Shown here: positions 1-64,000 of the stretch, piece by piece
How the letters are laid out: every line of letters starts with the position of its first letter
Position numbering within the stretch: position 1 is the first letter of the stretch
DNA from: Calditrichia bacterium
GTDB taxonomy: Bacteria; Calditrichota; Calditrichia; RBG-13-44-9; J075
Length of the DNA stretch: 64,000 nucleotides
Assembly: GCA_965227145.1 (NCBI GenBank)
Contig: OZ245730.1
Span: forward strand, 3,086,187-3,150,186
Direction of reading: 5' to 3'
Notes under the pieces: generated by a model
What the model was told of the DNA's origin: nothing
What the model saw: only the letters and a program-made list of their open reading frames with translations
The model's database searches: none
Position numbers and translations under genes: made by a program

Positions 1-645
1 TTCAGTATTTTCAGCAATTTCACCGATGAATGGTTGGTAAAATGTTTCCAGTGCGGGATCTTTCAGCCATTGCGGCGGCGATACTTTTTTGCTATCCGAA
101 GATTCCAGAATTTCAAAAATTGTGCGCCGTAAGTCGGGAATGCCTTCCCCTTTGCTGCCGATAACCGGAATTACGGTAATCGCCAACGATGCCGCAAGTT
201 CATCAATGTTGATTTCGATGCCGTGCGCTTTGGCAACATCCACCATATTCAGCGCCAGCAATGTCGGCTTGTTGAGCTCCAGCAATTGGCTGACCAGATA
301 CAAATTCCGGTTCAGGTTACTGGCATCTGCAACAACGACAATCAGATCAAGCGCATCATCTGAATACAGCGTTTCAACGGCAATTTCTTCGTCCAGCGAT
401 TGCGGGTTCAGGCTGTATAATCCGGGCAGATCGATAACTTCAACCTTTGCACCACCGGGCGAAATGAGCATGCCCGATTTTTTTTCAACCGTAACGCCTG
501 GATAATTACCCACTTTTTGGCGCAATCCGGTTAGTGCATTAAACACGGAAGTTTTGCCAGTGTTTGGGTTGCCCACAAGAGCAACCCGGAATTTTTTTAT
601 GGAAAATGACTGGTGTGCCGTCAGGTTTTCAACATTTACCGACAT
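1..645 (-). CDS. feoB: Ferrous iron transporter FeoB, N-terminal GTPase domain (partial; rest of gene lies beyond window start)
   Basis: Own minus-strand translation from ATG at 645..643: MSVNVENLTAHQSFSIKKFRVALVGNPNTGKTSVFNALTG...VGNYPGVTVEKKSG (P-loop plus FeoB G-domain signature). Sits 8 nt downstream of feoA. Track ORF 89..505(+) is a low-complexity shadow ORF. Confidence 0.8.
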   Translation of the reverse strand, partial: MSVNVENLTAHQSFSIKKFRVALVGNPNTGKTSVFNALTGLRQKVGNYPGVTVEKKSGMLISPGGAKVEVIDLPGLYSLNPQSLDEEIAVETLYSDDALDLIVVVADASNLNRNLYLVSQLLELNKPTLLALNMVDVAKAHGIEINIDELAASLAITVIPVIGSKGEGIPDLRRTIFEILESSDSKKVSPPQWLKDPALETFYQPFIGEIAENTE

Positions 646-653
646 CGATAGCG

Positions 654-887
654 TTATCCCTTTTCAACTAAAATAGAACGGGCAACATCCTTCCGGATCG
701 AAAGGTTATAGCCCCGGAAACGAATTTCCATCGGATCACCCAACGGTGCAAACTTGATCAACTTTACCGGTGTGCCTTCCAGAAGCCCCATTTCCATCAG
801 ACAGTTGGTATCGCTGGTGCAGTTGCAATATTCCCGGATAACGCAACATTCGCCCGGTTTCAATTTGTCCAGAGAGTCTTGATTCAT
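654..887 (-). CDS. feoA: Ferrous iron transport protein A (FeoA)
   Basis: 77-aa ORF, FeoA-like size and pattern (GDPMEIRFRGYNLSIR), immediately upstream of feoB on the same strand. Confidence 0.75.
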   Translation of the reverse strand: MNQDSLDKLKPGECCVIREYCNCTSDTNCLMEMGLLEGTPVKLIKFAPLGDPMEIRFRGYNLSIRKDVARSILVEKG

Positions 888-1182
888 TATTTAGCCCCAA
901 ACTAAAAAATTAATATTAAACCCCTCAGTAACTATTTACGACACAATTTAGATGGTTGAACGGTTTTTTTCAACACTGTTCGAGAATAAGAATAATTCTC
1001 CATTATCCCCGAAAATACCGGACAAGTTTTGGTGAATAATAGCTTTACGGCATCCTGAAAATTTCGCTGTCCGAAACCGGTTTCACGAACCAATTTCAAT
1101 TTAAGTTTCCAAAAACAATTTTTAATATCGGTAAATAATTTGCTGTTTCTGACAGCGTCTATTATATTTACGGAATCTGTAT

Positions 1183-2739
1183 ATGACCGTTGAAAATATG
1201 ACTATTGAACATTCATTCTTCGAAAGGCCTGCGGTGCAATCATTTTTCCGGAACCAACACAGTTTTCAGATTTTTGTTGAAACTGCGTCTCATGCGATTA
1301 TTGTCAGTAATTCGACGGGTAAAATTGAATACGCGAATGAATCTGCAGCAAAATTACATTTGTGCAACAGGGATGAGTTGATCGGGCAACCCGCAGAATT
1401 GCTTATTCCGGAACGGCTTCGCGAACAGTATCAACAATATATTTCAAAAACACCGTTGAACAATCACCAAAATACCCACACCCACCGGCTGGATACGTTT
1501 GCCCTCCGGTCAGACGGATCGGAAATTCCGGTTGATATCAACCTGAACCGTATCGAAATCGATGACGAATACTATCTCATCAGTTTTATTTCGGAAATCA
1601 GTCGCCGAAAAGAAGTGGAAAACGCGCTTCGGGAAAGTGAAGCCCGCTATCGCGGATTGTTTGAAGATGATTTAACCGGAAATTTTATCATGGACGGGCA
1701 GGGCAATATTTTGATGTGTAATCCGGCATTCGCCAAATTGTTCGGATTTGAAAATCCCCGGGTTGCCCAATATTCCGATTTTATGGAACGCTTTACCGAC
1801 GATGAAGCCCGGACAGAATTTATTGAAGAATTACACCGCCGCAAAAAACTTGCCCTTTACGAAATTACGCTCCGAAAAACCGATGGCAAGTTGATTTACG
1901 TGCTTGCAAATCTCGTCGGCAATTTCAACGACGCCGGAAAATTGACCGGAATGAAAGGCTATTTGCTGGATATCAGCCGCCGCCGGGAAATTGAAGCGCA
2001 GTTTCTGCAAGCCCAAAAAATGGAAAGTTTGGGCATTTTGGCGGGCAGCATCGCGCATGATTTCAGCAATTTTGTATCGGTCATCGAAGGGTATGCGGAA
2101 ATCATTTTGATGAAAATGGATGAAACCGATCCGATGCGAAATTTTGTTGAAAAAATACAGCAAACCAACAAACAGGCCGGTTTGTTAATCAAACAAATAC
2201 AGGCATTTAGCAGAAGACAGGAAGCACTGTTAATGCGCATCGATCCCAACTACGCCATCCGGGAAATTAAAGAAATACTTGACCGGTTGATTGGGAAAAA
2301 AATCAATTTTCAGCTGCATTGCGGCGTGGATATCGGCACTATCATCGCAGATCCGGTTCAACTAGAGCAAGCCATTATGAATCTGGCAGTGAACGCCCGC
2401 GATGCCATGCCAAATGGCGGCACGCTCACCGTTCGGACCTATCGCACAAAACTCGGCGAATCGGATGTACTCCACAGCGAAGCCGAGCCGGGCGAATTTG
2501 TGTGCATCGAAATTCAGGATACCGGAATCGGGATGGACGAAGAAACCAAATCGCACATTTTTGAACCTTTTTTCACCACAAAACCGCGCGGCAAAGGCAC
2601 AGGTTTGGGACTTTCGACAGTTTACGGGATTATCAAACAAAGCCACGGGCATATCAGCGTAACATCTTTTCCGGAAAAAGGCACCACTTTCAGGATGTTT
2701 TTCCCGATTGTTCCGATTGAAAATGTGGAACGCGTGTAA
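1183..2739 (+). CDS. PAS-domain sensor histidine kinase (no transmembrane segment evident)
   Basis: 518-aa ORF: N-terminal PAS-like region, H-box SIAHDFSNF, HATPase_c motifs NLAVNARDAM, DTGIGMD, GTGLGLS. Confidence 0.9.
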   Translation: MTVENMTIEHSFFERPAVQSFFRNQHSFQIFVETASHAIIVSNSTGKIEYANESAAKLHLCNRDELIGQPAELLIPERLREQYQQYISKTPLNNHQNTHTHRLDTFALRSDGSEIPVDINLNRIEIDDEYYLISFISEISRRKEVENALRESEARYRGLFEDDLTGNFIMDGQGNILMCNPAFAKLFGFENPRVAQYSDFMERFTDDEARTEFIEELHRRKKLALYEITLRKTDGKLIYVLANLVGNFNDAGKLTGMKGYLLDISRRREIEAQFLQAQKMESLGILAGSIAHDFSNFVSVIEGYAEIILMKMDETDPMRNFVEKIQQTNKQAGLLIKQIQAFSRRQEALLMRIDPNYAIREIKEILDRLIGKKINFQLHCGVDIGTIIADPVQLEQAIMNLAVNARDAMPNGGTLTVRTYRTKLGESDVLHSEAEPGEFVCIEIQDTGIGMDEETKSHIFEPFFTTKPRGKGTGLGLSTVYGIIKQSHGHISVTSFPEKGTTFRMFFPIVPIENVERV

Positions 2740-2933
2740 CGCTCCGGCAGGCAAATTATGATCATTTAAAGCGGTTTCATATCGCATTTTATAGCGCAAT
2801 CCTCACAAATTTTTAACCCATCCCCTCCCCTGTTTTTCGGTTTCCTGTCAATTTTGTGTGTGAAAATTGTAATTTTTCGGCTATATTAATCGAATAATTT
2901 TATTAACGCTAAACCCGGAATTTTAGTTGAGTT

Positions 2934-3893
2934 ATGAAAGAAGTTGCCTTTCTAAAACTGAATGCCGAAAAATGGAAAAAGCTGGAAGGGTTACTGAACA
3001 ATTCCGAACCGGTGGACGCAGATATTTACGCCGGTTTATTTCTGGAAATTACTGACGATCTCTCATTTGCCCGCACCCATTTTCCCGGCAGCAAAACAAC
3101 GCAATACCTCAACGGTTTGGCCGGAAAACTGCATCAGGAAATTTATCGCAATAAACGAACCGACAAAAACCGCATCATCAATTTTTGGAAAACCGAACTT
3201 CCGACACTTTACGCCAACCATCGCAAATCCTTGCTTTACAGCTTTCTGATTTTTGCAATTGCGGTGATGATCGGCACCCTTTCCACGCTGAATGACAATA
3301 CTTTTGTCCGGCTGATTTTGGGTGACGGCTATGTGAACATGACCGAACACAACATCGAAAAAGGCGATCCGCTGGCTGTTTACAAAGATGCCCGGCAACT
3401 GCAAATGTTTTTTGGAATTACTTTGAACAATATCCGGGTGTCTTTTCTCTGTTTTAGTGCAGGCATTTTACTATCGGTCGGAACCGCTTTTATGCTGTTT
3501 TTTAACGGCGTGATGTTGGGAACTTTCCACACTTTTTTTTATCTGAATTCGTTGTTGGGCGAGTCGTTACTGGTTATTTATATTCACGGTGCGCTGGAAA
3601 TTTCGGCAATCATCATCGCCGGTAGCGCCGGATTGGTGTTAGGCAACAGCATTTTGTTTCCCGGCTCATTTACCCGACGGGAATCGCTGCAACGCGGCGC
3701 GAAAGACGGTTTGAAAATCGCCATCGGGCTGGTGCCGGTTTTCATTGTTGCCGGATTTCTGGAATCATTTGTGACCCGGTACACCGAAATGCCGGTTGCT
3801 TTGAGCCTGCTGATTATTTTGGGCTCGCTCGCATTTATCGGATTTTATTTTATCGCATATCCTGCTTATCTGAACCAAAAGGCAAAAAAATGA
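2934..3893 (+). CDS. Integral membrane protein, SpoIIM-like (stage II sporulation protein M / DUF95 family)
   Basis: 319-aa ORF with several hydrophobic helices and a YIHGALEISAIIIAG segment; first gene of the conserved MoxR-containing cluster. Confidence 0.5.
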   Translation: MKEVAFLKLNAEKWKKLEGLLNNSEPVDADIYAGLFLEITDDLSFARTHFPGSKTTQYLNGLAGKLHQEIYRNKRTDKNRIINFWKTELPTLYANHRKSLLYSFLIFAIAVMIGTLSTLNDNTFVRLILGDGYVNMTEHNIEKGDPLAVYKDARQLQMFFGITLNNIRVSFLCFSAGILLSVGTAFMLFFNGVMLGTFHTFFYLNSLLGESLLVIYIHGALEISAIIIAGSAGLVLGNSILFPGSFTRRESLQRGAKDGLKIAIGLVPVFIVAGFLESFVTRYTEMPVALSLLIILGSLAFIGFYFIAYPAYLNQKAKK

Positions 3894-4798
3894 ACATGAC
3901 TGAACAAATTGATTTTCGCCAAACCCGCGATTTCAGTCAGGTACTGACCGAAACATTCAACTTTGTCCGCCAGAATATCAAAATTCTGGGGACACATTTG
4001 GTTATCGTAATGGGATTTCCGGCAGTTTTGGTAGGTTTTCTCACCGAATACTGGACGCCGAATGCAACCGATTTTCAAACATCCGGATTCGATTTTCTCG
4101 ATTATTATGCGGCACTGCTGCCGCTTTATTTAATCGCAATGTTGTTGAGCATTTTTTATTCCTGCCTGATTTACGCTTACACAATGTTGTATATCGAACG
4201 CGGATTCGACCAGTTCGAAACGCGCGATGTGTTCAATTATGCCAGCCGCTATTTGCTGAAGGCAACCATTGCATCGCTGCTTTCTTTTGTGTTTTTGATG
4301 GTTGCGGTTGTGATGTTTATCTTGCCGTTTTTTTATATTCTGGTACCACTGTCATTTTTATATATCGTTATTTTTAATGAAGATAAAGGTATTTTTGAAT
4401 CCATTTCCCGCTGTTTCGAAGTGGTTTCCGGTAACTGGTGGAACACTTTTGGATTGATCATTTTGCTCGGCGTGATTGTTTACATGCTCACCATTGCGGT
4501 TTCCGTGCCGCAAATTTTGATGGGCGTTTTCATCGAATTCAACGCCGCAAAAAATGAAGATATCGAAATGTATAAACTGATTTCGGCATTTTTGGGCGTT
4601 TTTACCAATTTAGCGGGATACCTCATTTTTCTCATTTTTCATTTTGGGATTATTTTCCAGTATTTCAGTTTGGTGGAACAAAAGGAAGTTCCCGGACTGC
4701 TTCGCCGCATCGATTCCATCGCCCAATCGGAAGAACCCGATGGCGAATCGCCGCCGGCGGCGATAGATTCCAACGCATCACCCGGAGACAAAGAATAG
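3890..4798 (+). CDS. Multi-pass membrane protein, function unknown
   Basis: 302-aa ORF, strongly hydrophobic segments; start overlaps previous stop by 4 nt (operon-like). Confidence 0.6.
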   Translation: MNMTEQIDFRQTRDFSQVLTETFNFVRQNIKILGTHLVIVMGFPAVLVGFLTEYWTPNATDFQTSGFDFLDYYAALLPLYLIAMLLSIFYSCLIYAYTMLYIERGFDQFETRDVFNYASRYLLKATIASLLSFVFLMVAVVMFILPFFYILVPLSFLYIVIFNEDKGIFESISRCFEVVSGNWWNTFGLIILLGVIVYMLTIAVSVPQILMGVFIEFNAAKNEDIEMYKLISAFLGVFTNLAGYLIFLIFHFGIIFQYFSLVEQKEVPGLLRRIDSIAQSEEPDGESPPAAIDSNASPGDKE

Positions 4799-4801
4799 CC
4801 G

Positions 4802-5521
4802 ATGATGCAACGTTTACCCATTTTAAGAATCGCTATTTTATTGTTTTTATTGCTTTTACCTGTCTATTCAAATTCTGACAGCGTTACGACAGATTCCAGC
4901 AACATCGACATACGCCTGCCCAACGAACAGCAAATCGAAAGCTTTCGCAACAACCCGGATTTCAATTACGATCGCAAAAACAAAACCGGCGTTTCGCTAT
5001 TTGAGCGCGCCGAAGCATGGTTTTGGGAAAAAGTGCTGCAATTTCTGTTGATGCCCGGATATTCCTGGCTGCGATATTTGATCCTCTATTCTTTTATCGC
5101 GCTGGCGTTCGGCTACGCCTATTACAAATTGCGCGGTCAGCAATGGCAGGCGTTATTCGCGGAAAAAAGCGATCTCTCGGTCCGGTTCAGCGAGCATCCC
5201 GAAAACTTACAAACGCTGGATTTGCCCGCGCTCATCCGCGAGGCGGAGCAGCAACAACAGTTCCGGTTGGCGGTTCGCTGGCAATTTTTGAAAATTCTCA
5301 AAGAATTGGAAACCGCCGGAATGATCCGCTGGCACCCTCACAAAACCAATCGCGCATATCTTTCCGAGTTGGGCGACACAGCCGTTCAGCACGATTTTTC
5401 GGAAATTATCGCCGTTTTCGAATATGCCTGGTATGGTCATTTTGATGTGGAAGCAAATCAGTATCAACGCGTTTCCACACAATTTTCTCATTTTCGAAAT
5501 GAAATAAAAACAACGGTTTAA
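4802..5521 (+). CDS. DUF4129-like membrane-anchored protein
   Basis: 239-aa ORF with N-terminal hydrophobic leader (LPILRIAILLFLLLLPVYS) and internal TM. Family assigned from position in the cluster, not from a motif. Confidence 0.45.
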   Translation: MMQRLPILRIAILLFLLLLPVYSNSDSVTTDSSNIDIRLPNEQQIESFRNNPDFNYDRKNKTGVSLFERAEAWFWEKVLQFLLMPGYSWLRYLILYSFIALAFGYAYYKLRGQQWQALFAEKSDLSVRFSEHPENLQTLDLPALIREAEQQQQFRLAVRWQFLKILKELETAGMIRWHPHKTNRAYLSELGDTAVQHDFSEIIAVFEYAWYGHFDVEANQYQRVSTQFSHFRNEIKTTV

Positions 5522-6717
5522 TGAAGAATAAACGCAACATTTTGATCGCTGTAATTTTGGGTATTTTGCTGCTCACGTATCTGGAAACACGGGCGCCAAA
5601 AGCGATCAACAAAACACCCAGCTTTTCGCGATACGATAAAATTCCGTTCGGGAGTTTTGTTGTGCACGAATTTCTTACTGATTTTTTCCCCTCGGGCGAT
5701 ATTTTCGAAAACAATCTGCCGTTGCTGCACACACTCGCGGACCTATCAGAAGACGATACGCCAAATTTTCTGTTTATCGATCTCAAATTGGAATTCGACC
5801 GTTTTGAAACTGAAGCAATGATGGATTTTACCAAACGCGGCGGCAATATTTTTCTCGCAGCGGAACGCTTTCGCGGAAAACTTGCCGATACGTTGAACAT
5901 TTCTACCAGCTTTTTCCCGATGGACATCTCCGATTCGTTGCAATTGCAATTTACCAGCCCGTTTTTGCAGGCAGATTCCGGCTATCGTTTCCGGCACGAT
6001 AACGCCGGGATTTACTTCACCGGATTCGATTCCAGCCGGACGATTATTTTGGCGACAAATTCTCAACAAAAAGTAACCCTGCTGCGCATTCCGAACGGCG
6101 ACGGGCAGTTTATTTTTAGCTCAACGCCATTTATTTTTACCAATTATAATATGTTGCTGGCAGAAAATTCCCGGTTTATCGCCACTGCGCTGTCATTTTT
6201 GAACGATACCGATGTGTATTGGGACGAATATTACAAAGAACGCCGCCGGATGTTTCGAACACCGATTCGTTTTATTCTCAGCCAGCCGGCGTTGAAAAGC
6301 GCATATTTTATTATTTTGTTGGGTGTTTTGCTGTTTATCATTTTTCAAGGTCGCCGGAAACAGCGCATCATTCCGGTGATTAACCCGTTGCAAAACACCA
6401 CTTTGGAATTTGTGAATATTGTCGGCAGGTTGTATTTTAACCAGCGTGACCACAAAAAAATGGCGCAGAAAAAAATCAATCATTTTCTGGAATTTTTGCG
6501 GGAAAATTACCGGGTGAACACCGCCGAAATAACACCGGAATTGCACGAAACGCTCGCCCGGAAAACCACTCGCCCACTGGCGGAAATTGAGAATTTGTTT
6601 AATTTTTTCGCCGCAATCGGCGATTCCAGACAAATCAGCGTGCAGGAATTGTTGAAACTCAACCGGATGATCGAATCCTGGTATCCGATAACGGAATCGA
6701 TCCAACGCACAGAATAA
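5521..6717 (+). CDS. DUF4350-like protein (N-terminal signal/anchor)
   Basis: 398-aa ORF directly upstream of MoxR ATPase; start overlaps previous stop. Family assigned by neighbourhood and size. Confidence 0.45.
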   Translation: MKNKRNILIAVILGILLLTYLETRAPKAINKTPSFSRYDKIPFGSFVVHEFLTDFFPSGDIFENNLPLLHTLADLSEDDTPNFLFIDLKLEFDRFETEAMMDFTKRGGNIFLAAERFRGKLADTLNISTSFFPMDISDSLQLQFTSPFLQADSGYRFRHDNAGIYFTGFDSSRTIILATNSQQKVTLLRIPNGDGQFIFSSTPFIFTNYNMLLAENSRFIATALSFLNDTDVYWDEYYKERRRMFRTPIRFILSQPALKSAYFIILLGVLLFIIFQGRRKQRIIPVINPLQNTTLEFVNIVGRLYFNQRDHKKMAQKKINHFLEFLRENYRVNTAEITPELHETLARKTTRPLAEIENLFNFFAAIGDSRQISVQELLKLNRMIESWYPITESIQRTE

Positions 6718-6730
6718 GGAAGCTTAACAA

Positions 6731-7711
6731 ATGGATGAATTATCAAAACACCCGCCGAGAGTGGATGTCGGCGATTTGCAGGAAGCCCGGAAACGCATCC
6801 GCGCGGAAATTCGCAAAATTATTGTCGGTCAGGAAAATATGGTCGATTTGCTCATTGCCGCGCTGTTGGCGGATGGACATGTGCTCATCGAAGGCGTGCC
6901 CGGCGTCGCCAAAACGCTGGCTGCACGGCTGCTGGCGCGCACCCTTTCCGTCGCGTTCGGGCGCATCCAGTTTACGCCGGATCTGATGCCGTCGGATATT
7001 TTGGGTACCAACGTTTTCAACCAAAGCAGCGCGAAATTCGAATTTAATCACGGACCGATATTTGCGAATATTGTGCTCATCGACGAAATCAATCGTGCGC
7101 CGGCAAAAACGCAAGCTGCGCTATTTGAGGTGATGGAAGAACGCCAAATCACGATGGATGGCAAATTGTATCCGATGGATCAGCCGTTTATGGTGGTCGC
7201 CACCCAAAATCCGGTTGAGCACGAGGGCACCTATCGCCTGCCGGAAGCACAGCTGGACCGGTTCCTGTTTAAAATTTCGGTGCCGTATCCCGATCTCGAT
7301 CAAGAAAAACATATTTTGCGGGAATTTCACGAACGCGGGAATCGCAACGATCTCAACAGCATCCAACCGGTACTGAGCGCGGCGGAAATTTTAGCGTTGA
7401 AAGCAAAAGTTCGCGCCATTCATATCGAGGAAAAATTGCTGGATTATATCGCCACATTTGCCGACCAAACCCGCAATCACCCGTCGCTGTATTTGGGCGC
7501 ATCGCCACGGGCGTCGTTGGCATTGCTGACCGCAGCAAAAGCGATGGCCGCGCTGCGCAACCGCGATTTTGTAACGCCGGAAGATATTCAGGATGTGATT
7601 ACGCCAACGCTGCAACACCGGCTGCTGCTCACACCAGAGAAAGAAATGGAAGGGCAAACCACGGAAGTTGTTATCCGGGATATTTTACAGCGGCTGGAAA
7701 TTCCGCGTTAA
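6731..7711 (+). CDS. MoxR-family AAA+ ATPase
   Basis: 326 aa; Walker A GVPGVAKT, Walker B VLIDEINRA, typical MoxR segments RIQFTPDLMPSDILG and ATQNP. Confidence 0.9.
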   Translation: MDELSKHPPRVDVGDLQEARKRIRAEIRKIIVGQENMVDLLIAALLADGHVLIEGVPGVAKTLAARLLARTLSVAFGRIQFTPDLMPSDILGTNVFNQSSAKFEFNHGPIFANIVLIDEINRAPAKTQAALFEVMEERQITMDGKLYPMDQPFMVVATQNPVEHEGTYRLPEAQLDRFLFKISVPYPDLDQEKHILREFHERGNRNDLNSIQPVLSAAEILALKAKVRAIHIEEKLLDYIATFADQTRNHPSLYLGASPRASLALLTAAKAMAALRNRDFVTPEDIQDVITPTLQHRLLLTPEKEMEGQTTEVVIRDILQRLEIPR

Positions 7712-7714
7712 ATT

Positions 7715-9061
7715 ATGAAATCTATGCTCCAAATGATCAAAAATTTATATCTGGCACCGCGATTGTATCAGGCAATCGGCGCAGTTGCCGTGCTGCACAT
7801 TCTCAGCTATTTTTTCCGCTCGCTGACGTTCGTTGCGGAAATTGCCGGAGTGACACTGCTATTTTTTTCGCTGATTGACATGGTGCTGCTTTTTCGCCAA
7901 AACAATGTCATTATTGCGCGGAGGGAATTGCCGGAACGGTTATCCAACGGGGATGAAAACAACGTCCGGATTTTTATCGAAAATCGATTTGCATTCCAAA
8001 TTCAAACAACCCTATTAGATGAGTTGCCATTCCAATTTCAGATTCGCGATGCCGGATACGATGTCGAGTTGTCCCCGGGAGAAACGCGCCATATTTCCTA
8101 TACGTTGCGTCCGGTGGCGCGCGGCGAATATCATTTCGGCACGTTAAATGTTTACGTTTCAACGCCGGTTGGTTTGATCAAACGGCGCTTTCGCTTCGAA
8201 TCGGATGGCGCGATGGTTCCCGCATATCCCTCGTTTATCCAGATGCGCAAATATGAATTGATGGCGATTTCCAACCGGCTGACCGAAGCGGGCATCAAAA
8301 AAGTGCGCCGGATCGGGCACACAATGGAGTTCGACCAGATTCGCGAATACGTTCGCGGCGACGACCACCGCACCATCAACTGGAAAGCCACAGCCCGCAA
8401 ACGGGCGCTGATGGTCAACCACTATCAGGATGAACGGTCGCAACAGGTTTACAGTGTGATTGATATGGGGCGGGTGATGCAGATGCCGTTCAACGAATTG
8501 TCGCTGCTGGATTATGCCATCAACGCCAGTTTGGTGATTTCTAACATCGCATTGCTGAAACAGGATCGCGCTGGCATCATCACATTTTCCCATAAAGTTG
8601 GCAGTATTTTACCGGCGGAACGCACGCCCGGACAAATGCGCAAAGTAATGGAAACGCTTTACAACCAGCGAACTGATTTTCTGGAATCGGATCACCAGTC
8701 TGTGTATCTCACGCTGTTGCGCAGGCTGAATCAACGCAGCCTGATTTTACTGTTCACCAATTTTGAAACACTCACCGCGTTAAAACGGCAGCTCACGTAT
8801 TTGCGGCGTATTGCCCGGCGCCATTTGCTGGTCGTGATTTTTTTTGAAAATACCGAATTGAAGGGTATTTTGCACAGCGCTGCGGAATCCCCGGAAATGG
8901 TTTACCGCAAAACAATTGCCGAGCAATTTGCCTATGAAAAACGGCAAATTGTCAAAGAATTACAGCGTTCCGGTATTTTTGCGATTCTGACATCACCTGA
9001 AAATTTAACGGTTGCAACCATCAATCAATATCTGCAGCTAAAAGCGCGCGGATTGATTTAA
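7715..9061 (+). CDS. DUF58 domain protein (MoxR partner, vWA-like)
   Basis: 448 aa; N-terminal TM pair then DUF58-like core (EYVRGDDHRTINWKATARKRALMVNHYQDE); immediately follows MoxR. Confidence 0.75.
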   Translation: MKSMLQMIKNLYLAPRLYQAIGAVAVLHILSYFFRSLTFVAEIAGVTLLFFSLIDMVLLFRQNNVIIARRELPERLSNGDENNVRIFIENRFAFQIQTTLLDELPFQFQIRDAGYDVELSPGETRHISYTLRPVARGEYHFGTLNVYVSTPVGLIKRRFRFESDGAMVPAYPSFIQMRKYELMAISNRLTEAGIKKVRRIGHTMEFDQIREYVRGDDHRTINWKATARKRALMVNHYQDERSQQVYSVIDMGRVMQMPFNELSLLDYAINASLVISNIALLKQDRAGIITFSHKVGSILPAERTPGQMRKVMETLYNQRTDFLESDHQSVYLTLLRRLNQRSLILLFTNFETLTALKRQLTYLRRIARRHLLVVIFFENTELKGILHSAAESPEMVYRKTIAEQFAYEKRQIVKELQRSGIFAILTSPENLTVATINQYLQLKARGLI

Positions 9062-9093
9062 CCATCGCAATAAAGCAGGATACATATTTTCTG

Positions 9094-9816
9094 ATGAACC
9101 GTGTGAACATCTCCACTACCCAAAATGTTTCCATTTCATACGAAATTGCCAATATCGGCGAGCGGATTTTGGCTACTCTGATCGACTGGTTTATCCTGTT
9201 GGGATTTGCATTTGCGATGTTATTTCTATCGAGCAACGCCATTATTCCCGGCGATATCACCGGTTGGGCAGTATTGTTTATTATCGGATTTTATGACCTG
9301 GTTTGCGAAATAACCATGAACGGGCAAAGCATCGGGAAGCGGGCGCGGAACATCAAAGTTGCCAAACTGGACGGTTCACAACCGACATTGAGCAGTTATT
9401 TATTGCGCTGGATGTTGCGGTTGGTTGATTTTACGATTACTTCCGGGGCTGGCGCCATTCTGTCAATTTTGTTTACATCCACCGGACAACGGCTTGGGGA
9501 TCTGGCAGCCGGCACAACTGTCATCAAAATTGGGCAGAATGTATCGCTTTCCGATACAATTTTAACCCGAATTGCGGACGATTATCAACCGACATTCCCG
9601 CAAGTGCATCAGTTGACCGATGAAGATGCGGCGATCATCAAAGAAGTGCTGAACACCGCACCGCGACTGCCGGACGCCAAAACCCGCCGATTGGTGATCC
9701 GCAAAGCGGCAGAACAGATTGCCCTCAAAATGGGATTGGCACCGGATTTGGCACCGGAAATGTTTCTCGACACCGTTTTAAAAGATTACAATCATTACAA
9801 CGGCACCGTTGAATAA
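9094..9816 (+). CDS. RDD-family membrane protein
   Basis: 240 aa; RDD hallmarks NGQSIGKRARNIKV and GQRLGDLAAGTTVIK with flanking TM helices. Confidence 0.75.
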   Translation: MNRVNISTTQNVSISYEIANIGERILATLIDWFILLGFAFAMLFLSSNAIIPGDITGWAVLFIIGFYDLVCEITMNGQSIGKRARNIKVAKLDGSQPTLSSYLLRWMLRLVDFTITSGAGAILSILFTSTGQRLGDLAAGTTVIKIGQNVSLSDTILTRIADDYQPTFPQVHQLTDEDAAIIKEVLNTAPRLPDAKTRRLVIRKAAEQIALKMGLAPDLAPEMFLDTVLKDYNHYNGTVE

Positions 9817-9831
9817 TCCACCCAAACAAAA

Positions 9832-11016
9832 TTAATACAGCAAAAATGACTTGCGGATTTCTTCAAATTCCGCTGTTTCCGGCAGCCAGCGTGCCTCCAT
9901 TTCCGCTAACGGTGCCTGTGCTTCCAGCATTTGGCGCAGCCAGTCGTTAGATGCCAGAATATCGAACGGCAATTTGATATATTCATATTCGTATGGCGGA
10001 TTTTTCCACCCGAAATCATCCGGGTAAAGATGAATCATTTCCCGCAGCAGCGCAATAGTCGTCAAAAAGGGTTTGAACGTTTGGCGATTTACCACATGTA
10101 TAAAACAGCCACCGCAAACCTCATCCGCAAATTTGTGGAATGTCGGCTGAAACAGCAGCGGACGAAACACAACACCCGGTAAACGATACGATTGCATGGC
10201 TTCGGCAAATTGCCAGCCATCCACAAATGCCGCCCCAAACAGCTCGAACGGACGTGTTGTACCCCGCCCTTCGGAAATATTAGTAGCTTCCAGCAAACAT
10301 TGACCGGGATAAACAACCGTGCTTTCCGTTACAGGAATATTTGGCGACGGCATCGCAAAAGGTAATCCGGTTGCTTCGAAATACATATCGCGTTTCCAGC
10401 CCTGCATTTCCACAACCGACAACTGGCAATCGGGATAAAAAAAGTGTTGCAAATATTTGGCGATCTCCCCGATGGTCAACCCGTGGCGAATAGCCATATC
10501 GTGCCAACCCACAAAGCTGGTGAACTCGCCGTGGCGAAACGGACCTTCCACCTGAGTGCCGCCAATCGGGTTGGGGCGATCGAGCACAACAACTTCGATA
10601 TTGTTCTCCTGACAAGCTTCCATGCAAAGCGCCATCGTCCAGATAAACGTATAATATTTTGCGCCGACATCCTGCAGATCAATGACGAGCACTTCCAGCC
10701 CGTCCAGCATTTTTTGGGTCGGTTTGCGGTTTTCACCATACAACGAGTAAACCGGCACCATTGTCCGTGGATCTTTAAATCCGCCTTCCCATTCAATCAT
10801 ATTGTCCTGGGTATGTCCCCAAAGTCCGTGTTGCGGGCCAAACAGCGCATTTAGCGACAATTTGCCGGACTGATGTGCCGAATGGAACAAATCGACAGCG
10901 TGTTCCAGCGATCCGGCAACGGATGCCTGATTGCAAACCAGCCCGGTTTTACGCCCTTTGAACAAATTGAAATTGTTTTTTTTAAGGATATCCAATCCTG
11001 TCAAAACCTGCATCAC
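9832..11016 (-). CDS. DUF1343 / NamZ-like exo-beta-N-acetylmuramidase family protein
   Basis: 394 aa; VYSLYGE, LVIDLQDVGAKYYTFI, VVVLDRPNPIGG, IRHGLTIGE match the DUF1343 pattern. Confidence 0.8.
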   Translation of the reverse strand: MMQVLTGLDILKKNNFNLFKGRKTGLVCNQASVAGSLEHAVDLFHSAHQSGKLSLNALFGPQHGLWGHTQDNMIEWEGGFKDPRTMVPVYSLYGENRKPTQKMLDGLEVLVIDLQDVGAKYYTFIWTMALCMEACQENNIEVVVLDRPNPIGGTQVEGPFRHGEFTSFVGWHDMAIRHGLTIGEIAKYLQHFFYPDCQLSVVEMQGWKRDMYFEATGLPFAMPSPNIPVTESTVVYPGQCLLEATNISEGRGTTRPFELFGAAFVDGWQFAEAMQSYRLPGVVFRPLLFQPTFHKFADEVCGGCFIHVVNRQTFKPFLTTIALLREMIHLYPDDFGWKNPPYEYEYIKLPFDILASNDWLRQMLEAQAPLAEMEARWLPETAEFEEIRKSFLLY

Positions 11017-11449
11017 AAACCCTTTCTATATTCAACATACACCGATATTATTGAAAAGAAACCGTGCTGTTGCAACAAACGGTTACTGTTTTTCTCGAAT
11101 TATTGAACATCAGCCCAACACTTTGGGATTTTTTTACTGATCCGGTTAAACATTTTTTATCATCATAAACAACACTATTGATTGCAAAAAAAACTTCTCA
11201 AAGAAGATTCCGGATTGTATATTTTTCGCACCCGGAAAACAAAATGCTTTCTGCGTTTTTATATGAGAATTATCCGGAATTATGTAATAATTTAATACAT
11301 TTAATTGATCGTTAATCAATATTACCTTACAATTTATATTAAAGCGGCGGCAACGCAACACCATTTTCTCAATTAATCGGATGACAAAAATTCATACGGG
11401 GTGAGAACTTTACCGTAATAATTCCAATTATCTAACCAAAAAGCAAATT

Positions 11450-12049
11450 ATGATTGAACACATTATTTTTGATCTGGGCAATGTGCTGATTGATATTCAC
11501 CCCGAAAAAACGATTGCAGAACTTGCCGGACGCACCGGTAAATCCCCATCGGAACTGCAAGATTTTTTTCTATCGCCAACCCATTTAAATTTCATGAACG
11601 GAACGCTTTCTCCCACCGAATTTTACCGTGAATTTGTTAACCGGTACGACTGCCAGATCAGCTACTACCATTTTGCGGCAATTTGGAAACGGCTTATTGG
11701 CGAGCCAAAAACCGGTATTGCATCACTTATTCACAAGCTATCCGGAAAATATACATTGAGTGTTTGTTCAAATACGGATCCGCTTCACTGGCGGGTTGCC
11801 CAAAAAAATTGCACTTTCTTCATCAATTTCAATTACTTTTTTCTCTCCTACAAACTCAATTTATTGAAGCCGGAAACAACCATATATCACACCATGCTTA
11901 AATCGCTAAAAACGGTACCCGAAAAATGCGTATTTATCGATGATACACGCGAAAACATCCAATCCGCCAAATCCATCGGTATCCACGCTATTCACGCCGA
12001 CACTATTGAAACGATGCTAATTGAATTATCAAAAAGAGAAGTATTATAA
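11450..12049 (+). CDS. HAD-superfamily hydrolase
   Basis: 199 aa; N-terminal motif I IIFDLGNVL and C-terminal FIDDTREN motif. Confidence 0.8.
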   Translation: MIEHIIFDLGNVLIDIHPEKTIAELAGRTGKSPSELQDFFLSPTHLNFMNGTLSPTEFYREFVNRYDCQISYYHFAAIWKRLIGEPKTGIASLIHKLSGKYTLSVCSNTDPLHWRVAQKNCTFFINFNYFFLSYKLNLLKPETTIYHTMLKSLKTVPEKCVFIDDTRENIQSAKSIGIHAIHADTIETMLIELSKREVL

Positions 12050-12651
12050 ATATCTAATTTTTAAGAATAGTATTTGATATTCGCATTAAAAGTTTGTAAT
12101 ATATCAGAAGTGATCAACGGAACATTTTTATATTTAGGTCTCTGGTATTTCATTCTATTATGTATTCTCAATATTACTCTTCATATCATTTTTTTATAAG
12201 CTCCTGGATGGGATATATTTGAATTAATATCATTCATTCCAGTTGAGTTTCAATTCTACTCCTGATTCACTCTGTACTTCATTTTACGAATCTTTGCAAA
12301 TAGAATTGTCTTTCCAGATAATTTTATGTGCCTTAATGGTGCCCAACTCAGAAAAAAAATATCAGCTGTTACCAATCATAAATATTTTATTTACAAATAT
12401 TTATAGTATTTCTAATATCCATAGCAACTTTAAAAATGAAGGGAGTTGTTTTTAAGCATACTATCTGAATAAAATGACCGAAAGCATTCAAGCCTGGTAA
12501 ATTATTTGCGATAATGAAAAGTATTCTCATCAGCCTGTTGGGCTCACTTTTAATGATTTGGCTTTACCAATCCAACCATTTATTGTCAAACAGGCATACC
12601 GGAAAAGTTAGCCGGCAGTTCTATTTCAAATAGTCAAAAACAGGTTACGCA

Positions 12652-13815
12652 ATGAGTTATTTTCTGAACTACCAGTGCTCAGGATGCCAAAAAGAATACG
12701 ACATATATACCACAAATTTTCGCTGTGTAGCGTGCTCAGATCCGTTATTGGCGGTTTATGATTTGTATAAAGCACGTAAAGAATTGCAAGGTTTTCAAAA
12801 CTACCATTTTACATCAATTTGGGGATTTGAAGATCTTCTACCGATTAAGGAACAGCAGCAACCGGTCAGTTTGGGAGAAGGTAACACACCCATTTATCGT
12901 TTGGAACGGATTGCCAAATCTTTAAATGTTCAGAATATTTTTCTAAAACAAGAGGCAAACAATCCCGGTGGCTCAATGCGCGACCGGGAAATGAGCGTAT
13001 TAATTTCGGCAATACAGCCATTCAGATATGAGACCTGTTTTGCAGAAAGTATCGGGACGGCAAGTGTGTCATTCAGCATGTATTGTGCGGCTGCACAACA
13101 AAAAAACTTGCTGATGACCAGCGAAACCTTTCCGGAACAATTGGAACAAGAGTGTCGTGAATTCGGTACAAATGTAAAGCGCATTCCGTGGACGACTGCC
13201 GAACGCGAGAAAATGCGGGAGATGGTTTTAGCTTCTTCAGACCGGATTTTTGATCAAACGGAACAGGGCTTCACTTTTCGGATAGAAGGTGCAAAAACAA
13301 TATTTTACGAACTTTTTTTACAGTTTCACAGAAAGATGCCCGATGTGCTGGTGCTGCCATTGGGTGACGGTGTTCTGGTTATGGGATTGTGGAAAGCACT
13401 CAGCGAATTCAAAAAGCTCGGTTTTCTGAAAAACGTGACATTACCCAAAATCTGGCTGGTCCAGAGCAGTAAATTTCCGGCGCTTTCCTTATTTATGAAG
13501 CAGTTGAAATCGGAAATCCCGGAAGTGACAGATTCAATAGCAGCGGATCTTTATTGTACGAACACAGTATTATACCCCTTGATCAGCAAGATATTGAACA
13601 CACTTTCGCTGAATATCATTCACATTGAGGATGATGAAATGATTGACGCCTGCAAGCGGTTGGCCCGTAAAGAGGGAATTCAAACATCTGTTGAAGGCGG
13701 TGCCTGTATGGCTGCTGTTCAACAATTAATATCACTGAATCAGGAAAATACAAAACAAAACTTCCTGATCATTAACCCGTCTTCCGGCATACGTCGTGCC
13801 TGGAATGCTGATTGA
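12652..13815 (+). CDS. Threonine-synthase-like PLP-fold protein with N-terminal Cys4 zinc-ribbon; canonical PLP lysine appears replaced
   Basis: 387 aa; CxxC...CxxC at N-terminus; GEGNTP and NNPGGSMRDRE align with TS motifs GxTP and NPTGSFKDR, with Arg in the Lys position. Confidence 0.6.
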   Translation: MSYFLNYQCSGCQKEYDIYTTNFRCVACSDPLLAVYDLYKARKELQGFQNYHFTSIWGFEDLLPIKEQQQPVSLGEGNTPIYRLERIAKSLNVQNIFLKQEANNPGGSMRDREMSVLISAIQPFRYETCFAESIGTASVSFSMYCAAAQQKNLLMTSETFPEQLEQECREFGTNVKRIPWTTAEREKMREMVLASSDRIFDQTEQGFTFRIEGAKTIFYELFLQFHRKMPDVLVLPLGDGVLVMGLWKALSEFKKLGFLKNVTLPKIWLVQSSKFPALSLFMKQLKSEIPEVTDSIAADLYCTNTVLYPLISKILNTLSLNIIHIEDDEMIDACKRLARKEGIQTSVEGGACMAAVQQLISLNQENTKQNFLIINPSSGIRRAWNAD

Positions 13816-13852
13816 GAAATTAAATTCATTAATCACTAAGGAGTTGTTTCAA

Positions 13853-15211
13853 ATGGCAATCACCAAAGATTTAAGTCTTGTTGCAGTTGAGATCCGCAAA
13901 TGGGATCTTGAAACGAACAAGATCGGTATTACCAGTTTTTTCGTAATGGATAATCAGGAAAAATCACTCGAATTTATCGTTAACATCATGCAACCCCCGG
14001 AAATGGTTGAAGAATTTTTAGGGAAATTGCGTTACGAAGCAGAGCTTAAGCTGAAATCCGAAAACGGTACAGATGAATTTTCCATTAATTTTGAAAACGA
14101 GACGTTTCTGCGTCAAAAAGTATATAACTATTTCAAACGAATTACATCGGAACTGAATAGTACCAAGCGTAAAAAAGGTCAACCACGAATGATCTTTACG
14201 ACGCATATGGATATTTACAACGAAACGCAGGACATCACATTTCTGCAGCAACGCCTCCAGTTTTACGTTGTGCTAAACTGGTCTCGGAAATATTACGAAC
14301 GTGAAGAATTTAAAAAAGCAGTCGAGCCATTGCGAAAACTGATCAAGATAAATCCCGGTTATGGTCCGGGCTATCAAATGCTGGCACGATCACTCAAAAA
14401 AATTCGAAAATACGACGAAGCCATGCGCTATTACGAGCGTTATGCGGAAGTTGAAAACACAACCGAAGCGTGGCTTGATTTGGCAAAATCGTATCGCAAA
14501 GGCAAGGTATTTGACAAATCCGAAGCCATTTACAATCGTATTTTAGCCGACGACCCGAAAAATCCCGATGCACGGATCGGCATTGCCCAAATCCGTTATG
14601 CCACACAGGATCAGGAGTATATCAAATTACTGGATGAAATATTCAAAGATTCGCCGGACTGGACCCGCAGTTGGTTGAAAGAAGAATTTAATTTCCGGAT
14701 TTATACCAATGACAAAATGGGTTTATCACCCAATCAGGCTGCGAAATTTATGGGTTATGACAAAATCTTTGATCTGACCCAGCGGGCATTTCGCAACGAG
14801 ATTCCGTCACATTTTAATCCGTCCAGAGCACGACTGAGCTTTTTTAAAGAAGAGTTGGAAAACTGGGCGCAAATGATGAATCGCTTCAACTGCCTGCCCG
14901 GCGAAGTCAAATTGTATCCGGACAGAATTCATGCGGAAGATGCCGAAATGGATGAAGCAGAAGCCGCACCGTCGCAAAATACGTCTTCTAACAATGATTC
15001 CGGCAGTAAAAACTCAACCAAAGTTGAGGAAATACTGACCCAGCTTCGGGCGCGAAAAGCCCAGCGATTGGCAGAAGCCAGCGGCAATCCGCAACCGCGC
15101 AAAAATCAACCGGTTAATCTCACTCACCAAAAGCCAGCTAAACCGCAGGCGGTGGAAGTTGAAGAAACACCGGCAAAACGCAAACGGGGACGTCCCCGTA
15201 AAACGGATTGA
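13853..15211 (+). CDS. TPR-repeat protein with low-complexity C-terminal tail ending in an AT-hook-like motif (KRKRGRPRK)
   Basis: Track ORF starts at 13796; AAGGAG Shine-Dalgarno ~9 nt before the ATG at 13853 supports that start. TPR-like helices in the middle. Confidence 0.65.
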   Translation: MAITKDLSLVAVEIRKWDLETNKIGITSFFVMDNQEKSLEFIVNIMQPPEMVEEFLGKLRYEAELKLKSENGTDEFSINFENETFLRQKVYNYFKRITSELNSTKRKKGQPRMIFTTHMDIYNETQDITFLQQRLQFYVVLNWSRKYYEREEFKKAVEPLRKLIKINPGYGPGYQMLARSLKKIRKYDEAMRYYERYAEVENTTEAWLDLAKSYRKGKVFDKSEAIYNRILADDPKNPDARIGIAQIRYATQDQEYIKLLDEIFKDSPDWTRSWLKEEFNFRIYTNDKMGLSPNQAAKFMGYDKIFDLTQRAFRNEIPSHFNPSRARLSFFKEELENWAQMMNRFNCLPGEVKLYPDRIHAEDAEMDEAEAAPSQNTSSNNDSGSKNSTKVEEILTQLRARKAQRLAEASGNPQPRKNQPVNLTHQKPAKPQAVEVEETPAKRKRGRPRKTD

Positions 15212-15306
15212 TTGATCGAAAGTAATAAAAACGTTGTCTGATAAACCAGTTCGTAACGTTCGAATGGGTTTCTTTTTGGGTTGAAGGAAATGTTCAGGCA
15301 GCAAAA

Positions 15307-15340
15307 CAAAAAGGTCTGCACAATTGTGCAGACCTTTTTT
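15307..15340. terminator. Bidirectional rho-independent terminator between convergent genes
   Basis: AAAAAGGTCTGCACAATTGTGCAGACCTTTTTT: 9-bp perfect stem, 4-nt loop, A-run before and T-run after. Confidence 0.65.
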
Positions 15341-15365
15341 GATGAATGGCTTTTTATATCCGAAA

Positions 15366-16982
15366 CTATCGCCAGAGCTTTTCCCATTCCCAACCGGCGG
15401 CAATGCGCAACTGCATATCGGATGTTGCCTGCCCCTCAAAATGCTGGAAATTGGAAATATCTGAGTAAGTCAAATCAAACCGCAAATATGCCAGGTGATG
15501 CGGTTTGTAAAACGCCCGAACACCGCTTTGCCAATTCCGCTCGACAATCCCGAACGGAAACGGTTCATCATAGCCTTCTTCCGGCGTAAAATTCAGAAAA
15601 TCTTCGTTAAACACACCGGCAACACTCCCCTCCCCCTGTTTGGTAAATCGGGTGAAACCGGTGAGTTGCAGCTCCGGTTTCAGCCAGTAATCCAGATCCA
15701 GCGCGAGTTGCCAGAAATTATTGCCCAGATAGTGCCCGATTTCCTCGTTGCGATGCAGGTATTTGCCAAACGGCGGCGCAGCGACGTTATACGTGCGGTT
15801 CCGCACCTGTGTGTACGACAGATGCAATTTGCTGCCGGAAAATCCCGCCGGATTAGCCCATTGAAATCCGAGCAGCAGCCCCAGTTCCGCAGGCTCAAGA
15901 TCGCCGGGCGCCTCGTTATCCACCTGATAATCATCAATCAACAATTCGCCGTAGATGTTCATTTGCGGGAAAACATACAGATCCCAGTCGATGGTATAGA
16001 GCACGTTGGCGTTGGTTCCGCCGACTTCCTGATTCAAATTGTAGAGATAATAAAAGGACAGCGGATTGACAAATCCCATCTCCCAGGAACGGTTTTCGCC
16101 GCCATACAACGCAACTTCGGAGATGCCGATGTAAATGCGATTGCGAAGGTTCAGGCGCAAACTGTGTCCGTTGAGATAGCGGTTGGCGATATAACTGCGG
16201 TCATCGATGATCCGCTGGCGATCCAGCTGCATCCCCCAAAACGAAAATTGCAGCACAGATTTACCGAATTTGAGATGATACATATCAAACGGACGGCTAT
16301 TGGCGGAGAACAGCAATTGGGCATCCCGTCCGGGACCGGACTGCAGCCAGTCCCGCCCGACTTTGATGCTCAGCCAATCCTGCCGGTATTGCAAATAACC
16401 TTGCTCCATATAGCCGTATAAATTACGGTATTCCTTGCCAATATAGGTCGATGGCGCATCGCTGAAGACCCGGAGATTGCTGTAAAATGTAAACGATTGG
16501 TTGAGATTGCCCATCACTGTTGCATGGGCATCGTATTCGGTTTGGGTATCGGTATCGCGGGAATCTTGCAGATAAAGTTCACCAAAAAATCCCGGTTTTA
16601 TTGCTGTTGAGCGATCGGGTATTTCCAACGGCAGTTTCAGGACACCCATTGCAGTGTTAAATAATTCGCGCCAGTCGCCCAAACGTGCCAACTGGGCAAT
16701 TTCCGGGCTGAATTCCCGATAGAGCAAACGGATGATCGATCGGTCTTTTGCGGAAAGCTGCTGCTGCCAACCGATGTTTAGCAGTTCCCGGGCAATGGCG
16801 TCCCGTTCCAGCGGTCGCTGGTTGACATCGATACCGGGCAAATACCCGGCAACTTTAAGATAATCGATATAATCATTTGCCCAATGATACGGCGGCAGGG
16901 TTTCCTGTCCAAATAACGTCACTGAACTGAAGATAAGCAGAAATAATATGTTGCGAAAACGTTGAATCATGGATCGCCTCAA
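15366..16982 (-). CDS. Capsule assembly Wzi-like outer-membrane protein (putative)
   Basis: 538 aa, N-terminal signal peptide, aromatic-rich beta-barrel-like composition, C-terminal aromatic residues; adjacent to polysaccharide genes. Confidence 0.5.
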   Translation of the reverse strand: MRRSMIQRFRNILFLLIFSSVTLFGQETLPPYHWANDYIDYLKVAGYLPGIDVNQRPLERDAIARELLNIGWQQQLSAKDRSIIRLLYREFSPEIAQLARLGDWRELFNTAMGVLKLPLEIPDRSTAIKPGFFGELYLQDSRDTDTQTEYDAHATVMGNLNQSFTFYSNLRVFSDAPSTYIGKEYRNLYGYMEQGYLQYRQDWLSIKVGRDWLQSGPGRDAQLLFSANSRPFDMYHLKFGKSVLQFSFWGMQLDRQRIIDDRSYIANRYLNGHSLRLNLRNRIYIGISEVALYGGENRSWEMGFVNPLSFYYLYNLNQEVGGTNANVLYTIDWDLYVFPQMNIYGELLIDDYQVDNEAPGDLEPAELGLLLGFQWANPAGFSGSKLHLSYTQVRNRTYNVAAPPFGKYLHRNEEIGHYLGNNFWQLALDLDYWLKPELQLTGFTRFTKQGEGSVAGVFNEDFLNFTPEEGYDEPFPFGIVERNWQSGVRAFYKPHHLAYLRFDLTYSDISNFQHFEGQATSDMQLRIAAGWEWEKLWR

Positions 16983-17121
16983 CTGTTGATTTTGTCAGAC
17001 AGAATCTAATTTTACGGGTTAACGGATGCAATAAAAAAGGAAAGCGGTTAGGTTTTTGGGAGTGAAATAAACTGGGAAATTAGCCAAATGCCGTGTAGGA
17101 ATCGCATATATACGATCCCTA

Positions 17122-17152
17122 CAAAAAAAGGGAACACAAAACTGTGCTCCCT
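17122..17152 (-). terminator. Putative rho-independent terminator after the sugar-transferase gene
   Basis: Minus strand reads GGGAGCACAGTTTTGTGTTCCC followed by TTTTTTT; stem has one mismatch. Confidence 0.45.
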
Positions 17153-17183
17153 TTTCTTATATCAAATATGTTACATCATCGAA

Positions 17184-18608
17184 TCAATAGGCGCCTTTGC
17201 CGAGGAAAGCCACCGGAATCGTTTCAAACAGGATTTCCATATCAAAGAAAATGGACTGGTTTTCGATATAATAGAGATCCAGCAAACACATTTCCTCGAA
17301 CGAGAGATTACTTCTGCCGGAAATTTGCCACAGTCCGGTGATACCCGGCTTGGTGTTCCCGCGCTTGGCATACCAATCGTAATTCACTTTGCCATTTTTG
17401 ATTTTGTTAAAATCATTGATCGGCAAGGGACGCGGTCCAACGATGCTCATATCCCCTTGTAATACATTAATAAACTGGGGAATTTCATCCAGGCTGTATT
17501 TGCGGAGGAATTTGCCGACCGGCGTTACCCGGGGATCATCCTTCATTTTGAACAATGCGCCGTTGGTTTCGTTATTTGCCCAGATTTTATCTTTCATGTC
17601 ATCAGCATTATCATACATGGTGCGGAATTTATAGAACCAGAATTCCGGGCCGCCTTTATACAGCGAACGTCTTTGTTTGAAAAAAACAGGACCTTTTGAA
17701 GTTAAGCGGATCATCGCTGCAATAATGGCACCGGCCGGAATGAGTAAAATACTGGCAAAAGCCAGAATAATTAAATCGAAGACCCGCTTCAGTCGGGACT
17801 GCCACACCGGCACCCGCAAACGCCGGCTGTCCGTGGATAGCGGCACGCCGGTAACATCTTTTACCTTGATCTGGTTCATCAGTTTTTTAACATCCGGCGA
17901 CACCATTTTAACCGCAACCCCAAAATGTTCGCAGGCTTTGCGGATCGGTTCGTATTTCTTTTCCAGCATGGAATCGCTGACAATAAACACTTTGTCGATG
18001 CCGTGTTCCGGGATAATCGTGTCCACATCGTGGTATTTACCGATAATATACGGCGCAATTTCGGGATGGTGATGGGGCGTGCCGTTGGCGATAAACCCGC
18101 GCAAATCGTAATAATCACCGTATGCATCCGTCAGGATTTCGGTAAAGCGCAGGGCAGACAGATCAGTGCCAACCACCAGTATCCGCTGATTGCCAAATCC
18201 CTTATTAAACAGGCGCAGGTTGATTTTGTGCATCAGGGTGTGCATGACTTCCAGAATGATGTATTGGGACATCAGAAAGATAATTACCACGCCTCGGGAA
18301 AACTCATGTCCCTTGATCAAGAACAGATAGGACATCGTGAGCAGACCGAGGTAGTAGGTCATTATTTTGAGGTGCTGTTTCTGATGCAAAATCGGGCTGC
18401 TGTAAACACTCCGGTAAAGCCCGAGGATAGCGGCCAGCGGGAAAAAGATCAGGTTGACAAATAGCCAGGGCTCAAAATATCTGGCTAAGGGTTCATCCAA
18501 TTCCGGGAAACGAAGATACAGCGCCAGCCGGAAAGCAGCGTTGATCATGATGAAATCGCCAATCATGACGAGCATCGTATAGACGAATCGCCAATTCCGT
18601 TTTAGCAT
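17184..18608 (-). CDS. Initiating polyprenyl-phosphate sugar phosphotransferase (WbaP/CpsE-type bacterial sugar transferase)
   Basis: 474 aa; N-terminal TMs and C-terminal catalytic domain (KRVFDLI, FFKQRR, YKFRTM, RVTPVGKFLRKYSLDEIPQFINVLQGDMSIVGPRP). Confidence 0.9.
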   Translation of the reverse strand: MLKRNWRFVYTMLVMIGDFIMINAAFRLALYLRFPELDEPLARYFEPWLFVNLIFFPLAAILGLYRSVYSSPILHQKQHLKIMTYYLGLLTMSYLFLIKGHEFSRGVVIIFLMSQYIILEVMHTLMHKINLRLFNKGFGNQRILVVGTDLSALRFTEILTDAYGDYYDLRGFIANGTPHHHPEIAPYIIGKYHDVDTIIPEHGIDKVFIVSDSMLEKKYEPIRKACEHFGVAVKMVSPDVKKLMNQIKVKDVTGVPLSTDSRRLRVPVWQSRLKRVFDLIILAFASILLIPAGAIIAAMIRLTSKGPVFFKQRRSLYKGGPEFWFYKFRTMYDNADDMKDKIWANNETNGALFKMKDDPRVTPVGKFLRKYSLDEIPQFINVLQGDMSIVGPRPLPINDFNKIKNGKVNYDWYAKRGNTKPGITGLWQISGRSNLSFEEMCLLDLYYIENQSIFFDMEILFETIPVAFLGKGAY

Positions 18609-19808
18609 GAGGTTAATCCTGTTTCAGTAAAGATTGTTGAATTTAGATTACAGACACTATTTTCGGCAGTTAAACTGCGGACTTTAATGATTGAAAATAT
18701 TTGTATTTTCGCGCCGCTTATTAAACTTTTTTTGCAACAGAGGCGCAAGGGCTCACAGAGAAAGGTTCATGAAGCCCGTGTTAATTATACTGCAATTGGT
18801 CATTACCATTATTTACATCAATATTAAACCAGATTCCTGCTCCGAAGGAGCGCCTTTGGCGCGGATGCAGGAATCTCCTGCTCAAAAAGTTATTTAGTGC
18901 AATCTCTCAGGTCTTCCGTGATGCTGCGGCTAAAATGCAAAACATCAGTTGTTAAAAAACAAGCCGACAGTATAACACATTAACCTTATATTGCGCAATT
19001 TCTTTTTAAATGCTAATGTTACCGGTCATTTGTGCTGACAGGATAACAGGATTTACCGGATCGTAAGTGCAGATACAAATTTAATTGGTTCTCTGACAAT
19101 TTTTGTGGAATAAGTTCTGTTACTGCGCCAGCCTGAGCCCTTCGGTAAGCTCAGGATAAACTGCGTCGAAGGTCGTCATTCGATAAAAAACAGAGGCTTT
19201 CCCGCAAAGCGGGACTCAGCATGACAGAATATGCATGTTTTAGCTGACTTCCACACTATTTGTCAAAGAACGATTAAATTAATATTTTCAATGTAAGGCT
19301 GAGGGAATCGAAGGACAATTCATAATGATAGCGGCTTCGACTTCGCTCAGCCTGACAAGATTTACATTTTAATTAGCAAATTATGGTAGTGTCACTATTT
19401 AATTGATATTTCAACATACAGATGCTTCGTCTCCCGGCTTTCCGGGAAAGAATCTCGTCTTTATGGTGTATCAAATCACTCAATATCTACCACTACCCAA
19501 ATTATTTCTGTCAAGGCACTTATGATGTTTATCAAATTGAGTCTTGTCATTTCCGAATCAACCAAAAACCGTGATATTTTGATGATACAATCAACAATTT
19601 ATTTTCTTGATCATCATGCATATCCTGTCAAACAAACCACTTCCATGTTTTGATTTGCGACTCAAAATACATCATTATATAGGTGCATTTGTGACTGGCT
19701 TAACAGATCGGCAAAATTCATTATATATTCCCATTTTTGTTGATATTCTTCCGTAAATAAAAATCCCCGCCATGAATATGACGGGGCTGGAAAGAACATC
19801 CCCCCTGC

Positions 19809-20005
19809 GCTGCCATTAAGTTAAGGATCAAAGTGGGCAGTTTTGTCACCCTGAGCTAAGTGTCACCCTGAGCACAGTGTCACCCTGAGCGCAGTCGAAG
19901 GGTCGATGGGTCGATGGGTCGATGGGTCGATGGGTAATTTTGCCGTGCATATATCATGGTTCGACTTCGCTCACCATGACAGGTTGTGCTTAACTTAATG
20001 GCAGC
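19809..20005. repeat. 17-bp perfect inverted repeat pair (GCTGCCATTAAGTTAAG / CTTAACTTAATGGCAGC) bracketing a 163-bp repeat-filled segment
   Basis: Arms at 19809..19825 and 19989..20005, read directly. Confidence 0.8.
19845..19936. repeat. Tandem repeat tract: 3 x 16-bp GTCACCCTGAGCnnnn units then (GGGTCGATG)x4
   Basis: Direct reading; reverse-complement copy with 8 units at 22195..22366. Confidence 0.85.
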
Positions 20006-20012
20006 ATTTCAA

Positions 20013-20066
20013 AGGAGGGGATGTCTGATTTCCCCCTTCGAAGGGGGATTAAGGGGGATGTTATCC
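20013..20066. repeat. Solo copy of the palindromic element family (core CCCCCTTCGAAGGGGG)
   Basis: GGGGATGTCTGATTTCCCCCTTCGAAGGGGGATTAAGGGGGATG; same core as arrays at 50.7 and 51.9-52.35 kb. Confidence 0.8.
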
Positions 20067-20107
20067 TGCGGAACGCATATACGCGTTCTCTGCAAATGTT
20101 ATGTATC

Positions 20108-21037
20108 TTACGGCTGCTGGGCCAGATACCATTGATAGGTTTGGGTAATGCCATCCCGTAAAGAGATACCGGCTTTCCACCCCAAACCATTCAGTTTGGA
20201 GACATCCAGCAGTTTGCGGGGCGTGCCGTCCGGTTTGGATGTGTCAAACGTTAGTTCACCGCTAAAACCAACGATATCCTTAATCAGCAGCGCCAGGTCT
20301 TTTATTGCGATATCCTCACCCACCCCGATATTGACAATCTCGCTATCTGCATAGTGCTGCATCAGATACACACAGGCATCCGCCAGATCATCCGCATGCA
20401 GGAATTCCCGTTTGGGTGAACCAGTCCCCCAGATTTCCACGGACGGTTTTCCGGCAAGTTTGGCTTCATGAAACTTGCGGATCAGCGCCGGCAGGACGTG
20501 GGAACTTTGCAGATCGAAATTATCGTTGGATCCATACAAATTGGTGGGCATCACCGAAATAAATGATGTGCCATACTGGCGATTAAAGGACTGGCAGGTT
20601 TTGATCCCGGCAATCTTGGCGATAGCGTAAGGCTCGTTGGTCGGTTCCAGCTTGCCGTCCAGCAAATGTTCTTCCTTCATCGGTTGCGGGGCGAATTTGG
20701 GATAAATACAGGAGCTACCCAAAAACAGCAGCTTTTTCACCCCGTTCCGGTAGCTGTGATGAATAATATTGGACTGGATCATCAGGTTATCGTAGATAAA
20801 ATCCGCCGGATAATCGTTATTGGCCAAAATGCCGCCCACTTTGGCGGCAGCCAAAAATACGTATTCCGGCTGCTCTTTTTCAAAGAAAGCCGCAACGGCT
20901 GCCTGATTCCGTAGATCAAGTTCTGCGGATCGTTTGAGCACCAGATTGTTAAATCCGTTTGATGCCAACCGCCGTGCTATGGCGGAGCCAACCAGACCGC
21001 GATGTCCGGCTATGTAGATTTTTGATGTTGTTTTCAT
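20108..21037 (-). CDS. fcl: GDP-L-fucose synthase
   Basis: 309 aa; extended-SDR motifs [11 protein letters not shown], YxxxK (YAIAKIAG), and Fcl-typical NLYGSNDNF. Confidence 0.9.
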
Positions 21038-21040
21038 GTT

Positions 21041-21092
21041 GGGTGTATGGGTTAGTGGGTGAATGGGTTGATGGGTTATGGGTTGATGGGGA
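21041..21092. repeat. Simple repeat tract (GGGTnnATG-like nonamers)
   Basis: GGGTGTATGGGTTAGTGGGTGAATGGGTTGATGGGTTATGGGTTGATGGGG. Confidence 0.8.
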
Positions 21093-21266
21093 AACTGGGG
21101 GAAGTTCAGTCATTCCCGCAGGTTCCCCGATAAATAACTTCGGGGACCTGCTTTAGCGGAAATCCATCGCTATACAGTCAACATATCACCCCGCTGGGGT
21201 TTCTCATAAAAATATGGGATAATTTTCTATAAACATGTAACTGCTCTGCAGTTATTTGCATTGAAG

Positions 21267-21341
21267 CCAAAACCCCGGAGGGGTAACATGTTTATATTCG
21301 GAAAATAAATGAAACTATCCAAAACCCCGGAGGGGTGACAT
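21267..21341. repeat. Direct repeat of CCAAAACCCCGGAGGGGT[A/G]ACAT, two copies ~52 bp apart, upstream of fcl
   Basis: Copies at 21267..21290 and 21319..21341; each contains a CCCC-GGA-GGGG mini-hairpin. Confidence 0.7.
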
Positions 21342-21525
21342 TTTATAATGGTTTTAATAAAAAATTTCCAAAGAACTTATCAGCCCTGCCATTTGATGAG
21401 GGATGTTGAGGACTGCCAGACATCAAACGAATCGGTAAAAGAGAAAGTTTTATAAAACACGTTCAATAGCTCGATAGCTGTATCTGCAGATGCTATTGGA
21501 TGAGCCTGTCGAAGCCGGACTTTTT

Positions 21526-21750
21526 TTACAATTGTTTCAGGAGACTGTCATAATCGGCGTGGGAACATACCCAGAACCAAGGGATGTAATCCGTTTTTAT
21601 TACACCAACTGCCCGGTAATCCCTGCTTATTCGCACGGAATATACCGGCAGACTTGAATGAATTCTCTTAAATCGGAGTCCGGGATACCAGGGATCTTTA
21701 CGGAATACAGCATAAGCTACTTTTGCCTGTTTTTTTATTTCTGCAGGCAA
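21526..21750 (-). CDS. RelE/ParE-superfamily toxin-like protein (type II TA toxin, putative)
   Basis: 74 aa; VYSVRISRDYRAVGV...IPWFWVCSHADYD resembles the RelE/ParE beta-sheet core; sits just downstream of a small acidic ORF. Confidence 0.5.
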   Translation of the reverse strand: MPAEIKKQAKVAYAVFRKDPWYPGLRFKRIHSSLPVYSVRISRDYRAVGVIKTDYIPWFWVCSHADYDSLLKQL

Positions 21751-21792
21751 ATCATAGTAATTTTTTCAAAAATCGGGATGTTGCCTTTGATC

Positions 21793-22014
21793 TCACAATT
21801 TGTCAATGTCCAGATGGGTCGCATTACCCTGTTCATCTTCTTCCAACGCTTCCAAAGCCAGCTTAGCCAATGCGTCTTCAGATTCAGCAAACTTTTTATC
21901 CCACAGTTTTTCCGAATCAATTTCATCAAGTATCCAACGCGCTAATGCATTTTGTTCGATTTCCGGAAGCCGGGACATTTTTTTAAACGCTTTTTCCAAT
22001 AAACGGGTCATCAT
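21793..22014 (-). CDS. Putative antitoxin partner of the RelE/ParE-like toxin
   Basis: 73 aa, acidic C-terminal half, directly upstream of and co-oriented with the toxin ORF (43-nt gap). Confidence 0.4.
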   Translation of the reverse strand: MMTRLLEKAFKKMSRLPEIEQNALARWILDEIDSEKLWDKKFAESEDALAKLALEALEEDEQGNATHLDIDKL

Positions 22015-22107
22015 TTAATACCTGGCAGTTGTTATATGATCATAAATTAAATATAGTCGCAAACTGCATGTGTAGTCAATGGTCAATTTTATTGGCGGGT
22101 TGTGATC

Positions 22108-22166
22108 AGCTTTTAGCTTTTGGCTTTTAGCTTTTGGCTTTTGGCTTTTGGCTTTTGGCTTTTGGC
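22108..22166. repeat. (GGCTTT/AGCTTT)n hexamer tract
   Basis: AGCTTTTAGCTTTTGGCTTTTAGCTTTTGGCTTTTGGCTTTTGGCTTTTGGC. Confidence 0.85.
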
Positions 22167-22194
22167 AAGAAAACCCAGGGTTTACCTTCCGCCG

Positions 22195-22366
22195 CTTTGC
22201 CGCTTCGACCCTTCGACCCTTCGACTGCGCTCAGGGTGACACTGCGCTCAGGGTGACACTTGCTCAGGGTGACACTGCGCTCAGGGTGACACTTGCTCAG
22301 GGTGACACTTGCTCAGGGTGACAATCGCTCAGGGTGACACTGCGCTCAGGGTGACACTGCGCTCAG
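22195..22366. repeat. Tandem repeat tract: (CCTTCGAC)x3 then 8 x 16-bp GCTCAGGGTGACAnnn units; inverted copy of 19845..19936
   Basis: Direct reading; reverse complement gives GTCACCCTGAGC units as in the 19.85-kb tract. Confidence 0.85.
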
Positions 22367-22470
22367 GACAAGCCTTTTACTTTTTCCCTTCGGCTTCGCT
22401 CAGGACGAGCCTTTTTACTTTTTACTTTTTCCCTTCGGCTTCGCTCAGGACGAGCCTTTTTACTTATTTC
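22357..22470. repeat. ~48-bp direct repeat x2 (CGCTCAGGACRAGCC-TTTTTACT-TTTTCCCTTCGGCTT) just 3' of gmd
   Basis: Direct reading. Confidence 0.7.
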
Positions 22471-23565
22471 ACTGCTTCATCTGTTTTTCAATCTTGGCCA
22501 ACCGGTAATCTGCGACAATCATAATATCGACCAGTTCCCTGAAGGTGGTTTGGGGTTGCCAGCCGAGATGTTTTTTGGCTTTAGCCGGATCACCGATCAG
22601 CAAATCCACCTCGGTGGGACGGTAATAACGCGGGTCAATGGCCACAACCGTTTGCCCGACGCGAAAGGCCGGAGAGCGTTCCAGTCCCGGCAATTTGGGA
22701 TCATCGATATTGGCAATCACCGCATATTCTTCGCTACCGTTGCCCTGCCACTGCAAGGTTACCCCGAAGCCATCAAACGAGGCTTCGATAAATTCCCGAA
22801 CAGAATTGGTCTGTCCGGTTGCCAGCACAAAATCATCCGGTTCGCTTTGCTGGAGCATGCGCCACATACCTTCCACATATTCCGGTGCGTAGCCCCAATC
22901 GCGTTTGGCATCGAGATTTCCCATAAACAATTGTCCTGCTCGCCGATAGCCATCCGGGTAATCGCCCGGGTGATCTTGCGGGTCACAAAAGTTTCCCCGC
23001 GCCGGGGCGATTCGTGGTTAAACAAAATCCCGTTGCAGGCAAAGAGGTTATAGGCTTCGCGATAGTTCACGGTGATCCAGAAGGCATACATTTTGGCAAC
23101 GCCGTAAGGGCTGCGGGGATAAAACGGGGTGCTTTCCGTCTGCGGCACTTCCTGCACTTTGCCGTAAAGCTCCGATGTAGAAGCCTGGTAAAACCGCGCT
23201 TTGATACCGGTTTCTTTAATCGCATCGAGAAAACGCAGCGTGCCGACAGCATCCACTTCCGCAGTATATTCCGGCACCTGGAAAGAAACACCGACGTGAC
23301 TCTGGGCGGCCAGATTATAAATTTCATCCGGCTGCACCTTTTCAAGAATGCGGTTGAGGTTGGAGGAATCGGTCAAGTCCCCGTAATGCAGCACCATTTT
23401 GCGGGGCTGTTCGTGGGGATCCTGGTAAATATGTTCAATACGCTGGGTGTTAAAATTGCTGGCGCGACGGACAATGCCGTGCACCTGATAGCCTTTTTCA
23501 ATCAGCAGTTCAGTTAAATAACTGCCATCCTGACCGGTTATGCCGGTAATGAGTGCCTTTTTCAT
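22469..23565 (-). pseudogene. gmd: GDP-mannose 4,6-dehydratase, reading frame broken by an apparent 1-nt deletion (or sequencing error)
   Basis: Track ORFs 22759..23592 and 22469..22930 are the N- and C-terminal parts of one Gmd ([31 protein letters not shown] / [12 protein letters not shown]). Frames switch at 22925..22936, where GACAATTG would read through as GACAAATTG. Likely start is the second Met (MKKALITG) at 23565. Confidence 0.8.
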
Positions 23566-23718
23566 TGATGCCTCATGATTTTCTTTTGCCATGAATATTC
23601 ACGAATGGTCACGAATATCTGTAATTTTTGTCTTGAAATCAATGCTTGTATGAATTGACAGATGTCAATCATTGTTTGGGTAAATGGGTGTATGGGTAAA
23701 TGAGTGAATGGGTATAAG

Positions 23719-23940
23719 ACGCACCTCGTTACAGGCTCCTGCCTGGAATGTCTTTATCCGGTGAGGGATGATTTGGATACAATAATGGAACAGCTACGAT
23801 GTTCGACGCACCTCGTTACAGGCTCCTGCCTGGAATGTCTTTATCCGGTTATTTGGATACAATAACGGAACATCTACGATGTTCGACGCACCTCGTTACA
23901 GGCTCCTGCCTGGAATGTCTTTATCCGGTTAGGGAAGCAA
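23719..23940. repeat. ~86-bp tandem direct repeat, about 2.6 copies, upstream of gmd
   Basis: Unit GACGCACCTCGTTACAGGCTCCTGCCTGGAATGTCTTTATCCGGT...TTTGGATACAATAATGGAACAGCTACGATGTTC; partial fourth copy at 24086..24120. Confidence 0.85.
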
Positions 23941-24024
23941 AAGCAGGTGATTTGAACAAAATCATTAAAAACCGCGTAGCGGTTACATTATTGTAGAAAA
24001 TGAGTGGCAACCGGATAAATAAAT

Positions 24025-24063
24025 CCTCGTAGAGGATTCATCGTGCATTAACCCTCTACGAGG
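24025..24063. repeat. Perfect 11-bp-stem hairpin (CCTCGTAGAGG ... CCTCTACGAGG)
   Basis: Arms 24025..24035 and 24053..24063; 17-nt loop. Confidence 0.7.
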
Positions 24064-24393
24064 GTTGGTCGGTTGGGTGAAATGATTTGGCTACAATAAT
24101 GGAACATCTACGATGTAATCTTGTGTATGGTCAATTGTCAATTGTCGATGGTCGATGGTCAATTCCGAGTTCCCCGCCGCGAAGCGGTTCCTTCGGAAAA
24201 GGAGCATCTTCGGCGTCGAGTTTCGAGTTTCCGATTCCATCTGGAGCAAAACTACCGCAAAAATAAACCAATAACCTATATAATGAAAAAACCCTGCTGC
24301 CGGGTGTACTCCCGGTCGATCAGGGTTATGTTGTTGCTAGTGAAACGTCTTAAACAATAGGGAAATGGAACAACCCAGTATTAATGGATAACT

Positions 24394-25503
24394 TCATTTT
24401 TTTGAAAGTGTCATTTTTTGAAACAACTCGATATACTGATCGGTTATCTTACCCCAGGTGTAGCATTCCGTTATCCTGTTCCGGGAAATCTTTCTTTGGG
24501 CAGAAATTATATTGGGATTTTCTTCAAGGGATTTAATCAAGTCGATTAATGAATCGTCATGCTTGCGAAAATATACGCCATATTTGCCATTGTCCAGCAC
24601 TTCCCGGCTAAAACGGGTATCCAGTGCAATAATCGCACACCCATAAGCCAGGGCTTTTAGCAATGTTGGATTTGTACCACCAAATTCATGCCCGTGAAAA
24701 TAGGCAAAACAATTATGATAGAGTTCAGCCAATTCATCCTGATCGGTTACATAGCCGGTAAAAATCACGCGGGGATCGCTAACCTGTTTTATTTTCTGGG
24801 CATAGTCATCATTATAAGGCACATCACCGACCACGACCAGTTGCTTGTCTGAATTTGATTTTACAAACCGCTCTACAATCACATCCGCATTATTATCCGG
24901 GATCAGGCGACCAACAATTAAATAATACCCTTCTTTTTGTAGTTGCCAGCGTTCGATGAGTTCCGGTTGTTTGGAATGTCGAATATTTGCACCATAGGCA
25001 ATGACGGTTGAATCGGCATTAAATGTCTCTTTATAAATCTTACCCATTTCAACAGAGTCGGTAATAATTTCATTATACAATTTGGTCGCTAATTTGGAAG
25101 CAGTGTAAAAATATTTTGCCCCTAATCCTTGCCATTTGGGGCGCAGCCATTCCAAACCATCCACATTGATTGCGGTTCTTTTACCCAAAATACGGGAAAA
25201 CAAACCAAACGGTCCGTTTGCCGAGTTAACTGCCAGAACAAGGTCATAATCTTTTGTGCAGGCATGTATCATGGATTGGAAAGAATGAACAAACTGGCTG
25301 AGCGTTTTTTTCTCTATAGTGTTAATATAAACAAGGTTCACACCATTGACGGTATCGGGATAAGTGGTAAAAAGGTTCTTGTGACAATAAACCGTTACAT
25401 CAATACCTTTTTTGACCAGCCGCTCACATAGTTCCTTTACAAATGTTTCATAACCGCTATATACGTAAGGATAGCCGCGTGAGCCAATAATCGCGATTTT
25501 CAT
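24394..25503 (-). CDS. Glycosyltransferase, GT-B fold (family 1/4-like)
   Basis: 369 aa; C-terminal [19 protein letters not shown] resembles the GT4 E-x7-E sugar-donor motif. Confidence 0.75.
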
Positions 25504-26219
25504 TCTTTGATTCTTTTCTTAATAAGTTTCGCAGGTATCCCCGCAGCAATAGAGTTTTTTTCGATATTTTTTGTTACGACTGAACCCGCAGCTATAATAC
25601 AGCCATCTTCGATAACAACGCCATCCAGAATAGTGCTGCCGGCACCGATCCAGCAATCATTTCCAATTGTTACACCTTTCCGGCTTTCACCTTGCAGTCG
25701 AACGGGTATCTCCGGATGATCGTAATTATGATTTTCCGAAAAGATTCGAACACCCGGGCCCATAATGACATCATTACCAATGGTTATACCACCTTGCCCC
25801 CCAAGAAAAGATTGGGCGCCGATGGCTGAATTATTGCCAATAGTAATCCCAATTCCCTTATTTGCGATAACGCCACTACAAACCAAACTTGTGTATTTTG
25901 CGACAGTAACATTATTACCAAAACAAATGCCCTCATGAGAGAGGGCATTAATGTGTACAAAATCTTCGATAATCAACCCATTTCCGGCTTGAATCATATA
26001 GGGATGCTCAAAACGGGTATATTTTCCAATAAACACCAATCCTTTTACTTTGCGGAAAAAAAATCGCTTGATTAAGCCACGACATAATTGCATACCACGA
26101 GTGTTAAGAATGCCAAGCAACTCCCGGTTGGTCAGTTTAACTTTAAACCGGTAATCCGGATTTTTTTTTAGGATACTGACAATTTTTTCAATGACTTTCA
26201 GCAGGTGCATTGATACCAA
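25500..26219 (-). CDS. Hexapeptide-repeat (left-handed beta-helix) acetyltransferase, WcaF/serine-acetyltransferase-like
   Basis: 239 aa; repeated [LIV]-G-x-x-x-x hexads ([33 protein letters not shown]...[13 protein letters not shown]). Confidence 0.8.
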
Positions 26220-27318
26220 CCGCTTTCTCGCAACTCCGGATCAAATCCCGGGCAGCTTTCTCCCAGGAAAATTTTGCTGCCTGTTTTAATGACAGTTGCC
26301 GCTTTTGTTCATATAGTTCCGGATCAGTCAACAGTTTATCGATCATATTAGCAATACTTTCGGGGGAATGGGCATCCACATAATTACCGGCATCTCCGCA
26401 AATTTCCGGTATGGAGGATGAGTCTGATACAACTACCGGAATCCCGGAAGCCATTGCTTCCAAAGGGGGAAGCCCAAAACTTTCTTCATATGATGGAAAA
26501 CAAAATACTTTTGCAAGAGAGTAAACTGCCGCTAATTCCTTACCGAAAACCGGGCCAGTAAATATCAAACGGTTTCGAATTCCCAATCTGTCTATGGTAG
26601 ATTCCACTTCACCCATTTTCCAGTCAAAGCCACCAACAATAACCAGGGGAATATTTTGATTTTCAAGTTTGGGAATTGCACTTAATAAATTAAAGATATT
26701 CTTGCGAACATTTAATCTGCCAACATATAACAAAAATTCATCCGGTAATTTATATTTTGACTTAACCGACAAAATTGTTTCAGCGAGCTGTTTGGTTAAC
26801 GGCTTAAAATTTGTGTTAACGCCATGATGAATGACATCTATTTTGGTTTCACTAATGCCATAGTGGTCAGATATACGCTTCTGCTCCGCATATGAAACCG
26901 TATTGATACGATCCGAATGTTTTGCCAAAAATTTTAGCGGCGAGAAATATAATCGCTCTTTCCAGGTGTAATATTCAGGGTGAGTGAGAAATATAATATC
27001 GTGAATATAGGCGATTTGTTTGTAATTTGTAAAAAGTGATGGGAAATTTTGATAAACAAGAACATCAATATTGTGTTCTTTGGCCACCTTAGGCAAGACA
27101 AACAAATTGGAAACCAGATTATTACCTGCCCAGATATTTGCTAATTTGATATTGGGTTTTTGATATGGAAAAGTGTTTTGACGCTCCTTTTCATCAAGAA
27201 AAAAAACAAATTCATGATCTGTATTTGCTTCGGCCAGTTTATTAACCAGGTTTTCAATAACAACTTTACCGCTTGCAGGTCCTTTAAAATACCATTTAGC
27301 ATCTATGCCGATTTTCAT
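26188..27318 (-). CDS. Glycosyltransferase family 4 (GT-B)
   Basis: 376 aa; YVGRL...[29 protein letters not shown]. Confidence 0.85.
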
Positions 27319-28550
27319 ATCGTTTTATTCACTCGAATTGCATCACTCATTATTTGTAGCATTTCTTTACGCCGTAAATTCCATGAAAAATTATCCAAGA
27401 TCCTTACTTTACATGCTTCTGCAAATTGCAATCTTAAATTAGTGTTATGGTATAGTTCTTCCATGCTATTTTTGAGATATTCTATTACCTCTTTTGTATT
27501 TGTTGGCGGTATTTTATATCCTGTGTTTTCGTCAACTTGTAAGGCTGGCCCACCAATATCCAAACATATAACTGGCCTTCCCGCGGCCATTGCCTCGGCA
27601 CAAACCCATCCACCCGAGTCGTGAAAACTTGGATGCACTAATGCATCGCTATCTTTTAAAACACCAAAAACCTCTTCCCGGGAAAGGTTACCCATGAATC
27701 TCGTTTGTTCCTGAATACCAAGTTGGCTAGCCAGATCCTTTAAGTTTTGAAATTCGGGACCTTCTCCAACTATCCAATATTCCGAGTGAATATCACCTGA
27801 TTTTAAGAACTCCGCAAAGGCCTTTAAACCTAAGTGGTAACCTTTCCAATGCAACAATCTGCCAATACTAACAAAGATCAGATTGGGATTTTTGTTGATT
27901 TGGAATTGGTTTAATTTTTCGATGTCTTTTAAAGGCAATGCAACATTTGACATTATTTGTATATTTTTAACACCTGCTTTATGCAATCGTTCTTTGGTCT
28001 GTTCGGATGTTGCTAGAGCTATTGTAGCCCGTTTTACGGTTAATTTCCAAAGTATATCGAATTGAACAAGAGATCTTACGATATCTCTTTTATGCTCAAA
28101 AATTTTTCCATTTAGATCTAATGACTTGTATAAGCTTTTTGGCGCTGATTCACCACCACCTACCGGTCCCCAGATAAATGGAATGGGTAACAAACATAGT
28201 AAGCTTGGTAACCAATATGAGCCAAATGTTGCATGTTGAATTACATCGAAATTAATTTTATTATTAATTTTTTTTATCTTGAAATAAATAGCTATCTGCC
28301 ATAAATAATAATAAACTCTTGCACCACGAGAACCTTTTTTCCAAAATCTTAGGTAGTATGGTAAATCATAGTATATCCAATGTGTATTTTGCGGTAAAGA
28401 TTGGTTCTTAGTAACAGGTATGCTATTATTTTCCCTGGTTATAACCCATATCTCATTCTCAATTGATAATTGTTCGACCCAGTTCCAACCGATACCTGCT
28501 TCAGAGCCTTTACCGGGTTCACATGCGTAAGCGGATACTAATATTTTCAA
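27315..28550 (-). CDS. Glycosyltransferase family 4 (GT-B)
   Basis: 411 aa; SIGRLLHWKG, HPSFHDSGGWVCAEAMAAGRPVICLDIGG. Confidence 0.8.
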   Translation of the reverse strand: MKILVSAYACEPGKGSEAGIGWNWVEQLSIENEIWVITRENNSIPVTKNQSLPQNTHWIYYDLPYYLRFWKKGSRGARVYYYLWQIAIYFKIKKINNKINFDVIQHATFGSYWLPSLLCLLPIPFIWGPVGGGESAPKSLYKSLDLNGKIFEHKRDIVRSLVQFDILWKLTVKRATIALATSEQTKERLHKAGVKNIQIMSNVALPLKDIEKLNQFQINKNPNLIFVSIGRLLHWKGYHLGLKAFAEFLKSGDIHSEYWIVGEGPEFQNLKDLASQLGIQEQTRFMGNLSREEVFGVLKDSDALVHPSFHDSGGWVCAEAMAAGRPVICLDIGGPALQVDENTGYKIPPTNTKEVIEYLKNSMEELYHNTNLRLQFAEACKVRILDNFSWNLRRKEMLQIMSDAIRVNKTI

Positions 28551-28555
28551 TACTT

Positions 28556-30418
28556 TTAATTGTTAACTTTTTCCAGACCCGTGTTTTTTAAAATTGTATG
28601 CTCAATTATAAATAAATTCAACAGATAGCTAAAGGTTTTCATGTTTTCACTAAAAATGGATCTATCATTTTCATAAATACATATATGATATATTAAATAT
28701 AAACCATAAACACCATGGATAATTCTATCAATGATTTCTAAATCTATATTCAGTTTTAATAGATAAGTTTCATAAATTTTATACCAACCTATCTTTTCTG
28801 TTAATTCTTTGTGTACTTGATATTTGGAAGTTTTCCGGATCAGTATCATAACTTGGGTATAATAGCGTATAACATCAAAACCAGCAGGTGCAGAATCAAT
28901 TGCATATTCAAAGTCAAAAACACCAACTTTCGGTTTTGTATTATACATATTCCATGGTGTAAAATCACCATGAGAAAAGTGAAAAGGTAATTGTATAGAT
29001 AAAACTTTTTTAATGATTATCTCTAATGAATCTTCACAAAGGTGTTTTAAATACGGTGTTTTAATATGGTTAACCATTTTTTGTAATTCTAAGAAAAAAT
29101 CAGATTCCACCAATACCATTGCACTGTAATTTATTTTTGAAAAATCTTTTACGACATTTAAGAATTCTTCTTTTTCTAATATCATTGATTTATGCGATAT
29201 TTTTTTAGAATCAAGGGCACTTGTAACAAGACAATATTTAACTTTCCATCTCCCTTCATATAAAACTTCCGGTATATCAATCGCATGAAACTTATGAGAA
29301 TTTAAATTTTTTAAAATATTTGCTTCAGTTTTTAGACCTTCAATGGCGGCTTCTTTATTGGCAATTTTGGCAAATGCTATTATACTTCCATTTAAATCCA
29401 TTAAACAAAATACTATCTTACGTTTAGGACCAGGTGCGCCTAAAGATATTGAAAAATTTATTACATTAAGTTCTGGAAATAAACTATTAATAAAACGCAG
29501 GAAAGAGCTTAGCTGTGTCTGGTCAATATGTATTTTATTAAAAATATATTTTGCAAAACCACACTTAAATGATAATTGAATAAAATTTTTTAATAATCGT
29601 GCTTTTTTTGAGGCTGGAGAGTAAAGAGATAAACTATTAGTTATAGATCGTCTAAACTTATAGTTAACAATAAATCCGCGACCATCATTAAATTTTATTA
29701 ATACAAGTTCAGGATATGACTGCCTTTCATGATATGCATTGAAGAAACTTTGTACCCATAATTCTGGATTATAATCTGTTTTTGAATCGATATAATTATT
29801 AAACTTGCTAAGAATTAGTGTCTTTATTTCATTTGCAATTGCATAGGGAGCTCTATTTATTCGGATTAGATATTCAATTTCTCCTAACCTATGTAATTTA
29901 ATCCAACTTAATTGATGTTGGGTAAGAATTTTAACAGGTAATTCAGGTTTACGTCTATAAATATATTCTGGTTCATCATATAATAGTATGCTAATATCTG
30001 CCTTTTGAGCAACCTTTGGATATAGTTTAGTTATAAATATCTTTTTTAAACCAAATCTTTCTGGATTAACCAAAATATCTAAATAAGACCTATCATAAAA
30101 AACAAGATCAGATGAATTACAAATATTACTTTTAGAAAAAAACCGATCAATAGCATAGTCTATTAAATAATATATCTGTCTCGCAAATTGAAATTTGCCA
30201 TGCTCCTGTCTTGGTATTATTATAGAATCATTAATTTTGATATTTTGGGGTTGACGATGAGCTATTTTATGAAGAGGTGGTAAATACCCCGGACGCCAAA
30301 ACCTTCTTTCTAAATTAACATTGTCAAGTTGATTTATAAGAAAATCAAGAGTTGTAGATTTTCCAACACCATCAGGTCCATGAAGAGATATAGTAATTCT
30401 ATTAGATTTAGATTTCAA
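28556..30418 (-). CDS. Two-domain protein: N-terminal P-loop (nucleoside/nucleotide-kinase-like) plus C-terminal APH/choline-kinase-like phosphotransferase
   Basis: 620 aa; Walker A HGPDGVGKST near N-terminus; C-terminal HGDFTPWN (Brenner-type catalytic loop) and DFEYA (metal-binding D-x-E). Confidence 0.55.
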   Translation of the reverse strand: MKSKSNRITISLHGPDGVGKSTTLDFLINQLDNVNLERRFWRPGYLPPLHKIAHRQPQNIKINDSIIIPRQEHGKFQFARQIYYLIDYAIDRFFSKSNICNSSDLVFYDRSYLDILVNPERFGLKKIFITKLYPKVAQKADISILLYDEPEYIYRRKPELPVKILTQHQLSWIKLHRLGEIEYLIRINRAPYAIANEIKTLILSKFNNYIDSKTDYNPELWVQSFFNAYHERQSYPELVLIKFNDGRGFIVNYKFRRSITNSLSLYSPASKKARLLKNFIQLSFKCGFAKYIFNKIHIDQTQLSSFLRFINSLFPELNVINFSISLGAPGPKRKIVFCLMDLNGSIIAFAKIANKEAAIEGLKTEANILKNLNSHKFHAIDIPEVLYEGRWKVKYCLVTSALDSKKISHKSMILEKEEFLNVVKDFSKINYSAMVLVESDFFLELQKMVNHIKTPYLKHLCEDSLEIIIKKVLSIQLPFHFSHGDFTPWNMYNTKPKVGVFDFEYAIDSAPAGFDVIRYYTQVMILIRKTSKYQVHKELTEKIGWYKIYETYLLKLNIDLEIIDRIIHGVYGLYLIYHICIYENDRSIFSENMKTFSYLLNLFIIEHTILKNTGLEKVNN

Positions 30419-31662
30419 TTCTCTTTTGAATTTACCATTTTAAAAATATTAACAATTTCATCATTTAACTGTGATTCAAGTATTGTTAGTTCAGGATTGT
30501 TTATGGAGCTTATAACTTCGCTATTAAATTGTAAATTGCAACAATAACTATTTTTAATGCATTCATTAATTTTAACTTGCTCTTCTTGCAGTATAATATT
30601 AATTACTGCATCAGGGTTAGGTAAGAAAATTAAAAAAACATTCATAAGCTTTAATATTAATAAAGCTATCAAACTATTTTTTTTTTCTTGCAAAAAATTC
30701 GCTTGATAATAAATGACAAGCTGTTGTCGGCTTTTCATTAATTTTGTTTTAAAAAGCACCTCAACCAGATCCTTTATTATATTATCTAATATATTAAAGA
30801 AACTCATCCCCTTTGACATATAACGATAAAGGTTTCTTTGTACACAGTAATCCTTATTTATTTTATGTACTGGTAAGTGAAAAAACATTGGCAAGTCGAT
30901 ATTATTAATCTGTTTTACTAAATGAATTAAAAAAGCATTATTATTACAATTTAGGAGTATCAATGGCCCACACGGTGAAGTAAATACTAATGCCTTTTTT
31001 TTGATCCACCCAACTAAATTTTTAATAGCATTTCCAGGATGAGAAAAAATATAGTGTAATATTAAATCTCTTTTTAAATTTTTTAATCCTATTAATTTTT
31101 CTAATTGCGTTATTTCAAGATAGTAAAAAAATTGAACTACCGTTTTTGAATTAAGCTTTTTAGATAATATTTGTTTTCCAGCTTGAATAAACTCAAATAT
31201 CTTTTCTTCATTTTGAATATTATATAGTAACTTCCTCTCATTATTGGCTAAAACAGGTAACAATACTTTTCTAACAAATGGAAGCCAAAGTTTACTTTCG
31301 ATTTGTTTATCTTCTGAATTAAAAAAATCATTAAAATCAATAAAACCCCATGAAATATTTTTTAAGCTATGAAATTCGAGATATTGCCATTTCCCATTGA
31401 TTTTTTTTATTCCTATTATTCTTTTACCCCAAATGGGAGGAGGATGAATCGCATAAAATTCATTTTTGTGGAATTCTTTTTTAACCAGTTCTAATGCGAA
31501 TTCAACATCATTAAATATTACAACATCTATATCCCTACCAACCATCCTTGGAAATTTTTCTAATCCACTTACGACAGTAAAGAAAATATTGTAATTGTTA
31601 AATTGAGTTATAATAGATTGTATTATTGCAACTTTAAGTTTGTTGACATCAAGCAACATCAA
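30415..31662 (-). CDS. Hypothetical protein; N-terminal segment weakly nucleotidyltransferase/LicD-like (GRDIDVVIF)
   Basis: 415 aa, co-directional, start overlaps upstream stop; only a short D-I-D-V motif supports a family. Confidence 0.4.
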   Translation of the reverse strand: MMLLDVNKLKVAIIQSIITQFNNYNIFFTVVSGLEKFPRMVGRDIDVVIFNDVEFALELVKKEFHKNEFYAIHPPPIWGKRIIGIKKINGKWQYLEFHSLKNISWGFIDFNDFFNSEDKQIESKLWLPFVRKVLLPVLANNERKLLYNIQNEEKIFEFIQAGKQILSKKLNSKTVVQFFYYLEITQLEKLIGLKNLKRDLILHYIFSHPGNAIKNLVGWIKKKALVFTSPCGPLILLNCNNNAFLIHLVKQINNIDLPMFFHLPVHKINKDYCVQRNLYRYMSKGMSFFNILDNIIKDLVEVLFKTKLMKSRQQLVIYYQANFLQEKKNSLIALLILKLMNVFLIFLPNPDAVINIILQEEQVKINECIKNSYCCNLQFNSEVISSINNPELTILESQLNDEIVNIFKMVNSKEN

Positions 31663-32334
31663 TTAATCCGATTTAAGTTTTGCTACACAAATCATTGTAT
31701 CACCAAATCTAGGCATGGTTCGAAAGAACCACTTTAACGCACTATTGGCAATTTTATTGGAATTCGTTTCAAATATTTCATTACTAGTATACCAATTTGA
31801 AACTGTAAGATCAAACCGATTGAATAATGTTTTAATAAGGGAAAATGTAAACCCCAAAGTGTGGTCCGGATGAATTCTTTGATTTGATTTTAAATTATGA
31901 AGAAACAACTTTAGACTCAACAAATTAGGTGTAGTAATAATCAATTTAGTATTTTTATTCATATATTTTTTTACTGATTGTAAAAACAGGCCTGGATTAT
32001 ATAGATGTTCGATTAATTCACCTGCAATTATTACATCAAAATTAACTTTATTTGAATCGAAAGTAAGGTTTTCAACATTATCTACATAAAGATTGGCAAC
32101 ATTATATTTTTCTTTTAAATAATCTAAAACTTCTTGGCTTAAATCCACACCATAAAGTAAGTTAGATTGTTCCATTAACCTCAGATGCAAATACCTACCT
32201 ATTATCTCATTATCTTTATAATGAATGGCATCTGCACACCCTAAATGTAGTACATTTTTATCTTTACAACTATCTACTAAAAACTGGTTTCTATCCTCAA
32301 TAAATTTGATTGAAGGAAATTGGTTTTTTCCCAT
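31663..32334 (-). CDS. Class I SAM-dependent methyltransferase
   Basis: 223 aa; motif I VLHLGCADA, acidic motif YGVDLS, motif III-like DVIIAGELIEHL. Confidence 0.8.
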   Translation of the reverse strand: MGKNQFPSIKFIEDRNQFLVDSCKDKNVLHLGCADAIHYKDNEIIGRYLHLRLMEQSNLLYGVDLSQEVLDYLKEKYNVANLYVDNVENLTFDSNKVNFDVIIAGELIEHLYNPGLFLQSVKKYMNKNTKLIITTPNLLSLKLFLHNLKSNQRIHPDHTLGFTFSLIKTLFNRFDLTVSNWYTSNEIFETNSNKIANSALKWFFRTMPRFGDTMICVAKLKSD

Positions 32335-32339
32335 TTCTC

Positions 32340-33491
32340 TTAATTGCCTCTAATTTCTTGGTTTTTATTAATAAATTTTTTATAACTCTTATTCATATCT
32401 ATAGCAATATTTTTCCATTGAAATGAATCTAAAATTATTTTATAATTTTCTAGTCCCATTTTTTTTAATTTTAGTTTAGACTCAGATTCTGCATTAATAA
32501 GGGCCTTAGCAATTTCTTGAAAATCAAAATTTACAATCCATCCTGAATTTCCATTTTTTAACATGCCTATTGGATTAGCCTGTTTTGTCAATAAACAAGG
32601 TAAGCTCATAGCCATTGCCTCGAGCACTGACAAAGACAAGCCTTCCCATCTTGAAGTATGAATAAAAATATCTGAATGATTTAAATAATTATATTTTTTG
32701 GGACCAAATAAAGGACCTACGATTAATACTTTATCTTTTATATCATAATTTGAGATCATTTCTTTTAGGTGTGGAGTATTATCTTTATGGTCAGGGCCAA
32801 CTAATAACAATACCAAGTTTTTAATGTTATTATTACTAAAAGCTTTTAATAAAACATCTAACCCCTTTTGGACTGGATCTAAGCGTCCTACAAACAAAAC
32901 AATTCTTTTAGAACTCAAGAAAGGATAATCTTTCAAAATGTCGTTATTTATATACTCTTTAGGTATAACATCTAAATTTATCCCGTTTGGTATTTCAACG
33001 ATATGATTATTTACACCATAATTTCTAATACTTTCAGTATCTCCTACAGAATGAACAAAAAGAGCTCCATTGTAAAGTTTTAATTCTATAATATATTTAT
33101 ATATTAACTTGAGTATTTTTTTTCTAAGTAATATTGATTTGTCTAAACCACCGTGAGCTGTAATAACATAAGGTATATTCAGTTCATTTAACCATCTGGA
33201 AATAATGTAATTATGTGGGTTATTTACCGAGTGTAAATGTACGACATCAGGATTACACTCAATTATTTTTTTTTTTATTTCAATTGGAAGTAAAATTGCG
33301 GCTTTATGTGGTTTAAATTTATATATCTGAACATTTGGTATACTAATAATTTCTTTATTTGTAAGGGAAAATAAGATTACACAGTTACTTGAATTTTTTG
33401 CCAATTCAAGAGTCATATTGTATACCATCTTTTCAATGCCATTTGCTGAATCTGGATTACACCGTCCAAGTAAATAGTGGAGAATTATCAT
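32340..33491 (-). CDS. Glycosyltransferase family 4 (GT-B)
   Basis: 383 aa; FVGRLDPVQKGLDVL, HTSRWEGLSLSVLEAMAMSLPCLLT. Confidence 0.8.
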   Translation of the reverse strand: MIILHYLLGRCNPDSANGIEKMVYNMTLELAKNSSNCVILFSLTNKEIISIPNVQIYKFKPHKAAILLPIEIKKKIIECNPDVVHLHSVNNPHNYIISRWLNELNIPYVITAHGGLDKSILLRKKILKLIYKYIIELKLYNGALFVHSVGDTESIRNYGVNNHIVEIPNGINLDVIPKEYINNDILKDYPFLSSKRIVLFVGRLDPVQKGLDVLLKAFSNNNIKNLVLLLVGPDHKDNTPHLKEMISNYDIKDKVLIVGPLFGPKKYNYLNHSDIFIHTSRWEGLSLSVLEAMAMSLPCLLTKQANPIGMLKNGNSGWIVNFDFQEIAKALINAESESKLKLKKMGLENYKIILDSFQWKNIAIDMNKSYKKFINKNQEIRGN

Positions 33492-33512
33492 ATACCTGTC
33501 AATGTTTAAGTT

Positions 33513-34301
33513 TCACGAATAAACAATTTTTATATATTTTCTATATATTAATAAGGTTGAACATAATATTCTATAGATTTTAAGACCAAACTCATTATTC
33601 ATTAACTTTATACTTGAGTATCTATTAAATACTTTAAAACCTTCTTTATATCTTATTTCACGAACATTTGGCACATCTAAAGACTTGTTTGAATTATGCC
33701 ATCTGAAAATGGCAAAGAAATCATTTACATATTTTAATTTATATCCAGAATATAAAATATGAGCAAAAAACTCTTTATCCATTGTTAGTTTAAAATTCTT
33801 ATCAATTAGTATGCCTGAATCAATAATTTCTTTTCTAAAGAAGAAAGTTGTAGAAGGGATATAGCAATGATAAAGTGAAAGCCATTTAATAGGTATGTGC
33901 GAATATACTTTTTGTACCTTCTTATTTGATTGAAAAAGCAAATAAAAATTTGAATAAAATGCATCAACATTCGGGTTATCAATAAAATACTTGCTAATTT
34001 TATGAAATGTTTTAGTGCAGTATTGATCGTCAGCGTTAAGCCATCCGATTATTTCACCTGTTGCTAAATGGAATCCTTTATTTAAAGCATCACTTTGACC
34101 TTCATCTTTTTCTGAAATCCATTTCAAATGCGGATACTCTTTAACTATTGAAAGTGTATCATCTGTTGATTCTCCATCAACAATTATATGTTCAAAATTG
34201 TTATAATTTTGATCTATTACACTATTTATGCAATCTTTTAAATATTTTGCACTATTGTATGATGGAGTAATAATAGATATTTTAGGATATTTTTCTGACA
34301 T
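33513..34301 (-). CDS. Glycosyltransferase family 2
   Basis: 262 aa; ISIITPSYNSAKYL, IVDGESTDDT, GWLNADD (DxD-type). Confidence 0.85.
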   Translation of the reverse strand: MSEKYPKISIITPSYNSAKYLKDCINSVIDQNYNNFEHIIVDGESTDDTLSIVKEYPHLKWISEKDEGQSDALNKGFHLATGEIIGWLNADDQYCTKTFHKISKYFIDNPNVDAFYSNFYLLFQSNKKVQKVYSHIPIKWLSLYHCYIPSTTFFFRKEIIDSGILIDKNFKLTMDKEFFAHILYSGYKLKYVNDFFAIFRWHNSNKSLDVPNVREIRYKEGFKVFNRYSSIKLMNNEFGLKIYRILCSTLLIYRKYIKIVYS

Positions 34302-35544
34302 TTGATATACGTTTATTTGTGGAAAAATTAAGTATCAACGAAAATGAAATAAAAATCCAGCTTACAACATCGGCCCCATAACCAATCATATACATAATCA
34401 AGGCTATAGTAGATAGAAAACTTAGTCTATAAACAAATTTATCATTTGGGTCAATATTTTTCATTCTAATTTTAATGTACGATTTATATAAGAAACTAGA
34501 TACAAATAAAATTACTAAAGAAATCCCCAAATATCCCAAATAGTATAGTGTTTGAATAAAACCGTTATGAGCTCCTGCCATCGCCTGATCACCAATTAGT
34601 TTTGCATGCACAATGAATCGAGCTCCTAACCCATTTCCCATAAATGTTGCATTATCAATTACAGCATTCCAAATCAACATTCTCCACGAGCCTGTTGCGT
34701 CAGCGTCAAAATCGGTAAATGCAGTTAATCTCTGCTGTATAAATGCAATATCAATCTGTATAAAAAAACCCACAATGAATCCAACAACTGCCACGAGGAA
34801 CATATATTTATAATTTTGAACCCAAAGAAAAATTATGGGCACTGTTGCAAAAAGAATTGCCCAAACAGTGCGATGACTTGTATATGGAATCATAATCACA
34901 AAAATAGGTAACAGAAACAGCGGCAATCTATAACTTTTATCAATAAATTGGTAGTAAAGTAATCCAGATAAGAAGCCCAAAGTAATAGTTTCATACGTCA
35001 ACGCACCAAATTGGCGATTTGCCACACTTAGCGAATAATTATTTGTCAGGACTAAATTAAGAGGTGCTAGAATTATTAATGGCATAAGGTAAGTACTTAG
35101 ACCCTTAATTAATTCCAATACTTCTCTTTTTCTGACATTAGTTGAAATATATATCATGATAATAATATAATAAAAAACTGAACGAAATTCAGCAATACTC
35201 GCATATCCAAATTTAACTCCACCCATAAAAACAGATACAAATACAAAACCAAAAAATAGTCTCACGATATCGTTTTTAAAAAACAATGGAGAGTTTCGGG
35301 TTTTACTTATTTTTTGATGAATAATAAAAACCACCATCAATAACAAAGCAATGTCTGTTGGTTGTGTTCGAATAGGCGTAAGAGTTAATGATGTTATTCC
35401 ATTTTCCCATGAGTTTCTTTCAATAAAAAACATAAATAGAGTGAATATTAAAATAAACTCATTTCTGGTCTTTGCCTTATACAAGAAGTAGATAGAATAT
35501 AAAATAATAATATATAATAGTGCTGGATGACCTGATATATACAT
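34282..35544 (-). CDS. Polytopic membrane protein, O-antigen polymerase/ligase (Wzy-like) candidate
   Basis: 420 aa with about 10 hydrophobic helices and a larger loop near the C-terminal third; position within the GT cluster. Confidence 0.5.
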   Translation of the reverse strand: MYISGHPALLYIIILYSIYFLYKAKTRNEFILIFTLFMFFIERNSWENGITSLTLTPIRTQPTDIALLLMVVFIIHQKISKTRNSPLFFKNDIVRLFFGFVFVSVFMGGVKFGYASIAEFRSVFYYIIIMIYISTNVRKREVLELIKGLSTYLMPLIILAPLNLVLTNNYSLSVANRQFGALTYETITLGFLSGLLYYQFIDKSYRLPLFLLPIFVIMIPYTSHRTVWAILFATVPIIFLWVQNYKYMFLVAVVGFIVGFFIQIDIAFIQQRLTAFTDFDADATGSWRMLIWNAVIDNATFMGNGLGARFIVHAKLIGDQAMAGAHNGFIQTLYYLGYLGISLVILFVSSFLYKSYIKIRMKNIDPNDKFVYRLSFLSTIALIMYMIGYGADVVSWIFISFSLILNFSTNKRISNVRKIS

Positions 35545-35586
35545 ATTTAATTCTGGGATTTAAAATTAGAAATAAGAGATTTCAAC

Positions 35587-36732
35587 CTAATTAATTTCAT
35601 GGATTTGTTCAATAACCCTTTGCCATCCTTTAAACCATAACCCAATATTGTAATTTTCTCTAACATTTTGTTGTTGTTGTTTTGCTATAAATTCCGTATT
35701 CTTGAGCAATTTAATTAAATTATTTTTAATACTCTCTGGTAATGTTTCTACTTGTATGGATGGGAGATCTCTTAATCCTGCGACGTTTGTTGTAATTGTA
35801 GGACATCCACAAGCCATACTTTCCAATGCACTTAGTGATGTACCTTCTCTTCTCAAGGTAGGGATCAGTGTTAACCTCGCTGTTGAATAATATTTTACTA
35901 TTTCATTATTGGTTATATCATGTCTCCAAATGACTTGTTCATCCAATGAATATTTATTGATTAATTCATCACAATACTCTTTATAATCTAAACCTCTTAT
36001 TGTACCAATAATCAACAATGTATATCCGGGCACTTCATTATTAAACAAATGAAATGCCTCGATTGCCAAATGAATACCACGATCCACAGTTATTTGTCTT
36101 GGAACAAGAATTATCTTTTTGTTATGAAATTCTGCAAGCGGTTCAACCTTATTAAACTTTTGAGAATCTACACAATTAGGAATAAACCATTTATTGGGTG
36201 CAACTTCCTGAAAGCAATTTTTCTTAGGTTCAACATCAAGACCTAATGTACGGAAATAATGTGTGTCATTTGCAACAATTGTAAATCTGTTAAACGTTTT
36301 TTTTGCTATCCATAGATGAATTCGATCATCCAAACTGGTGCTTTCAATATTCCATTCAACACCATGCGACAGGACAATTACTTTTTTGTTAATAAACCAA
36401 AGCGGTAAGGCATAAAATGCATAATGAACAATAATGATATCTTCTTTTAGAAGTGACAAAATACGTGTTAGCAATAACAGGCTAAATAAATATTGTCCAA
36501 TTTTAGGTATAAATCTTCCCAAAAACGGTATATTAAAAACCAATTTCACTTTGGGATCTTTGCTTTTGGAAAAATAGTGATATTGTTTGTTAATCGGTTG
36601 GTAAACGGTGCTAACAATACCTTGTTCATCAAGCATTTTAAGCATGTTTGCAATGTAAACCTCCTGCCCACCGACAACAGGTTGATAACAATAGCTTATA
36701 TGCCCTATTTTTTTTAAATTATTCTTACTCAT
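35587..36732 (-). CDS. Glycosyltransferase family 4 (GT-B)
   Basis: 381 aa; PTLRREGTSLSALESMACGCPTITTNVAG. Confidence 0.8.
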   Translation of the reverse strand: MSKNNLKKIGHISYCYQPVVGGQEVYIANMLKMLDEQGIVSTVYQPINKQYHYFSKSKDPKVKLVFNIPFLGRFIPKIGQYLFSLLLLTRILSLLKEDIIIVHYAFYALPLWFINKKVIVLSHGVEWNIESTSLDDRIHLWIAKKTFNRFTIVANDTHYFRTLGLDVEPKKNCFQEVAPNKWFIPNCVDSQKFNKVEPLAEFHNKKIILVPRQITVDRGIHLAIEAFHLFNNEVPGYTLLIIGTIRGLDYKEYCDELINKYSLDEQVIWRHDITNNEIVKYYSTARLTLIPTLRREGTSLSALESMACGCPTITTNVAGLRDLPSIQVETLPESIKNNLIKLLKNTEFIAKQQQQNVRENYNIGLWFKGWQRVIEQIHEIN

Positions 36733-37858
36733 TCAAAAATTCAGAAACTATTCTTTTAATATTAATACATGATTTACCATCTCCATATGGATTATCAGGA
36801 AGCGTCATTTGTTTGTATACGTTGGTTTTTGTCAATAATGTTTTTACGCCATAATAAATCTTGTTTGCATCAGTACCAACCAGGATAGCATTTCCGGCTT
36901 CAACACCTTCCATACGTTCTGTTACATCTCGCATTACTAACACAGGTTTATCCAATGAGGGTGCTTCTTCCTGAATACCGCCAGAATCTGTCAAAACCAG
37001 GTATGATTTGTTTAACAACCAAATAAAGTATTTATAATCCAGTGGGTCAATCAAATAGACATTTTTACAATTTGACAATATACGGTGAACAGGCTTTTGG
37101 ACTGACGGATTTAAATGCACTGGATAAACAAATTGGACATCACTAAAATTTTCTGCTGCCTTTCTGATGGCTAAACATATCTGTTCAAAAGGCTGCCCAA
37201 AACTTTCTCTACGGTGTGCAGTGATCAAAACAATTTTTTGATCGAATTTTAACATATCAAAATAATTATAAAAATCCATTTCATCAGAGTGATTGACTTG
37301 CTCTAGTCCCAATAACAATGCATCTATGACCGTATTCCCAACATTATGAATATTTGTTGAAATATTTTCATTCACAAGATTGTTAACAGCCAGTTGCGTA
37401 GGACAAAAATGGATGGTTGCAATTTTGGAGATCAATAAACGATTCATTTCTTCTGGAAAAGGGGAATATTTGTTAAAACTTCTTAATCCGGCCTCAATAT
37501 GGGCGACAGGTATTTTATTATAAAATCCAACCAATGCGCCCAAACAAGCCGTGGTTGTATCGCCCTGAACAAAGATAATATCCGGTTTTTCATTTACGAT
37601 AACTTCTGAAAGATTATTAATAATTGTAGCGGACAAATATGCCAATGATTGATTTTCTCGCATTACCTTCAGATCATAATCTGGCACAATATTAAAAAAA
37701 TTTAAAATATGATCCAACATTTGACGGTGTTGGCCTGTTGAACAAATTATTGTTCTATATTTAGGATCGATGTAATATTGTTTAATAAGGGGAGCAAGTT
37801 TTACTGCCTCGGGTCTCGTACCAAATATAAATAATACTTTTATCTTAAGTTTCCTCAA
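36725..37858 (-). CDS. wecB: UDP-N-acetylglucosamine 2-epimerase (non-hydrolysing)
   Basis: 377 aa; FGTRPEAVKLAPL, HIEAGLRS, TAHRRESFG, LTDSGGIQEEAPSLDKPVLVMRDVTER. Confidence 0.9.
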   Translation of the reverse strand: MRKLKIKVLFIFGTRPEAVKLAPLIKQYYIDPKYRTIICSTGQHRQMLDHILNFFNIVPDYDLKVMRENQSLAYLSATIINNLSEVIVNEKPDIIFVQGDTTTACLGALVGFYNKIPVAHIEAGLRSFNKYSPFPEEMNRLLISKIATIHFCPTQLAVNNLVNENISTNIHNVGNTVIDALLLGLEQVNHSDEMDFYNYFDMLKFDQKIVLITAHRRESFGQPFEQICLAIRKAAENFSDVQFVYPVHLNPSVQKPVHRILSNCKNVYLIDPLDYKYFIWLLNKSYLVLTDSGGIQEEAPSLDKPVLVMRDVTERMEGVEAGNAILVGTDANKIYYGVKTLLTKTNVYKQMTLPDNPYGDGKSCINIKRIVSEFLNE

Positions 37859-39113
37859 TTTTTATTTTTTTTATATCATTAAAGATATTAGTAAATAAAT
37901 GATCTAAGTTGTTTCTAAAATAAGTTAAGCTCCACCTATTTTCAAAAAGCTTAATTGTATTTTGAGTTGCATTAACACACCACTCAGGACTTTTTCTGCT
38001 GGCATCATCAATACACTCGACCAATGAATCAACATCCCAGGAATCAGTAAGAATATTCTGTTGGTCATCAGAAATTATATCGACATACCCAACAGGAATT
38101 AAACCTAAAGCCAGTGTTCCCAAGAAAGCTGTACCAATTCCAAAATTTACCGGTGCATGTACAGAAAAATTTGTATTCAATAATAAATTTCGCAATTTTC
38201 TGTGAAATGGCTTAAACCGCCAATGATATATATAGTGTATATTTTTTAAATTGAGTTCCGATTTATAGTATTTTAAAATTTCATCTTCAACGGCACAATA
38301 GATATATAGGTTTAAATCTTTTCTTTTTGCAAATACCTCTAATAATAAGTCTAAACCTTTTTGAATGTTACCTCCAGTACCGCCTACATAAATAAATTTT
38401 TTTAAACCTTTAGAATAATTTTTTAATTTAATATCAACATTCATATGGTTTAAAGGGTAGGATGTCCAGCCTGAATAAATAAATTTATTTTTATATTCCC
38501 CATAACCTTCTATCATCCTTGGACAATGACCACAGAATAAAACATCTGCTTTATTAGTCAAATATTCTTCACCTTCAATTAAACCTTTTAGAGATCTTTT
38601 AAAATCATAATCATCTTTGACGATATTATTTCTTCTAAAAAACCTTTCATATCTTTCTACAGATTCACTATTAAGACTTTTCCAATATGCACCTGAAACA
38701 TATTGGAATACTGGAGTATTCTCGGGCAGGCTTTCAATAATCGTACGGCAATTACCACCATGTCCAATAAATAAATCGTATTTCTTTGTTGGTAAAAAGT
38801 CTTTCTCCTTATAATCAATAATATCAACATCGAACCCACATCTATTAAGCGCATGTACTAATTCATAAGTAAAACCAGTAATGTTAAAATATTTTATTTC
38901 AGGGAGCTCGTACACCGCTGTTTCCCAGGATTTCGGAGATAAACTCACTAAGGCTAATTTGGAACTTTGAGATTTGGGCAAAACATTTATATTCTCAAGA
39001 ATCTTGCTACTTTGATAAATACTATTCGATGTTTTTCGCCGTATTGATATCAATGAAATGAAGCCATTCAATTTTCTTTGTGAGAGGGCTATTTTTAATG
39101 TAGTTTTAATCAT
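37845..39113 (-). CDS. Hypothetical protein, possibly a divergent GT-B-like transferase
   Basis: 422 aa ORF co-directional with flanking sugar genes; no firm motif. Confidence 0.4.
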   Translation of the reverse strand: MIKTTLKIALSQRKLNGFISLISIRRKTSNSIYQSSKILENINVLPKSQSSKLALVSLSPKSWETAVYELPEIKYFNITGFTYELVHALNRCGFDVDIIDYKEKDFLPTKKYDLFIGHGGNCRTIIESLPENTPVFQYVSGAYWKSLNSESVERYERFFRRNNIVKDDYDFKRSLKGLIEGEEYLTNKADVLFCGHCPRMIEGYGEYKNKFIYSGWTSYPLNHMNVDIKLKNYSKGLKKFIYVGGTGGNIQKGLDLLLEVFAKRKDLNLYIYCAVEDEILKYYKSELNLKNIHYIYHWRFKPFHRKLRNLLLNTNFSVHAPVNFGIGTAFLGTLALGLIPVGYVDIISDDQQNILTDSWDVDSLVECIDDASRKSPEWCVNATQNTIKLFENRWSLTYFRNNLDHLFTNIFNDIKKIKIEET

Positions 39114-39148
39114 TAATATTTATTACTAAATTTTAATTTTTTTGGTAA

Positions 39149-39874
39149 CTAAATAGTCCCTGAATCAACAAATATATTTTGACCGGTTATTGAACTAGCT
39201 TTTTCTGACAGAAGAAACTCAACCGTATTCGCTACAGAATTTAGTGAGGTAGGTGTTTTTAGTGAATTTCTATTATAAATTCTGTTTCTTTGACCATCAT
39301 CCAATTTTTGGCTCATTGAAGTTTCCATGAATCCTGCAACGATACAATTTGATCTTATCCCTTTACTTCCCCATTCCCTAGAAGTATTTTTTGAAAAGGC
39401 CTCCAATGCACCTTTTGTTGAAGCATACATTGCAAGCCCTTTATAACCTGTATGCACACTTATAGAAGAAATGTTCACAATACTACCTTGTATTTGATGA
39501 AGCAACATATTTCTAATAACATATTTGGTGATTAGCATTGGCGTAAAAACATTAACCTGAAACATCTCATGCAAAGGTTTTATATCAATATTTGTTACAA
39601 TGTCATCATAAGCAATTGCTGCATTGTTTACAAAGCCATGCAAAGGAATATCATAATTAATGAAACCCTTTGTTAGTAAGTTTTTACAACCTTGAGTATC
39701 TAATAAATCAAATGACTTGATATAAATTTTACTTTCATAACTATTCATTAATAATTTTAAATCATTAGAAATTGTTCTGCATAAGCCATGTACAGTATAC
39801 CCTTTTTCAAGTAAAACTTGAGCAATTTCCAATCCAAGCCCTTTGGATATACCAGTTAATAAAATATTCTTCAT
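39149..39874 (-). CDS. Short-chain dehydrogenase/reductase (FabG-like)
   Basis: 241 aa; TGISKGLG glycine motif, NNAA, catalytic S...YxxxK (SSISVHTGYKGLAMYASTK). Confidence 0.85.
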   Translation of the reverse strand: MKNILLTGISKGLGLEIAQVLLEKGYTVHGLCRTISNDLKLLMNSYESKIYIKSFDLLDTQGCKNLLTKGFINYDIPLHGFVNNAAIAYDDIVTNIDIKPLHEMFQVNVFTPMLITKYVIRNMLLHQIQGSIVNISSISVHTGYKGLAMYASTKGALEAFSKNTSREWGSKGIRSNCIVAGFMETSMSQKLDDGQRNRIYNRNSLKTPTSLNSVANTVEFLLSEKASSITGQNIFVDSGTI

Positions 39875-41103
39875 TATCTTTTTATTTTTCCGGTTCTTGT
39901 TGCTTCAATTGAATCGACAATATTTATTATTCTAGGGATTTTAAAATTTTGTATCTTTTTGTTAAGAAAATCTTTCAAAGTTTTTTCGGAAATATCTTTT
40001 TTTATAACTATATCAGCACATAAGACATTTCCAATTACAGAATTTTTTTTTGCAAAGACTCTGGAAATTTTAATATTAGGATGCGAATTAATAACGGATT
40101 CTATTTCCAGAGGATTTACTTTATAACCACCAACATTTATTAACTCATTTTTTCTACCAACAAATCGAAAAACTAAAGGATCGTTTTCTACAATCTCTAC
40201 TATATCACCTGTATTATACCAATTATCATTCAACTCTATAGAGTTAGTATATCCCAATAACTTGTTATTAATGAACAACTCATTATCAACTATTTTCACC
40301 ATTTTTTTTAAGGCATCTTTTATTTGAAACAGATCGCCATTTGCTGCAAGTACAGTACCTGCCTCAGTTGAAGCATAAACATTCAGTATTTTAGCATTTG
40401 GAAAAATTGTAAGCAAACTTTCAGTAAATTTGTTATCAAATTTTTCCCCTCCAGAAGTTATACGCTTGACAGAATTATAAGGCTTTTCAATCGGAAGCAA
40501 CATTCGAAAAAAAGTTGGTGTTGCAGAAATATTAGTAATATGAAATTGCTCAATAAGTTCATAAATCTTAGAACGTGATTGACCAAATAAAGTAATTATT
40601 GAATTATTATTTAGCAGAGCCTGAAAGAAGACTTGTAATCCAGCAATATGTGTTGGATTGTATGAAAAACCCCAAATATCCGACTCCATTTTTGAAGATT
40701 TTTTTACCATTCGAGTTACGTTTTGAAACGTATGACTTACCCTCTTTGGAAGCCCTGTTGTTCCTGAGGTATATAATGTGATTCTCCATTTAGAAGTATT
40801 ATTAAATGAAGTAATCATTTGAGGAGGTGTTAACTCATTTATATTTTTTAAGTCATAACCAGAGGTTAGCTCTTCCTTTGTAATTCCTAGATTCTCAATT
40901 TCGATATTTGAAAAGTCATAGTCCAGTAAAATTATTGGACAATCGTGTATTAATGAGCAAACAATGTTTTTAAATATATTATAATAATCATTTGTATAAA
41001 CATAGCGATTTAAATACCTTAATTGTATTATATCATTAAATAAATCATCATAAGTATAGCTTTTGTTTGAAAAGCTGTCCCAAAAAAACAATTTTTTATG
41101 CAT
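39874..41103 (-). CDS. Adenylate-forming enzyme (ANL superfamily), likely acyl-ACP/CoA ligase
   Basis: 409 aa; AMP-binding motif TLYTSGTTGLPKRV, later GYTNS/YNTGD. Confidence 0.8.
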   Translation of the reverse strand: MHKKLFFWDSFSNKSYTYDDLFNDIIQLRYLNRYVYTNDYYNIFKNIVCSLIHDCPIILLDYDFSNIEIENLGITKEELTSGYDLKNINELTPPQMITSFNNTSKWRITLYTSGTTGLPKRVSHTFQNVTRMVKKSSKMESDIWGFSYNPTHIAGLQVFFQALLNNNSIITLFGQSRSKIYELIEQFHITNISATPTFFRMLLPIEKPYNSVKRITSGGEKFDNKFTESLLTIFPNAKILNVYASTEAGTVLAANGDLFQIKDALKKMVKIVDNELFINNKLLGYTNSIELNDNWYNTGDIVEIVENDPLVFRFVGRKNELINVGGYKVNPLEIESVINSHPNIKISRVFAKKNSVIGNVLCADIVIKKDISEKTLKDFLNKKIQNFKIPRIINIVDSIEATRTGKIKR

Positions 41104-41326
41104 TATCTAAATCTAACTTTTTGAATATTTCACCTAAAGTTGATACCAAACCATCTTCAAATACATCTATACCAAATTCTTTTTCAATTCGAACAGTAAA
41201 TTCAGCTAGATCTAGTGAATCAAATCCAATATCCTTTCGTAAATCCATGGAGAGATTTAATTCGTTAAATTCAGTTAAATCCTTATTATATCTCATAATG
41301 TTAATAATTTCCAATATTTTTTCCAT
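41096..41326 (-). CDS. Acyl carrier protein
   Basis: 76 aa; phosphopantetheine-attachment motif GFDSLDLAEF. Confidence 0.8.
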   Translation of the reverse strand: MEKILEIINIMRYNKDLTEFNELNLSMDLRKDIGFDSLDLAEFTVRIEKEFGIDVFEDGLVSTLGEIFKKLDLDNA

Positions 41327-41327
41327 A

Positions 41328-41978
41328 TTAAAATCTCATTTCCTTAGCTGGGTTACCAAATACTTTTTTAGGCTTGAGTATGGATTGTGTTACAACTGAT
41401 CCTACCCCAATAAAACAATCGTTGACAATTTTGGTTTCAATGTTAATCGTAGAACTATTACTAATATATACTCTATCTCCGACATTCGATCTGGCACCAA
41501 TAACTACACCAGCACCAAGTAAGCATGAATTACTTATTGTAACATCGTGTCCTAAAATAGAGCCATAGAATATGTTGTTAAAATTACCGATTTTGACGTT
41601 AGACCCAAACAGTACATTCTCATATATTATATTCCCAATACCTATCTCAGAAAAAGTTATATCTGTTTTTGGATGAATAAGATTTGGTAGGTTTGTAATA
41701 TTGTATTCGTTTTTTATGCGTTTTATAATAGATTCATGATGTTGGGTTGATTGAAAAACTGTATTAACAACAGCGCATTTCTTATATTTTGACTTAAGTA
41801 ATTCATCTCCTCCAATGATAGGTACACCAAAGATATCTTTACCTATACATTCTTTATCCTTTTCTAAAAAACCGATAATATTGTAAGTTTTTTTTTGCTC
41901 ATTAATTGCTTTTATCAACTTTATTATATCTGAGTCTCCAGCACCGATAATCACTAAATCTTGCATCATGTCCTTCAA
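41328..41978 (-). CDS. NeuD/PglB-family hexapeptide acyltransferase (sugar N-acyltransferase)
   Basis: 216 aa; N-terminal Rossmann-like VIIGAGDS, then hexapeptide repeats (IGNFNNIFYGSILGHDVTISNSCLLGAGVVIGARSNVGDRVYI). Confidence 0.8.
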   Translation of the reverse strand: MKDMMQDLVIIGAGDSDIIKLIKAINEQKKTYNIIGFLEKDKECIGKDIFGVPIIGGDELLKSKYKKCAVVNTVFQSTQHHESIIKRIKNEYNITNLPNLIHPKTDITFSEIGIGNIIYENVLFGSNVKIGNFNNIFYGSILGHDVTISNSCLLGAGVVIGARSNVGDRVYISNSSTINIETKIVNDCFIGVGSVVTQSILKPKKVFGNPAKEMRF

Positions 41979-42904
41979 TCAGTAAAAAAATCGTTAATTT
42001 TAAACTTATCTGTATTATCTGTAAAAACTAGTATAGTACCATCAGTAGTTTTAACGATGATCCCACCATCACTAAAGACTTCACAAACTGTGCCTGCTTT
42101 ATAAGTAGGGAAGAAATTCTTTTCAAAAGGAATACCTTTAAATACCTTTACAACTTTCCCATTAATATAAGTATGTGCAAGTGGATATGGTTTTTCTAAA
42201 GCACGAATCAAATTATAGATATGTTCAGTATTAAACTTTTGCCAAAGGATTTGCCCATCTTCAATTGACCTTTTTCGGAGATATATAATATTTTCTTTAA
42301 CTTTCTGACTATTAAAAGTTAAAGTGTTGTTAGATATTTCTTGAAACAAATTTTGTATAAATTCTTTTGCAACAATACTGATTTTTTTGTATAAACTAGA
42401 ATTATTATCAAATTTTGATATTTCAATTTTTTTATGGTACACTATTGGACCATTGTCTACTTCAGGCGATACCTTAAACAAATAAAAATTATATTCTTTA
42501 TATCCCCCAGCAATTGACCATATCACAGGTGATCTACCCCTGCCATCAGGTAATTCAAAAGGCGATCCATGAAATCCAAAACAACCTTTTTTAAAAAAAC
42601 TGAGAATGTTGTTTGGTATTAACCTGTTCCATCCAATTACTAATCCTATATCTGGTTCACAGTTCTTAATATAGTCTAAATCACTTTTCGATTTTAGATT
42701 ATATTTGTCTGCAAAAAATATTTCGTCTGTCGGAGCATTAACAATATTCTCATAATACTCACCAAGACCGATTTTATCTGCTTTTTCTTTCGAAATTGTA
42801 ACCAATGTAGATTTATTAAGATACATTAAATCAATATTCAATAAAATATCATATGCAGGCTGATTAACTCCAAAAAAAATCGTATTATAACCTTTATCTT
42901 TCAT
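41975..42904 (-). CDS. Formyltransferase-family protein (sugar N-formyltransferase candidate) with C-terminal extension
   Basis: 309 aa; GFHGSPFELPDGRGRSPVIWSIAGG resembles the formyl_trans_N catalytic loop. Confidence 0.6.
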   Translation of the reverse strand: MKDKGYNTIFFGVNQPAYDILLNIDLMYLNKSTLVTISKEKADKIGLGEYYENIVNAPTDEIFFADKYNLKSKSDLDYIKNCEPDIGLVIGWNRLIPNNILSFFKKGCFGFHGSPFELPDGRGRSPVIWSIAGGYKEYNFYLFKVSPEVDNGPIVYHKKIEISKFDNNSSLYKKISIVAKEFIQNLFQEISNNTLTFNSQKVKENIIYLRKRSIEDGQILWQKFNTEHIYNLIRALEKPYPLAHTYINGKVVKVFKGIPFEKNFFPTYKAGTVCEVFSDGGIIVKTTDGTILVFTDNTDKFKINDFFTD

Positions 42905-43571
42905 ATGATCTTACCAAATTGAATCCTTCTGCGAAATTTAATCCAGATTCCCCACCTCTTACAACTGCTAGAGCTCTTATATATTCCTTACTTCGCGGAT
43001 GAGGTGGTTGTTTCAGTTCTGTTTCATAATATTTAATTAATTCAATTTTATCTTCTATATAATTTTCGATATTAATATAATAATTAAATTTGAAATTTTT
43101 ACTTGCGCTAAATGCAGCGTCTGATGAAGATGGTATTTCATAAGCAAATATAGAATTAATATAAGTCGAATAATATGGCTTTGTCGACATTTCAACAAGT
43201 TCATATGCTATTTTATGTTCATGATTGAAGTCCCAAGGTGAAGGGGTAAAAATAATATTCGGCTGTATTTTATCTAAAACAGATATTAATTTTTCCTGTA
43301 GATTATTTAAAGGGATTGTATCCAATTGGTTATCTTTATAGTCCCATTTTATAACATTACTGATATTAAGCTTACCAGCAACTTGGTTAATAGCATTATC
43401 TCTTGAATTTATCGCATATTCCGACCATTTTGGCTGCCAAATTGAAGTCAAGATCAACCAGTATAGTTCGTTAACCTCTGGATTAGATGCCAGTTTTACT
43501 AAACTACCCCCCATTCCAAAACATTCATCATCAGCATGAGCAGATATTATTAGTATTTTTCGTTTTTTCAA
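42894..43571 (-). CDS. PIG-L/LmbE-family N-acetylglucosaminyl deacetylase
   Basis: 225 aa; LIISAHADDECFGMGG (zinc-binding AHxDDE motif). Confidence 0.85.
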   Translation of the reverse strand: MKKRKILIISAHADDECFGMGGSLVKLASNPEVNELYWLILTSIWQPKWSEYAINSRDNAINQVAGKLNISNVIKWDYKDNQLDTIPLNNLQEKLISVLDKIQPNIIFTPSPWDFNHEHKIAYELVEMSTKPYYSTYINSIFAYEIPSSSDAAFSASKNFKFNYYINIENYIEDKIELIKYYETELKQPPHPRSKEYIRALAVVRGGESGLNFAEGFNLVRSYER

Positions 43572-44698
43572 TTCACTAACCGATTTATTTCATTCGTAAT
43601 AGTATGGATATTTTCCGATGATAATGAACTAAACATCGGTATTGTAAATAAGTTAGAGGAAACATATTCAGTATTTGGAAGTGCAAGGTTTTGATTCTTG
43701 TATATTAAAAAGTTATGCACAGATGGATAATGGACACTCGTTTGTATTCCTTTTTTCGCGAGTTTTGATCTAATTTTATTTCGAATATCAGCATTACCGT
43801 TTTTTAGTATTAATGGAAAAATATAATTTGATGAAAATTCACTATAATGTTCAAATGGGATAATTATATTACTAGTTTTATTAAAGTTTCTAATATATTC
43901 TTTTCTAACTTCTGCTCTTCTATTCAGGTCATTTTGTAATTTATTCAGCTGAACTAGCCCAATTGAAGCTCTGATATCATCTATTCTGTAGTTAAAACCT
44001 AATTCTATAACATCGTAACTGGTTGAGTGTCCTTTCGCCCGCTCATATGAAAGTGATGTCATACCATGGGATCTTAACAATTTCGTTTTTTCAAACAATT
44101 CACTATTATTAGTTACTAACATGCCACCTTCACCGGTTGAGATATTTTTATTTGAAAAGAAACTAAAACATCCGACATCCCCTATTGTCCCTAACTTTCG
44201 TCCTTTATATTCTGAAAGTGGGGCATGGCAAGCATCCTCAATCACTTTAAGTTTATGCTTTTTTGCGATTTCCATTATTCTATCCATATCGCAGGCAAAA
44301 CCACCATAATGCATTACCACAATTGCTTTGGTATTACCAGAAATCTTTCGTTCGATATCTGCCGGGTCAATTGTTAAATCTTCCAAACTGGTTATATCTG
44401 CAAATACTGGTATCGCGTTAACATAACGAATGGCATTTGCAGTTGCCACAAAAGTAAGAGAGGGACAGATCACTTCATCGCCTTCACCGATATCCAGCAA
44501 AAGCATAGCCAGATGCAGTGCAACCGTACAATTTGCCAGTGCAACAGCATGTTTAGCACCAAGCATTATAGCAAACCGCTCTTCAAACTCGGCCGTCTTG
44601 GGACCTGTAGATATCCATTTGGAACGAAGCGTTTCTAATACAGCTTGTTCTTCTGCTTCATCAAAATTTAATTCAAATAGTGGTATTTTATATGACAT
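43568..44698 (-). CDS. DegT/DnrJ/EryC1/StrS-family sugar aminotransferase
   Basis: 376 aa; fold-type I AT pattern, FSFFSNKNISTGEGG PLP-lysine region. Confidence 0.9.
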   Translation of the reverse strand: MSYKIPLFELNFDEAEEQAVLETLRSKWISTGPKTAEFEERFAIMLGAKHAVALANCTVALHLAMLLLDIGEGDEVICPSLTFVATANAIRYVNAIPVFADITSLEDLTIDPADIERKISGNTKAIVVMHYGGFACDMDRIMEIAKKHKLKVIEDACHAPLSEYKGRKLGTIGDVGCFSFFSNKNISTGEGGMLVTNNSELFEKTKLLRSHGMTSLSYERAKGHSTSYDVIELGFNYRIDDIRASIGLVQLNKLQNDLNRRAEVRKEYIRNFNKTSNIIIPFEHYSEFSSNYIFPLILKNGNADIRNKIRSKLAKKGIQTSVHYPSVHNFLIYKNQNLALPNTEYVSSNLFTIPMFSSLSSENIHTITNEINRLVN

Positions 44699-44707
44699 AT
44701 TCGTTTC

Positions 44708-45694
44708 TTAAATATTATAAAGGTCTGATTTATACATTTTCAGATTACTCTTGTCTTTAAACCAATTAATCGTTTCGGTTATTCCGTTTTCCAAAGAAAA
44801 TCGTGGCTTCCAACTTGTATTGTTTAATATTTTCTGATTACATCCAAATAACCGATTCACTTCACTTTTCTCGGGGCGGATTCGAATTTCATCAGTAATA
44901 AAAGATGCTTGAATATTGATTTTATCAATTATCAATTGAGCCAGATCCCCAATAGCAATCTCTGAATTTGTGGCGATATTGATATGTTCTCCGATTAATT
45001 GTACATTTCTGGCAATTTCCAAAAAACCTGAAATAGTATCTTTCACATATACCAAATCACGCGTAGGAGATAAGGCACCCAGTTTTATCTCTTTTTTACC
45101 ATTAAGAAGCTGGGTGATAATTGTTGGTATAACCGCACGTGCGGATTGCCGGGGACCATAGGTATTAAATGGCCTGACAATTGTCACCGGTAAATTAAAA
45201 CTCCGATAATAAGATTCGGCAATGGCATCAGCAGCAATTTTTGTAGCAGAGTACGGCGATTGCGGTTGCTTTGGGTGGTCTTCATCGATCGGAACATATT
45301 GCGCTGTTCCATACACTTCAGAAGTTGATGTAACTAAAATTCTTTTTGTATTAAGTAGTTTTGCAGCTTGTAGAATATTAAGTGTCCCTTTAATATTTGT
45401 ATCGACGTATGAATCCGGTGCAATGTAGCTATATGGTATCCCAATTAATGCAGCAAGATGAAATACTGTATCTACATGTTGCATCGCGGTAAAGACGGCA
45501 TTATTATCCCGTATATCGCCGCTAAAGATTTCTATATTATTTACAATATCTTTTGGAGTATTTTCTAACCATCCCCACGTGTTAAAAGAGTTATAATATA
45601 CAAATGCTTTAACATCATATCCTGCGGTAACCAAAAACTCAGTTAAATGACTACCGATGAAACCATCGGCACCTGTTACTAGAACTTTTTTCAT
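44708..45694 (-). CDS. NAD-dependent nucleotide-sugar epimerase/dehydratase (extended SDR)
   Basis: 328 aa; VTGADGFIGSHL, STSEVYG, YSATK (YxxxK). Confidence 0.85.
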   Translation of the reverse strand: MKKVLVTGADGFIGSHLTEFLVTAGYDVKAFVYYNSFNTWGWLENTPKDIVNNIEIFSGDIRDNNAVFTAMQHVDTVFHLAALIGIPYSYIAPDSYVDTNIKGTLNILQAAKLLNTKRILVTSTSEVYGTAQYVPIDEDHPKQPQSPYSATKIAADAIAESYYRSFNLPVTIVRPFNTYGPRQSARAVIPTIITQLLNGKKEIKLGALSPTRDLVYVKDTISGFLEIARNVQLIGEHINIATNSEIAIGDLAQLIIDKINIQASFITDEIRIRPEKSEVNRLFGCNQKILNNTSWKPRFSLENGITETINWFKDKSNLKMYKSDLYNI

Positions 45695-45699
45695 TAATC

Positions 45700-46398
45700 C
45701 TATATACTGTTAAATAGTTTTTCGTAATCTGAGCGGGCTTTCTCATAGTCTCCCGGTCTTCCAATATCTAACCAGTAGTCTTTAGATTCATATTTTACCA
45801 CCGGTATATTTTTTTTCAGTAAATTTTTGATTAATGTGTCAATACCAAAATATACGTTTTCGGGTATATAATCAAAGACTACTGGTTTCATTATATAAAT
45901 ACCGGCTAAAATATAGGTTATAATATCCGGTTTTTCTTCTACACCTGTTACAAAATCACCATCGAAAAATACATTGCCAAATGCAAACGGTAAAATTTCT
46001 TTTTTAATTACAATATTTAAAGGTGACACATTTTTTAGACTAAAATTATAAAATTTTTCGAAATCAAGCAAGCTTAACACATCGCCATTCATTACAACAA
46101 ATGGTTCAGTTAATTGCTTTTTCAAAAGAGCCAAAGGGCCTACCGTTCCTAGCGGTTTATCTTCTTTACTAATGATTAACTTTACACCAAAGCGGGAACC
46201 GTCGCCAAAGAAATTTTCAATATATTGGGATTTATAATTGGTAGCCAGAAATATTTCATCAAAACCAAACTTCTTAAGCCGCTCGATCTGGATCTCCAAA
46301 ATCGCTTTTTCTCCAATTGGCAATAGTGGCTTTGGAATGACCTCTGTAAATGGCTTAAGTCTTGTGCCCAATCCACCGGCTAATATGACAGCTTTCAT
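45700..46398 (-). CDS. Sugar-1-phosphate nucleotidylyltransferase
   Basis: 232 aa; MKAVILAGGLGTRLKP...PKPLLPIG signature. Confidence 0.85.
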   Translation of the reverse strand: MKAVILAGGLGTRLKPFTEVIPKPLLPIGEKAILEIQIERLKKFGFDEIFLATNYKSQYIENFFGDGSRFGVKLIISKEDKPLGTVGPLALLKKQLTEPFVVMNGDVLSLLDFEKFYNFSLKNVSPLNIVIKKEILPFAFGNVFFDGDFVTGVEEKPDIITYILAGIYIMKPVVFDYIPENVYFGIDTLIKNLLKKNIPVVKYESKDYWLDIGRPGDYEKARSDYEKLFNSI

Positions 46399-46407
46399 AA
46401 TGTTTTC

Positions 46408-47916
46408 CTAAAAAATAATGGCTTTTTTGTATAGCATATAGATATAATACAAACTACCCAAGACCGTTCCGAAAAGCAGATCAACCAGATAGGGCTCATC
46501 AAAAAATTGTCTGAATATAATAACACTAGTAGAAAATAGAAGTATTGGGAGTAAATGTATCCTATAAACCGACTTAAAAAAGTCTTTAAATTTTACACCA
46601 ATAGTTCTTGTTGTTTGGATCATTACAAAACTGATTACGATTAAGGAGGTAATGAGTAAGGCATTAGACGCACCAATTAAACCAAAATACTTGGTTAATA
46701 ACGGAATAAATATCAGGTATGATACAATTGTAATAGCAGAAAAAAAACCTATAAGCCTTGAGATACCCAATCCAAGTAAAACCAGATTCGGAATTGCTGT
46801 AAAACTGCCAACTGTCCCGCTTAAACAGATAATACTCAATATTAACCAGCTTTTATTAGCAAATTCCGCTCCCATCCATAATGTCATAATAGGCTCTGAA
46901 AAAAAAATCACTACGCAAGAAATGGGTAAACTAACAGCAGCAAAAATTAAATTGGATTTAATAAAAGATCGTTTTATTTCTTCAGTTTTTCCCAATGCTG
47001 CCAATCGGCTGGTATAAGGAAAAATGGCATTCGCTGCGGCAGATAATACACCGCCAATTGCACCCAGAAGTTTGGCAGGCACCACATAAAAAGTTACGGC
47101 CGCAGGCCCCAGAAAAAAAGAAATCACAAACCGAACCACATAGGTTGCAAAAATATTTGATATACGGGATAAGAAAAGATACAGAGTAAACGATAGAAAT
47201 TTTTTGATAATAGCTATATTAAAACCCAGACCGAATGTGTATGAAAGTTTATTTCTTTTGAATAATATCGCATATGCGATTAGTTGTGTTACTGCTATTG
47301 AAACATTAACCCAAACTGCCTCTTTAATACCATATCCCATCATCAAAACAACCAATAATAGCAAGTTTAATGTTAGGTTTGATCCCGAATCAATCGTTGT
47401 AACGCCACCATATAATTCCAATCCTTTCATTGCAGCGGAATAGGTTGAGGCAAGCATGCTAAAAAAAAAACCGACGGATGCTATTCTCAGGGCACTAACT
47501 GCATCTTGATAAAAAATATCTGTAACATTCAATAGTGCTATTATATTTTCACTGAATAAAAAAATTGTTGTGCTTAATACTAAGCCGATCATTAACTGTA
47601 TGGTAAAAACCGAATTAACAGCATCATTTAACTGTTCTTTCGAATCTGTTGAGTTGTATTCAGAAACAAATTTGATTAACCCCTGACCCAAACCAAAATC
47701 GAAAATACCATAATACCCAACAATACTGATAATCAGGATATAAATGCCATATTGCTCAAAACCAAAGTTGCTTACAAGAAAAGGCGTGATTACTAACCCG
47801 ACGAGAGAGATAAAAACAAAACCACCTGAACCGAATACAGAATTTCGAAATAACGGATGCTTGAATTTATTTTTTAGCATTGCATAATATTGCAATACTA
47901 CTTCGGTTGTTTTCAT
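46408..47916 (-). CDS. Wzx-type oligosaccharide flippase (MOP superfamily)
   Basis: 502 aa, about 12-14 hydrophobic helices, position in the Wzx/Wzy-type locus. Confidence 0.75.
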   Translation of the reverse strand: MKTTEVVLQYYAMLKNKFKHPLFRNSVFGSGGFVFISLVGLVITPFLVSNFGFEQYGIYILIISIVGYYGIFDFGLGQGLIKFVSEYNSTDSKEQLNDAVNSVFTIQLMIGLVLSTTIFLFSENIIALLNVTDIFYQDAVSALRIASVGFFFSMLASTYSAAMKGLELYGGVTTIDSGSNLTLNLLLLVVLMMGYGIKEAVWVNVSIAVTQLIAYAILFKRNKLSYTFGLGFNIAIIKKFLSFTLYLFLSRISNIFATYVVRFVISFFLGPAAVTFYVVPAKLLGAIGGVLSAAANAIFPYTSRLAALGKTEEIKRSFIKSNLIFAAVSLPISCVVIFFSEPIMTLWMGAEFANKSWLILSIICLSGTVGSFTAIPNLVLLGLGISRLIGFFSAITIVSYLIFIPLLTKYFGLIGASNALLITSLIVISFVMIQTTRTIGVKFKDFFKSVYRIHLLPILLFSTSVIIFRQFFDEPYLVDLLFGTVLGSLYYIYMLYKKAIIF

Positions 47917-47941
47917 TATTATTTACGAAAAAGCTAACTTT

Positions 47942-49486
47942 CTATTTTAATATTCCAGCCGATGGATCTTTATCCATTAATAATGGATTGTATAATATCA
48001 TACCAGTGTAAGGATAATTAACCTGGTCAGAAGGATCATAATCATTTTTATCTATGATCATACTGTTTAAAACTGTTATATCCGTCGTGGCCCACCAATT
48101 GTTTGTTGCATCGATATCCTCACCGTTATCACTCACAATTGTACCCACAATTTGGGTAATCACCTGAGACTTTGTTGAAAGGTTGTTTCTATTGATAACC
48201 GGTTCGCTTTTTGAGTTATATCCCCTGGCTGTTATATAGATCGCCTGAAATTCATTTGACTGAATATTATTGAACGTTATTGAAGGCTTGCATCCGCTAA
48301 CTTCAATGCCGACGGATAAGTTTTTAACAATATCATTGTTTTTGATTATCGCATCACTTTGAAACCAGCAGATAATGCCGTTTGCATTTTTAGTTATCAG
48401 GTTATTGGATATCAATATGTCAGACTGGCTGATACTTATCCCGTCATCATTTGACCCGATAATAATAGAATTTTTAATCTCGTTTGTATTATCCGCATCC
48501 GAAACTTGTAAGCCAACAAAATTTTCATCTAATAGAACTTTATCAATACTGCACTGTGATATATTTTGGGATAAGCTAATGCCTGTACTACTAGCACCTG
48601 TTATAATCGCATTATTAATTTTGTTAGAATTGTTCCGTATACTTATACCTGAGGTCGTCTTACGAAGTGTTATGCCATCTAAAGTATTGTTCGAAGAGTT
48701 AATCAGAATGCCGCGCCAAAAACCGCTATTAGATATATCGTTTGAGAAATGGGAAAACCCTGTTTGGGTTTTGATTACCCTGCCGTTAACCGTCAATCTG
48801 CTATTTAACTTTCCCAGGCACCATACTTTTTCTTCAATAGTCAATGTGGCTCCAGCATCCACAAAAACTTCACCTTCCAACACATAGGATTTACCACTTT
48901 CCCACATTATGTTGCCAGTTAAAATACCGCTTACATTGATTACTTCACTCAAGTCAAAATTCTGGCTACCGCGGCCAACTTCATAACGGTATTGCCAACC
49001 AAACCCATCCTTACTCGCCACCACATTATACTCCCCCTGCGCCACATTCTCAATCTTCCAATTCCCGCCGGCATCGCTAACGGTTGTTACTACCGGGGTA
49101 TGTTCCCGGTGGTCAAACTCGGTTTCCTGGGAAATTTGCACACCAATGTTGGGGTATTGCTCATTTATGCGCACTAGTGCCGTATCCAGTTCTACGGGTT
49201 TGTATAAGGCAAAGGTCACACCGCTGTGGTCGGTTTGCCCTTCCAGGGTTACCTTGCCGGAGAAGGTTACGGTTTCTTCGCCGGGGTCGGTGCCTTTCTT
49301 ACTGCAGGAAGAAGAAAGAAAAAAGAGTAAAGAAAAAAGAAAAAAGATGAAGGACCTTCTAAAGATAAAAGATGGAAGATGAAAGATGGAAGAAAGGTCA
49401 AGAATGGTTCTTGTAATTTTGGGCGTATTGATACAAGAAAATTGTTTTGATAATATATTCTTTTTTGAGGTCATTTTAGTCACCAA
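47942..49486 (-). CDS. Lipoprotein with right-handed parallel beta-helix repeats
   Basis: 514 aa; hydrophobic leader ending LSSSC-SKKG (lipobox-like), then repeated NN-I-x-G-x-S/I-x-N units typical of beta-helix folds. Confidence 0.65.
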   Translation of the reverse strand: MVTKMTSKKNILSKQFSCINTPKITRTILDLSSIFHLPSFIFRRSFIFFLFSLLFFLSSSCSKKGTDPGEETVTFSGKVTLEGQTDHSGVTFALYKPVELDTALVRINEQYPNIGVQISQETEFDHREHTPVVTTVSDAGGNWKIENVAQGEYNVVASKDGFGWQYRYEVGRGSQNFDLSEVINVSGILTGNIMWESGKSYVLEGEVFVDAGATLTIEEKVWCLGKLNSRLTVNGRVIKTQTGFSHFSNDISNSGFWRGILINSSNNTLDGITLRKTTSGISIRNNSNKINNAIITGASSTGISLSQNISQCSIDKVLLDENFVGLQVSDADNTNEIKNSIIIGSNDDGISISQSDILISNNLITKNANGIICWFQSDAIIKNNDIVKNLSVGIEVSGCKPSITFNNIQSNEFQAIYITARGYNSKSEPVINRNNLSTKSQVITQIVGTIVSDNGEDIDATNNWWATTDITVLNSMIIDKNDYDPSDQVNYPYTGMILYNPLLMDKDPSAGILK

Positions 49487-49777
49487 TCGTTATTGGTTAA
49501 TTGCTTTTTTTTTAATCTTAATACTTTAATCTTGTCTTTTCAGGGTCGGTGCCTCTTTTACTGCAGGAAAAAAAAAGAAAAAAGAAAAAAGAAAAAAGAA
49601 AAAAGAAAAAGGAGAAAAACGAGAAAGTGAGAGATGTATTGCTTTTTGAGATTTGTGCATACTTTTGTGTAATATTGATTTTGTTTTCATTTTAACCACC
49701 TAAATTGCATATTTTTTTAAATCGTCCTTTTTCTTCCGTCTTTATTCCTTGTTCTTTCATCTTTTTTCTTTACTCTT

Positions 49778-50200
49778 TTATCTTTGATCTTTCTTCTGGT
49801 CACATTTCGAGACGATTGAACCCAGGATGAGGGCTAATTCTTTTGATTCATTCACCAAGAATCTTCTCTCATCAATATTGCCAATTTCCAATTCATCAAC
49901 AATTCTCAAAAAGTAATTGCTTTCCCTGGCTTCTCTTAGCGCAATTCGCACTTTCTGGACAAATTCACGGTATGTTGATGCCTGAGATTCCTCATAGTTG
50001 GCACCAATTGAAGTCGCTGCTTTTGAAATTTGATACCGAAATACGTCGTATTCTTTCCTGGAAGGGATTGTAAGCAAAAATTTCATGGTTCTGACAGCAA
50101 AGTTGAACAACCGTTTACGCAGGTCCGTTTGATATTTTTGTTCAACTTCCTTGACAATTAAATCAATGTTCCCCGGCACTTCCTGATAATCAATCATCAC
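49778..50200 (-). CDS. Four-helix-bundle protein (23S rRNA intervening-sequence protein family)
   Basis: 140 aa; family-typical SIGANYEESQ and REARESNYFLRI segments. Confidence 0.75.
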   Translation of the reverse strand: MMIDYQEVPGNIDLIVKEVEQKYQTDLRKRLFNFAVRTMKFLLTIPSRKEYDVFRYQISKAATSIGANYEESQASTYREFVQKVRIALREARESNYFLRIVDELEIGNIDERRFLVNESKELALILGSIVSKCDQKKDQR

Positions 50201-50218
50201 AATGGTTTTCGTTATTTG

Positions 50219-50310
50219 TCATTGATCTTTTGTCTTTTGTCTTTGATTTTTTGTCTTTGATCTTTTGTCTTAATGGTCAATGGTCAATGGTCAATGGTTA
50301 ATTAACAATT
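50219..50310. repeat. Simple repeat tract: (TCTTTTG/TCTTTGA)n then (GGTCAAT)x3
   Basis: Direct reading. Confidence 0.8.
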
Positions 50311-50374
50311 GACAATAATCAATTAACAAAATTCATTATTCCATATTCAATAGCCAACGGCGGTTTGCGTAGCT

Positions 50375-50666
50375 GCGGATGGTGGTTCAACTTTTTTCCT
50401 GACCTGCCGCTAAAGTGCGGATGGCGGTTCAACTTTTTTCCTGACCTGCCGCTAAAGTGCGAATAGTGGTTCTAAATGTTTACAACCGGCTTGTCACTAT
50501 GCCGGAAGGGGTTCAACAATATTCCCAACCTGTCGTCACTGTGCGGAAGGCAATGTAACTTTTTGATAGGCCTGTTGTCGTAGTGCAGAAGGGTTTTTAA
50601 AAAGTTTCGGCAGGGTTAAACAGTAGCCGAAGGGCAGGTATATTGTTTAAAAACAGGTTGTTAGGG
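50375..50666. repeat. Degenerating ~42-bp tandem array (2 near-identical plus ~5 decayed units)
   Basis: Units 1-2 GCGGATGGYGGTTCAACTTTTTTCCTGACCTGCCGCTAAAGT; later units keep the GCRGAAGG...TTCAAC...CCTG...GT skeleton. Confidence 0.7.
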
Positions 50667-50692
50667 ATATTCCGGTTTGTTAAGACCGCTGC

Positions 50693-50812
50693 AAGAAACA
50701 TCCCCCTTCGAAGGGGGAAATCTTGTTAGCCCCTCTTTGAAGAGGGGTTGGGGAGATGTAATCTTAAGAGACATCCCCCTTTATCCCCCTTTGAAGGGGG
50801 AAATTTTAAGAA
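50693..50812. repeat. Palindromic element family, ~1.5 units, immediately upstream of ORF 50909..51646
   Basis: AAGAAACATCCCCCTTCGAAGGGGG...CCCCTCTTTGAAGAGGGGTTGGGGAGATG... Confidence 0.85.
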
Positions 50813-50908
50813 AAAACATTTTTTTTCTAAAGTTTTCTGTTCGCATCCGATCACTTAAACATCGATAATTCATTCAATAGTATCTATTCAAACTAAGGAG
50901 AGACGCAT

Positions 50909-51646
50909 ATGATAGACCTGAGCAGATTTTTTGAAAATCAATTTGACGCCAGGATCATTAGTGACGACCGGCTGCGAAGCTTTACGGCAGATCACATCCA
51001 GCGGATGATTGCCAATAACACGGACGGCAGGTATGATCCGCTGATTGAACCCACCAAGACGTTTTACGATGCGTATTTTAACGCGATCCAGACCGAAGAT
51101 GTGCGCCTGACCGAAAAGCAGGCCATGACATTAACCAAGGATGTGAATAAAACCAATTTTGTCAAAGCGATCCGCCAGAAAGAAGGGATCATCCGGGGCA
51201 CCTGGGGCAAACAATCGCCGGAATACCGGGAATTTTTCCCGCGCGGTGTGGCAGAATATACCCGCTGCACATTGGCCAATGCGGAGAACCTGATGGCCCG
51301 CATCCTGAACCTGTCGGATAAATACAAGGATGTGTTGGGACAGGATTTTGTTGACTTGTTTACCCGTCTCCAAAACGAGTTTGTTACGGCACGGGAACAA
51401 CAGTTGCAAAAGTCCGGCAAGGTATCGGACCTGAAGCAAACCACCCGGGGCAACCGTGAAGCCCTCACCAACCAGTTGACCAAAAACCTGCTGAGCCTGG
51501 CGATTGATTCGATCGGCGAGCCGCAGCGGGTGACGGACTTCTTCGACCAGCGCATTTTGCGACGCAACAGCCGGCGCAGCGCAGGGCCGGAAAATGAACC
51601 GGTTTCTGTCAATGATACGGTTATCGAGGATGTTGTTGCCGGTTAA
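50909..51646 (+). CDS. Hypothetical protein (no recognisable domain); only plus-strand gene inside the repeat island
   Basis: 245-aa ORF with AAGGAG-like RBS (AAGGAGAGACGCAT-ATG); GC clearly higher than the adjacent AT-rich locus. Confidence 0.6.
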   Translation: MIDLSRFFENQFDARIISDDRLRSFTADHIQRMIANNTDGRYDPLIEPTKTFYDAYFNAIQTEDVRLTEKQAMTLTKDVNKTNFVKAIRQKEGIIRGTWGKQSPEYREFFPRGVAEYTRCTLANAENLMARILNLSDKYKDVLGQDFVDLFTRLQNEFVTAREQQLQKSGKVSDLKQTTRGNREALTNQLTKNLLSLAIDSIGEPQRVTDFFDQRILRRNSRRSAGPENEPVSVNDTVIEDVVAG

Positions 51647-51703
51647 TGTGTCATTCGGGGAACAGTTGCGTCGGTGTGATTGTTCCCTGTCGTTTTGTTT
51701 TGT

Positions 51704-51752
51704 CAATTAGCAATTAGCAATTAGCAATTAGCAATTAGCAATTAGCAATTGG
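51704..51752. repeat. (CAATTAG)x7 heptamer tract
   Basis: Direct reading. Confidence 0.9.
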
Positions 51753-51892
51753 CTGTTTTTTACTGCGAATGGTCAATGGTCAACCCATAAGTGGCATATC
51801 GTTATGTAAATGGGGTTCAATGGGTTTTGGTTGGGTTAATCTATTGCTGAAGGTGATGGATATAGTTTAAAAATAGTGAACGACATCTTTTT

Positions 51893-52350
51893 TTGTCCCC
51901 TGATAGACATCCCTCTGTGTCCCCTTAAGAAACATCCCCCTTTGTCCCCCTTCGAAGGGGGAAAGTTGTTTAGCCCCTCTTTGAAGAGGGGTTGGGGAGA
52001 TGTTTCTTTTGCCTTTTGAAACAGCTTCTTTTTATCACCCTAAGAGACATCCCCCTGTGTCCCCCTTCGAAGGGGGAAAGTTGTTTAGCCCCTCTTTGAA
52101 GAGGGGTTTGGGGAGATGTTTCTTCAGCTTTTTGATACAGCTTCTTTTTATCCTCTAAGAAACATCCCCCTTTGTCCCCCTTCGAAGGGGGAATCTTTTT
52201 AGCCCCTCTTTGAAGAGGGGTTGGGGAGATGTTTCTTTTGCTTTTTGAAACAGCTTCTTTTTATCCTCTAAGAGACATCCCCCTGTGTCCCCCTTCGAAG
52301 GGGGAGTCTTTTTTGCCCCTCTTTGAAGAGGGGTTGGGGAGATGTTTTCT
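51893..52350. repeat. Tandem array of ~113-bp palindrome-containing units (4 units, alternating A/B variants)
   Basis: Each unit: AAGARACATCCCC...CCCCCTTCGAAGGGGG (perfect 16-bp palindrome)...CCCCTCTTTGAAGAGGGG (hairpin)...GGGGAGATGTTTCTT (inverted copy of the unit start). Unit starts near 51929, 52044, 52156, 52270. Confidence 0.9.
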
Positions 52351-52392
52351 TCGGCAAGTAGAAGGGCACGGCGGTGCCGTGCCCCTACGTAA

Positions 52393-53523
52393 TTATTTCA
52401 TGAGCACTTCGATGATGTAATCCTGCGTATCGGCATCCAGATAGGGATGCATGGGCAGGCTGAAGATGCGGGTCATCACCGATTCGGTTACCGGGAAGTC
52501 ACCGAGCTTGTAGCCGAGACCGGCAAAAGCATCCTGCAAGTGCAGCGGTTTGGGATAATAGACCGCCGTGGGCACGCCGTTTTCTTTCAGCATTGCCATG
52601 TCCGCTTCGCGATTATCGCTGAGGATGGAGTATTGCGCCCATACGCTGCTGCGATCGTCTTTTACCTGCGGCACAATATATTTTCCGGCAAGCGCCTTGC
52701 TGTATCGCGCGGCAACTGCATCGCGCAGCTCAATTTCTTCATCAAAGATGGTCAGTTTTTCCAGCACAACGGCTGCCTGCATGGTATCCATCCGTCCGTT
52801 GATACCGATGCGAACGTTATCATATTTATGTCCGCCCTGCCCGTGAACCCGGATAGAACGGAGTTTTTCGGCGATACTGTCGTCATTGGTAAAGATGGCG
52901 CCGCCGTCGCCATAGCAACCGAGCGGTTTTGCCGGGAAGAAGGATGTGCCGGCTACATCGCCGTGGCTGCAGGTTTTAGTGCCTTTGTAAGTTGCGCCAA
53001 AGGACTGCGCAGCGTCCTGCCAGACTGCCATGCCGTATTGTTTGGCAATCGCGTTAATTTCGTCGTAATCGGCCGGCTGCCCGAACAGGTCCACCGGGAT
53101 AATGCCTTTGGGTTTGTATTCGCTTTGGGGCGATGCATAGCATTCAATGGCTTCAGCCAATGCTTTGGGATCGATGTTGTAGGTTACCGGATCGATATCC
53201 ACAAATACCGGGCGGGCACCGAGCAGGGCAATCACTTCGGCAGTGGCGATAAAGGTAAAGGGCGTGGTGAAAACGGCATCCCCGGGACCAACTTCATTGG
53301 CCATCAGTCCCATCAGCAGGGCATCGGTGCCGTTGCCGCAGCTGATGCAATGCTGTACGCCGACATAATCCGCAAGCTTGCTTTCCAGCTCTTTTATTTC
53401 CGGTCCCATGATGTATTTGCCGTGATCCAGAACAGCGGCAATCCGCCGGTCGAGGTTTTCACGAATCCGCGCCTGCTGCGCGGCAAGATCGATAAATTGA
53501 ATGTTTTTTAGTGCGGTTGTCAT
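52393..53523 (-). CDS. DegT-family sugar aminotransferase (WbpE/ArnB-like)
   Basis: 376 aa; N-terminal FIDLAAQ, GNGTDAL, PLP-lysine region; next to the oxidoreductase-acetyltransferase fusion. Confidence 0.9.
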   Translation of the reverse strand: MTTALKNIQFIDLAAQQARIRENLDRRIAAVLDHGKYIMGPEIKELESKLADYVGVQHCISCGNGTDALLMGLMANEVGPGDAVFTTPFTFIATAEVIALLGARPVFVDIDPVTYNIDPKALAEAIECYASPQSEYKPKGIIPVDLFGQPADYDEINAIAKQYGMAVWQDAAQSFGATYKGTKTCSHGDVAGTSFFPAKPLGCYGDGGAIFTNDDSIAEKLRSIRVHGQGGHKYDNVRIGINGRMDTMQAAVVLEKLTIFDEEIELRDAVAARYSKALAGKYIVPQVKDDRSSVWAQYSILSDNREADMAMLKENGVPTAVYYPKPLHLQDAFAGLGYKLGDFPVTESVMTRIFSLPMHPYLDADTQDYIIEVLMK

Positions 53524-53954
53524 ATAAATATACCAGTGTTGTTGTGTTGTTGTGTTATCGTTTTACCGTATTTTTGTGTTGCTGAATACGATATGCAGAT
53601 AATTTACACGAACGGTATTGAATGAATCAATGGATAAATAAATCACTGGTTTGAGGAAGTTGAAAAGGTGAAAGGGAAAAGGTGAAAGTAAAAAGGGAAA
53701 ATGATGTTTAGATTCTGGATTTGGCTTTGATGAGTATTGCGCCAAAGATGCGTTTAATTTCTTCAGCTTCCTGATCAAGAGTTGATCGTTGGTGCTGATC
53801 ACCGATTCCTAACCCGGAAATCAGACGAAAAAAGTAGTGTGTTTCCCTGGCTTCTTTTAGGCAGATTGAAATTTTATTTGCAAAATCTTTGGGGCTTGCT
53901 GCATCCTGCGCTTCTTCATTCACACTGTGAAATATTTTAAAAAGAGAATTATTG

Positions 53955-54262
53955 ATTTAATTTCACAGGGTGTAATTATCTTGACTTATGTCGGACAAAA
54001 ACTTTCGTATTCTATTTCTGATATATCTTTTGCCGTATGTCGTTTTAAGATACTTTTCTCTATGTGTTGCATCCTGTTGATTCAGACAGGCTTCGTAATA
54101 TACAAGTTTCAGAGGTCTTCTATCAGCGGTTGATTTAACTTTGCCTGCTTGGTGTTCTGAGATTCTCATTTTCAAGTCACTTGTGTAACCCGTGTAGAAT
54201 TTTCTGTCCTTCTGACTCAACAATACGTAAACATAAAAAAAATTCATTTAATTTCACAGGGT
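53955..54262 (-). mobile_element. Putative mini mobile element: GIY-YIG ORF bounded by 17-bp perfect direct repeats ATTTAATTTCACAGGGT
   Basis: Direct repeats at 53955..53971 and 54246..54262. One overlaps the ORF start codon, the other its stop codon. Element sits inside the conserved SIGAN motif of the host 4HB gene. Confidence 0.55.
53963..54247 (-). CDS. GIY-YIG nuclease family protein (small stand-alone form)
   Basis: 94 aa; MNFFYVYVLLSQKDRKFYTGYTSDLKMRISEH matches the GIY-YIG motif (YVYVL...YTGYT...R..EH). Confidence 0.8.
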   Translation of the reverse strand: MNFFYVYVLLSQKDRKFYTGYTSDLKMRISEHQAGKVKSTADRRPLKLVYYEACLNQQDATHREKYLKTTYGKRYIRNRIRKFLSDISQDNYTL

Positions 54263-54595
54263 AAATTTGCGCCAATCGATGTTACTGACTTCGAAAGTTG
54301 ATACCGGAAAACATCATATTCTTTAGTTATCAGGTAGTGATTTGAAAAATGCAAACGTCATTATTGCGAATTTTAACAATCGTTCATCTAACTTTATCGC
54401 ATATTTTGATCCTGGTTCTCTGATCTCTAAAGTAATTTCGGATTCAATAAAATCGTAAGTTACATTGGATAATGATTTAGCTTCCAAAACTTACATCTTT
54501 TAAATTTTTTAACTTTTTACTTTTTACTTTTTACTTATCGAGAGATCAACCGCACGGACGCAACATGACCACACCCGTGCGGTTAATGAAAACTG

Positions 54596-56206
54596 TTAAT
54601 CCTTGTCCGTCAAGTTGATGATAGTACCTGAAGTTTCTTTATACTCCCGGCTGCAATTACTGCATTTGGCATGATCGTGAACAACATTCAAACGAGTGCC
54701 GCAGCGACACATCCAGCCGATTTGTTTGGCGGGATTACCGACCATCAGGGCGTATTCGGGAACATCTTTGGTAACCACCGCACCGGCACCGATAAAAGCA
54801 AATTTACCGAGCGTTGTTCCGCAAACAATGGTTGCGTTTGCGCCGATGGACGCGCCGTATTTTACCACAGTTTTGTGGTAAAACTCACTGCCGCGCTGGG
54901 GAAATTCACAGCGGGGATTGAGCACATTGGTAAACACCATCGAGGGTCCGCAGAACACATAGTCTTCCAGTTCCACACCTTCGTACACAGAAACGTTGTT
55001 CTGTATCTTGACAAAATTTCCGATGGTTACGTTGTTCCCAACGTTGACATTTTGTCCGAGCACACATTTTTTACCGAGCTTGCTGCCGCTTTGCACATGG
55101 CTGTAATGCCATATTTTGGTGCCCTCCCCTATTTCGCAGCCTTTGTCAACCATTGCGGTATCGTGCACAAAGTATGGCAGTTTTTCGGCAGGCTTGGCAA
55201 CTTCCGGCTGTTTTGCATTCGCAGCTGCGCCATGCTTTTCCAATCCGTTCTGGGCTTTTTCGAGAATTTCCAGCACAGAAACGGCATTTTTTCCGTCGGT
55301 TAGCGGCTGTTCACCGTTGACAATGCAATCGCGGAAATGCAGTTGTTCCAGATCCAGCGGCATCGGCGCTTCGTATTCGATCACCTGAAAATCTTCATCG
55401 CGCTTGACCGGCTCGCCGTTCACCCAATCGATCCCTTTGGGATAGAGCACCAGTTTGTCCGATTGGCGGGAATCCTCGAACACAACCATGCTGCGATCGC
55501 CGATGACCACCAGGCGATGCTCTTTAAAGGGATGCAGCCAACTGACATGGATATGTGCCTGAATATTATTGGGATAGGTTAACGTGGTTAAGGTAACATC
55601 GTGAATGCCGGGCTGCAGAAAAACACCGCCTTTGGCGTCGACCGCCACCGGATCATCACCGATAAAATATTGCAGCACAGAAATATCATGCGGCGCAAAT
55701 GACCACAAAATGTTCTCTTCTTTGCGGACAGTTCCCAGATTGAGTCTGTTGCTATAAATGTATTGCAGTTTACCGAGGGTGCCGTCGTTGATCAATTCCT
55801 TGATTTTGCGAATCGCCGGATGGAACAGCAGCAAATGCCCGACCATCAGTACACGATTGTTTTTCCGCGCCAGCTCATCCAGCTCTTTGGCCTGGCGGGA
55901 AAAGAGGGCCATCGGTTTTTCTACCAGCGCATGTTTGCCGCTTTCCAGCACCGATTTGGCCAACGTAAAATGGGTTTCCGCCGGCGTGCTGATGATGACA
56001 GCAGTAATTTCAGGATCTTCGAGAATCCTGCGCGGATCGTTCACAAATGCTGCTTTTGGCGCGGCGTCGCGCACTTTTGCAGCTCGATCCGGATCGACAT
56101 CACAAACGGTTTTCAACGATTCGCCGAATAATCGGCTGGCTGTGCGAATATGGTTCATCCCCCAACGTCCGCTGCCAATGATTGCTAATTTAAAGGTGTT
56201 GTTCAT
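54596..56206 (-). CDS. Bifunctional Gfo/Idh/MocA-type sugar oxidoreductase fused to hexapeptide N-acetyltransferase (WbpB/WbpD-like)
   Basis: 536 aa; N-terminal Rossmann IIGSGRWG, Gfo/Idh/MocA pattern EKPMA; C-terminal hexapeptide repeats ([37 protein letters not shown]). Confidence 0.85.
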
Positions 56207-56552
56207 ATAAAAAAGTCATTCCCGTGTTAGGTAAATTACTGTTCCGTTAACTGTTGGGGGAATTTAATCTACGGGAATTTGTGTTCAAAAGGGTTTTGGC
56301 TAAAGCTCCGCCCCGTCAGTTACAGGCTGCTTTAAAAAACCTGCACGGGGCGATACATATAATGTAATGGGGATTGATCAAACGAACGGATCACCCCAAA
56401 AATATACTACGCAAATCCATTAAAAACCGGTGATTAGCGGCATTTGCCAATGCCGTTCGGAAAACAGCCGGGGCTGTTCACCAAAAGGTTGCGCCAGTTT
56501 TCACTATAGGTAATATACACCTACCCTGATGACAATTAACAATTATACCACA

Positions 56553-56840
56553 TCAACTATCATCTGATCCTGATTGATCAATGGAAATCCGTTTCCGAGA
56601 GTTTGTAAAAGGGAGGTATTTCATCGACAAAATGAATGGATGATTGTTACTTCTTCCCACCGCTAAATCTTCCCTGATCATTTTGCTAAAGTCTTTTGCC
56701 ATAATACAGTTGTCATAGTCGGCGGTTACACCCATAACTTTAACAGATTTGATCATTTTTTCAGACTGAAACCCAATTTTGTTGCTGTTTTTCCGGCAAT
56801 ATCTCCGGGTTAGGTCATAATTTGCAACGGGATTTGGCAT
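56553..56840 (-). CDS. Weak ORF of unknown function, possibly a gene remnant
   Basis: 95-aa ORF in an otherwise ORF-free ~700-bp gap, bracketed by AGGTAATATACACC direct repeats (56508..56521, 56863..56876). Confidence 0.25.
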   Translation of the reverse strand: MPNPVANYDLTRRYCRKNSNKIGFQSEKMIKSVKVMGVTADYDNCIMAKDFSKMIREDLAVGRSNNHPFILSMKYLPFTNSRKRISIDQSGSDDS

Positions 56841-56903
56841 CCCCTATAAAAATCGCGCAAAAAGGTAATATACACCCGCCGGAAAGTCTGTGACTCTACT
56901 CAC

Positions 56904-57776
56904 CTAACCGAGCTGTGCTTCTTTTTTGAGCTGAACTGTTTTGAGATGTTCAAGAATGGTGTCCGGAATATTCAGATCATTGTCTTTTCCGGTGCCCATG
57001 AAGATGCCGGGTTTGTTATCGCCGTGATAATCGCTGCCACCGGAAATGGCGAAACCGTGCGATTCGGCGAGTGCCAGCAAACCCTCGGTGTATTCCGTTG
57101 GCATGCCGGAGTAATACACTTCAAAACCATCCAATCCCAATTCCTTTAGTTCCAATAATTTATCGCGTGCTTCTGCGAATGTGTCGTAATGCATCAGGTG
57201 CGAATGTGCCATTATAGCCAGTCCGCCGGCATCGTGAATCATTTTGATGGCGTCGCTTTCGCCGAGTTTGGTTTTATCCATATATGCGGGTTTGCCTTTG
57301 GCAAGCCAGATGTCGAACGCTTCCTGAATCGAACTGACAACACCTTTGCGCACCAGGATTTTTGCCACATGTGGTCGCCCGATAGCGCCTTCTCCGGCTT
57401 CGTCGAGCAATTCCTGCATGGTGATATCCACCCCGTTTTCTGTCAATTTGCGAATGATGCGCTGGGCGCGTTCGTTGCGTTCTTTCAACAAAAAACTCAG
57501 GGTGTTTTTCAACGATTCAGAATAGGGATCGACGAGCAATCCCAAAATATGCATGTGTCCGTTGTTGGGCAATTTGGTGTCCACGCTGATTTCCACGCCC
57601 GGCACGGTTGTAATGCCGTGGGTTTCACCCAGCGCCATAAACTCAGGAATACCGTCGATGGTATCGTGATCGGTAAGCGCAATGGCGCTCAACCCTTTGG
57701 CTTTGGCTTCCAGAATCAACTGTTCGGGCGTCTGGCTGCCGTCGGAATATGTGCTGTGCATGTGTAAATCGATCAT
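56904..57776 (-). CDS. PHP-domain phosphoesterase (TrpH/YciV-like)
   Basis: Start chosen at internal Met giving MIDLHMHSTYSDGS (PHP motif I), then ALTDHDT; track ORF begins 42 codons upstream. Confidence 0.8.
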   Translation of the reverse strand: MIDLHMHSTYSDGSQTPEQLILEAKAKGLSAIALTDHDTIDGIPEFMALGETHGITTVPGVEISVDTKLPNNGHMHILGLLVDPYSESLKNTLSFLLKERNERAQRIIRKLTENGVDITMQELLDEAGEGAIGRPHVAKILVRKGVVSSIQEAFDIWLAKGKPAYMDKTKLGESDAIKMIHDAGGLAIMAHSHLMHYDTFAEARDKLLELKELGLDGFEVYYSGMPTEYTEGLLALAESHGFAISGGSDYHGDNKPGIFMGTGKDNDLNIPDTILEHLKTVQLKKEAQLG

Positions 57777-57914
57777 CAAGCAACTCCTTTGCTTTTGCGT
57801 GTTTTTCGTATTGCGCTGGCAAATATACAGCATCCGACCGGCAGTCTCAACAGATAATTTATTAACTTTTGCTACACGTTCCCGGTTTTTTTCCCACAAC
57901 AAAACAGATGTTTA

Positions 57915-59579
57915 TCAATTAGCCATATCTGAATCGCGTTTGGCTTTGAAGGCATTGCCGTCGTTCCATTTTGGGAAGGTGTTTTCCCGGCTGAGCTGGT
58001 AGCCAACACGGAACATCAGCCGGATATCGTCGATGGCGCCGCTCAAATCCCAGGTTGCCGGATCGTATTCATCACCCGGTTTGTGATACAGCTCGGCTGT
58101 CCATTTGTTGGAAATCGCCAACACCTCATCCTGCGACTTGCTGACGTGTTCGATCCCCATTTTGGTGTAAAGCGACGGGACGCCTTCTTTGGCAAAACTG
58201 AAGTGATCGGAGCGAAAAAAGATCCCTTTTTCCGGCTCGGGATCGGGGCGAACGTAACGTCCCTGGGCAGTTGCGGCGGTTTCAACATACGCATCGAGTT
58301 GCGAATTGCCTAACCCGATGACGGTGATATCTTTCATTTTTCCAAAAATATTCAGCGCATCCATGTTTAGTGCGGCAACGGTTTTGTTGAGCGGATACAC
58401 CGGATGCGCGGCATAATATGCAGAACCGAGCAGCCCCTGCTCTTCTGCGGTGACCGCCAAAAAGAGGATCGATCGACGCGGCGGTTCCGGCGCATTCACG
58501 AACGCATCAGCCAGTTCCAGCAATGCGGCGGTTCCGGTGGCGTTGTCGCGCGCACCGTTGAAAATATTGTCGCCGTCCATTTCCGGGTTCACCCCAAAAT
58601 GATCCCAATGGGCGCTGTAAATGATAATTTCATCAGCGCGATCGGTTCCCGGCAGCAACGCCAGCACGTTGTTCGATTTGGAGTAGGAAATGTCGTTGGT
58701 CAGCGACAGCGACGCGGTCAGCCCGAACGGTTGGAAAGTGAATCCCGGTTTTGCGGCTTTGGCAATTTCTTCCTCATAATTTAGTCCGGCTTGCCCGAAC
58801 AGCGAGCGCGCCGCGATACCGGATATCCAGCCCTCGAACTGGCAGCGGGACATATTTTTATCCGCCGCTTCCATGTGAAATTCCGGTCCGCTCCAGCCGG
58901 ATTGCACCACAAACCACGGGTAACCAGCCGGCGCCGGTTCGTGAACAATCAGCACTCCGGCCGCGCCCTGCCGCGCGGCTTCTTCGTATTTGTAAGTCCA
59001 GCGACCGTAATAGGTCATCGCACGACCGGTGAACAGCGCGCTGTCCTGCGTCGCGAAACCGGGATCGTTCACCAAAACGACCACAATTTTACCTTTGGCA
59101 TCGAGACCGGCATAATCGTTCCAGTTGTATTCCGGCGCAACGATGCCGTATCCGGCGAACACGATTTCCGCATCGCGAACATCGATTTTATCTACCATCC
59201 GGCGGGTTTGCGCAACAAACTGGCTGCCCAAACCGAGACTCAATCCCCTGCCGGTGCCTTTTATTTCCAGCCGCTCATCCGGATGACTGGTGATTTGCAC
59301 CAACCCGACTTCCTGAAAATAGCTGTCACCATTGCCCGGTTTAAGCCCGATTTTGCGAAATTCATCGCGCAAATAGTTAATGGTTTTGGTCTCGCCTTCC
59401 GTTGCTGGCAATCGCCCCTGAAATTCATCCGAAGCAAGTGTTTTGATGCGTTGGGTGTATTCTGCTTCATCAATCTTAGTGAGCGCTTTTTGCAAATCCT
59501 GCGCAATGGCGAGACTTGCAAACATTGTCAAAAAGAGAACAAATCGTCCGCTGGATGTGATTGAAAAAAATCGCTGCAC
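57915..59579 (-). CDS. M28-family zinc aminopeptidase with signal peptide
   Basis: 554 aa; signal-like N-terminus, M28 motifs HWDHFG, NGARDNATG, TAEEQGLLGS. Confidence 0.85.
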   Translation of the reverse strand: MQRFFSITSSGRFVLFLTMFASLAIAQDLQKALTKIDEAEYTQRIKTLASDEFQGRLPATEGETKTINYLRDEFRKIGLKPGNGDSYFQEVGLVQITSHPDERLEIKGTGRGLSLGLGSQFVAQTRRMVDKIDVRDAEIVFAGYGIVAPEYNWNDYAGLDAKGKIVVVLVNDPGFATQDSALFTGRAMTYYGRWTYKYEEAARQGAAGVLIVHEPAPAGYPWFVVQSGWSGPEFHMEAADKNMSRCQFEGWISGIAARSLFGQAGLNYEEEIAKAAKPGFTFQPFGLTASLSLTNDISYSKSNNVLALLPGTDRADEIIIYSAHWDHFGVNPEMDGDNIFNGARDNATGTAALLELADAFVNAPEPPRRSILFLAVTAEEQGLLGSAYYAAHPVYPLNKTVAALNMDALNIFGKMKDITVIGLGNSQLDAYVETAATAQGRYVRPDPEPEKGIFFRSDHFSFAKEGVPSLYTKMGIEHVSKSQDEVLAISNKWTAELYHKPGDEYDPATWDLSGAIDDIRLMFRVGYQLSRENTFPKWNDGNAFKAKRDSDMAN

Positions 59580-59654
59580 GGTTTTCTCCTGGATTCTGGT
59601 TTCTGGATTTTTTTATTCCGGTGGTTGAGCGGAACCGATACCACCCGCGACCAT

Positions 59655-60125
59655 TCACAATTGGTGAATCTCACGATTTTTGGTGATTATTTTCCACTCG
59701 TTTTCTGTGACGGATTGAACCGACAAACGGCTGCCTTTGCGGAGCAGCACCATTTCCTCGAGTTCGGGAATGTCACGGAGTTCCGGCAAGGTTACCGGTT
59801 CAGCAAATTCGGCTTCGCTGCGAATATCGACCACGCTCCAGCGCGGATCTTCTGTTTTGCTTTTGGGATCAAAATATTTGGATTCGGGGTCAAACTGGGT
59901 GGGATCGGGATATGCTTCGCGAACCACCGTGGCAATCCCGACAATTGCCGGCGGGTTGATCTGACTGTGATAGAAAAATACTTTATCACCAACTTTCATA
60001 TCGCGCATAAAATTGCGGGCCTGATAATTGCGAACACCGTCCCAAAAATCGGTTGAATTCGGCTGGTTTTTGAGATCATCCCATGAATATGCTTCCGGTT
60101 CCGTTTTCATTAACCAGTAGTTCAT
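59655..60125 (-). CDS. EVE (PUA-like) domain protein
   Basis: 156 aa; MNYWLMKTEPEAYSWDDL...GDKVFFYHS pattern typical of EVE/Thy28. Confidence 0.8.
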   Translation of the reverse strand: MNYWLMKTEPEAYSWDDLKNQPNSTDFWDGVRNYQARNFMRDMKVGDKVFFYHSQINPPAIVGIATVVREAYPDPTQFDPESKYFDPKSKTEDPRWSVVDIRSEAEFAEPVTLPELRDIPELEEMVLLRKGSRLSVQSVTENEWKIITKNREIHQL

Positions 60126-60161
60126 TGTTTCCCCTGTCGGTTTAAAATGGCATCACCCGTT

Positions 60162-60332
60162 GAGACAATTCGCTCGTAGTAGAGACAATTCATGAATTGT
60201 CTCTACGGGTGAATTCATGAATTGTCTCTACGGGTGAATTCATGAATTGTCTCTACGGGTGAATTCATGAATTGTCGCTACGGGTGATTTGTCTCTCGGG
60301 TGAATTGTTTATATCATTAAAAATTTTATCAA
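60162..60332. repeat. Tandem array of 25-bp units GGGTGAATTCATGAATTGTCTCTAC (4 full copies plus flanking partials), each with the 12-bp palindrome AATTCATGAATT; first copy forms a 28-bp perfect palindrome
   Basis: 28-bp palindrome GTAGAGACAATTCATGAATTGTCTCTAC at 60179..60206; array fills essentially the whole gap between the HtrA-like stop and the EVE start. Confidence 0.9.
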
Positions 60333-60334
60333 TT

Positions 60335-61960
60335 TCAGGGCACTTCGATAAATACCATCCGGGTGCCGGTACCACCGCGAATTTTCAGCTGGAATTTCAC
60401 AAAATCACCGCTGGATGATTCTCTGGTAATTGTGTTGAATTCTTCCAGAGACTTTACCGGCATGTCGTCGATTTGCAAAATAACATCCAACCGGTAAAAC
60501 CCGGCACGATCAGCCGGACTGTTCGGCACCAGTTTTTCAACAATCAGCCCTTCGGTAATATCATAGCGGGCTTGCTCTTCTTTGGTCAATTCCCGAACGG
60601 TTAAACCGAAATTTTCGAATTCTTTTTCTTCGGGTTCTTTTGTTTCGACCGGAGTTTCTGTTTGCAACTGCTCACTCGCAGGCGCTTCGCCGAGTTCCAC
60701 ATCCACTTCCCATTTTTTACCATCGCGCCATATTACGACAGCTACAACATCGCCGGGACGATTTTGGGCAATTTTAATTTGCAAATCATTTACAGAAACA
60801 ACCTCGCTGCCGTTCACGGCCAACACAATATCGCCCTGCTGCAATCCGGCTTTTTGGGCGGGTGAATTTCCGGTTACGCCCTGAATCAACGCACCGATCG
60901 GCTTTGGCAATCCCACCGCTTTGGCAACGCGATCGCTCACCTGATCGATACTGACACCGAGAATTGCCCGGCGAACGTAGCCATCGTTGATCAGATCCTC
61001 GCTGACTTTTTGGGCAAGGTTGATGGGAATTGAAAATCCGTAGCCCTGATAATATCCGCTGCGCGTAGCGATTGCCGTGTTGATGCCGACAACTTCACCG
61101 GCGAGATTAACCAGCGCACCGCCGCTGTTCCCGGGATTGATCACCGCATCGGTTTGGATGAAATTTTCGATTTTATAGCGATAGCGGCTGCCATCAATAA
61201 TATTAATGTTACGACCCAGCGCGCTGACGATGCCGGCAGTAACCGTGGATGTAAAATTTAGCGGGTTGCCAACAGCCATCACCCATTCGCCGATTTGCAC
61301 ACTGTCCGAATCGCCGATGTATGCCGCCGGCAGGTTTTCCGCCTCAATGCGAATAACCGCGATATCCGTTGTGGGATCGGTACCAACCAGCTTGGCATCA
61401 AATTCGCGTTTATCGTACAGCTTTACCCGCAACTCTTTGGCATCTTCGATCACGTGATTGTTTGTTAAAATATAGCCGTTGGCAGTAATGACAATACCGG
61501 AACCGGAACCGGGCGGGAGAATTTGCTCTTCATCGTTCTCACCGTCGCGTTTTAAAAAGGGATGCAACAGATCGAAAGTGGAGCTGGTTTTGCGAATATT
61601 TTCGATGGAAACTACTGCCGGCAAAATTTTTTGGGCAGCACCCACAAAAATAGAATTGGGGTTTCCGTTAAACGGGATTGCACCGCTGATCACCGGACGT
61701 TCCGTCTGTTCCTGCGGTTCGGTTTTCCGCCATGCAATTGAATCGCGAATATTTTGCCGTGCACCGGGCTGAACCGAAACGCGCGGCTCTACCGCCGACG
61801 GTTGTTTTGCCTCGGGCTCCGGCGTTAAAGGATGGATGCTGCTTTGTTTGGGCAACGGATTGTATCCCGAAGCGCCCGGCACTCTCGAAACCATCCAAAC
61901 GACAATTCCGATTATCAGAACGCCGGTAATCAACACGGCTAATTTTTTTAATTCGTCCAT
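60335..61960 (-). CDS. HtrA/DegP-family serine endopeptidase with PDZ domains
   Basis: 541 aa; N-terminal TM, trypsin-like active-site region GNSGGALVNLAGEVVGINTA, C-terminal PDZ-like segments. Confidence 0.9.
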   Translation of the reverse strand: MDELKKLAVLITGVLIIGIVVWMVSRVPGASGYNPLPKQSSIHPLTPEPEAKQPSAVEPRVSVQPGARQNIRDSIAWRKTEPQEQTERPVISGAIPFNGNPNSIFVGAAQKILPAVVSIENIRKTSSTFDLLHPFLKRDGENDEEQILPPGSGSGIVITANGYILTNNHVIEDAKELRVKLYDKREFDAKLVGTDPTTDIAVIRIEAENLPAAYIGDSDSVQIGEWVMAVGNPLNFTSTVTAGIVSALGRNINIIDGSRYRYKIENFIQTDAVINPGNSGGALVNLAGEVVGINTAIATRSGYYQGYGFSIPINLAQKVSEDLINDGYVRRAILGVSIDQVSDRVAKAVGLPKPIGALIQGVTGNSPAQKAGLQQGDIVLAVNGSEVVSVNDLQIKIAQNRPGDVVAVVIWRDGKKWEVDVELGEAPASEQLQTETPVETKEPEEKEFENFGLTVRELTKEEQARYDITEGLIVEKLVPNSPADRAGFYRLDVILQIDDMPVKSLEEFNTITRESSSGDFVKFQLKIRGGTGTRMVFIEVP

Positions 61961-62159
61961 TTTTTAACATCCCGGGTTTGGGTCTTGTCACTGTGCTTAA
62001 GCTTCAAACATAATTGAAAAGCGAAGCGCAAGCAAAGAAAATTTATTTGGTGATACGTAATTTACCGGCAATTTGTTCACTGCGGATATTCAGCGCTGGC
62101 AATCAGTTATCGGGTGACGACGGTATCGTAAAAAACGGCTTTAACTTGCGCCATGCGGT

Positions 62160-62945
62160 TTGTATCTTCCGGGCATGATTTTTGGAAAAATGAATCGAGA
62201 CATCTGTCAGAAAACATTGTTTTGCGGCATCGGGTTGCTCCTGATTATCTGTTTTGGCGGTGAAACCGCCGTTGCGCAGGAGGAATCCTTTCATCCGTTG
62301 GGCGACACAAAACCGGTGACCAGCGAATTTGGCTGGCGGAAAAACCCGTTCAGTGGACGCGGCAGCGAGTTCCATCGCGGGATTGATATCGACTGTTTTG
62401 AGGGGGATTCGGTATTTGCCTGGCGCGGCGGCGCGGTGATTTTCACCGGTTACAACAAGCTATCCGGCAATATGATCAACATCGCTCACGCGGATAATTT
62501 TCTTTCAAAATACCACCATTTAAAAAAGATTTTGGTAAAAAAAGGACAGTTGGTGAGTCCGGGCGAACTGATCGGTATCGCCGGGAAAAGCGGGCGGGCA
62601 ACCGGTTCACATCTCCATTTTTCGATTCTGCAAAACAACCAGCATCTCGATCCGCTGCCGTACATAAAAAAGGCGCGACGCGTTTCCGCGCCGCAGCCTG
62701 TCCAGCCGATAAAGGTGCCCATAAACAAACGTCTGGCCATTCGCAGCTTCCCAATGGATGGGGATGTTTATATCGATGGTGAGCATCGCGGTCGCACACC
62801 CATCGACGTGCAGTTAACGTATGGCGAGCATTTTGTGGAGGTTGATACAGGCGGGAAATATGTGCGATTTATTGGGCGTCTGTGGATTGACCAGAACTCC
62901 GGGCACCTGTATGTTGCGGATCTTACGCAAACTCCTAACCAATGA
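62160..62945 (+). CDS. M23-family metallopeptidase with C-terminal PEGA-like domain
   Basis: 261 aa; HRGIDID and GSHLHFSI (HxxxD / HxH zinc motifs); true start may be a downstream Met. Confidence 0.8.
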   Translation: MYLPGMIFGKMNRDICQKTLFCGIGLLLIICFGGETAVAQEESFHPLGDTKPVTSEFGWRKNPFSGRGSEFHRGIDIDCFEGDSVFAWRGGAVIFTGYNKLSGNMINIAHADNFLSKYHHLKKILVKKGQLVSPGELIGIAGKSGRATGSHLHFSILQNNQHLDPLPYIKKARRVSAPQPVQPIKVPINKRLAIRSFPMDGDVYIDGEHRGRTPIDVQLTYGEHFVEVDTGGKYVRFIGRLWIDQNSGHLYVADLTQTPNQ

Positions 62946-63011
62946 CAATGACCCTTTGAAAACAAATGTAACGATACGGCTGATTTTTTAACTGTTTGTT
63001 TTTATTGGATA

Positions 63012-63653
63012 TCAGGTGTTTTTTCTTCCCTGCAGAACCAACTCTTCCAATTCTTCAATCCGGAAACGGGCGTATTCAACATGCTCTTTTTGACGCGGAT
63101 TGGCGCGTTCGATAAAGCGGGCATACGCATCGATGGCGTCTTCAAACATTTCCAGTTTTTCGCAGGTGAGCGCTTTGTTGTAATACGACGCCGGTTCGTT
63201 TGGCGATAATTCGATGGCTTGATTGCGATCCGAGAGCGCCTGCCGGAATTTTCCCATATCAAAAAATGCAATGCCGCGCTCGTTATACGCAGGCGCATAG
63301 TTCGGATCTATCGATATTGCCAAATTCAGCTCACGAATTTTTTTCTCGTTATCAAAATGATTCCCGAAATCGATCGCACGGAACAACGCCATTGCAGCTT
63401 GCGGTTTCAATTTTCCCGCTTCGGCATCTTTCGCGATAGCCATGCTGCCGTCCGCCGGCGAATAACCGGGCATTTCAGAAAGGGCAGTTTTGAATGAATG
63501 GATGGCAGCTGTAAAATCCCCACCTTTAGCCAGTTCGATGCCCTGTATATATTGTTGCTCATGAATTGCCAGCGCCGGTTTATCCGAATTGCTGCAGCCC
63601 CAGAGCAAAATTCCGGTCAGTAGAATTCCAAAAAACTGTGTGATTTGCTTCAT
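63012..63653 (-). CDS. TPR-repeat lipoprotein
   Basis: Start chosen at internal Met giving MKQITQFFGILLTGILLWGCSNSD (lipobox LWGC); TPR-like helices follow; track ORF starts 26 codons upstream. Confidence 0.7.
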   Translation of the reverse strand: MKQITQFFGILLTGILLWGCSNSDKPALAIHEQQYIQGIELAKGGDFTAAIHSFKTALSEMPGYSPADGSMAIAKDAEAGKLKPQAAMALFRAIDFGNHFDNEKKIRELNLAISIDPNYAPAYNERGIAFFDMGKFRQALSDRNQAIELSPNEPASYYNKALTCEKLEMFEDAIDAYARFIERANPRQKEHVEYARFRIEELEELVLQGRKNT

Positions 63654-64000
63654 TGTCACTCCGATCCAATAGGTTGTTTTAACTGCGGTTACGCAAAATT
63701 GTGACGAAGCAGTGGAAGTGGGGAAAACCAAAAAAGGCGTATGACTGGTGCGGCGGATTCCCGTGTTTCAACTTCCGTGTTTTTCGCCAGAGAATGCGGT
63801 GATTTATGACGACCCTGTTCACATCGTTAATAAAAGCAATTTCAAAACTTACCCTGTGTAAATTGTCACAGGTTGGTAACACCGGTTTTTTAACGGTTTA
63901 CAGATCAGATGCAGCACAAGTTGAACAATGCTGGTTTCCTGCAATATTTTGATGTTTAGTATGATCGTACGAGGGGTTTGCCGCGAAGGCGCTAAGGGCG

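Follow-up and report, generated by a model that had tools for sequence, protein, structure and literature searches.

The seven genes g1 to g7 of the window (the whole stretch of DNA analysed, 64,000 nucleotides in length, from a Calditrichota MAG) form one operon that encodes a membrane-bound ATPase machine. The explanation that we tentatively prefer is that a membrane-tethered MoxR motor assembles or switches an inner-membrane complex, which would in turn act on the cell envelope; in our view, the operon does not mature a soluble enzyme. Full-text literature searches yielded no study of the seven-gene module, in line with the sequence-only reading of this DNA, which had described the function of the module as not established. 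Parts of the neighbourhood, however, have been noted earlier, in an account of archaeal gene neighbourhoods (Makarova et al. 2015, PMC5898192) and in a Mycobacterium chelonae table covering Rv3689-Rv3695 (PMC8191103).

The seven plus-strand open reading frames span positions 2934-9816 and are all co-directional (Table 1), so that the coordinates given in the sequence-only reading for seven tightly packed co-directional genes were reproduced exactly. Two junctions are overlaps (g1/g2, 4 nt; g3/g4, 1 nt), and the remaining spacers measure 3 nt (g2/g3), 13 nt (g4/g5), 3 nt (g5/g6), and 32 nt (g6/g7). Two Logan contigs from the same organism, on which genes were called independently, yielded the identical seven products. 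Upstream of g1 lies a gap of 194 nt with a promoter-like site, which is listed as a candidate because the number of such sites across the region does not rise above shuffle expectation. A convergent NamZ gene begins 16 nt downstream of g7.

Table 1. Features of the g1-g7 locus, with positions counted from the first nucleotide of the window.
Feature	Position	Strand	Product	Family or description
Candidate promoter-like site	2860..2887	+		GTGAAA-16-TATATT, weak consensus match, inside the 194-nt gap
g1	2934-3893	+	319 aa	DUF8413 + SpoIIM
g2	3890-4798	+	302 aa	GPDPase_memb/EI24-like multi-pass membrane protein
g3	4802-5521	+	239 aa	DUF4129
g4	5521-6717	+	398 aa	DUF4350
g5	6731-7711	+	326 aa	MoxR AAA+ ATPase
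g6	7715-9061	+	448 aa	DUF58
g7	9094-9816	+	240 aa	RDD

The same families are contiguous in 43 of the 57 untruncated FCB-group loci sampled (those in which the detected genes are flanked on each side by 1.5 kb of sequence or more), and the seven-gene arrangement is therefore far beyond chance. Because the genes that flank the cluster are not conserved between loci, the seven genes are the unit. Two layouts recur: 1-2-3-4-5-6-7 in Calditrichota, KSB1, and Ignavibacteriota, and 7(divergent)-1-2-3-4-5-6 in Bacteroidota, Balneolales, and Chlorobiota; the layout is shared by Prevotella. Major lineages keep their gene order, and between phyla-level lineages the core proteins retain 56-60% identity. 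Where the cluster splits, it does so only between the sub-modules [RDD, SpoIIM-like, gene 2], [DUF4129, DUF4350], and [MoxR, DUF58]. Additionally, the DUF4129, DUF4350, MoxR, DUF58, SpoIIM, and RDD genes are contiguous in Prevotella, and plasmids of Rhizobium and Paracoccus carry a six-family version (DUF4129-DUF4350-MoxR-DUF58-SpoIIM-RDD); among 55 matching Rhizobium/Paracoccus plasmids, 53 encode a SpoIIM homologue whose identity to the Rhizobium query exceeds 80%. Hundreds of bacterial species carry the gene set, and mycobacteria appear to be among them. Conservation of the cluster had been asserted in the sequence-only reading, and synteny was indeed found in the FCB genomes, in Prevotella, and on the plasmids; the contrary outcome that it had named, unrelated families without synteny, was not what we observed. 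Its family calls (SpoIIM-like, DUF4129, DUF4350, MoxR, DUF58, and RDD) likewise hold, each passing the curated Pfam cut-offs; this includes genes 3 and 4, which had been called from neighbourhood memory.

The product of g5 matches AAA_3 (PF07726, 2.7e-63) and AAA_lid_2 (PF17863, 5.3e-25), and has Walker A (G55-x4-K61-T62), Walker B (D118-E119), sensor 1 (N160), Arg finger (R177), and sensor 2 (R260) sites. The motifs GVPGVAKT, LIDEINR, ATQNP, LDRF, and GASPRAS are each at least 90% conserved across 68 sequences. By these motifs, g5 is a MoxR-proper AAA+ ATPase with intact catalytic sites, for which hydrolysis and ring assembly are predicted. Its closest solved structure is 2R44, a Cytophaga MoxR (3.2e-83), which stands equally far from the cluster MoxRs at about 50% identity and which we judge to be a paralogue. 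At one locus (L063), a second, paralogous MoxR adjoins the cluster and scores 405 bits, compared with at least 540 bits for full-length orthologues.

MoxR and DUF58 genes are adjacent at every locus that has both. The g6 product matches DUF58 (PF01882, 8.1e-20), with VWA_2 (0.005) falling below the cut-off, and its predicted topology places a transmembrane (TM) hairpin with K/R-rich flanks at about residues 10-63 of the N-terminus; the cytoplasmic stretch ahead of the DUF58 match is assumed to be a beta-sandwich. The g6 product is the only vWA-like one of the cluster, and it lacks the MIDAS (DxSxS ... T ... D): at that position, it reads I-D-M-G-R-V-M, and this motif, in which the MIDAS serines are replaced (D-x-G-R-x-M), is kept in 61 orthologues and also in Rhizobium (VIDMGRVM in the window, VIDKGRVM in Prevotella, CVDSGRLM in Rhizobium). 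The end of DUF58 strand 4 is TNFE across FCB genomes. Neither sequence nor profile searches matched g6 to any PDB entry, the profile reaching no PDB vWA. The sequence-only reading had MoxR-DUF58 pairs remodelling vWA-type substrates; the pairing and its link to vWA-type proteins stand, but in characterised MoxR systems such proteins serve as adaptors instead of being substrates. An adaptor role for the DUF58 protein is proposed by analogy, because g6 is devoid of the MIDAS, the client-binding motif of characterised MoxR/vWA pairs.

Both g3 and g4 encode predicted bitopic proteins. Alignment and family-averaged hydropathy predict for g3 (DUF4129, 9.8e-10) a signal peptide, a periplasmic segment of about 60 residues with conserved D31, R38, Y56, and W73, a TM helix at about residues 86-108, and a cytoplasmic DUF4129 domain with conserved K181-T182-N183 and Y211-G212. 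In a PADLOC search, g3 lay at the E = 0.01 threshold against LmuC. For g4 (DUF4350, 4.7e-13), the predicted order is TM1, a periplasmic DUF4350 GIFT/GATase1-like domain, TM2, a juxtamembrane motif (residues 277-293), and a cytoplasmic helical bundle (residues 295-385). Its ectodomain has the GIFT (GldG/IFT52/OST48) fold, contains no conserved Cys or His, and is non-catalytic; GldG and OST48, themselves GIFT proteins, serve membrane machines as accessory subunits (PMC5898192). Conservation in g4 is highest in the segments that flank TM2, and residues 277-293 are conserved yet disordered (pLDDT below 50), as is typical of a partner-binding peptide.

The remaining products, those of g1, g2, and g7, are polytopic. 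In g1 (SpoIIM, 1.6e-37, above the curated cut-off; median identity to orthologues 56%), the N-terminus forms a helical domain in the cytoplasm (DUF8413, PF28475), a six-TM SpoIIM/DUF95 membrane domain (PF01944) comes next, and the orthologue alignment reveals the invariant polar residues N165, N166, N191, H218, E222, E277, and R282. The AF2 model of g1 has a pLDDT of 85.4. Since no relative of this SpoIIM-like fold was found in the PDB, g1 may be a scaffold, an enzyme, or a transporter. Relatives of g1 and g7 speak for a link to the envelope. In Bacillus, SpoIIM is a scaffold for septal peptidoglycan hydrolases, and its homologues have been predicted to take part in membrane remodelling (PMC5898192); DUF95/SpoIIM proteins are also hallmark genes of clusters for the maturation and export of circular bacteriocins. 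In Mycobacterium tuberculosis, a co-immunoprecipitation with the divisome-associated Rv0954 recovered both the SpoIIM-like Rv3694c and the RDD protein Rv3695, in one mass-spectrometry list with many membrane proteins (PMC8093794). The g2 product evolves fast (median identity to orthologues 25%) and has an acidic C-terminal tail; a word-seeded search with it retrieved 12 homologues only. Its sole family match in the window is a sub-threshold one to DUF7847 (Pfam). Among its orthologues, 14 of 32 match GPDPase_memb and the others UPF0259, DUF7544, DUF4013, DUF975, or EI24; by these matches, g2 can be placed in the GPDPase_memb/UPF0259/DUF975/EI24-like group of multi-pass membrane proteins, as its earlier description as a multi-pass membrane protein had anticipated. 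In Bernardetia, g1 and g2 are fused into a single polypeptide. The g7 product (RDD, 3.7e-14) has a C-terminal domain of about 110 residues and the invariant residues R24, D31, and D136 in its alignment.

In the mechanism that we propose, the g5 MoxR would be the cytoplasmic motor, tethered to the membrane by the hairpin of g6; g3 and g4 would be bitopic transducers or clients; and g1, g2, and g7 would make up a polytopic membrane core in which g2 is the physical partner of g1. The DUF58 adaptor would offer g3 and g4 to the MoxR ring by their cytoplasmic parts, in g4 plausibly by residues 277-293, and ATP hydrolysis would then lead to the membrane complex being assembled, disassembled, or switched. 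That complex may in turn govern an activity on the outer side of the cytoplasmic membrane, such as envelope or septal remodelling or export.

An alternative is a new protein-secretion system with g4 as its GldG-like periplasmic component, in keeping with the prediction of Makarova et al. for DUF4350-MoxR-vWA neighbourhoods in archaea. We regard this as unlikely, albeit overlapping with the MoxR-motor explanation and not excluding it. The two systems share DUF4350, an ATPase of COG0714, and a vWA-like component (PMC5898192), the GIFT fold of g4 is confirmed, and the majority of the components are membrane proteins; however, neither secreted or S-layer/Ig-like cargo nor an outer-membrane or channel-forming family was detected within the cluster or beside it, no MoxR ATPase is known to act as a translocase, and the cluster is present in diderm and mycolate envelopes alike. 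Quite improbable, too, is a MoxR/vWA chaperone that matures a membrane enzyme encoded elsewhere by metal cofactor insertion or inhibitor removal, as do NorQ/NorD, CoxD/CoxE, and CbbQ/CbbO. This is the MoxR mechanism with the best documentation, and the ATPase motifs of g5 are intact, but an enzyme gene is linked to the cluster in no lineage examined, the metal site is missing from g6, and five conserved membrane partners without a catalytic signature accompany the MoxR-DUF58 pair.

The Bat (Bacteroides aerotolerance) operon, in which MoxR-DUF58 would confer protection against oxidative and thermal stress as in Bacteroides fragilis, Riemerella, and Francisella, is a very doubtful identity for the cluster and has already failed for want of its defining components. 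Bat operons open with MoxR and then DUF58 (PMC11834572), and both they and the window belong to FCB hosts. The BatA/BatB vWA and BatC/BatE TPR proteins, however, are missing: Pfam gave no VWA or BatA_N match in g1-g4, g7, or the flanks, and no TPR match in the cluster. The actual neighbours are DUF4129, DUF4350, SpoIIM, and RDD genes, and the MoxR paralogue is a distinct one, as the separate MoxR beside the cluster at L063 and the even distance of 2R44 indicate.

We give hardly any credence to the idea that the cluster is a MoxR-vWA ternary system for phage defence or conflict. Conflict systems do include MoxR-vWA modules (PMC12067865), and the cluster has a weak bpMoxR Pfam match (1.6e-12). 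PADLOC, however, detected only generic AAA+ similarity for g5 (IetA, 2e-5) and nothing significant for the other six products, the cluster encodes no nuclease, protease, or toxin domain that could act as an effector, and the core identity, stable order, and plasmid recurrence of the SpoIIM homologue described above are housekeeping-like traits. Finally, a sporulation or gliding-motility locus, suggested by the SpoIIM match of g1 and the GldG/GIFT-like fold of g4, is scarcely credible and has already failed on missing partner genes and contrary host biology: SpoIID and SpoIIP were not found in the cluster or flanks, the GldA/GldF ABC genes are likewise missing there (Pfam shows no ABC families in the cluster), and, to our knowledge, Calditrichota, Ignavibacteria, Prevotella, Rhizobium, and mycobacteria are not endospore formers and are mostly non-gliding.

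Among known systems, the mycobacterial Rv3689-Rv3695 (moxR2) region, known here from published annotation alone, has a matching family set: DUF4350, MoxR, DUF58, SpoIIM, and RDD are annotated for Rv3691-Rv3695, with the membrane protein Rv3689 nearby and DUF4129 unlisted, and the M. chelonae orthologues of Rv3689 and Rv3691-Rv3695 are co-regulated (PMC8191103). On the Rhizobium plasmid pRphaR630b, DUF4129 (3e-4), DUF4350 (2.6e-6), MoxR, DUF58, SpoIIM, and RDD form one overlapping co-directional array. In the mycobacterial and rhizobial clusters, SpoIIM and RDD follow DUF58, whereas SpoIIM comes first in the window. The upstream multi-pass genes in Rhizobium are two DUF805 genes in place of a homologue of the GPDPase_memb-like g2, identity to the window is low (g1, 25%; g6, 25%; g4, 18%), and the g4 juxtamembrane motif is reduced to R..R..P.

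The archaeal arCOG01314 (DUF4350) neighbourhood with MoxR and vWA, which by the prediction of Makarova, Galperin and Koonin (2015) serves in secretion or membrane remodelling (PMC5898192), has in common with the window a DUF4350 protein with an N-terminal signal or anchor, a GldG-like ectodomain, and a C-terminal TM, along with an adjacent COG0714 ATPase and vWA-type protein (g5 and g6 directly after g4). The archaeal set includes Ig-like/S-layer membrane proteins (arCOG02884 and relatives), whereas the seven products and the flanks of the window have no Pfam match to such families. The same account places SpoIIM homologues beside vWA and COG0714 in ‘several bacteria’; it does not mention DUF4129, RDD, or the g2 family as parts, and neither the sub-modules nor a fusion of g1 with g2 is described (PMC5898192).

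RavA-ViaA, NorQ-NorD, and CbbQ-CbbO, like the window, pair an AAA+ MoxR ring (predicted in our case) with a single vWA-type partner from a neighbouring gene. ViaA, NorD, and CbbO, however, use a MIDAS and act on a known enzyme, whereas g6 is membrane-anchored, has no MIDAS, and has no enzyme client linked to it. Another related arrangement is the aaa-atp/duf58/tgm triad of the Bifidobacterium PFNA cluster (PMC6803598). Triads of the PFNA type, like the window, have a MoxR-proper, a DUF58 protein, and then a polytopic membrane protein. We take Pseudomonas TgpA and Bacillus subtilis yeaC-yeaD-yebA to be further MoxR-DUF58-transglutaminase triads. The window differs from them in having DUF4129 on the small bitopic g3, an extracytoplasmic domain supplied by the GIFT protein g4, and no Pfam Transglut_core match in any of the seven products. 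In their Pfam architecture, transglutaminases of the TgpA/PFNA type presumably carry DUF4129 at the C-terminus, which, if correct, would make it the recurrent partner of MoxR-DUF58.

Seven open reading frames on the + strand occupy positions 2934–9816 of the window, with coordinates exactly those that a sequence-only reading had assigned to a seven-gene MoxR–DUF58 cluster, and gene calling on a pair of independent Logan assemblies from this organism yields the same seven products. The genes (g1–g7) are tightly packed, with overlaps of 4 nt (g1/g2) and 1 nt (g3/g4) and gaps of 3 nt (g2/g3), 13 nt (g4/g5), 3 nt (g5/g6), and 32 nt (g6/g7). In the 194-nt spacer between g1 and the upstream histidine kinase gene, a T-run follows a weak hairpin. 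None of the seven genes has a paralogue elsewhere in the 64-kb window, and window positions 1–12500 gave no match to an Rfam family.

Features of the seven-gene operon, its surroundings, and the g4 product (positions in the window unless marked as residues; families and E-values from Pfam)
Feature	Position	Strand	Family (E-value)	Median identity to window	Remarks
feoB, partial	about 1–645	-			placed by offset from gene calls on contig L084
feoA	about 654–887	-			placed as feoB
PAS-PAS-HisKA-HATPase sensor kinase	1183–2739	+			directly upstream of operon
promoter-like site	2860–2887				within 194-nt spacer upstream of g1
g1	2934–3893	+	SpoIIM (1.6e-37)	56%
g2	3890–4798	+		25%
g3	4802–5521	+	DUF4129 (9.8e-10)	27%
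g4	5521–6717	+	DUF4350 (4.7e-13)	35%
g5 (MoxR)	6731–7711	+	AAA_3 (2.7e-63), AAA_lid_2 (5.3e-25)	60%
g6	7715–9061	+	DUF58 (8.1e-20)	56%
g7	9094–9816	+	RDD (3.7e-14)	41%
exo-beta-N-acetylmuramidase NamZ gene	9832–11016	-			convergent, start 16 nt past g7
g4 TM1	residues 2–24				AF2 model
g4 alpha/beta ectodomain	residues about 46–235				AF2 model
g4 TM2	residues 256–275				AF2 model
g4 unstructured stretch	residues 277–293				AF2 model, pLDDT below 50
g4 helical bundle	residues 295–385				AF2 model

An iron-uptake locus (feoB/feoA, 1–887, - strand) adjoins the histidine kinase gene. Within the operon, GC content is about 0.50 over g5–g6 (6500–9000) versus 0.42–0.46 over g1–g4 (2934–6500), which runs parallel to the stronger protein conservation of MoxR and DUF58. 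Positions ~11000–12650 are AT-rich (GC 0.33–0.37 versus 0.42–0.51 in the operon) and include an ORF-free gap (12050–12651) that is Rfam-negative as far as 12500.

The Pfam matches of g1 and g3–g7 all exceed the curated thresholds, and the families that the sequence-only reading had proposed for g3 and g4 (DUF4129 and DUF4350) from gene neighbourhood rather than motifs proved to be right. The N-terminal ~95 residues of g1 correspond to a recent Pfam family (PF28475/DUF8413). The g2 gene evolves fast, with only 12 homologues recovered by a word-seeded search. Among 32 positional orthologues of g2, GPDPase_memb was matched in 14 and UPF0259, DUF7544, DUF4013, DUF975, or EI24 in others, and g2 is thus assigned to this loose group of multi-pass membrane proteins. 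Two suspected internal relationships were rejected by hhalign: the cytoplasmic bundle of g4 is not a hidden DUF4129 domain (g3 versus g4, 2% probability), and the C-terminal domain of the RDD protein is not related to the N-terminal DUF8413 of g1 (0.1% probability).

The closest named relative of g4, encoded in a Calditrichaeota metagenome-assembled genome (MAG), shares 96% identity with it. The pattern used for the genome scan was derived from a 7-sequence alignment; a 23-sequence alignment had no stretch that was conserved enough. With one genome per species, the scan returned more than 599 stretches, at least 566 of them confirmed g4 relatives, and the best 80 of these belong to Calditrichota, KSB1, Ignavibacteriota, Bacteroidota, Balneolales/Rhodothermota, and Chlorobiota, along with a few oddly labelled MAGs. 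A g4 profile matched 4,557 representatives of clusters at 50% identity (2,960 of them at or below E=1e-30), and a g1 search produced more than 6,800 matches, with 59–67% identity to the window among the matches listed, one near-identical sequence excepted.

Synteny was examined with iterated HMMs built from the seven window proteins and run against the ORFs of the best 80 loci. All seven genes are contiguous in 43 of the 57 loci that extend at least 1.5 kb past both ends of the detected genes. Inside the array, intergenic medians range from -20 to +3 nt. The gene order of the window (1-2-3-4-5-6-7) is found in Calditrichota, KSB1, and Ignavibacteriota, whereas the loci of Bacteroidota, Balneolales, and Chlorobiota have a divergent RDD gene upstream of g1. 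Flanking genes are common to single lineages only (at most 11 of the 80 loci), and the histidine kinase and NamZ genes of the window do not recur beside the cluster in these loci; the seven genes therefore constitute the whole conserved unit. Tandem duplication of g2 was seen in two otherwise standard clusters (L004, 7333–9167; L040, 7320–9250). Two contigs of a single Cyclobacteriaceae MAG (L061 and L065, isolate SMAG_U10414) each carry a complete cluster at near-identical coordinates, reflecting either duplication or strain heterogeneity within the bin.

The remaining 14 of the 57 loci are incomplete, and most are broken at the borders of three blocks: RDD, SpoIIM-like, and g2; DUF4129 and DUF4350; and MoxR and DUF58. 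Six loci (L009, L022, L024, L028, L037, and L059) have g3 and g4 without the other five genes, two (L060 and L076) have g7-g1-g2-g3-g4 with MoxR–DUF58 missing, and one (L012) has g1-g2-g3-g4 without MoxR, DUF58, and RDD. A plasmid of Bernardetia sp. Wsw4-3y2 (L083) carries only RDD and g1-g2, with DUF4129, DUF4350, MoxR, and DUF58 not nearby. Its g1 and g2 are joined in an annotated 617-aa CDS (9001–10854; RDD divergent upstream), of which residues 1–317 match the g1 HMM (E=7e-138) and residues 331–615 the g2 HMM (E=8e-16); this ‘Rosetta-stone’ fusion argues for a predicted physical interaction between the g1 and g2 proteins. In the Microscillaceae loci L009, L024, and L059 (around 9200–11460), the g4 homologue is ~485 aa long with an extra hydrophobic C-terminal tail, and g3 and g4 lie among unrelated genes encoding a WG-repeat/TPR protein, an AraC regulator, and a CHU_C adhesin of 1,737 aa.

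The cluster also extends to plasmids and beyond the FCB group. A Prevotella chromid carries the full Bacteroidota layout, g1 matched 49 Rhizobium plasmids by tblastn, and tblastn also located the SpoIIM homologue on 53 plasmids of Rhizobium and 2 of Paracoccus. In Rhizobium phaseoli, plasmid pRphaR630b (L082, 3563–10901) has a proteobacterial form of the module, annotated as a co-directional array of DUF805, DUF805, two hypothetical proteins (251 and 423 aa), MoxR, DUF58, SpoIIM, and RDD; from the second DUF805 onward, each gene overlaps or abuts the next. Its MoxR, DUF58, SpoIIM, and RDD proteins are all detected by the FCB-derived HMMs, and the hypothetical proteins match DUF4129 (3e-4) and DUF4350 (2.6e-6) slightly below the Pfam cut-offs. 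Plasmid tblastn searches with g4, g1, and the Rhizobium SpoIIM returned only Prevotella, Bernardetia, Rhizobium, and Paracoccus and no actinobacterial or archaeal copies, so the mycobacterial and archaeal links rest on the literature. In a published table for Mycobacterium chelonae, the orthologues of Rv3689, Rv3691, Rv3692, Rv3693, Rv3694c, and Rv3695 are annotated as membrane protein, DUF4350, MoxR, DUF58, SpoIIM, and RDD, respectively, and all show co-repression (log2 fold change -6.2 to -7.8; PMC8191103). DUF4350 occurs alongside a COG0714 ATPase and a vWA protein in archaea, and SpoIIM adjoins vWA and COG0714 genes in some bacteria (Makarova et al. 2015, PMC5898192).

The MoxR protein (g5) conserves Walker A (G55…K61-T62), Walker B (D118-E119), sensor 1 (N160), the arginine finger (R177), and sensor 2 (R260). 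Its nearest solved structure, PDB 2R44 (Cytophaga CHU_0153), was rejected as a cluster MoxR: it is equidistant from a Cytophagales cluster MoxR and a non-cluster MoxR, being ~50% identical to cluster MoxRs and an unrelated paralogue alike. The DUF58 protein (g6) begins with a hydrophobic hairpin (about residues 10–63) with K/R-rich flanks, which place the remainder in the cytoplasm. [quoted passage not shown] Neither a sequence search nor a 33-sequence profile found a solved relative of DUF58 in the PDB. The AF2 model of g4 (pLDDT 82.5) has two transmembrane segments. In g3, a signal peptide and a brief periplasmic stretch with conserved residues (D31, R38, Y56, and W73) precede a transmembrane segment at about 86–108 and a cytoplasmic DUF4129 domain. 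The g7 protein retains the RDD-family residues R24, D31, and D136; by charge counts, its C-terminal domain may be periplasmic.

Very probably, then, these genes form a real, conserved, and self-contained membrane-associated MoxR/DUF58 operon of three sub-modules. How it might work we can suggest only tentatively, with the odds somewhat against both the specific mechanism and the envelope role. DUF58 would tether the MoxR ring to the inner face of the membrane, where the ring would act on the cytoplasmic parts of the bitopic g3 and g4 proteins and so assemble, disassemble, or switch a complex with a polytopic core made up of RDD and of g1 together with g2; the functional output would lie on the outer side of the cytoplasmic membrane. 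The following observations lend an envelope role circumstantial support: SpoIIM scaffolds septal peptidoglycan hydrolases in Bacillus (PMC5898192), DUF95/SpoIIM is a hallmark component, with a second polytopic protein, of circular-bacteriocin maturation/export clusters, proteins with a GIFT domain serve membrane machines as accessory subunits (PMC5898192), and the divisome-associated Rv0954 co-purifies with M. tuberculosis Rv3694c and Rv3695 (PMC8093794). With the MIDAS missing from DUF58, the adaptor analogy to ViaA, NorD, and CbbO may fail. The most extensive reading, which we consider unlikely as a whole, is that the module would be an unrecognised ATP-driven envelope machine that FCB bacteria have in common with rhizobial plasmids and with mycobacteria, M. 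tuberculosis Rv3689–Rv3695 among them. Its MoxR ring, coupled to bitopic DUF4129/DUF4350 transducers by a MIDAS-less, membrane-anchored DUF58 adaptor, would drive the gating or assembly of a SpoIIM-like/EI24-like/RDD membrane core, and this core would either work at the septum or cell wall or export material.

To our knowledge, few AAA+ modules without a known job are as widespread as MoxR–DUF58 pairs. Makarova et al. (2015) and the mycobacterial annotation had already recorded parts of the neighbourhood, whose proteins are annotated as a matter of routine; the window thus adds one example, from Calditrichota, to a known, uncharacterised kind, and the existence of the cluster would not surprise a specialist. 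In the literature, we found no explicit definition of the cluster by seven families, with the g2 family and DUF8413 among them, no description of the three sub-modules, the g1-g2 fusion, a MIDAS-less DUF58, or the conserved disordered g4 motif, and no mention of the lack of any solved relative for the SpoIIM-like fold. The analysis contributes a topology-annotated parts list, three evolutionary sub-modules, a ‘Rosetta-stone’ fusion, a candidate g4 docking peptide, and a MIDAS-less adaptor, making a vague neighbourhood specific enough for cheap experiments. The seven-gene version is large and phylogenetically broad, has M. tuberculosis counterparts per published annotation, and offers a broad, tractable way into MoxR–DUF58 function. 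If the envelope-machine reading were true, five DUF-type families would gain a function together, MoxR ATPases a new functional class, and the SpoIIM/DUF95 fold its first assigned role outside sporulation.

Several known systems were compared with the cluster and rejected. A known defence system is opposed by the lack of any defence match in PADLOC and likewise by the highly conserved core proteins and lineage-stable gene order. Sporulation and gliding loci would require partners (SpoIID/SpoIIP and GldA/GldF, respectively) that are absent from the cluster and its flanks; carriers of the seven-gene cluster are not known as spore formers and mostly not as gliders. The Bat operon is excluded by the absence of BatA/BatB vWA proteins and of TPR proteins among the seven products and in the flanks. 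In a Bacteroidota MAG (L063), a second, paralogous MoxR gene (3777–4751, - strand) is situated some 1.7 kb away from the RDD gene of the cluster and scores 405 bits versus at least 540 for full-length orthologues. An ORF of the same locus (1671–2990), considered as a Bat-type DUF58, aligned poorly with the DUF58 set (16% identity), and we take it, from its sequence, to be a Der/EngA-like GTPase. A transglutaminase triad is rejected in that Transglut_core was matched by Pfam in none of the seven products. By their Pfam architectures, TgpA-type proteins presumably carry DUF4129. MoxR–DUF58–transglutaminase triads are common (PMC6803598), and DUF4129 is possibly the element that they and the seven-gene cluster have in common.

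Follow-up and report, generated by a model that had tools for sequence, protein, structure and literature searches.

A probable IS4-derived MITE downstream of a putative fcl gene in a Calditrichota polysaccharide cluster

The inverted-repeat segment and its genomic setting

We analysed a 64,000-nt stretch of a Calditrichia genome (hereafter the window), in which a long minus-strand polysaccharide-synthesis cluster contains an intergenic region of 1499 bp (18609-20107). The proteins encoded in the window either are identical to those of Calditrichia (Calditrichota) assemblies or fall into the same 90%-identity clusters. A domain scan of the genes bordering this region returned an initiating sugar transferase on one side and an epimerase on the other, the latter being taken to be a GDP-fucose synthase (fcl) (Table 1). 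Two arms lie in the spacer, GCTGCCATTAAGTTAAG and its exact reverse complement, which are 100% complementary over 17 bp and separated by 163 nt, exactly at the coordinates given by an initial annotation of this DNA (19809-19825 and 19989-20005). That annotation had described the segment as lying in a 1.5-kb spacer upstream of the sugar transferase. The size of the spacer was right, but the segment lies 102 bp past the stop codon of fcl and still some 1.2 kb ahead of the start of the sugar transferase, with a hairpin followed by a T-run on the minus strand in between. This terminator-like hairpin is conserved in the related Calditrichia strain J042; L125, another related genome, has it with 2-3 bases changed. 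Because the segment is located between the fcl stop codon and the terminator-like site, we assign it to the fcl 3' UTR, where it is predicted to be co-transcribed with fcl, and not to the place expected of a promoter for the transferase.

Table 1. Coordinates of the element and of the neighbouring features in the window
Feature	Position	Strand	Remarks
Bac_transf initiating sugar transferase	17184-18608	-	domain scan
Terminator-like hairpin CCCCGTCATATTCATGGCGGGG then ATTTTTATTT	19755..19786	-	context; follows the element in the direction of transcription; hairpin 19786-19765, T-run tail to about 19755
Left remnant of the target palindrome CATCCCCCCTG	19797..19807	+	9 bp of one duplication copy deleted relative to J042
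Whole element	19808-20006		199 bp, non-coding
Left terminal inverted repeat (TIR) CGCTGCCATTAAGTTAAG	19808..19825	+	18 bp with terminal C; 17 bp pair perfectly with the right arm
Non-coding interior, lineage-specific	19826..19988		163 bp
Array of 17-nt units, 3.1 copies, TGTCACCCTGAGCACAG / TGTCACCCTGAGCNNAG	19844..19895	+	tandem-repeat analysis
Array of 8-nt units, 5.2 copies, GTCGATGG	19894..19935	+	tandem-repeat analysis
Second small hairpin module TCATGG-TTCGACTTCGCTCA-CCATGA	19954..19981	+	opposite orientation
Right terminal inverted repeat CTTAACTTAATGGCAGCA	19989..20006	+	terminal bases CA, where the family usually has TG or CG
Right target-duplication remnant TTTCAAAGGAG, then palindrome stem GGGGATGT	20007..20025	+	
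Epimerase, PF01370 family, named fcl	20108-21037	-	domain scan

In the window, we surveyed all perfect inverted repeats of at least 15 bp with separate arms located at most 400 nt apart. The pair described above was the sole perfect inverted repeat of at least 17 bp, self-palindromic tandem-repeat units excepted, and 30 mononucleotide shuffles of the window yielded none of that length. A search for the 17-mer allowing up to 3 mismatches returned 2 sites in the 64 kb, which are the two arms themselves (0.18 expected).

The interior had been described as filled with tandem repeats, and we recovered two arrays there, of 17-nt and 8-nt units respectively. The 8-nt array together with the last 17-nt unit forms a hairpin, GTCACCC-TGAGCGCAGTCGAA-GGGTCGA, with a loop of the TGAGC-N-TCGAA type, and the second hairpin module pairs with positions 19878-19899 in the predicted RNA fold. 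The 17-nt unit recurs 8.7 times at 22224-22367, 2.2 kb away and in the opposite orientation. No ORF of at least 40 aa is contained wholly within the element, which is thus within the usual bounds of a MITE (less than about 600 bp, no coding capacity). The flanking bases CATCCCC and GGGGATG had been read as an extension of the symmetry of the arms. This outer symmetry is real (ACATCCCC at 19797-19804 facing GGGGATGT at 20018-20025), but it stands 4 and 12 nt off the arms and is the stem of a palindrome that hosts the element.

The initial annotation had left two readings side by side, a MITE and an invertible switch. As a phase-variable switch, the 163 bp would be flipped by a site-specific recombinase, which would thereby toggle the sugar transferase and the capsule genes. 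Short perfect inverted repeats around ~160 bp in a polysaccharide locus fit the geometry of such a switch, and resemble the Bacteroides capsule promoters and fimS, where short inverted repeats surround ~160-300 bp in or near a surface-polysaccharide locus. Bacteroidota promoters carry a -7 motif, TAnnTTTG, which the interior sequence TAATTTTG (19934-19941, plus strand) resembles; we rejected it as a -7 box, the chance of such a match being about 0.1 in 2 x 200 nt and the motif pointing away from the sugar transferase. The site-specific recombinase envisaged in the annotation was not found: a Pfam scan of all non-nested window ORFs of at least 150 aa, together with several smaller ones, returned no recombinase, integrase or transposase domain, and among the non-nested ORFs of at least 150 aa there was no tyrosine or serine recombinase domain. 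A scan for sigma-70-like promoters, as distinct from Bacteroidota-type ones, gave no match in 19809-20005, and the terminator-like hairpin (19786-19765, minus strand) intervenes before the sugar transferase, 1.2 kb away. In its lack of a window recombinase gene and of an internal promoter match, and in the terminator downstream, the locus differs from the Bacteroides capsule promoters and from fimS.

A further reading takes the segment, irrespective of how it originated, as an exapted RNA element, a hairpin of the fcl 3' UTR that would stabilise or process the mRNA or aid termination. REP, ERIC and Correia elements are reported to act in this way, and the segment is predicted to be co-transcribed, since the fcl stop codon (20108) precedes it and the terminator-like site (19786-19765) follows it. 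The minus strand of 19790-20025 has a predicted fold of -87.5 kcal/mol, with z = -5.6 relative to shuffles. Such a strong fold is not evidence of function, however, since any inverted-repeat element folds well, and the element has no match to an Rfam family: the whole window, element included, was scanned at gathering thresholds without a hit. At relaxed thresholds, Rfam reported IS009 elsewhere in the spacer at 18.7 bits (threshold 117), which is at the level of chance.

The family of the arms and its autonomous members

Further copies of the 17-mer, which the initial annotation had linked to a MITE, were many in other genomes, the window itself holding none besides the two arms. Searching one genome per species, in genomes from outside Calditrichota, we retrieved exact matches at 119 loci or more. 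Most of the matches listed came from Methylococcales, Legionellales and Beggiatoaceae/Thiotrichales, with additional ones from Geobacter, Sulfuricellaceae, Verrucomicrobiota and further groups; the small number in Firmicutes are probably chance matches. A reverse-complement partner (up to 3 mismatches) was located 17-474 nt downstream in 56 of 123 occurrences among the matches listed. The interiors of these paired copies are mutually unrelated, vary by genome and often consist of REP-like hairpins. When the interior of the window copy was compared with those of the 119 family loci listed, no meaningful similarity was obtained (a single match of 28 nt, E = 0.008), and the JGI metagenomes contained no exact match to a 26-mer that runs from the TIR into the interior.

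We derived consensus ends of the form C(A/G)CTGCCATTAAGTTAAG ... CTTAACTTAATGGCAG(T/C)G. Across 46 family copies, a C precedes the 17-mer in 34, and the dinucleotide following GGCAG is TG in 34, CG in 8 and another in 4, CA being found in none. Based on the order GTTAAG...CTTAAC, we also considered an integron attC site and rejected it by inspection, the order of the core sites being reversed relative to that of attC (RYYYAAC...GTTRRRY); to our knowledge, attC sites show no conservation between hosts as far apart as these.

To score target duplications, the flanks of each pair were read in a fixed register (11 nt, C-GCTGCC...GGCAG-TG, 11 nt). In 14 of the 46 family pairs, the two flanks form direct repeats that agree at no fewer than 9 of the 11 positions, compared with 1.2% when flanks were paired at random, and a check without a fixed register led to the same result. 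A clean duplication is absent from about 70% of the family pairs. The reconstructed targets are rich in palindromes (on average 6.7 complementary pairs out of 15, versus 3.8 for random sequence), and the duplicated 11 bp are often found at the apex of a palindrome, as in cgttccc-ACGCAGAGCGT-gggaacg, GGGTGAAGCCC and CCCTCCGGGGG. We also considered gene-carrying cassettes of the MIC type and found no evidence for them: partners located 0.9-4 kb apart enclose mostly unrelated host genes (a GST-like ORF, a transketolase) without duplications, and TIR pairs 1.4-2.7 kb apart likewise showed neither duplications nor gene cargo.

These family loci bear directly on the idea that the repeat was formed on the spot, either by chance or through a duplication followed by an inversion, with no mobile-element origin. 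The spacer is indeed rich in palindromes and tandem repeats, and units of the interior recur in inverted orientation 2.2 kb away. Shuffled sequence, however, gave no 17-bp perfect inverted repeat; at more than 100 loci in other phyla, the identical 17-mer recurs together with its partner, its terminal bases and duplications of 11 bp; and the same ends bound elements that carry a transposase. The family loci and the autonomous elements already effectively refute an origin in place, which we regard as extremely improbable.

Autonomous elements with these ends were retrieved from several genomes. In Methylomarinum sp. Ch1-1 (CP157743.1), a 1401-bp element with the ends CACTGCCATTAAGTTAAG and TTTAACTTAATGGCAGTG encodes an intact transposase of 430 aa that matches Pfam PF01609 and the NCBIfam model NF033592 ('IS4 family transposase', 174 bits versus a cutoff of 115). 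Its end CACTGCCATTAAGTTAAG is identical to the left arm of the window at 17 of 18 positions, and the element is flanked by a perfect 11-bp duplication, ACGGTCTCCGT, at the apex of a hairpin (gttccc-ACGGTCTCCGT-gggaat). A second element (L123) has an intact 450-aa DDE transposase, ends of the sequence CAATGCCATTAAATTAAG and an 11-bp duplication, CCCACCGGAAC, that matches at 11 of 11 positions. The third, a 1.76-kb element of Ca. Thiomargarita nelsonii with ends CAATGCCATTAAGTTAAG, carries a decayed, frameshifted transposase gene whose product keeps the IS4 signature Y-2-R-3-E-6-K and matches Pfam DDE_Tnp_1; used as a query, this transposase returned 1077 relatives, of which many are intact, with lengths of 420-450 aa. 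The window ends agree with those of the latter two elements at 15-16 of 18 positions. The three are autonomous elements, 1.4-1.8 kb long and encoding transposases of 430-450 aa, whereas the window element has 199 bp and no gene; what the window element shares with the Methylomarinum and L123 elements is the TIR, and these two add the 11-bp duplications, located at a hairpin apex in the former.

Within the IS4 family, the ends resemble those of the IS231 subgroup. IS231A, of the Bacillus cereus group, has the TIR CATGCCCATCAACTTAAGAA and the target GGG(N)5CCC. The subgroup is characterised by the end pattern CAT-------AA--TAA and by direct repeats of 10-12 bp (PMC2266710 Table 1); in the IS4 family at large, duplications measure about 10 bp. 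The ends of our element agree with this pattern at 7 of 8 conserved positions, position 3 being C or A and not T, and the family duplications are compatible in length; the marked insertion specificity of the subgroup (PMC2266710) is a further likeness. As cited through PMC2266710, MIC231 elements are non-autonomous derivatives of IS231 with variable content between conserved ends. The differences from IS231A are that the transposase is not close, that the third end position departs from the pattern and that no gene cargo was found. The nearest named relative of the transposase among plasmids (tblastn) belongs to the ISPa1635 family, with about 32% identity, Bacillus is outside the ten most frequent genera of the plasmid transposase matches, and the transposase matches only the general IS4 model of NCBIfam, NF033592. 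Since the ends fit the IS231 pattern but the transposase is not close to IS231, we assigned the element to the IS4 family without naming a subgroup.

A non-autonomous member of the same family is already in the literature: Flood et al. (2016; PMC4853749) described a hupL MITE in Ca. T. nelsonii whose inverted repeat measures 19 bp and whose direct repeat measures 10 bp, one base being common to both. BLASTN matches to it were reported on 260 of 439 contigs, the parental insertion sequence was not found, and an origin from a PD-(D/E)XK (YhgA-like) element was suggested (PMC4853749). We extracted its sequence from the supplement of that paper as ATCCAAACAGT-CAATGCCATTAAGTTAAG ... CTTAACTTAATGGCATTG-ATCCAAACAGT. 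Its ends, CAATGCCATTAAGTTAAG ... CTTAACTTAATGGCATTG, match those of the window element, CGCTGCCATTAAGTTAAG ... CTTAACTTAATGGCAGCA, at 16 of 18 positions per arm; the 11-bp flanking repeat of the family is present there as ATCCAAACAGT, and both elements are short, non-coding and rich in hairpins. They differ in their interiors, which are unrelated, in their hosts (a gammaproteobacterium versus Calditrichota), and in the state of the window copy, whose duplication is decayed and one of whose terminal dinucleotides is altered. In the same supplement (PMC4853749), the consensus of RepeatModeler family-325 has the same end and continues into the transposase gene of the Ca. Thiomargarita nelsonii element described above. 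In place of the PD-(D/E)XK origin proposed in the paper, our evidence points to an IS4-family DDE transposase.

Taken with the family-wide 11-bp duplications, the identity of the arms with the TIRs of autonomous IS4-family elements makes it very probable that the segment at 19808-20006 is a MITE, a non-autonomous derivative of an IS4-family insertion sequence. Of the two readings of the initial annotation, the MITE has thus been borne out, and the switch is left unsupported. The element is a member of an already described MITE family in a new phylum, Calditrichota. We consider the switch very unlikely because the arms are transposon ends, of a family whose members are scattered over numerous genomes and loci that are unrelated to one another. 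Against the MITE stand the single copy of the element in the 64 kb and the lack of an intact duplication at the window copy, an 8/11 match between duplications being seen only in the J042 ortholog; the family pairs that lack a clean duplication, and the empty site and TIR cores discussed below, weigh in the same direction.

Comparison of related strains at the site

We compared the locus with those of related Calditrichia genomes. Strain J042 (L126) is about 95% identical to the window over 6.6 kb and has the element at the same site. The two sequences are collinear through the asymmetric interior, and the element is therefore in the same orientation in both. The J042 interior is 180 nt long, versus 163 in the window, owing to changes in repeat-copy number: its arrays have about one more 17-nt copy and one fewer 8-nt unit. 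At the end corresponding to 19808, J042 has the canonical CACTGCC (GGCAGTG), preceded by CATCCCCCCTTTCGAAAGGG; at the right end, it has the same terminal bases as the window. The J042 flanks, TTTCGAAAGGG and TTTCAAAGGAG, match at 8 of 11 positions, in low-complexity palindromic sequence. The window copy has no intact duplication (catcccccctg versus tttcaaaggag), 9 bp of one duplication copy being deleted relative to J042, and an A-to-G change in its terminal dinucleotide is what turned the repeat into a perfect 17-mer. Removing the element and one duplication copy from the J042 sequence restores a 28-bp palindrome, ACATCCCCCCTTTCGAAAGGGGGGATGT. The restored palindrome is one of the TCCCCCTTCGAAGGGGGA repeats, a family also present at 20031-20048 and within the 113-nt repeats at 51926-52347.

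The element is absent from other relatives. L125, whose sequence spans the site from end to end, has no TIR with up to 3 mismatches, and no TIR match was found on the contigs of L209, L210 and L212, which reach the site from the sugar-transferase side. Presence in the window and in J042 and absence from L125 make the element a presence/absence polymorphism. At the same palindrome cluster, L125, L209 and L212 carry a different insertion sequence of about 1.2 kb with 19-bp ends, GGCAGGGCTGTTAAGTTCT, whose genes encode DDE_Tnp_1_assoc and DDE_Tnp_1 domains and which looks ISAs1-like. These differences make the interval from the stop codon of fcl to its terminator a hotspot of insertion, in which contents can vary widely. 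None of the compared strains provided a clean empty-site allele, since those without the element carry other rearrangements at this place, and further Calditrichia contigs mostly break less than 1 kb upstream of the sugar transferase, short of the site. A look-up of the sugar transferase gave Logan contigs, all of them short and ending ahead of the element, and exact look-ups of the fcl and glycosyltransferase proteins gave no record. A metagenome search with the fcl protein returned relatives of 75% identity at most and yielded neither an empty-site allele nor a flipped one, the left junction of which, reconstructed in silico, would read CCTGCGCTGCCATTAAGTTAAGCACAACC.

For the switch, the comparison adds that the two assemblies carrying the segment, the window and J042, share its orientation and that related strains do without it; its transposon-family repeats, its single orientation in two strains and its absence elsewhere further set it apart from the Bacteroides capsule promoters and fimS. 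For the RNA element, the comparison points in both directions. Both 16-nt TIR cores are intact in the two strains, next to a duplication that has decayed (2-3 changes), a small oddity if the element is an old relic that evolves neutrally. Related strains, on the other hand, do without the element and tolerate a 1.2-kb insertion sequence in its place, and the length of the interior varies between strains. We therefore find it unlikely that a function in RNA explains the segment, and a secondary role in transcript stability is possible but unsupported, given that related strains lack the element.

Proposed transposition and reach of the family

By analogy with IS4-family elements, the 17-18-bp arms would serve as binding and cleavage sites for a DDE transposase supplied in trans. 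Such a transposase would excise the element at the terminal C(A/G)...(T/C)G (IS4-family analogy, PMC2266710) and insert it at an 11-bp staggered cut, so that 11 bp of the target would be duplicated. The preferred target would be the apex of a short palindrome. In the present lineage, the insertion probably took place in one of the local palindromic TCCCCCTT(T)CGAA(A)GGGGGA repeats, located in the 3' UTR of fcl. The interior, with its tandem repeats and two hairpin modules, would then be lineage-specific filler that is still changing by slippage. The loss of 9 bp from one duplication copy, the non-canonical GGCAGCA end and the lack of a transposase gene in the 64 kb suggest that the window copy is probably a fossil that is no longer mobile.

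Several consequences follow. The main one for this locus is negative, in that the repeat is no ground for annotating the polysaccharide cluster as phase-variable. The hupL MITE family, which had been published without a parent, is now tied to an IS4-family DDE transposase by identical ends and the 11-bp duplication. This link appears not to be in print yet: beyond Flood et al. (2016), a literature search returned, among the papers covered, none mentioning the hupL MITE or the arm sequence; it will not surprise specialists of insertion sequences. The range of the family is much wider than Thiomargarita and includes Methylococcales, Legionella, Geobacter and, with the present element, Calditrichota. 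The tendency of its insertions towards palindrome apexes helps to explain the nested palindromes in intergenic spacers and the broken assemblies of these genomes.

A broader scheme would be that of an IS4 lineage selecting the apexes of extruded REP-like hairpins, with miniature derivatives acting as carriers of hairpin modules across phyla and with ends kept by transposase activity or by host use in 3' UTRs. We offer it as a speculation that is improbable as a whole; if an apex-targeting lineage of this kind exists, nested palindromes would be built up by it. The TIR cores, unaltered in two strains beside a decayed duplication, are compatible with it. A TGAGC-N3-6-TCGAA loop module is present both in the Calditrichota element and in gammaproteobacterial copies. 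The loop motif occurs 5 times in the window versus 0.32 expected (about 15-fold), and its frequency per kb is about 30-fold higher in MITE interiors than in the family loci as a whole.

Source of the repeats inside the MITE

We compared the interior of the MITE, the 199-bp non-coding element with IS4-family-type terminal inverted repeats (TIRs), with the other repeats of the window (see table). The first two units of a large tandem-repeat block at 22203-22470 also occur, inverted and with 96% identity over 71 nt, inside the MITE. As these units recur in a block that has no TIRs at its borders, the filler of the MITE belongs to the repeats of this region rather than to the transposon itself. 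Further tandem repeats were found in the neighboring spacers, which are filled with simple heptamer arrays, and upstream of the genes for the GDP-fucose-synthase-like epimerase (fcl) and GDP-mannose 4,6-dehydratase. The latter are G/T-rich arrays that repeat every 8 and 16 nt, so that the coding strand has leaders rich in C and A (CCCATCAACCCATAACCC...). The palindromes of a 113-nt repeat elsewhere in the window belong to the palindrome family in which the MITE inserted.

Features of the window and of related Calditrichia contigs (window positions unless a contig is named)
Feature	Location	Strand	Description
113-nt tandem repeat	51926-52347		3.7 copies; palindromes TCCCCCTTCGAAGGGGGA and CCCCTCTTTGAAGAGGGG, flanked by AACATCCCCC and GGGGAGATGTT
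Further sites of this repeat type	50697-50804; 20027-20062		
Large tandem-repeat block	22203-22470		CTTCGACC x2.9, then ACTGCGCTCAGGGTGAC x8.7, then 45-nt unit x2-2.7
G/T-rich array	21040-21090		TGGGTTGATGGGTTA-like; immediately upstream of fcl start codon
G/T-rich array	23673-23714		TGGGTTGATGGGTTA-like; immediately upstream of dehydratase start codon
Heptamer array	22109-22166		GCTTTTG x8
Heptamer array	24130-24164		GTCAATT x5
~1.2-kb element	L125 about 1120-2335; L212 108-1230; L209 1-120		Perfect 19-bp ends GGCAGGGCTGTTAAGTTCT
GDP-mannose 4,6-dehydratase gene	22469-23592	minus	Split into two overlapping ORFs
Dehydratase ORF 1	22759-23592	minus	Profile positions 1-211
Dehydratase ORF 2	22469-22930	minus	Profile positions 213-332
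ParE-like toxin ORF	21526-21750	minus	PF24732, E = 4e-12
Small upstream ORF	21793-22014	minus	Without Pfam match

Small hairpins with different stems but a common loop (TGAGC-N3-6-TCGAA) were located at 19336, 19886, 19960, 21501 and 22220, amounting to 5 occurrences of the loop in the whole window versus 0.32 expected. All of these hairpins are confined to 19.3-22.3 kb, including two within the MITE. The same loop was present in 4 of 47 gammaproteobacterial MITE interiors (L019, L038, L078 and L116), and in L078 it constitutes the entire 33-nt interior. The loop is a repeat motif common to different phyla.

The MITE site in other strains and the MITE family in other genomes

In other Calditrichia strains, the MITE site is occupied by a ~1.2-kb element with ORFs matching DDE_Tnp_1_assoc and DDE_Tnp_1, which looks ISAs1-like. 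Its genes form two ORFs after a split in L212 and appear decayed in L125. The spacer also comprises ~530 bp (about 19061-19592) that are found in the window and in the ~95% identical strain J042 and are missing from the haplotype of contigs L125, L209, L210, L212 and L214; this segment, with weak inverted repeats near its ends, represents a second indel.

Among loci carrying TIRs of the family in other genomes, a Methylobacter MAG (L048, 6144-7911) has two TIRs separated by 1.75 kb, bracketing a putative glutathione-S-transferase-like ORF (recognized by eye) and other ORFs. Because the flanks outside this pair share no more than 4 of their 11 positions, the two TIRs probably correspond to separate half-elements rather than to a mobile cassette. 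On a Legionella MAG contig (L121, 11-650), a MITE-containing unit occurs in at least 3 tandem copies with a period of 210 bp, suggesting that the MITE was amplified in tandem at this locus.

Genes adjacent to the repeats

The dehydratase gene is split over two overlapping ORFs, which indicates a frameshift, attributable to pseudogene formation or to an error in sequencing; its ortholog in J042 is a single intact gene of 365 aa. Inside the polysaccharide cluster, the dehydratase and fcl genes flank a pair (21526-22014) consisting of the ParE-like toxin ORF and the small ORF upstream of it, which may encode the antitoxin.

Follow-up and report, generated by a model that had tools for sequence, protein, structure and literature searches.

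Inverted repeat tracts flanking fcl and a toxin-antitoxin pair are probably separately acquired, locally amplified copies of a hairpin-type intergenic repeat

Results and discussion

The two inverted repeat tracts that flank fcl and a toxin-antitoxin pair in the 64-kb stretch of Calditrichia DNA analysed here (the window) are most probably non-coding, locally amplified and independently acquired copies of a dispersed hairpin-type intergenic repeat, not a switch. The 5' half of the motif through the loop (16-17 nt) and the 3' half (8 nt) would each have been multiplied head to tail, the likeliest cause being replication slippage that may have begun at the hairpin apex. With at least two units present, more slippage alters the copy number, which explains the differing unit counts in related strains. 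The two tracts, named A and B, would have arrived separately: tract A belongs to a doublet of inverted motifs, of which it forms one arm, and this doublet is the cargo of a cassette (197 bp, ending in 17-nt terminal inverted repeats, TIRs) that would have inserted into a hairpin of the fcl 3' region in one lineage only. Consequently, the inverted placement of the tracts around fcl and the toxin-antitoxin pair would be a by-product and no device, and their effect on the genes is likely incidental, for example as a structured 3' untranslated region. In this view the tracts are unremarkable repeat DNA, selfish or neutral and expanded to an unusual degree, and this result removes a tempting but unsupported flip/deletion switch for fucose synthesis.

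Structure of the two tracts

The existence of two inverted tracts, proposed in an initial annotation of this DNA, was confirmed in the raw sequence, by Tandem Repeats Finder and by a repeat finder. In tract A (plus strand), three 17-nt 5'-half units (GTCACCCTGAGC followed by TAAGT, ACAGT and GCAGT; 19845-19895) are followed by 3'-half units with a period of 8, one GTCGAAGG and four GTCGATGG (19894-19935), and the array junction holds a complete core hairpin motif, CTGAGCGCAGTCGAAGG, with 0 mismatches (19885-19901). Tract B (minus strand) contains 3'-half units (CTTCGACC x2.9, or about three copies of GTCGAAGG on the minus strand; 22203-22225), eight 5'-half units of 16-17 nt plus a ninth, decayed unit (GTCCTGAGCGCAGT; 22224-22367), and a complete core motif of its own (22218-22234). 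Each tract consists of a single complete motif, GTCACCCT-GAGCGCAGTCGA-AGGGT, with both halves (5' and 3') separately multiplied in tandem, and head-to-tail periods of 17 and 8 nt are present in both. The copy numbers of 3 and 8 given in the initial annotation hold, but the real period is 16-17 nt and not exactly 16; the 'GGGTCGATG' array lies beside the tract as described, with its unit corrected to 8 nt. The 12-mer GTCACCCTGAGC has 11 exact matches in the 64 kb, every one within the two tracts, and when up to two mismatches are allowed the window contains 15 matches against 1.4 expected, a number that none of 100 shuffles reached. A CRISPR array was ruled out: the 12-nt cores are only 4-5 nt apart with near-identical spacing sequence, compared to the unique spacers of ~25-40 nt of such arrays.

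Tract B had been read as the reverse complement of tract A. The inverted orientation is correct, but the complementarity is not exact: over 80 nt, the arms (19858-19937 and 22182-22261) show 85% complementarity, exact inverted matches between the tracts reach no more than 32 nt, and the adjoining octamers are one base apart (GTCGATGG vs GTCGAAGG). The two tracts have in common an unusual unit (5' half plus loop GCAGT) as well as this 32-nt identity, although they sit in different carriers, which speaks against the preferred reading and suggests copying or gene conversion between tracts A and B.

The intervening segment and its surroundings

The segment between the tracts measures 2.26 kb and contains, as annotated, fcl and the toxin-antitoxin pair, all on the minus strand: fcl (GDP-L-fucose synthase, 20108-21037; Pfam Epimerase, E = 2e-67, with close homologues so named), a ParE-like toxin gene (21526-21750; PF24732, E = 4e-12) and a presumed antitoxin gene of 73 aa (21793-22014), which matches no Pfam family. 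A look-up of the antitoxin returned this locus only; in the data searched, the pair is no multi-copy mobile unit. Outside the segment, gmd (GDP-mannose 4,6-dehydratase, 22469-23592, minus strand) reads as two ORFs in the window owing to a GGG-to-GG difference near 22937. Reading the tracts as a toxin-antitoxin operator array was also ruled out; such arrays occur elsewhere without toxin-antitoxin genes.

Other repeats crowd the same spacers. An octamer array ACCCATnn (coding strand, 21040-21090) abuts the fcl start codon, a heptamer array GCTTTTG x8.3 occupies 22109-22166, and a 45-nt repeat present twice (22375-22465, minus strand) starts just past the gmd stop codon and holds two more copies of the core motif (CTGAGCGAAGCCGAAGG; 22387-22403 and 22432-22448). 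On the other side of tract A, a further motif copy (GTCAGGCTGAGCGAAGTCGAAGCC; 19300-19356, minus strand) lies about 20 nt from a decayed inverted partner, the doublet copy being at 19334-19350. In these Calditrichia, the spacers next to fcl and gmd change fast and accumulate repeats, along with a MITE-like cassette, an insertion sequence (IS) and small toxin-antitoxin-type cassettes.

Comparison with related contigs

The scan of a genome collection for tandem 5' halves returned no Calditrichia genome among its matches, and the species-level comparison therefore rests on four contigs that were reached through Fcl homologues. In one of these (L003, a Calditrichia contig with 97.7% identity, in which gmd is intact with 365 aa), the gmd-side tract has 5 units compared to 8 in the window, the fcl-side tract has 5 compared to 3, and the octamer counts, including that of the ACCCATnn array at the fcl start, are also different. 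The gmd-side tract of the contig L203 (roughly 94% identical) has 2 units. In summary, tract B has 8, 5 and 2 units in the window, L003 and L203, respectively, and lies downstream of gmd in all lineages open to examination, while tract A has 3 and 5 units in the window and L003 and is absent from L001 and L203. Judging by their contig names, L003 and L203 are apparently short-read assemblies in which arrays may have collapsed, so these exact unit counts are somewhat uncertain. Because copy numbers differ among relatives, the suggestion that the tracts are slippage-prone is supported, and because tract A is missing in L001 and L203, the tract pair is not conserved. From 23851 downstream, 13.8 kb of the window was aligned with L003; all indels of at least 6 bp in this alignment are intergenic, and nearly all of them fall in recognisable tandem or hairpin repeats. 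The related short contigs L004, L204 and L001 break off at neighbouring repeats.

An assembly artefact, in the tracts themselves or in their copy numbers, is extremely unlikely. Tandem arrays assemble poorly, short related contigs end near this locus at repeats, and the window carries gmd with a homopolymer frameshift; however, independent assemblies of different samples (L003 and L203) show the same tracts with site and orientation unchanged, and there they differ in internal unit order and point variants, not in length alone.

The initial annotation had proposed that the tracts could mediate inversion or deletion of the segment between them, and a comparison of related strains, which it had called for, shows that, in the contigs compared, the tract lengths vary between relatives but the orientation is constant. 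As a working inverted-repeat pair, the tracts would allow homologous recombination to flip fcl together with the toxin-antitoxin pair as a kind of phase variation. The 80-nt arms with their 85% complementarity and 32-nt exact match are consistent with this reading, as is the location in a surface-polysaccharide cluster, where phase variation is common, and the common unit structure of tracts A and B hints at past sequence exchange. Against this, neither gene order nor orientation differs among the window, L003, L203 and L001, and the four related contigs in which a flank is kept all show one orientation; both tracts are spanned by only two genomes, a sample in which rare inversions could escape notice. 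Two lineages have no tract A, and the scan of roughly 47 window ORFs found no recombinase, invertase or transposase. In addition, RecA-type recombination has a lower limit close to the 32 nt of exact identity present here. Deletion fares no better: inverted repeats can yield inversion, not simple deletion, and although the toxin-antitoxin cassette is an indel of its own, missing from L203 and probably from L001, it is bounded by the heptamer and octamer arrays and not by the tracts. In L203 the GCTTTTG array directly abuts the fcl leader and marks the edge of this indel. Taken together with the cassette described below, these observations make the inversion reading very unlikely. Known invertible switches (fimS, hin and the Bacteroides invertons) are similar in having inverted repeats around a segment, here in a surface-polysaccharide locus; the difference is that no adjacent site-specific recombinase was found here, no second orientation was seen in this small sample, relatives lack one of the arms, and whole genes, not a promoter, lie between the repeats.

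The cassette that carries tract A

Tract A lies in a MITE-like cassette of 197 bp (19809-20005) with perfect 17-nt inverted repeats, GCTGCCATTAAGTTAAG, at its ends (19809-19825 and 19989-20005). Within the cassette, a partner motif on the minus strand (GTCATGGTGAGCGAAGTCGAACCATGA; 19958-19985) forms an inverted doublet with tract A. The nearest inverted partner of tract A is 55 nt away in its own cassette, compared to 2.3 kb for tract B, which argues further against the inversion pair. The corresponding region of the window (19804-20027) is missing in L001, and L203 has an IS in its place. The cassette 17-mer was found with an inverted partner in 48 of the 120 metagenome stretches among the matches listed, and flanking direct repeats of at least 8 nt were present in 16 of 41 distinct metagenome elements, 11 nt being the commonest length. 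At this locus, a decayed copy of the target-site duplication is found in L003 (CTCCTTTGAAA / CCCTTTCGAAA), of which the window lacks 9 bp. At two loci elsewhere (L207 and L239), the doublet is built in the same way but is not amplified.

The carrier of tract A thus combines terminal inverted repeats, a target-site duplication, copies at unrelated sites and presence/absence polymorphism. It resembles MITEs (e.g. Correia/NEMIS and Nezha) in its perfect 17-nt TIRs, its lack of coding capacity, its presence or absence at a site and the direct repeats, most often of 11 bp, that flank its relatives elsewhere. On the other hand, only the terminal repeats of the cassette are conserved, with a hypervariable interior that usually holds another hairpin doublet, and its ends are only partly like those of the ISAs1-like IS at the L203 site (common TTAAGTT). 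An integron attC site was rejected for the 17-nt arms, which contain GTTAAG/CTTAAC: the core-like sites are wrongly ordered, and the element has 11-bp flanking duplications. A literature search with the 17-nt terminal repeat as a literal sequence gave unrelated primer matches only.

An intrinsic-terminator-like hairpin with a T run (19765-19786, minus strand) lies just beyond the cassette, as called by a consensus scan that gave 15 sites against 6.7 expected in the region, and it would put the cassette in the fcl 3' untranslated region. This bears on a role of the tracts in cis on RNA, in which structured 3' untranslated regions would give the gmd and fcl mRNAs greater stability or bring about their termination, like the REP elements of E. 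coli. In a variant of this reading, long-range pairing of the tracts on a transcript that reads through from gmd would enclose the toxin-antitoxin genes and fcl and mark them for processing by RNase III. In favour are the position of the cassette between the fcl stop codon and the terminator-like hairpin, the strong fold of the whole cassette as ssDNA (z -5.2), the start of tract B just past the gmd stop codon and a predicted RNA duplex of tracts A and B of -163 kcal/mol, compared to -56 +/- 6 for shuffles. However, the motif favours neither the sense nor the antisense strand of adjacent genes elsewhere (22 vs 26 and 11 vs 11 in other genomes, on crude gene calls), no Rfam family matches, relatives do without tract A, and promoter-like sites occur at chance frequency (12 vs 10.5 expected). 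A role at the RNA level, in either form, is accordingly considered unlikely.

A putative hairpin motif found in many phyla and in viral contigs

The core CTGAGCGNAGTCGAAGG has 6 window copies at up to three mismatches, compared to 0.17 expected, and all of them lie inside 19334-22448. The motif is clustered within about 3 kb of the 64-kb window, unlike the spread of a classical genome-wide repeat. Outside the window, CCTGAGCGNAGTCGAAGG has at least 120 matches in viral contigs, and the pair just outside CCT/AGG is kept in 121 of 128 distinct viral contexts (CG 66, UA 39, UG 10, GC 5 and AU 1). The covariation of this pair is 0.195, compared to 0.128 +/- 0.010 in shuffled data, with none of 500 shuffles as high. 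The sole variable position of the core is the middle of a C-GNA-G triloop, a type reported to be unusually stable in DNA (PMC3201870). Nearest-neighbour DNA folding of the isolated tracts and of a single motif was no better than that of shuffles (z -1.05 to +1.35), so the hairpin rests on the one covarying pair and the published GNA-loop stability.

Tandem 5' halves (GTCACCCTGAGC N3-5 GTCACCCTGAGC) were found in 78 genome stretches, from Gemmatimonadales, Eremiobacterota, Acidobacteriota, Bacteroidota, Chloroflexota, Cloacimonadota, Zixibacteria and others. The 3' half follows within 16 nt in 60 of 82 arrays, and at least two copies of CGAAGG are present in the following 60 nt in 16 of the 82. 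Inverted doublets are formed not only at 19958-19985 with tract A and, with a decayed partner, at 19334-19350, but also at five other loci (L160, L182, L191, L207 and L239). The same core with half-by-half amplification is encountered in many bacterial phyla and in viral contigs.

Searching Rfam with this locus and seven loci with clear doublets gave no specific family, and the doublets produced sub-threshold matches to generic long hairpins (microRNA precursor). A literal-sequence literature search with the core motif and its variants gave unrelated primer matches only, and the motif does not appear in the REP/RAYT papers examined. Neither Rfam nor the searchable literature yielded a description of the repeat family. 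A truly undescribed family would be a handy natural system for how stable DNA hairpins drive tandem expansion, and a recurrent source of broken metagenome assemblies and spurious small ORFs.

It is possible, though doubtful, that the CTGAGC-GNA-G(T)CGAAGG hairpin is an undescribed family of many phyla and viruses in which one mechanism at an ssDNA apex lies behind three patterns. The conserved cap would then be a hyperstable DNA mini-hairpin. First, the 5' and 3' halves would be amplified separately and meet in the loop; second, the arms of doublets would keep their local stems, the long hairpin being mismatched at exactly those positions; and third, the motif would nest in an element with 17-nt TIRs, itself in the loop of an older hairpin. 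Candidate mechanisms would be polymerase stalling at the apex or a nicking or transposing enzyme, and the tracts at fcl would also exchange sequence through gene conversion.

Comparison with known repeat systems

Similar to REP/BIME elements and the RAYT-mobilised REPIN doublets, the present motif is a short, intergenic, non-coding and putatively hairpin-forming repeat that is found as single copies, inverted doublets and clusters, in many cases shortly downstream of genes, and whose number varies between strains. However, the same core recurs here across many phyla, while REPs are usually lineage-specific, the hairpin halves are amplified in tandem, and no RAYT (Y1 transposase) gene was found among about 47 window ORFs. 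Two large REP super-families are defined by a GTAG or CGTC tag (PMC3733652); the motif GTCACCCTGAGCGNAGTCGAAGGGT has neither.

The tracts are also comparable to bacterial VNTR or contingency loci, with short head-to-tail units whose number varies between close relatives, as slipped-strand mispairing predicts. The difference is that the units are halves of a hairpin motif and that the tracts lie outside any reading frame or recognised promoter spacer, so that no on/off effect can be deduced from them. Heptamer repeats of the TAACTGA type are found in Beggiatoaceae, Cyanobacteria and Bacteroidetes (PMC4679880). Such intergenic arrays, including the cyanobacterial STRR, resemble the 7-8-nt arrays in the same spacers here (GCTTTTG and ACCCATnn) in their variable copy number, but the unit sequences are different, and the 16-17-nt tracts are not of the heptamer type. 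The ACCCATnn array is also present right before the gmd start codon.

Two tracts of tandem putative hairpin halves flank fcl

The two tracts described in the initial annotation are present, by direct inspection of the sequence, by Tandem Repeats Finder and by a repeat finder, as tract A on the fcl side (19845-19935, + strand) and tract B on the gmd side (22203-22367, - strand). Tract A begins with three 17-nt units (19845-19895, + strand), in which GTCACCCTGAGC is followed by TAAGT, ACAGT or GCAGT, and continues with octamers (19894-19935, + strand), one GTCGAAGG and then four GTCGATGG. Tract B, read on the - strand, has eight 16-17-nt units and a decayed one (22224-22367), followed by approximately three GTCGAAGG octamers (22203-22225). 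The annotated unit numbers of three and eight are borne out, apart from this extra decayed unit in tract B; the tandem repeat is real with a period of 16-17 nt, not 16, and the second array exists with its unit corrected to 8 nt, the octamers of the two tracts differing at one base. Tract B is not simply the reverse complement of tract A: the arms are 85% complementary across 80 nt, and exact inverted identity extends over no more than 32 nt. The 12-mer GTCACCCTGAGC has 11 exact matches in the 64-kb window, every one within the tracts; at up to two mismatches there are 15 matches against 1.4 expected, a count reached by 0 of 100 shuffles. As annotated, fcl and a toxin-antitoxin pair lie between the tracts, the three genes being fcl itself (homologues named GDP-L-fucose synthase), a ParE-like toxin gene (PF24732) and a 73-aa partner ORF without a Pfam family.

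Each tract holds one complete GTCACCCTGAGCGCAGTCGAAGGGT where its two arrays meet. At up to three mismatches, the window contains six copies of the core CTGAGCGNAGTCGAAGG (0.17 expected), all of them within 19334-22448, and more decayed relatives lie at approximately 19135-19230. Outside this genome, the core was found as CCTGAGCGNAGTCGAAGG in at least 120 viral-contig matches. Among the matches listed, the pair just outside CCT/AGG is kept in 121 of 128 distinct viral contexts, with 45 double changes, and its covariation score exceeds 500 of 500 shuffles and all slid controls; the next pair outward is kept in just 52%, and pairs still further out in approximately 37-50%, against 36-52% in slid controls; the local stem is therefore a short one. 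Base counts at the single variable position of the core (A 61, G 30, T 27, C 14 among the matches listed) fit C-GNA-G, and we infer that the core forms such a triloop, with tandem G.A mismatches flanking it. As DNA, GNA triloops with a C:G closing pair are reported to be very stable (PMC3201870). Standard nearest-neighbour folding favoured neither the motif nor the tracts. Under the C-GNA-G reading, the 17-nt unit would comprise the 5' side of the stem with the loop, and the 8-nt unit the 3' side, each tract then consisting of tandemly repeated hairpin halves.

Tract lengths vary among relatives without inversion

The window Fcl is 98% identical to proteins of Calditrichia metagenome-assembled genomes, and four related contigs were compared. 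L003 (97.7% nucleotide identity, colinear over 13.8 kb, with the same gene order and orientation) contains the toxin-antitoxin pair, a tract B of five units and 4-5 octamers, and a tract A of five units (three perfect, two decayed) with two GTCGATGG and one GTCGAAGG. L203 (~94%) has a tract B of two units and ~5 octamers, an insertion sequence (IS) at the site of the absent tract A, and no toxin-antitoxin pair. L001 (~94%) ends before tract B, lacks tract A, where an insertion resembles the L203 IS, and probably lacks the pair. L205 (~92%) ends before both tracts and has the pair, with a shorter, different toxin-fcl spacer containing another motif copy. Tract lengths therefore differ among relatives (tract B 8/5/2 units, tract A 3/5), which supports the proposal that they are slippage-prone. 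No inversion of the fcl segment was seen in L003, L203, L001 or L205, and with tract A missing in L203 and L001 the pair is not conserved. The initial observation is thus confirmed together with its slippage part, and the suggested inversion or deletion through the tract pair is not supported. The two tracts have separate histories.

In L203 (1-260) a heptamer array adjoins the fcl leader directly, and so this contig lacks window ~22103-21068, which comprises the toxin-antitoxin cassette together with the spacer downstream of it. Downstream of fcl, the IS takes the place of window 20016-19807, tract A entirely included. Both differences recur in L001 up to the contig end, the heptamer array apparently adjoining the fcl leader (1-80). 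The toxin-antitoxin pair and following spacer (~21068-22103) form a ~1-kb presence/absence polymorphism; the antitoxin is on record at this locus only. From 23851 downstream, indels of at least 6 bp between the window and L003 are all intergenic, and tandem or hairpin repeats can be recognised at nearly every one. L003 also carries at 5888-6381, between a DUF1972 glycosyltransferase gene and gmd, a two-gene cassette (78 aa and an 84-aa DUF4160 protein) missing from the window (~24118-24162), adding to the small mobile cassettes of these spacers.

Tract A is the cargo of a MITE-like cassette

Tract A lies within a 197-bp cassette whose ends are a perfect 17-nt inverted repeat, GCTGCCATTAAGTTAAG (19809-19825, 19989-20005). 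The cassette also carries a sense motif copy (19958-19985) pairing with tract A, and as a whole folds at -43.9 kcal/mol (z -5.2). The 17-mer occurs in at least 120 metagenome stretches, with an inverted partner 26-200 nt away in 48 of the 120 listed. Direct repeats of at least 8 nt, most commonly exactly 11 nt, flank 16 of 41 distinct elements among the matches listed, against ~1.5% of shuffled pairings, which points to transposition that duplicates 11 bp of the target. The element interiors are hypervariable and strongly folding (median z -6.5) and include GTAG-type REP doublets; those of L207, L239 and L267 are doublets of the fcl-locus motif family, and L207 and L239 align arm for arm with the window cassette, without amplification. 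The flanks of the L003 cassette keep a decayed target duplication, of which the window has lost 9 bp. A literature search by sequence gave no match for the 17-nt repeat. This repeat defines a widespread metagenomic MITE-like element, and tract A is the cargo of the window copy.

By eye, the inverted doublets of three elements (window 19958-19985 with 19879-19901, L207 and L239) have local stems that differ between arms, CCCT/AGGG in one and GGT/ACC in the other; consequently the long hairpin is mismatched precisely at the local-stem positions and each arm can fold on itself. One metagenome stretch (L303) holds a near-empty element with 9 nt between the arms. The L203 IS (1272-2529; DDE_Tnp_1 and DDE_Tnp_1_assoc domains), which we take to be ISAs1-like, is located in the loop of a CCCCCTTCAAAGGGGG hairpin at the exact site of the window cassette. 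L001 has an insertion of like length and start there (1088-2366), and a lone IS-end copy, GGCAGGGCTGATAAGTTCT, lies in the window toxin-fcl spacer (21372-21390).

Related arrays in other phyla and possible origin

One genome per species was scanned for two 5' halves in tandem at 3-5-nt spacing, giving 82 arrays in 78 stretches from Gemmatimonadales, Eremiobacterota, Acidobacteriota, Bacteroidota (Niastella, Dyadobacter, Chitinophaga), Chloroflexota, Cloacimonadota, Zixibacteria and others. A 3' half follows within 16 nt in 60 of the 82, and at least two CGAAGG copies lie just downstream in 16. In 16 of the 82 the spacer exactly matches the bases upstream of the first unit, which marks a recent tandem duplication. 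The motif also commonly forms inverted doublets (L160, L182, L191). Since the scanned arrays have 2-3 units and the longest found by eye has six with wider spacers (L136), the eight units of tract B are the largest case seen, in a comparison limited by short-read assemblies. No Rfam family matches the motif, a literature search by sequence found it in no paper, and a crude gene caller revealed no orientation bias relative to neighbouring genes. The feature belongs, in strongly expanded form, to an apparently undescribed cross-phylum REP- or MITE-like hairpin-repeat family; the tracts themselves are of modest interest, and the family may merit a dedicated survey.

The hairpin apex may be where the first duplications arose, polymerase stalling at a very stable cap being one possible cause, and later growth and shrinkage would be due to slippage. 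Tracts A and B, although in different carriers, have in common a unit type, the 5' half with GCAGT as loop, and an exact match of 32 bases, which suggests copying or gene conversion between them. The cassette follows the fcl stop codon and precedes a terminator-like hairpin, and may therefore form a structured 3' untranslated region of the transcript; if co-transcribed, the two tracts are predicted to pair in a strong RNA duplex.

The surrounding locus and its other repeats

The window is a large surface-polysaccharide cluster encoding Wzi, an initiating sugar transferase, many glycosyltransferases, a Wzy-like protein, a flippase-type protein and sugar-modifying enzymes; no recombinase, invertase, transposase or Y1/HUH enzyme was found among ~47 window ORFs scanned. 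Within it, a low-GC island (28000-44000; 26-33% GC versus 40-50% in the flanks) with genes for glycosyltransferases, the Wzy-like protein and sugar-modifying enzymes probably represents a serotype-type block subject to horizontal exchange. The gmd gene (22469-23592, - strand) is broken into two ORFs, with GG at ~22937 versus GGG in L003, where it is intact (365 aa); the split reflects a homopolymer sequencing error or, alternatively, a genuine pseudogene, which would interrupt GDP-fucose synthesis upstream of fcl.

The coding fraction is ~83%, and the spacers flanking fcl and gmd are unusually long (1499, 488, 454 and 801 bp). Octamer arrays (ACCCATnn, coding strand) at 21040-21090 and 23669-23713 reach the fcl and gmd start codons, where no Shine-Dalgarno sequence is obvious, and vary in copy number in L003, L001 and L203; in closeness to start codons they recall the TAACTGA arrays that immediately precede start codons in Beggiatoaceae (PMC4679880). 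Many intergenic heptamer arrays (GCTTTTG, GTCAATT, TTTGTCT, AATGGTC, CAATTAG; at 22109-22166, 24130-24164, 50215-50352, 51704-51750 and elsewhere) are similar in kind to cyanobacterial STRR repeats, and in the GCTTTTG array the window and L003 are two units different in length. An 80-nt tandem repeat containing a CAGGCTCCTGCCTG hairpin (23771-23931, two copies, with a partial third at 23684-23763) has one copy fewer in L003. A 113-nt repeat (3.7 copies, 51926-52347; also 50374-50472 and 60187-60287) contains CCCCCTTCGAAGGGGG-type and GCCCCTCTTTGAAGAGGGGT-type hairpins, a hairpin type into which the cassette and the IS near fcl have also inserted, and 42-nt and 25-nt tandem repeats occupy further window spacers.

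Follow-up and report, generated by a model that had tools for sequence, protein, structure and literature searches.

The DNA that separates gmd from fcl in this Calditrichia genome probably holds a decayed chromosomal type II toxin-antitoxin (TA) cassette of the RelE/ParE superfamily, the toxin of which is dead here. According to the same explanation, in which we place good confidence as a whole, the host locus of the cassette is a surface-polysaccharide cluster of Calditrichia, and the insertion would have occurred in an ancestor of the species group. Specifically, an acidic all-helical antitoxin (72-73 aa) followed by a basic 89-aa toxin of the PF24732 family would constitute a cassette that was inserted into a normally short spacer; what is left of it in the window, i.e. 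the whole stretch of 64,000 nucleotides analysed here, appears to be an intact antitoxin gene and a toxin pseudogene, which would supply at most an orphan antitoxin. The genes and segments concerned, in window coordinates, are the following:

22469..23592, minus strand: gmd (GDP-mannose 4,6-dehydratase), upstream flank of the insertion; TIGR01472 match
21793..22014, minus strand: antitoxin gene, an intact ORF of 73 aa, pI 4.6
21526..21796, minus strand: toxin pseudogene of the PF24732 ParE_like / RelE-fold family, 271 nt, i.e. a 270-nt gene plus one extra base
21761..21772, minus strand: inactivating lesion, TTTTTGAAAAAA here against TTTTGGAAAAA in intact alleles, at T5-G-A6
21526..21750, minus strand: remnant ORF of 74 codons, the TTG start of which is the internal Leu16 codon of the toxin
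21095..21495: segment of 401 nt between the toxin remnant and the fcl leader, containing hairpin repeats at 21267-21292 and 21319-21344
20108..21037, minus strand: fcl (GDP-L-fucose synthase), which flanks the insertion downstream; NF047922 equivalog (520 bits, cut-off 500)

A preliminary description of this DNA had noted a small acidic ORF and a RelE/ParE-like ORF at 21526-22014, within some 1.4 kb of repeat-rich DNA between gmd and fcl. Both ORFs are indeed present, on the minus strand, and the repeat-rich spacer spans 1431 nt (21038-22468). The accompanying claim that gmd and fcl are normally adjacent and are interrupted here also stands: in 36 of 52 genomes the gmd-fcl spacer does not exceed 150 nt, and insertion into the spacer is supported because its median length across the 52 genomes is only 61 nt. 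In L094, one of the relatives discussed below, an unrelated sequence of 109 nt takes the place of the 401-nt segment.

The two ORFs had been described as lying 43 nt apart; the gap measures 42 nt (21751-21792), and it appears to be the disabled beginning of the toxin gene. The GTG start of the toxin (21796-21794) overlaps the TGA stop of the antitoxin as GTGA (21793-21796), so that the 4-nt overlap is kept in the window. Based on a four-way nucleotide alignment, translations, and the homologue consensus FWK at the position, the lesion is a +1 nt frameshift at codon 10, and the conserved Trp10 codon has become TGA (21768-21766) in the toxin frame. The frame from GTG gives MRSKATSRF and then LKKLL followed by a stop, the first nine toxin codons being in another frame than the rest; the next frame reads F, a stop, and KNYYDLPAEIKK..., and the remaining toxin is in this +1 frame. 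Thus, the window toxin lacks the uninterrupted frame of 89-92 aa that its PF24732 relatives have. The one extra base at T5-G-A6 would be what inactivates the toxin; the remnant also carries a Gly-to-Cys replacement at a near-invariant Gly (WFWVGSH to WFWVCSH). The possibility that TGA is read as Trp was rejected, since TGA also serves as the stop codon of the antitoxin, translation of the neighbouring genes with code 11 gives nothing unusual, and the nine initial codons of the toxin are out of frame anyway.

The 74-aa ORF had been taken for the toxin itself, and a working TA module, with this shorter protein translated from the TTG at 21750, 42 nt past the antitoxin stop, is a very unlikely alternative. 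The ORF is open, contains YSVRISRDYRAVGV and WFWVCSHADYD, keeps the conserved motifs FKRIH, DYRAVG and WFW..SH.DY, and covers the PF24732 ParE_like profile nearly end to end (positions 2-66 of 67; 46.3 bits against a cut-off of 24.4, E 4.2e-12), so that it is more than a chance ORF and its assignment to the RelE/ParE superfamily is borne out; NCBIfam contains no match for the remnant or for full-length toxins. However, no member of the family is naturally so short. Toxin homologues are all 89-94 aa long (89-92 aa in the related loci) and start with an N-terminal MxSxTTxxFWKxYxxLP that is missing from the window ORF, whereas P0001, a 74-aa entry that was considered as a naturally short toxin, turned out to have a mis-called start, as in its DNA the frame opens at a TTG overlapping the stop codon of the antitoxin and includes the N-terminus. 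Furthermore, the 42 nt upstream of the remnant still encode the family N-terminus, out of frame; residues 1-15, which correspond to β1 and α1 of the fold, are absent; inspection of the DNA shows no obvious Shine-Dalgarno sequence ahead of the TTG; and the near-invariant Gly has been lost. Since the remnant retains all of the region that the Pfam model describes, some residual activity may nevertheless arise through internal initiation at the TTG.

Close relatives carry both states of the toxin gene. At the same gmd-fcl site, L003 and L094, with nucleotide identity to the window of 98.8% and about 92%, respectively, have TTTTGGAAAAA and an unbroken 89-aa toxin, whereas L001 and L002 carry the frameshift allele of the window, TTTTTGAAAAAA, in a strain roughly 4% diverged from it. 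The intact and frameshift alleles are a substitution and an indel apart, i.e. more than a change in run length. That the real toxin is intact, and its frameshift an error of sequencing or assembly, could be suspected from the nearby gmd: in the window, a GGG run of this gene has lost one nucleotide (GGG to GG), so that the gene falls into two ORFs, whereas L001 lacks the deletion and has an unbroken gmd (365 aa). Such a deletion could indicate homopolymer errors in the assembly. We consider an artefact very improbable because the frameshift is common to L001 and L002, which are independent short-read assemblies (the former an ENA contig built with SPAdes, the latter a Logan contig present in 5 samples), and a base substitution, too, separates the window from the intact alleles. 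The distribution of the frameshift allele is out of step with the relatedness of the flanks: the window is nearest to the intact L003 but has its lesion in common with the farther L001 and L002, so that recombination or a more complicated history is required. At another locus, L011, the toxin copy has a nonsense codon, and thus toxin decay recurs in this family. Intact and frameshifted toxins are found at one chromosomal site in co-occurring Calditrichia strains.

The pair itself occurs outside Calditrichia as well. A toxin homologue lies immediately 3' of an antitoxin homologue in 14 of 14 loci, and in all 14 the start codon of the toxin and the stop codon of the antitoxin share 4 nt, in the form GTGA, TTGA or ATGA; this pairing, with the overlap, was found in every locus fetched, i.e. 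in Rifleibacteriota, Methylohalobius, Calditrichia and unclassified metagenome contigs. The contexts differ: the pair is located between sufB and sufC in Methylohalobius, and elsewhere in transposon-rich regions and on plasmids, one genome having two identical copies beside transposases. A search of a plasmid collection gave four toxin homologues from cyanobacteria, each of them either annotated as hypothetical or taken from an unannotated record, and no antitoxin match. Here are, then, two small, co-directional, overlapping genes, antitoxin first, the pairing of which is conserved across unrelated genomes and contexts, as is typical of type II TA systems. The antitoxin-first order given in the preliminary description is therefore borne out by the paired homologues of both ORFs in unrelated genomes, and its suggestion of a mobile insertion fits the patchy cross-phylum distribution and the unrelated contexts. 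Intact relatives score 39-54 bits against PF24732. Gene callers miss or mis-start the toxin in most loci; we found nothing specific on PF24732 in the literature, and scans of both proteins with PADLOC and PHROGs yielded nothing meaningful. In the intact copies, the GTGA overlap would cause the toxin to be made by translational coupling, and the antitoxin would hold the toxin inactive; the acidic nature of one partner (pI 4.6) and the basic nature of the other (pI 10.1) are consistent with their binding.

The antitoxin of the window, with 18 D+E against 11 K+R in its 73 residues, is identical to the public-collection entry P0012 and has 61 homologues of about 72 aa; a profile search retrieved 1009 cluster representatives (50% identity) at E <= 1e-10. 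This is a large family without a Pfam or NCBIfam model. Accordingly, of the HMM searches proposed for both ORFs, the one with the toxin remnant yielded PF24732 and the one with the antitoxin yielded no Pfam or NCBIfam match, and neither collection revealed an RHH, HTH, AbrB or Phd domain in it. The AF2 model (pLDDT 90) consists of two helices, residues 2-13 and 18-61, for which Foldseek found no PDB fold match, and a sequence search of the PDB with the antitoxin profile returned only chance matches to calcineurin B helices. Among 44 antitoxin homologues, five have sub-threshold matches to PF09720 Unstab_antitox (best E 0.0014), and just one matches an RHH model (E 0.09). The 'putative addiction module component' antitoxins of PF09720 / TIGR02574 have a similar N-terminal motif, LPxxE(Q/R)xxLAxxLLxEL; the kinship is, however, putative, as the window antitoxin itself yields nothing against PF09720 or TIGR02574 at E <= 1.

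For the toxin, the AF2 model of P0002, a full-length homologue 65% identical to it, has a pLDDT of 93.4 and the topology β1-α1-α2-β-β-β-α (E2-5, H7-14, H18-33, E51-57, E60-67, E70-78, H79-91). The RelE/ParE fold is made up of a strand at the N-terminus, a hairpin of helices and a three-stranded antiparallel sheet, all of which are predicted here, so that the anticipated fold is recovered for the full-length homologue, with the 74-aa remnant lacking β1 and α1. The top Foldseek matches of P0002 are RelE3 (3bpq), YoeB, M. tuberculosis RelE, YafQ and HigB (TM 0.6-0.7, probability 1.0), and the toxin profile reaches 3bpq_B also by sequence, albeit at E 0.054. The family has invariant K, R, Y-R, H and Y positions. 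The hhalign alignments with RelE and YoeB of E. coli are non-significant (E 0.13-0.14); in the one with RelE, R55 and Y60-R61 of the toxin would correspond to K54 and Y60-R61 of RelE. Because the fold is nearest to those of the ribosome-dependent mRNA endonucleases RelE, YoeB and YafQ, mRNA cleavage would be the most likely activity of the toxin.

Among the closest known systems are RelBE and YefM-YoeB. The toxins are alike in fold (M. jannaschii RelE3, 3bpq; E. coli YoeB, 2a6q/2a6r; M. tuberculosis RelE, 3g5o/3oei/9g12; Foldseek TM 0.66-0.71, probability 1.0), in size (84-95 aa), and in the conserved basic and aromatic residues on the sheet and the C-terminal helix, and the operons are likewise antitoxin-first with overlapping start and stop. 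Yet the sequence identity to the PF24732 toxin is merely 13-24%, the PF24732 toxins, unlike RelE, YoeB and YafQ, do not match the Pfam or NCBIfam models of those proteins, and the two-helix antitoxin, without a recognisable DNA-binding domain, is neither RelB/RHH nor Phd/YefM. As to ParDE, PF24732 is named 'ParE-like toxin domain' in Pfam, and both the superfamily and the operon logic are the same. However, canonical ParE is not among the top 50 structural matches, the single entry of this kind there being the 'YoeB/ParE' toxin 6n90 of A. tumefaciens; the antitoxin, unlike the RHH ParD, is all-helical, with no N-terminal strand and no ribbon-helix-helix domain; and nothing points to gyrase as the target. 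As modelled, with a non-RHH antitoxin and a toxin the best structural matches of which are RNase-type toxins, the pair is not ParDE sensu stricto, which combines a ribbon-helix-helix ParD with a ParE devoid of RNase residues. A system that is similar by its description is the chromosomal RelE/ParE-like pair IPF_1067/IPF_1065 of Microcystis aeruginosa, which has overlapping genes, a mostly alpha-helical antitoxin, repeats that fence it, and a natural deletion that truncates the toxin in a sister strain, toxicity being abolished by trimming the C-terminal region (PMC7935541). It differs from the cassette considered here in that direct repeats flank the TA pair only and in that it adjoins an orthocaspase gene rather than being located in a sugar-nucleotide operon.

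Could the pair be something other than a TA system, such as a small regulator/chaperone or a defence-accessory pair that merely has a RelE fold? The antitoxin does lack a known antitoxin domain above threshold, and the plasmid copies are hypothetical proteins in RefSeq. This reading is nevertheless highly improbable given the tightly conserved bicistron with its 4-nt overlap, the acidic and basic partners, the RelE/YoeB-type toxin fold, the patchy cross-phylum distribution with transposon and plasmid association, the recurrence of inactivation of the toxin only (window, L001, L002, L011), and the sub-threshold Unstab_antitox matches of some antitoxin homologues. Finally, it is hardly credible that the lesion is bypassed by recoding, with low-level production of an attenuated or phase-variable 89-aa toxin: the lesion is within homopolymer runs, and either transcriptional slippage at A6/T5 with loss of one A from the mRNA or a +1 shift at CTA-TGA (21757-21752) would restore the 89 aa, but the runs are short (5-6 nt), no Shine-Dalgarno-like stimulator lies upstream of the stop, the putative shift codon is not conserved (L001 and L002 read CCA for CTA), and the alleles differ by a substitution and an indel rather than by simple run length.

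If the toxin is dead, as we argue, the cassette is no longer an addiction or stabilisation module in this strain: a dead toxin cannot give post-segregational killing, and the proposal that the TA pair stabilises the polysaccharide locus does not apply here. More generally, when a TA-like pair is encountered in a polysaccharide locus, the toxin should be checked for intactness before the pair is read as a stabiliser. Both chromosomal TA cassettes and their decay are very common, and the present case, apparently an ordinary selfish cassette in decay, changes little in this respect; the natural allelic series of intact and frameshifted toxins could, however, be used to ask whether an operon-embedded TA system affects fitness at all.

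The surroundings of the pair contain repeats and candidate regulatory sites (no strand is assigned unless given):

22109..22470: tandem-array block between the gmd stop and the cassette, with the 7-mer GCTTTTG x8, the 8-mer CTTCGACC x3, the 17-mer ACTGCGCTCAGGGTGAC x8.7 and a 45-mer x2.7
22182..22367: upstream arm of a long-range inverted repeat, which the 17-mer and 8-mer arrays make up
22050..22079, minus strand: sigma-70-like promoter candidate, TTGACT-18-TATATT, 10/12 matches, some 36 nt ahead of the antitoxin ATG
22035-22044: 10-bp palindrome TATGATCATA, upstream of the antitoxin
21040-21092: 8-mer array in the spacer
19844..19937: second (downstream) arm of the inverted repeat, directly past the 3' end of fcl

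The promoter candidate is weak evidence, as promoter-like sites show no enrichment over shuffles, and no conserved operator, palindrome or promoter-like site was found upstream of the antitoxin genes in other loci. Tandem arrays were ruled out as ends of the TA cassette, since in none of nine TA loci from other hosts do such arrays border directly on the pair; the repeats belong to the intergenic DNA of the lineage and not to the cassette. A search of 18000-24500 against Rfam gave only a sub-threshold match to IS009 (E 0.4).

In relatives from several phyla, the gmd-fcl spacer contains a four-helix-bundle (TIGR02436) or GxxExxY (TIGR04256) gene, and in at least five cases the spacer inserts are flanked by inverted repeats of 23-36 nt; a literature search on the theme of four-helix-bundle, GxxExxY and tandem repeats found nothing specific. 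It is conceivable, if rather improbable, that the spacer is invaded repeatedly by small selfish cassettes with inverted short-tandem-repeat arrays at their borders, the TA pair being cargo of an undescribed operon-invading, RNA-processed class. Such cassettes would be comparable to 23S rRNA intervening sequences, in which genes for four-helix-bundle proteins are likewise found. In the window, the two inverted-repeat arms together bracket the antitoxin, the toxin pseudogene and fcl, and the GCTCAGGGTGACA motif is confined to the two inverted-repeat arrays within the 64 kb. Inverted repeat I1 comprises 80 nt at 85% complementarity, and the RNA duplex predicted for the arms is near-perfect and about 90 bp long, with -162 kcal/mol as against -54±6 for shuffles. 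Should the arms pair in the operon transcript and RNase III cut the duplex, expression of fcl and the TA pair would be uncoupled from gmd or tuned apart from it.

The gmd and fcl genes of the window belong to a surface-polysaccharide cluster (glycosyltransferases, Bac_transf and Wzi, by the Pfam labels on L001, a ~96%-identical contig named Calditrichia_J042), and gmd, fcl and the two small ORFs between them are all on the minus strand. The preliminary description had placed a repeat-rich spacer with two small ORFs here, in agreement with the following layout:

20108..21037, minus: fcl, GDP-L-fucose synthase (NF047922 equivalog, 520 bits)
21038-22468: gmd-fcl spacer, 1431 nt
19899-19943, 21040-21092 and 23669-23713: TGGGTNNA 8-mer arrays, rich in CCCA when read on the coding strand
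21095-21495: segment from the toxin remnant to the fcl leader, 401 nt (the related locus L094 has an unrelated 109 nt instead)
21526..21750, minus: 74-codon ORF with a TTG start, basic, pI 9.8
21761-21772: toxin lesion; the window reads TTTTTGAAAAAA, the related loci L003 and L094 read TTTTGGAAAAA
21793..22014, minus: antitoxin ORF, 73 aa, acidic, pI 4.6
22035-22044: palindrome TATGATCATA, upstream of the antitoxin
22079..22050: sigma-70-like site TTGACT-18-TATATT, upstream of the antitoxin
22109-22470: tandem arrays (7-mer x8, 8-mer x3, 17-mer x8.7, 45-mer x2.7)
22469..23592, minus: gmd (TIGR01472 match), upstream of fcl

The two small ORFs are separated by 42 nt. In the window, a GGG run of gmd within 22759-22935 has lost 1 nt ('gagca-ggac' versus 'gagcagggac' in L001, where gmd is intact with 365 aa), and gmd is thereby broken into the overlapping ORFs 22759..23592 and 22469..22930. 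This split is either a real pseudogene or a homopolymer error of the window assembly; if it is real, GDP-fucose synthesis would be lost.

The spacer is atypically long. In a survey of 80 loci, collected by searching with the Fcl of the window, gmd and fcl are in tandem in 52, with a median spacer of 61 nt, at most 150 nt in 36 cases and more than 400 nt in only 11; the window's toxin-antitoxin (TA) pair is absent from all 80. Since gmd-fcl spacers are usually short and none of these loci has the pair, the pair is an insertion; the earlier claim that gmd and fcl are normally adjacent is supported by these genomes. The insertion is older than the divergence of the lineages of the window, L001, L003 and L094.

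The 74-codon ORF, previously described as a RelE/ParE-like toxin, matches the Pfam ParE-like toxin domain PF24732 (46.3 bits, cut-off 24.4). Its homologues are 89-94 aa long and possess an additional N-terminus, MxSxTTxxFWKxYxxLP; the sole homologue of 74 aa, P0001 from a Rifleibacteriota MAG, has a mis-called start, since its reading frame extends upstream as far as a TTG overlapping the stop of the antitoxin. In the window, the TGA of the antitoxin is overlapped by a GTG (21796-21794, as GTGA), and the frame from this GTG yields MRSKATSRF, corresponding to the family N-terminus, then LKKLL and a stop; the rest of the toxin sequence follows in the +1 frame, with a TGA at the position of the conserved Trp. 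Thus, the family assignment stands and the toxin-like ORF is real, yet its 74 codons are the frameshifted remnant of a longer gene. That the 74-aa product is itself a functional toxin, as first proposed, is unlikely: the PF24732 match notwithstanding, it would be devoid of the first strand and helix (β1 and α1) of the family fold.

It is very unlikely that the frameshift is an assembly artefact. The same allele is found in L001 and L002, independent short-read assemblies of a strain ~4% diverged, and an uninterrupted 89-aa toxin is present in L003 (98.8% nucleotide identity to the window) and L094 (~92%), both of which have the arrangement of the window, namely gmd-side repeats, antitoxin, toxin and fcl. 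Because independent assemblies carry the frameshift and L003 and L094 are intact, the lesion is genuine and polymorphic in nature; since L094 is the outgroup and agrees with the family consensus FWK, the intact toxin is the ancestral state. Two further changes, Gly-to-Cys in the near-invariant column of WFWVGSH and His14-to-Tyr, occur in the window copy alone and are consistent with relaxed constraint, the numbers being too small for a formal test.

L001 and L002, although more distant from the window (~96%), have its frameshift allele, whereas the nearest relative, L003, is intact. Recurrent mutation is unlikely because both a substitution and an indel separate the frameshift allele from the intact one, and the mismatch between allele and phylogeny suggests, as the simplest explanation, recombination among co-occurring strains. 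Toxin-only decay does recur in the family, because in another TA locus, L011, the toxin homologue (4216-4482) stops in frame at codon 23 and the antitoxin is intact; this is another toxin that decayed independently.

In every locus fetched through a homologue of either protein, antitoxin and toxin are adjacent with a 4-nt overlap, confirming the antitoxin-first pair noted earlier. Hosts with a name belong to Rifleibacteriota, Methylohalobius (two genomes) and Calditrichia; the other loci are on unclassified metagenome contigs, one of which (8.8 Mb) carries two identical copies adjoining transposases. The contexts of these loci are mutually unrelated, and toxin homologues annotated as hypothetical proteins are found on cyanobacterial plasmids. 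The most striking context is that of the Methylohalobius loci (L009 and L010, 3977-4499), in which the pair lies between sufB and sufC, beginning 23 nt past the sufB stop with no space for a promoter of its own; this is a second instance of the family within a conserved operon (Fe-S assembly). The constant overlapping pair, the unrelated contexts, the transposases, the plasmids and the recurrent toxin decay fit a mobile type II TA cassette, as the earlier suggestion of a mobile insertion implied. That the pair is not a TA system at all is extremely unlikely, given the RelE/YoeB-type fold of the toxin and the conserved bicistron, even though its antitoxin has no match in Pfam, NCBIfam, PADLOC or PHROGs.

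A model of P0002, a full-length toxin homologue (65% identical), has a pLDDT of 93.4 and the topology β1(2-5)-α1(7-14)-α2(18-33)-β-β-β-α. Its best Foldseek matches in the PDB (TM 0.6-0.7, probability 1.0) include M. jannaschii RelE3 (3bpq), YoeB of S. pneumoniae and E. coli, M. tuberculosis RelE1/2/3, YafQ, HigB and the H. pylori toxins HP0892/HP0894; gyrase-poisoning canonical ParE structures are absent from the best 50 matches. The toxin sequence profile reaches 3bpq_B with E 0.054. Among the invariant positions are the K of FKR, the R of VRI, the Y-R of DYRAVG and the H and Y of SHxDY; a non-significant hhalign alignment with E. coli RelE places toxin R55 on K54 and Y60-R61 on Y60-R61. We infer that a ribosome-dependent mRNA endonuclease is favoured over a gyrase poison.

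The exact antitoxin protein is present in a public collection, with 61 close homologues, nearly all of 72 aa, and its profile retrieves 1009 cluster representatives at E <= 1e-10, rising to 3023 at E <= 1e-3. The AF2 model (pLDDT 90) consists of helices 2-13 and 18-61, finds no match in a PDB fold search, and the protein has no recognisable DNA-binding domain. Sub-threshold matches of 5 of 44 homologues to PF09720, 'putative addiction module component' (best E 0.0014), hint at a remote link to this known antitoxin family, without establishing it. Residues 18-61 also show a weak, repeated likeness to a helical part of PglX, a BREX methyltransferase, and its DUF7008 domain (Pfam E 0.015, NCBIfam E 0.059, PADLOC E 0.024; DUF7008 matched below threshold by 12 of the 44), which is probably compositional or helical.

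In an intact cassette, the toxin would be made by translational coupling and would act by mRNA cleavage, with the acidic helical antitoxin neutralising it; the truncated product would have lost this function. Recoding across the lesion, joining the two frames into one product, is the least probable reading. The window cassette is a selfish element in decay whose antitoxin is orphaned, and the locus is a pseudogenised member of an already known kind of system. The suggested stabilisation of the locus does not apply to this strain: its toxin is frameshifted, so there would be no post-segregational killing. The family is of some value for annotation, the toxin often being uncalled and the antitoxin family having no model, and the intact and broken toxins provide a natural allelic series.

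The tandem arrays, considered as part of the cassette, were rejected as such because they do not directly flank the pair in nine TA loci of other hosts. The TGGGTNNA arrays lie directly 5' of the fcl start, directly 5' of the gmd start and again past fcl. A CCAT-rich leader like that of the window fcl precedes fcl in L016 (151-nt spacer, among the closest available short-spacer genomes), L024 and L094. The arrays of the 17-mer and the 8-mer at 22182-22367 form an inverted repeat with a second arm at 19844-19937, immediately 3' of fcl; the arms match over 80 nt (85% complementarity) and enclose the antitoxin, the toxin pseudogene and fcl, and within the 64 kb the 17-mer core GCTCAGGGTGACA is confined to these arrays. 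For the arms, a duplex of ~90 bp at -162 kcal/mol is predicted, versus -54±6 for shuffles, and a terminator-like hairpin follows at 19786..19765 (minus). The 401-nt segment at 21095-21495 contains two copies of a 26-nt hairpin repeat, CCAAAACCCCGGAGGGGTRACAT (within 21267-21344); the segment occurs only once in the window. Promoter-like sites are not enriched relative to shuffles, and the window's promoter-like site and palindrome have no conserved counterpart elsewhere. Upstream of gmd (23771-23931 and 24082-24116), an 80-nt tandem duplication of 97% identity is accompanied by an additional, incomplete copy and by several local inverted repeats.

Long gmd-fcl spacers (450-900 nt) are also found in other Calditrichaceae, Desulfobacteraceae, Thiotrichaceae and Nitrospirales genomes. 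They contain a four-helix-bundle gene (TIGR02436, 23S rRNA IVS-protein family) in L015, L020, L023, L043 and L070, a GxxExxY gene (TIGR04256) in L025 and L049, and nested repeats only in L044. Inverted short-tandem-repeat arrays often bound the inserts, and terminal inverted repeats of 23-36 nt occur in L015, L020, L023, L044 and L049. These comparisons suggest that the spacer may be a hot spot at which small cassettes insert, their inverted ends resembling those of an IVS. Downstream of fcl, no ORF in ~1.5 kb (18608-20108) exceeds 68 aa, and L001 has no called gene there; the sole Rfam match there is sub-threshold (IS009, 19539-19674, minus, E 0.4). At ~24116-24161, L001 carries ~1 kb more (L001 3067-4065), with genes for a DUF4160 protein and a 78-aa protein, which is another small variable intergenic cassette of the same polysaccharide cluster.
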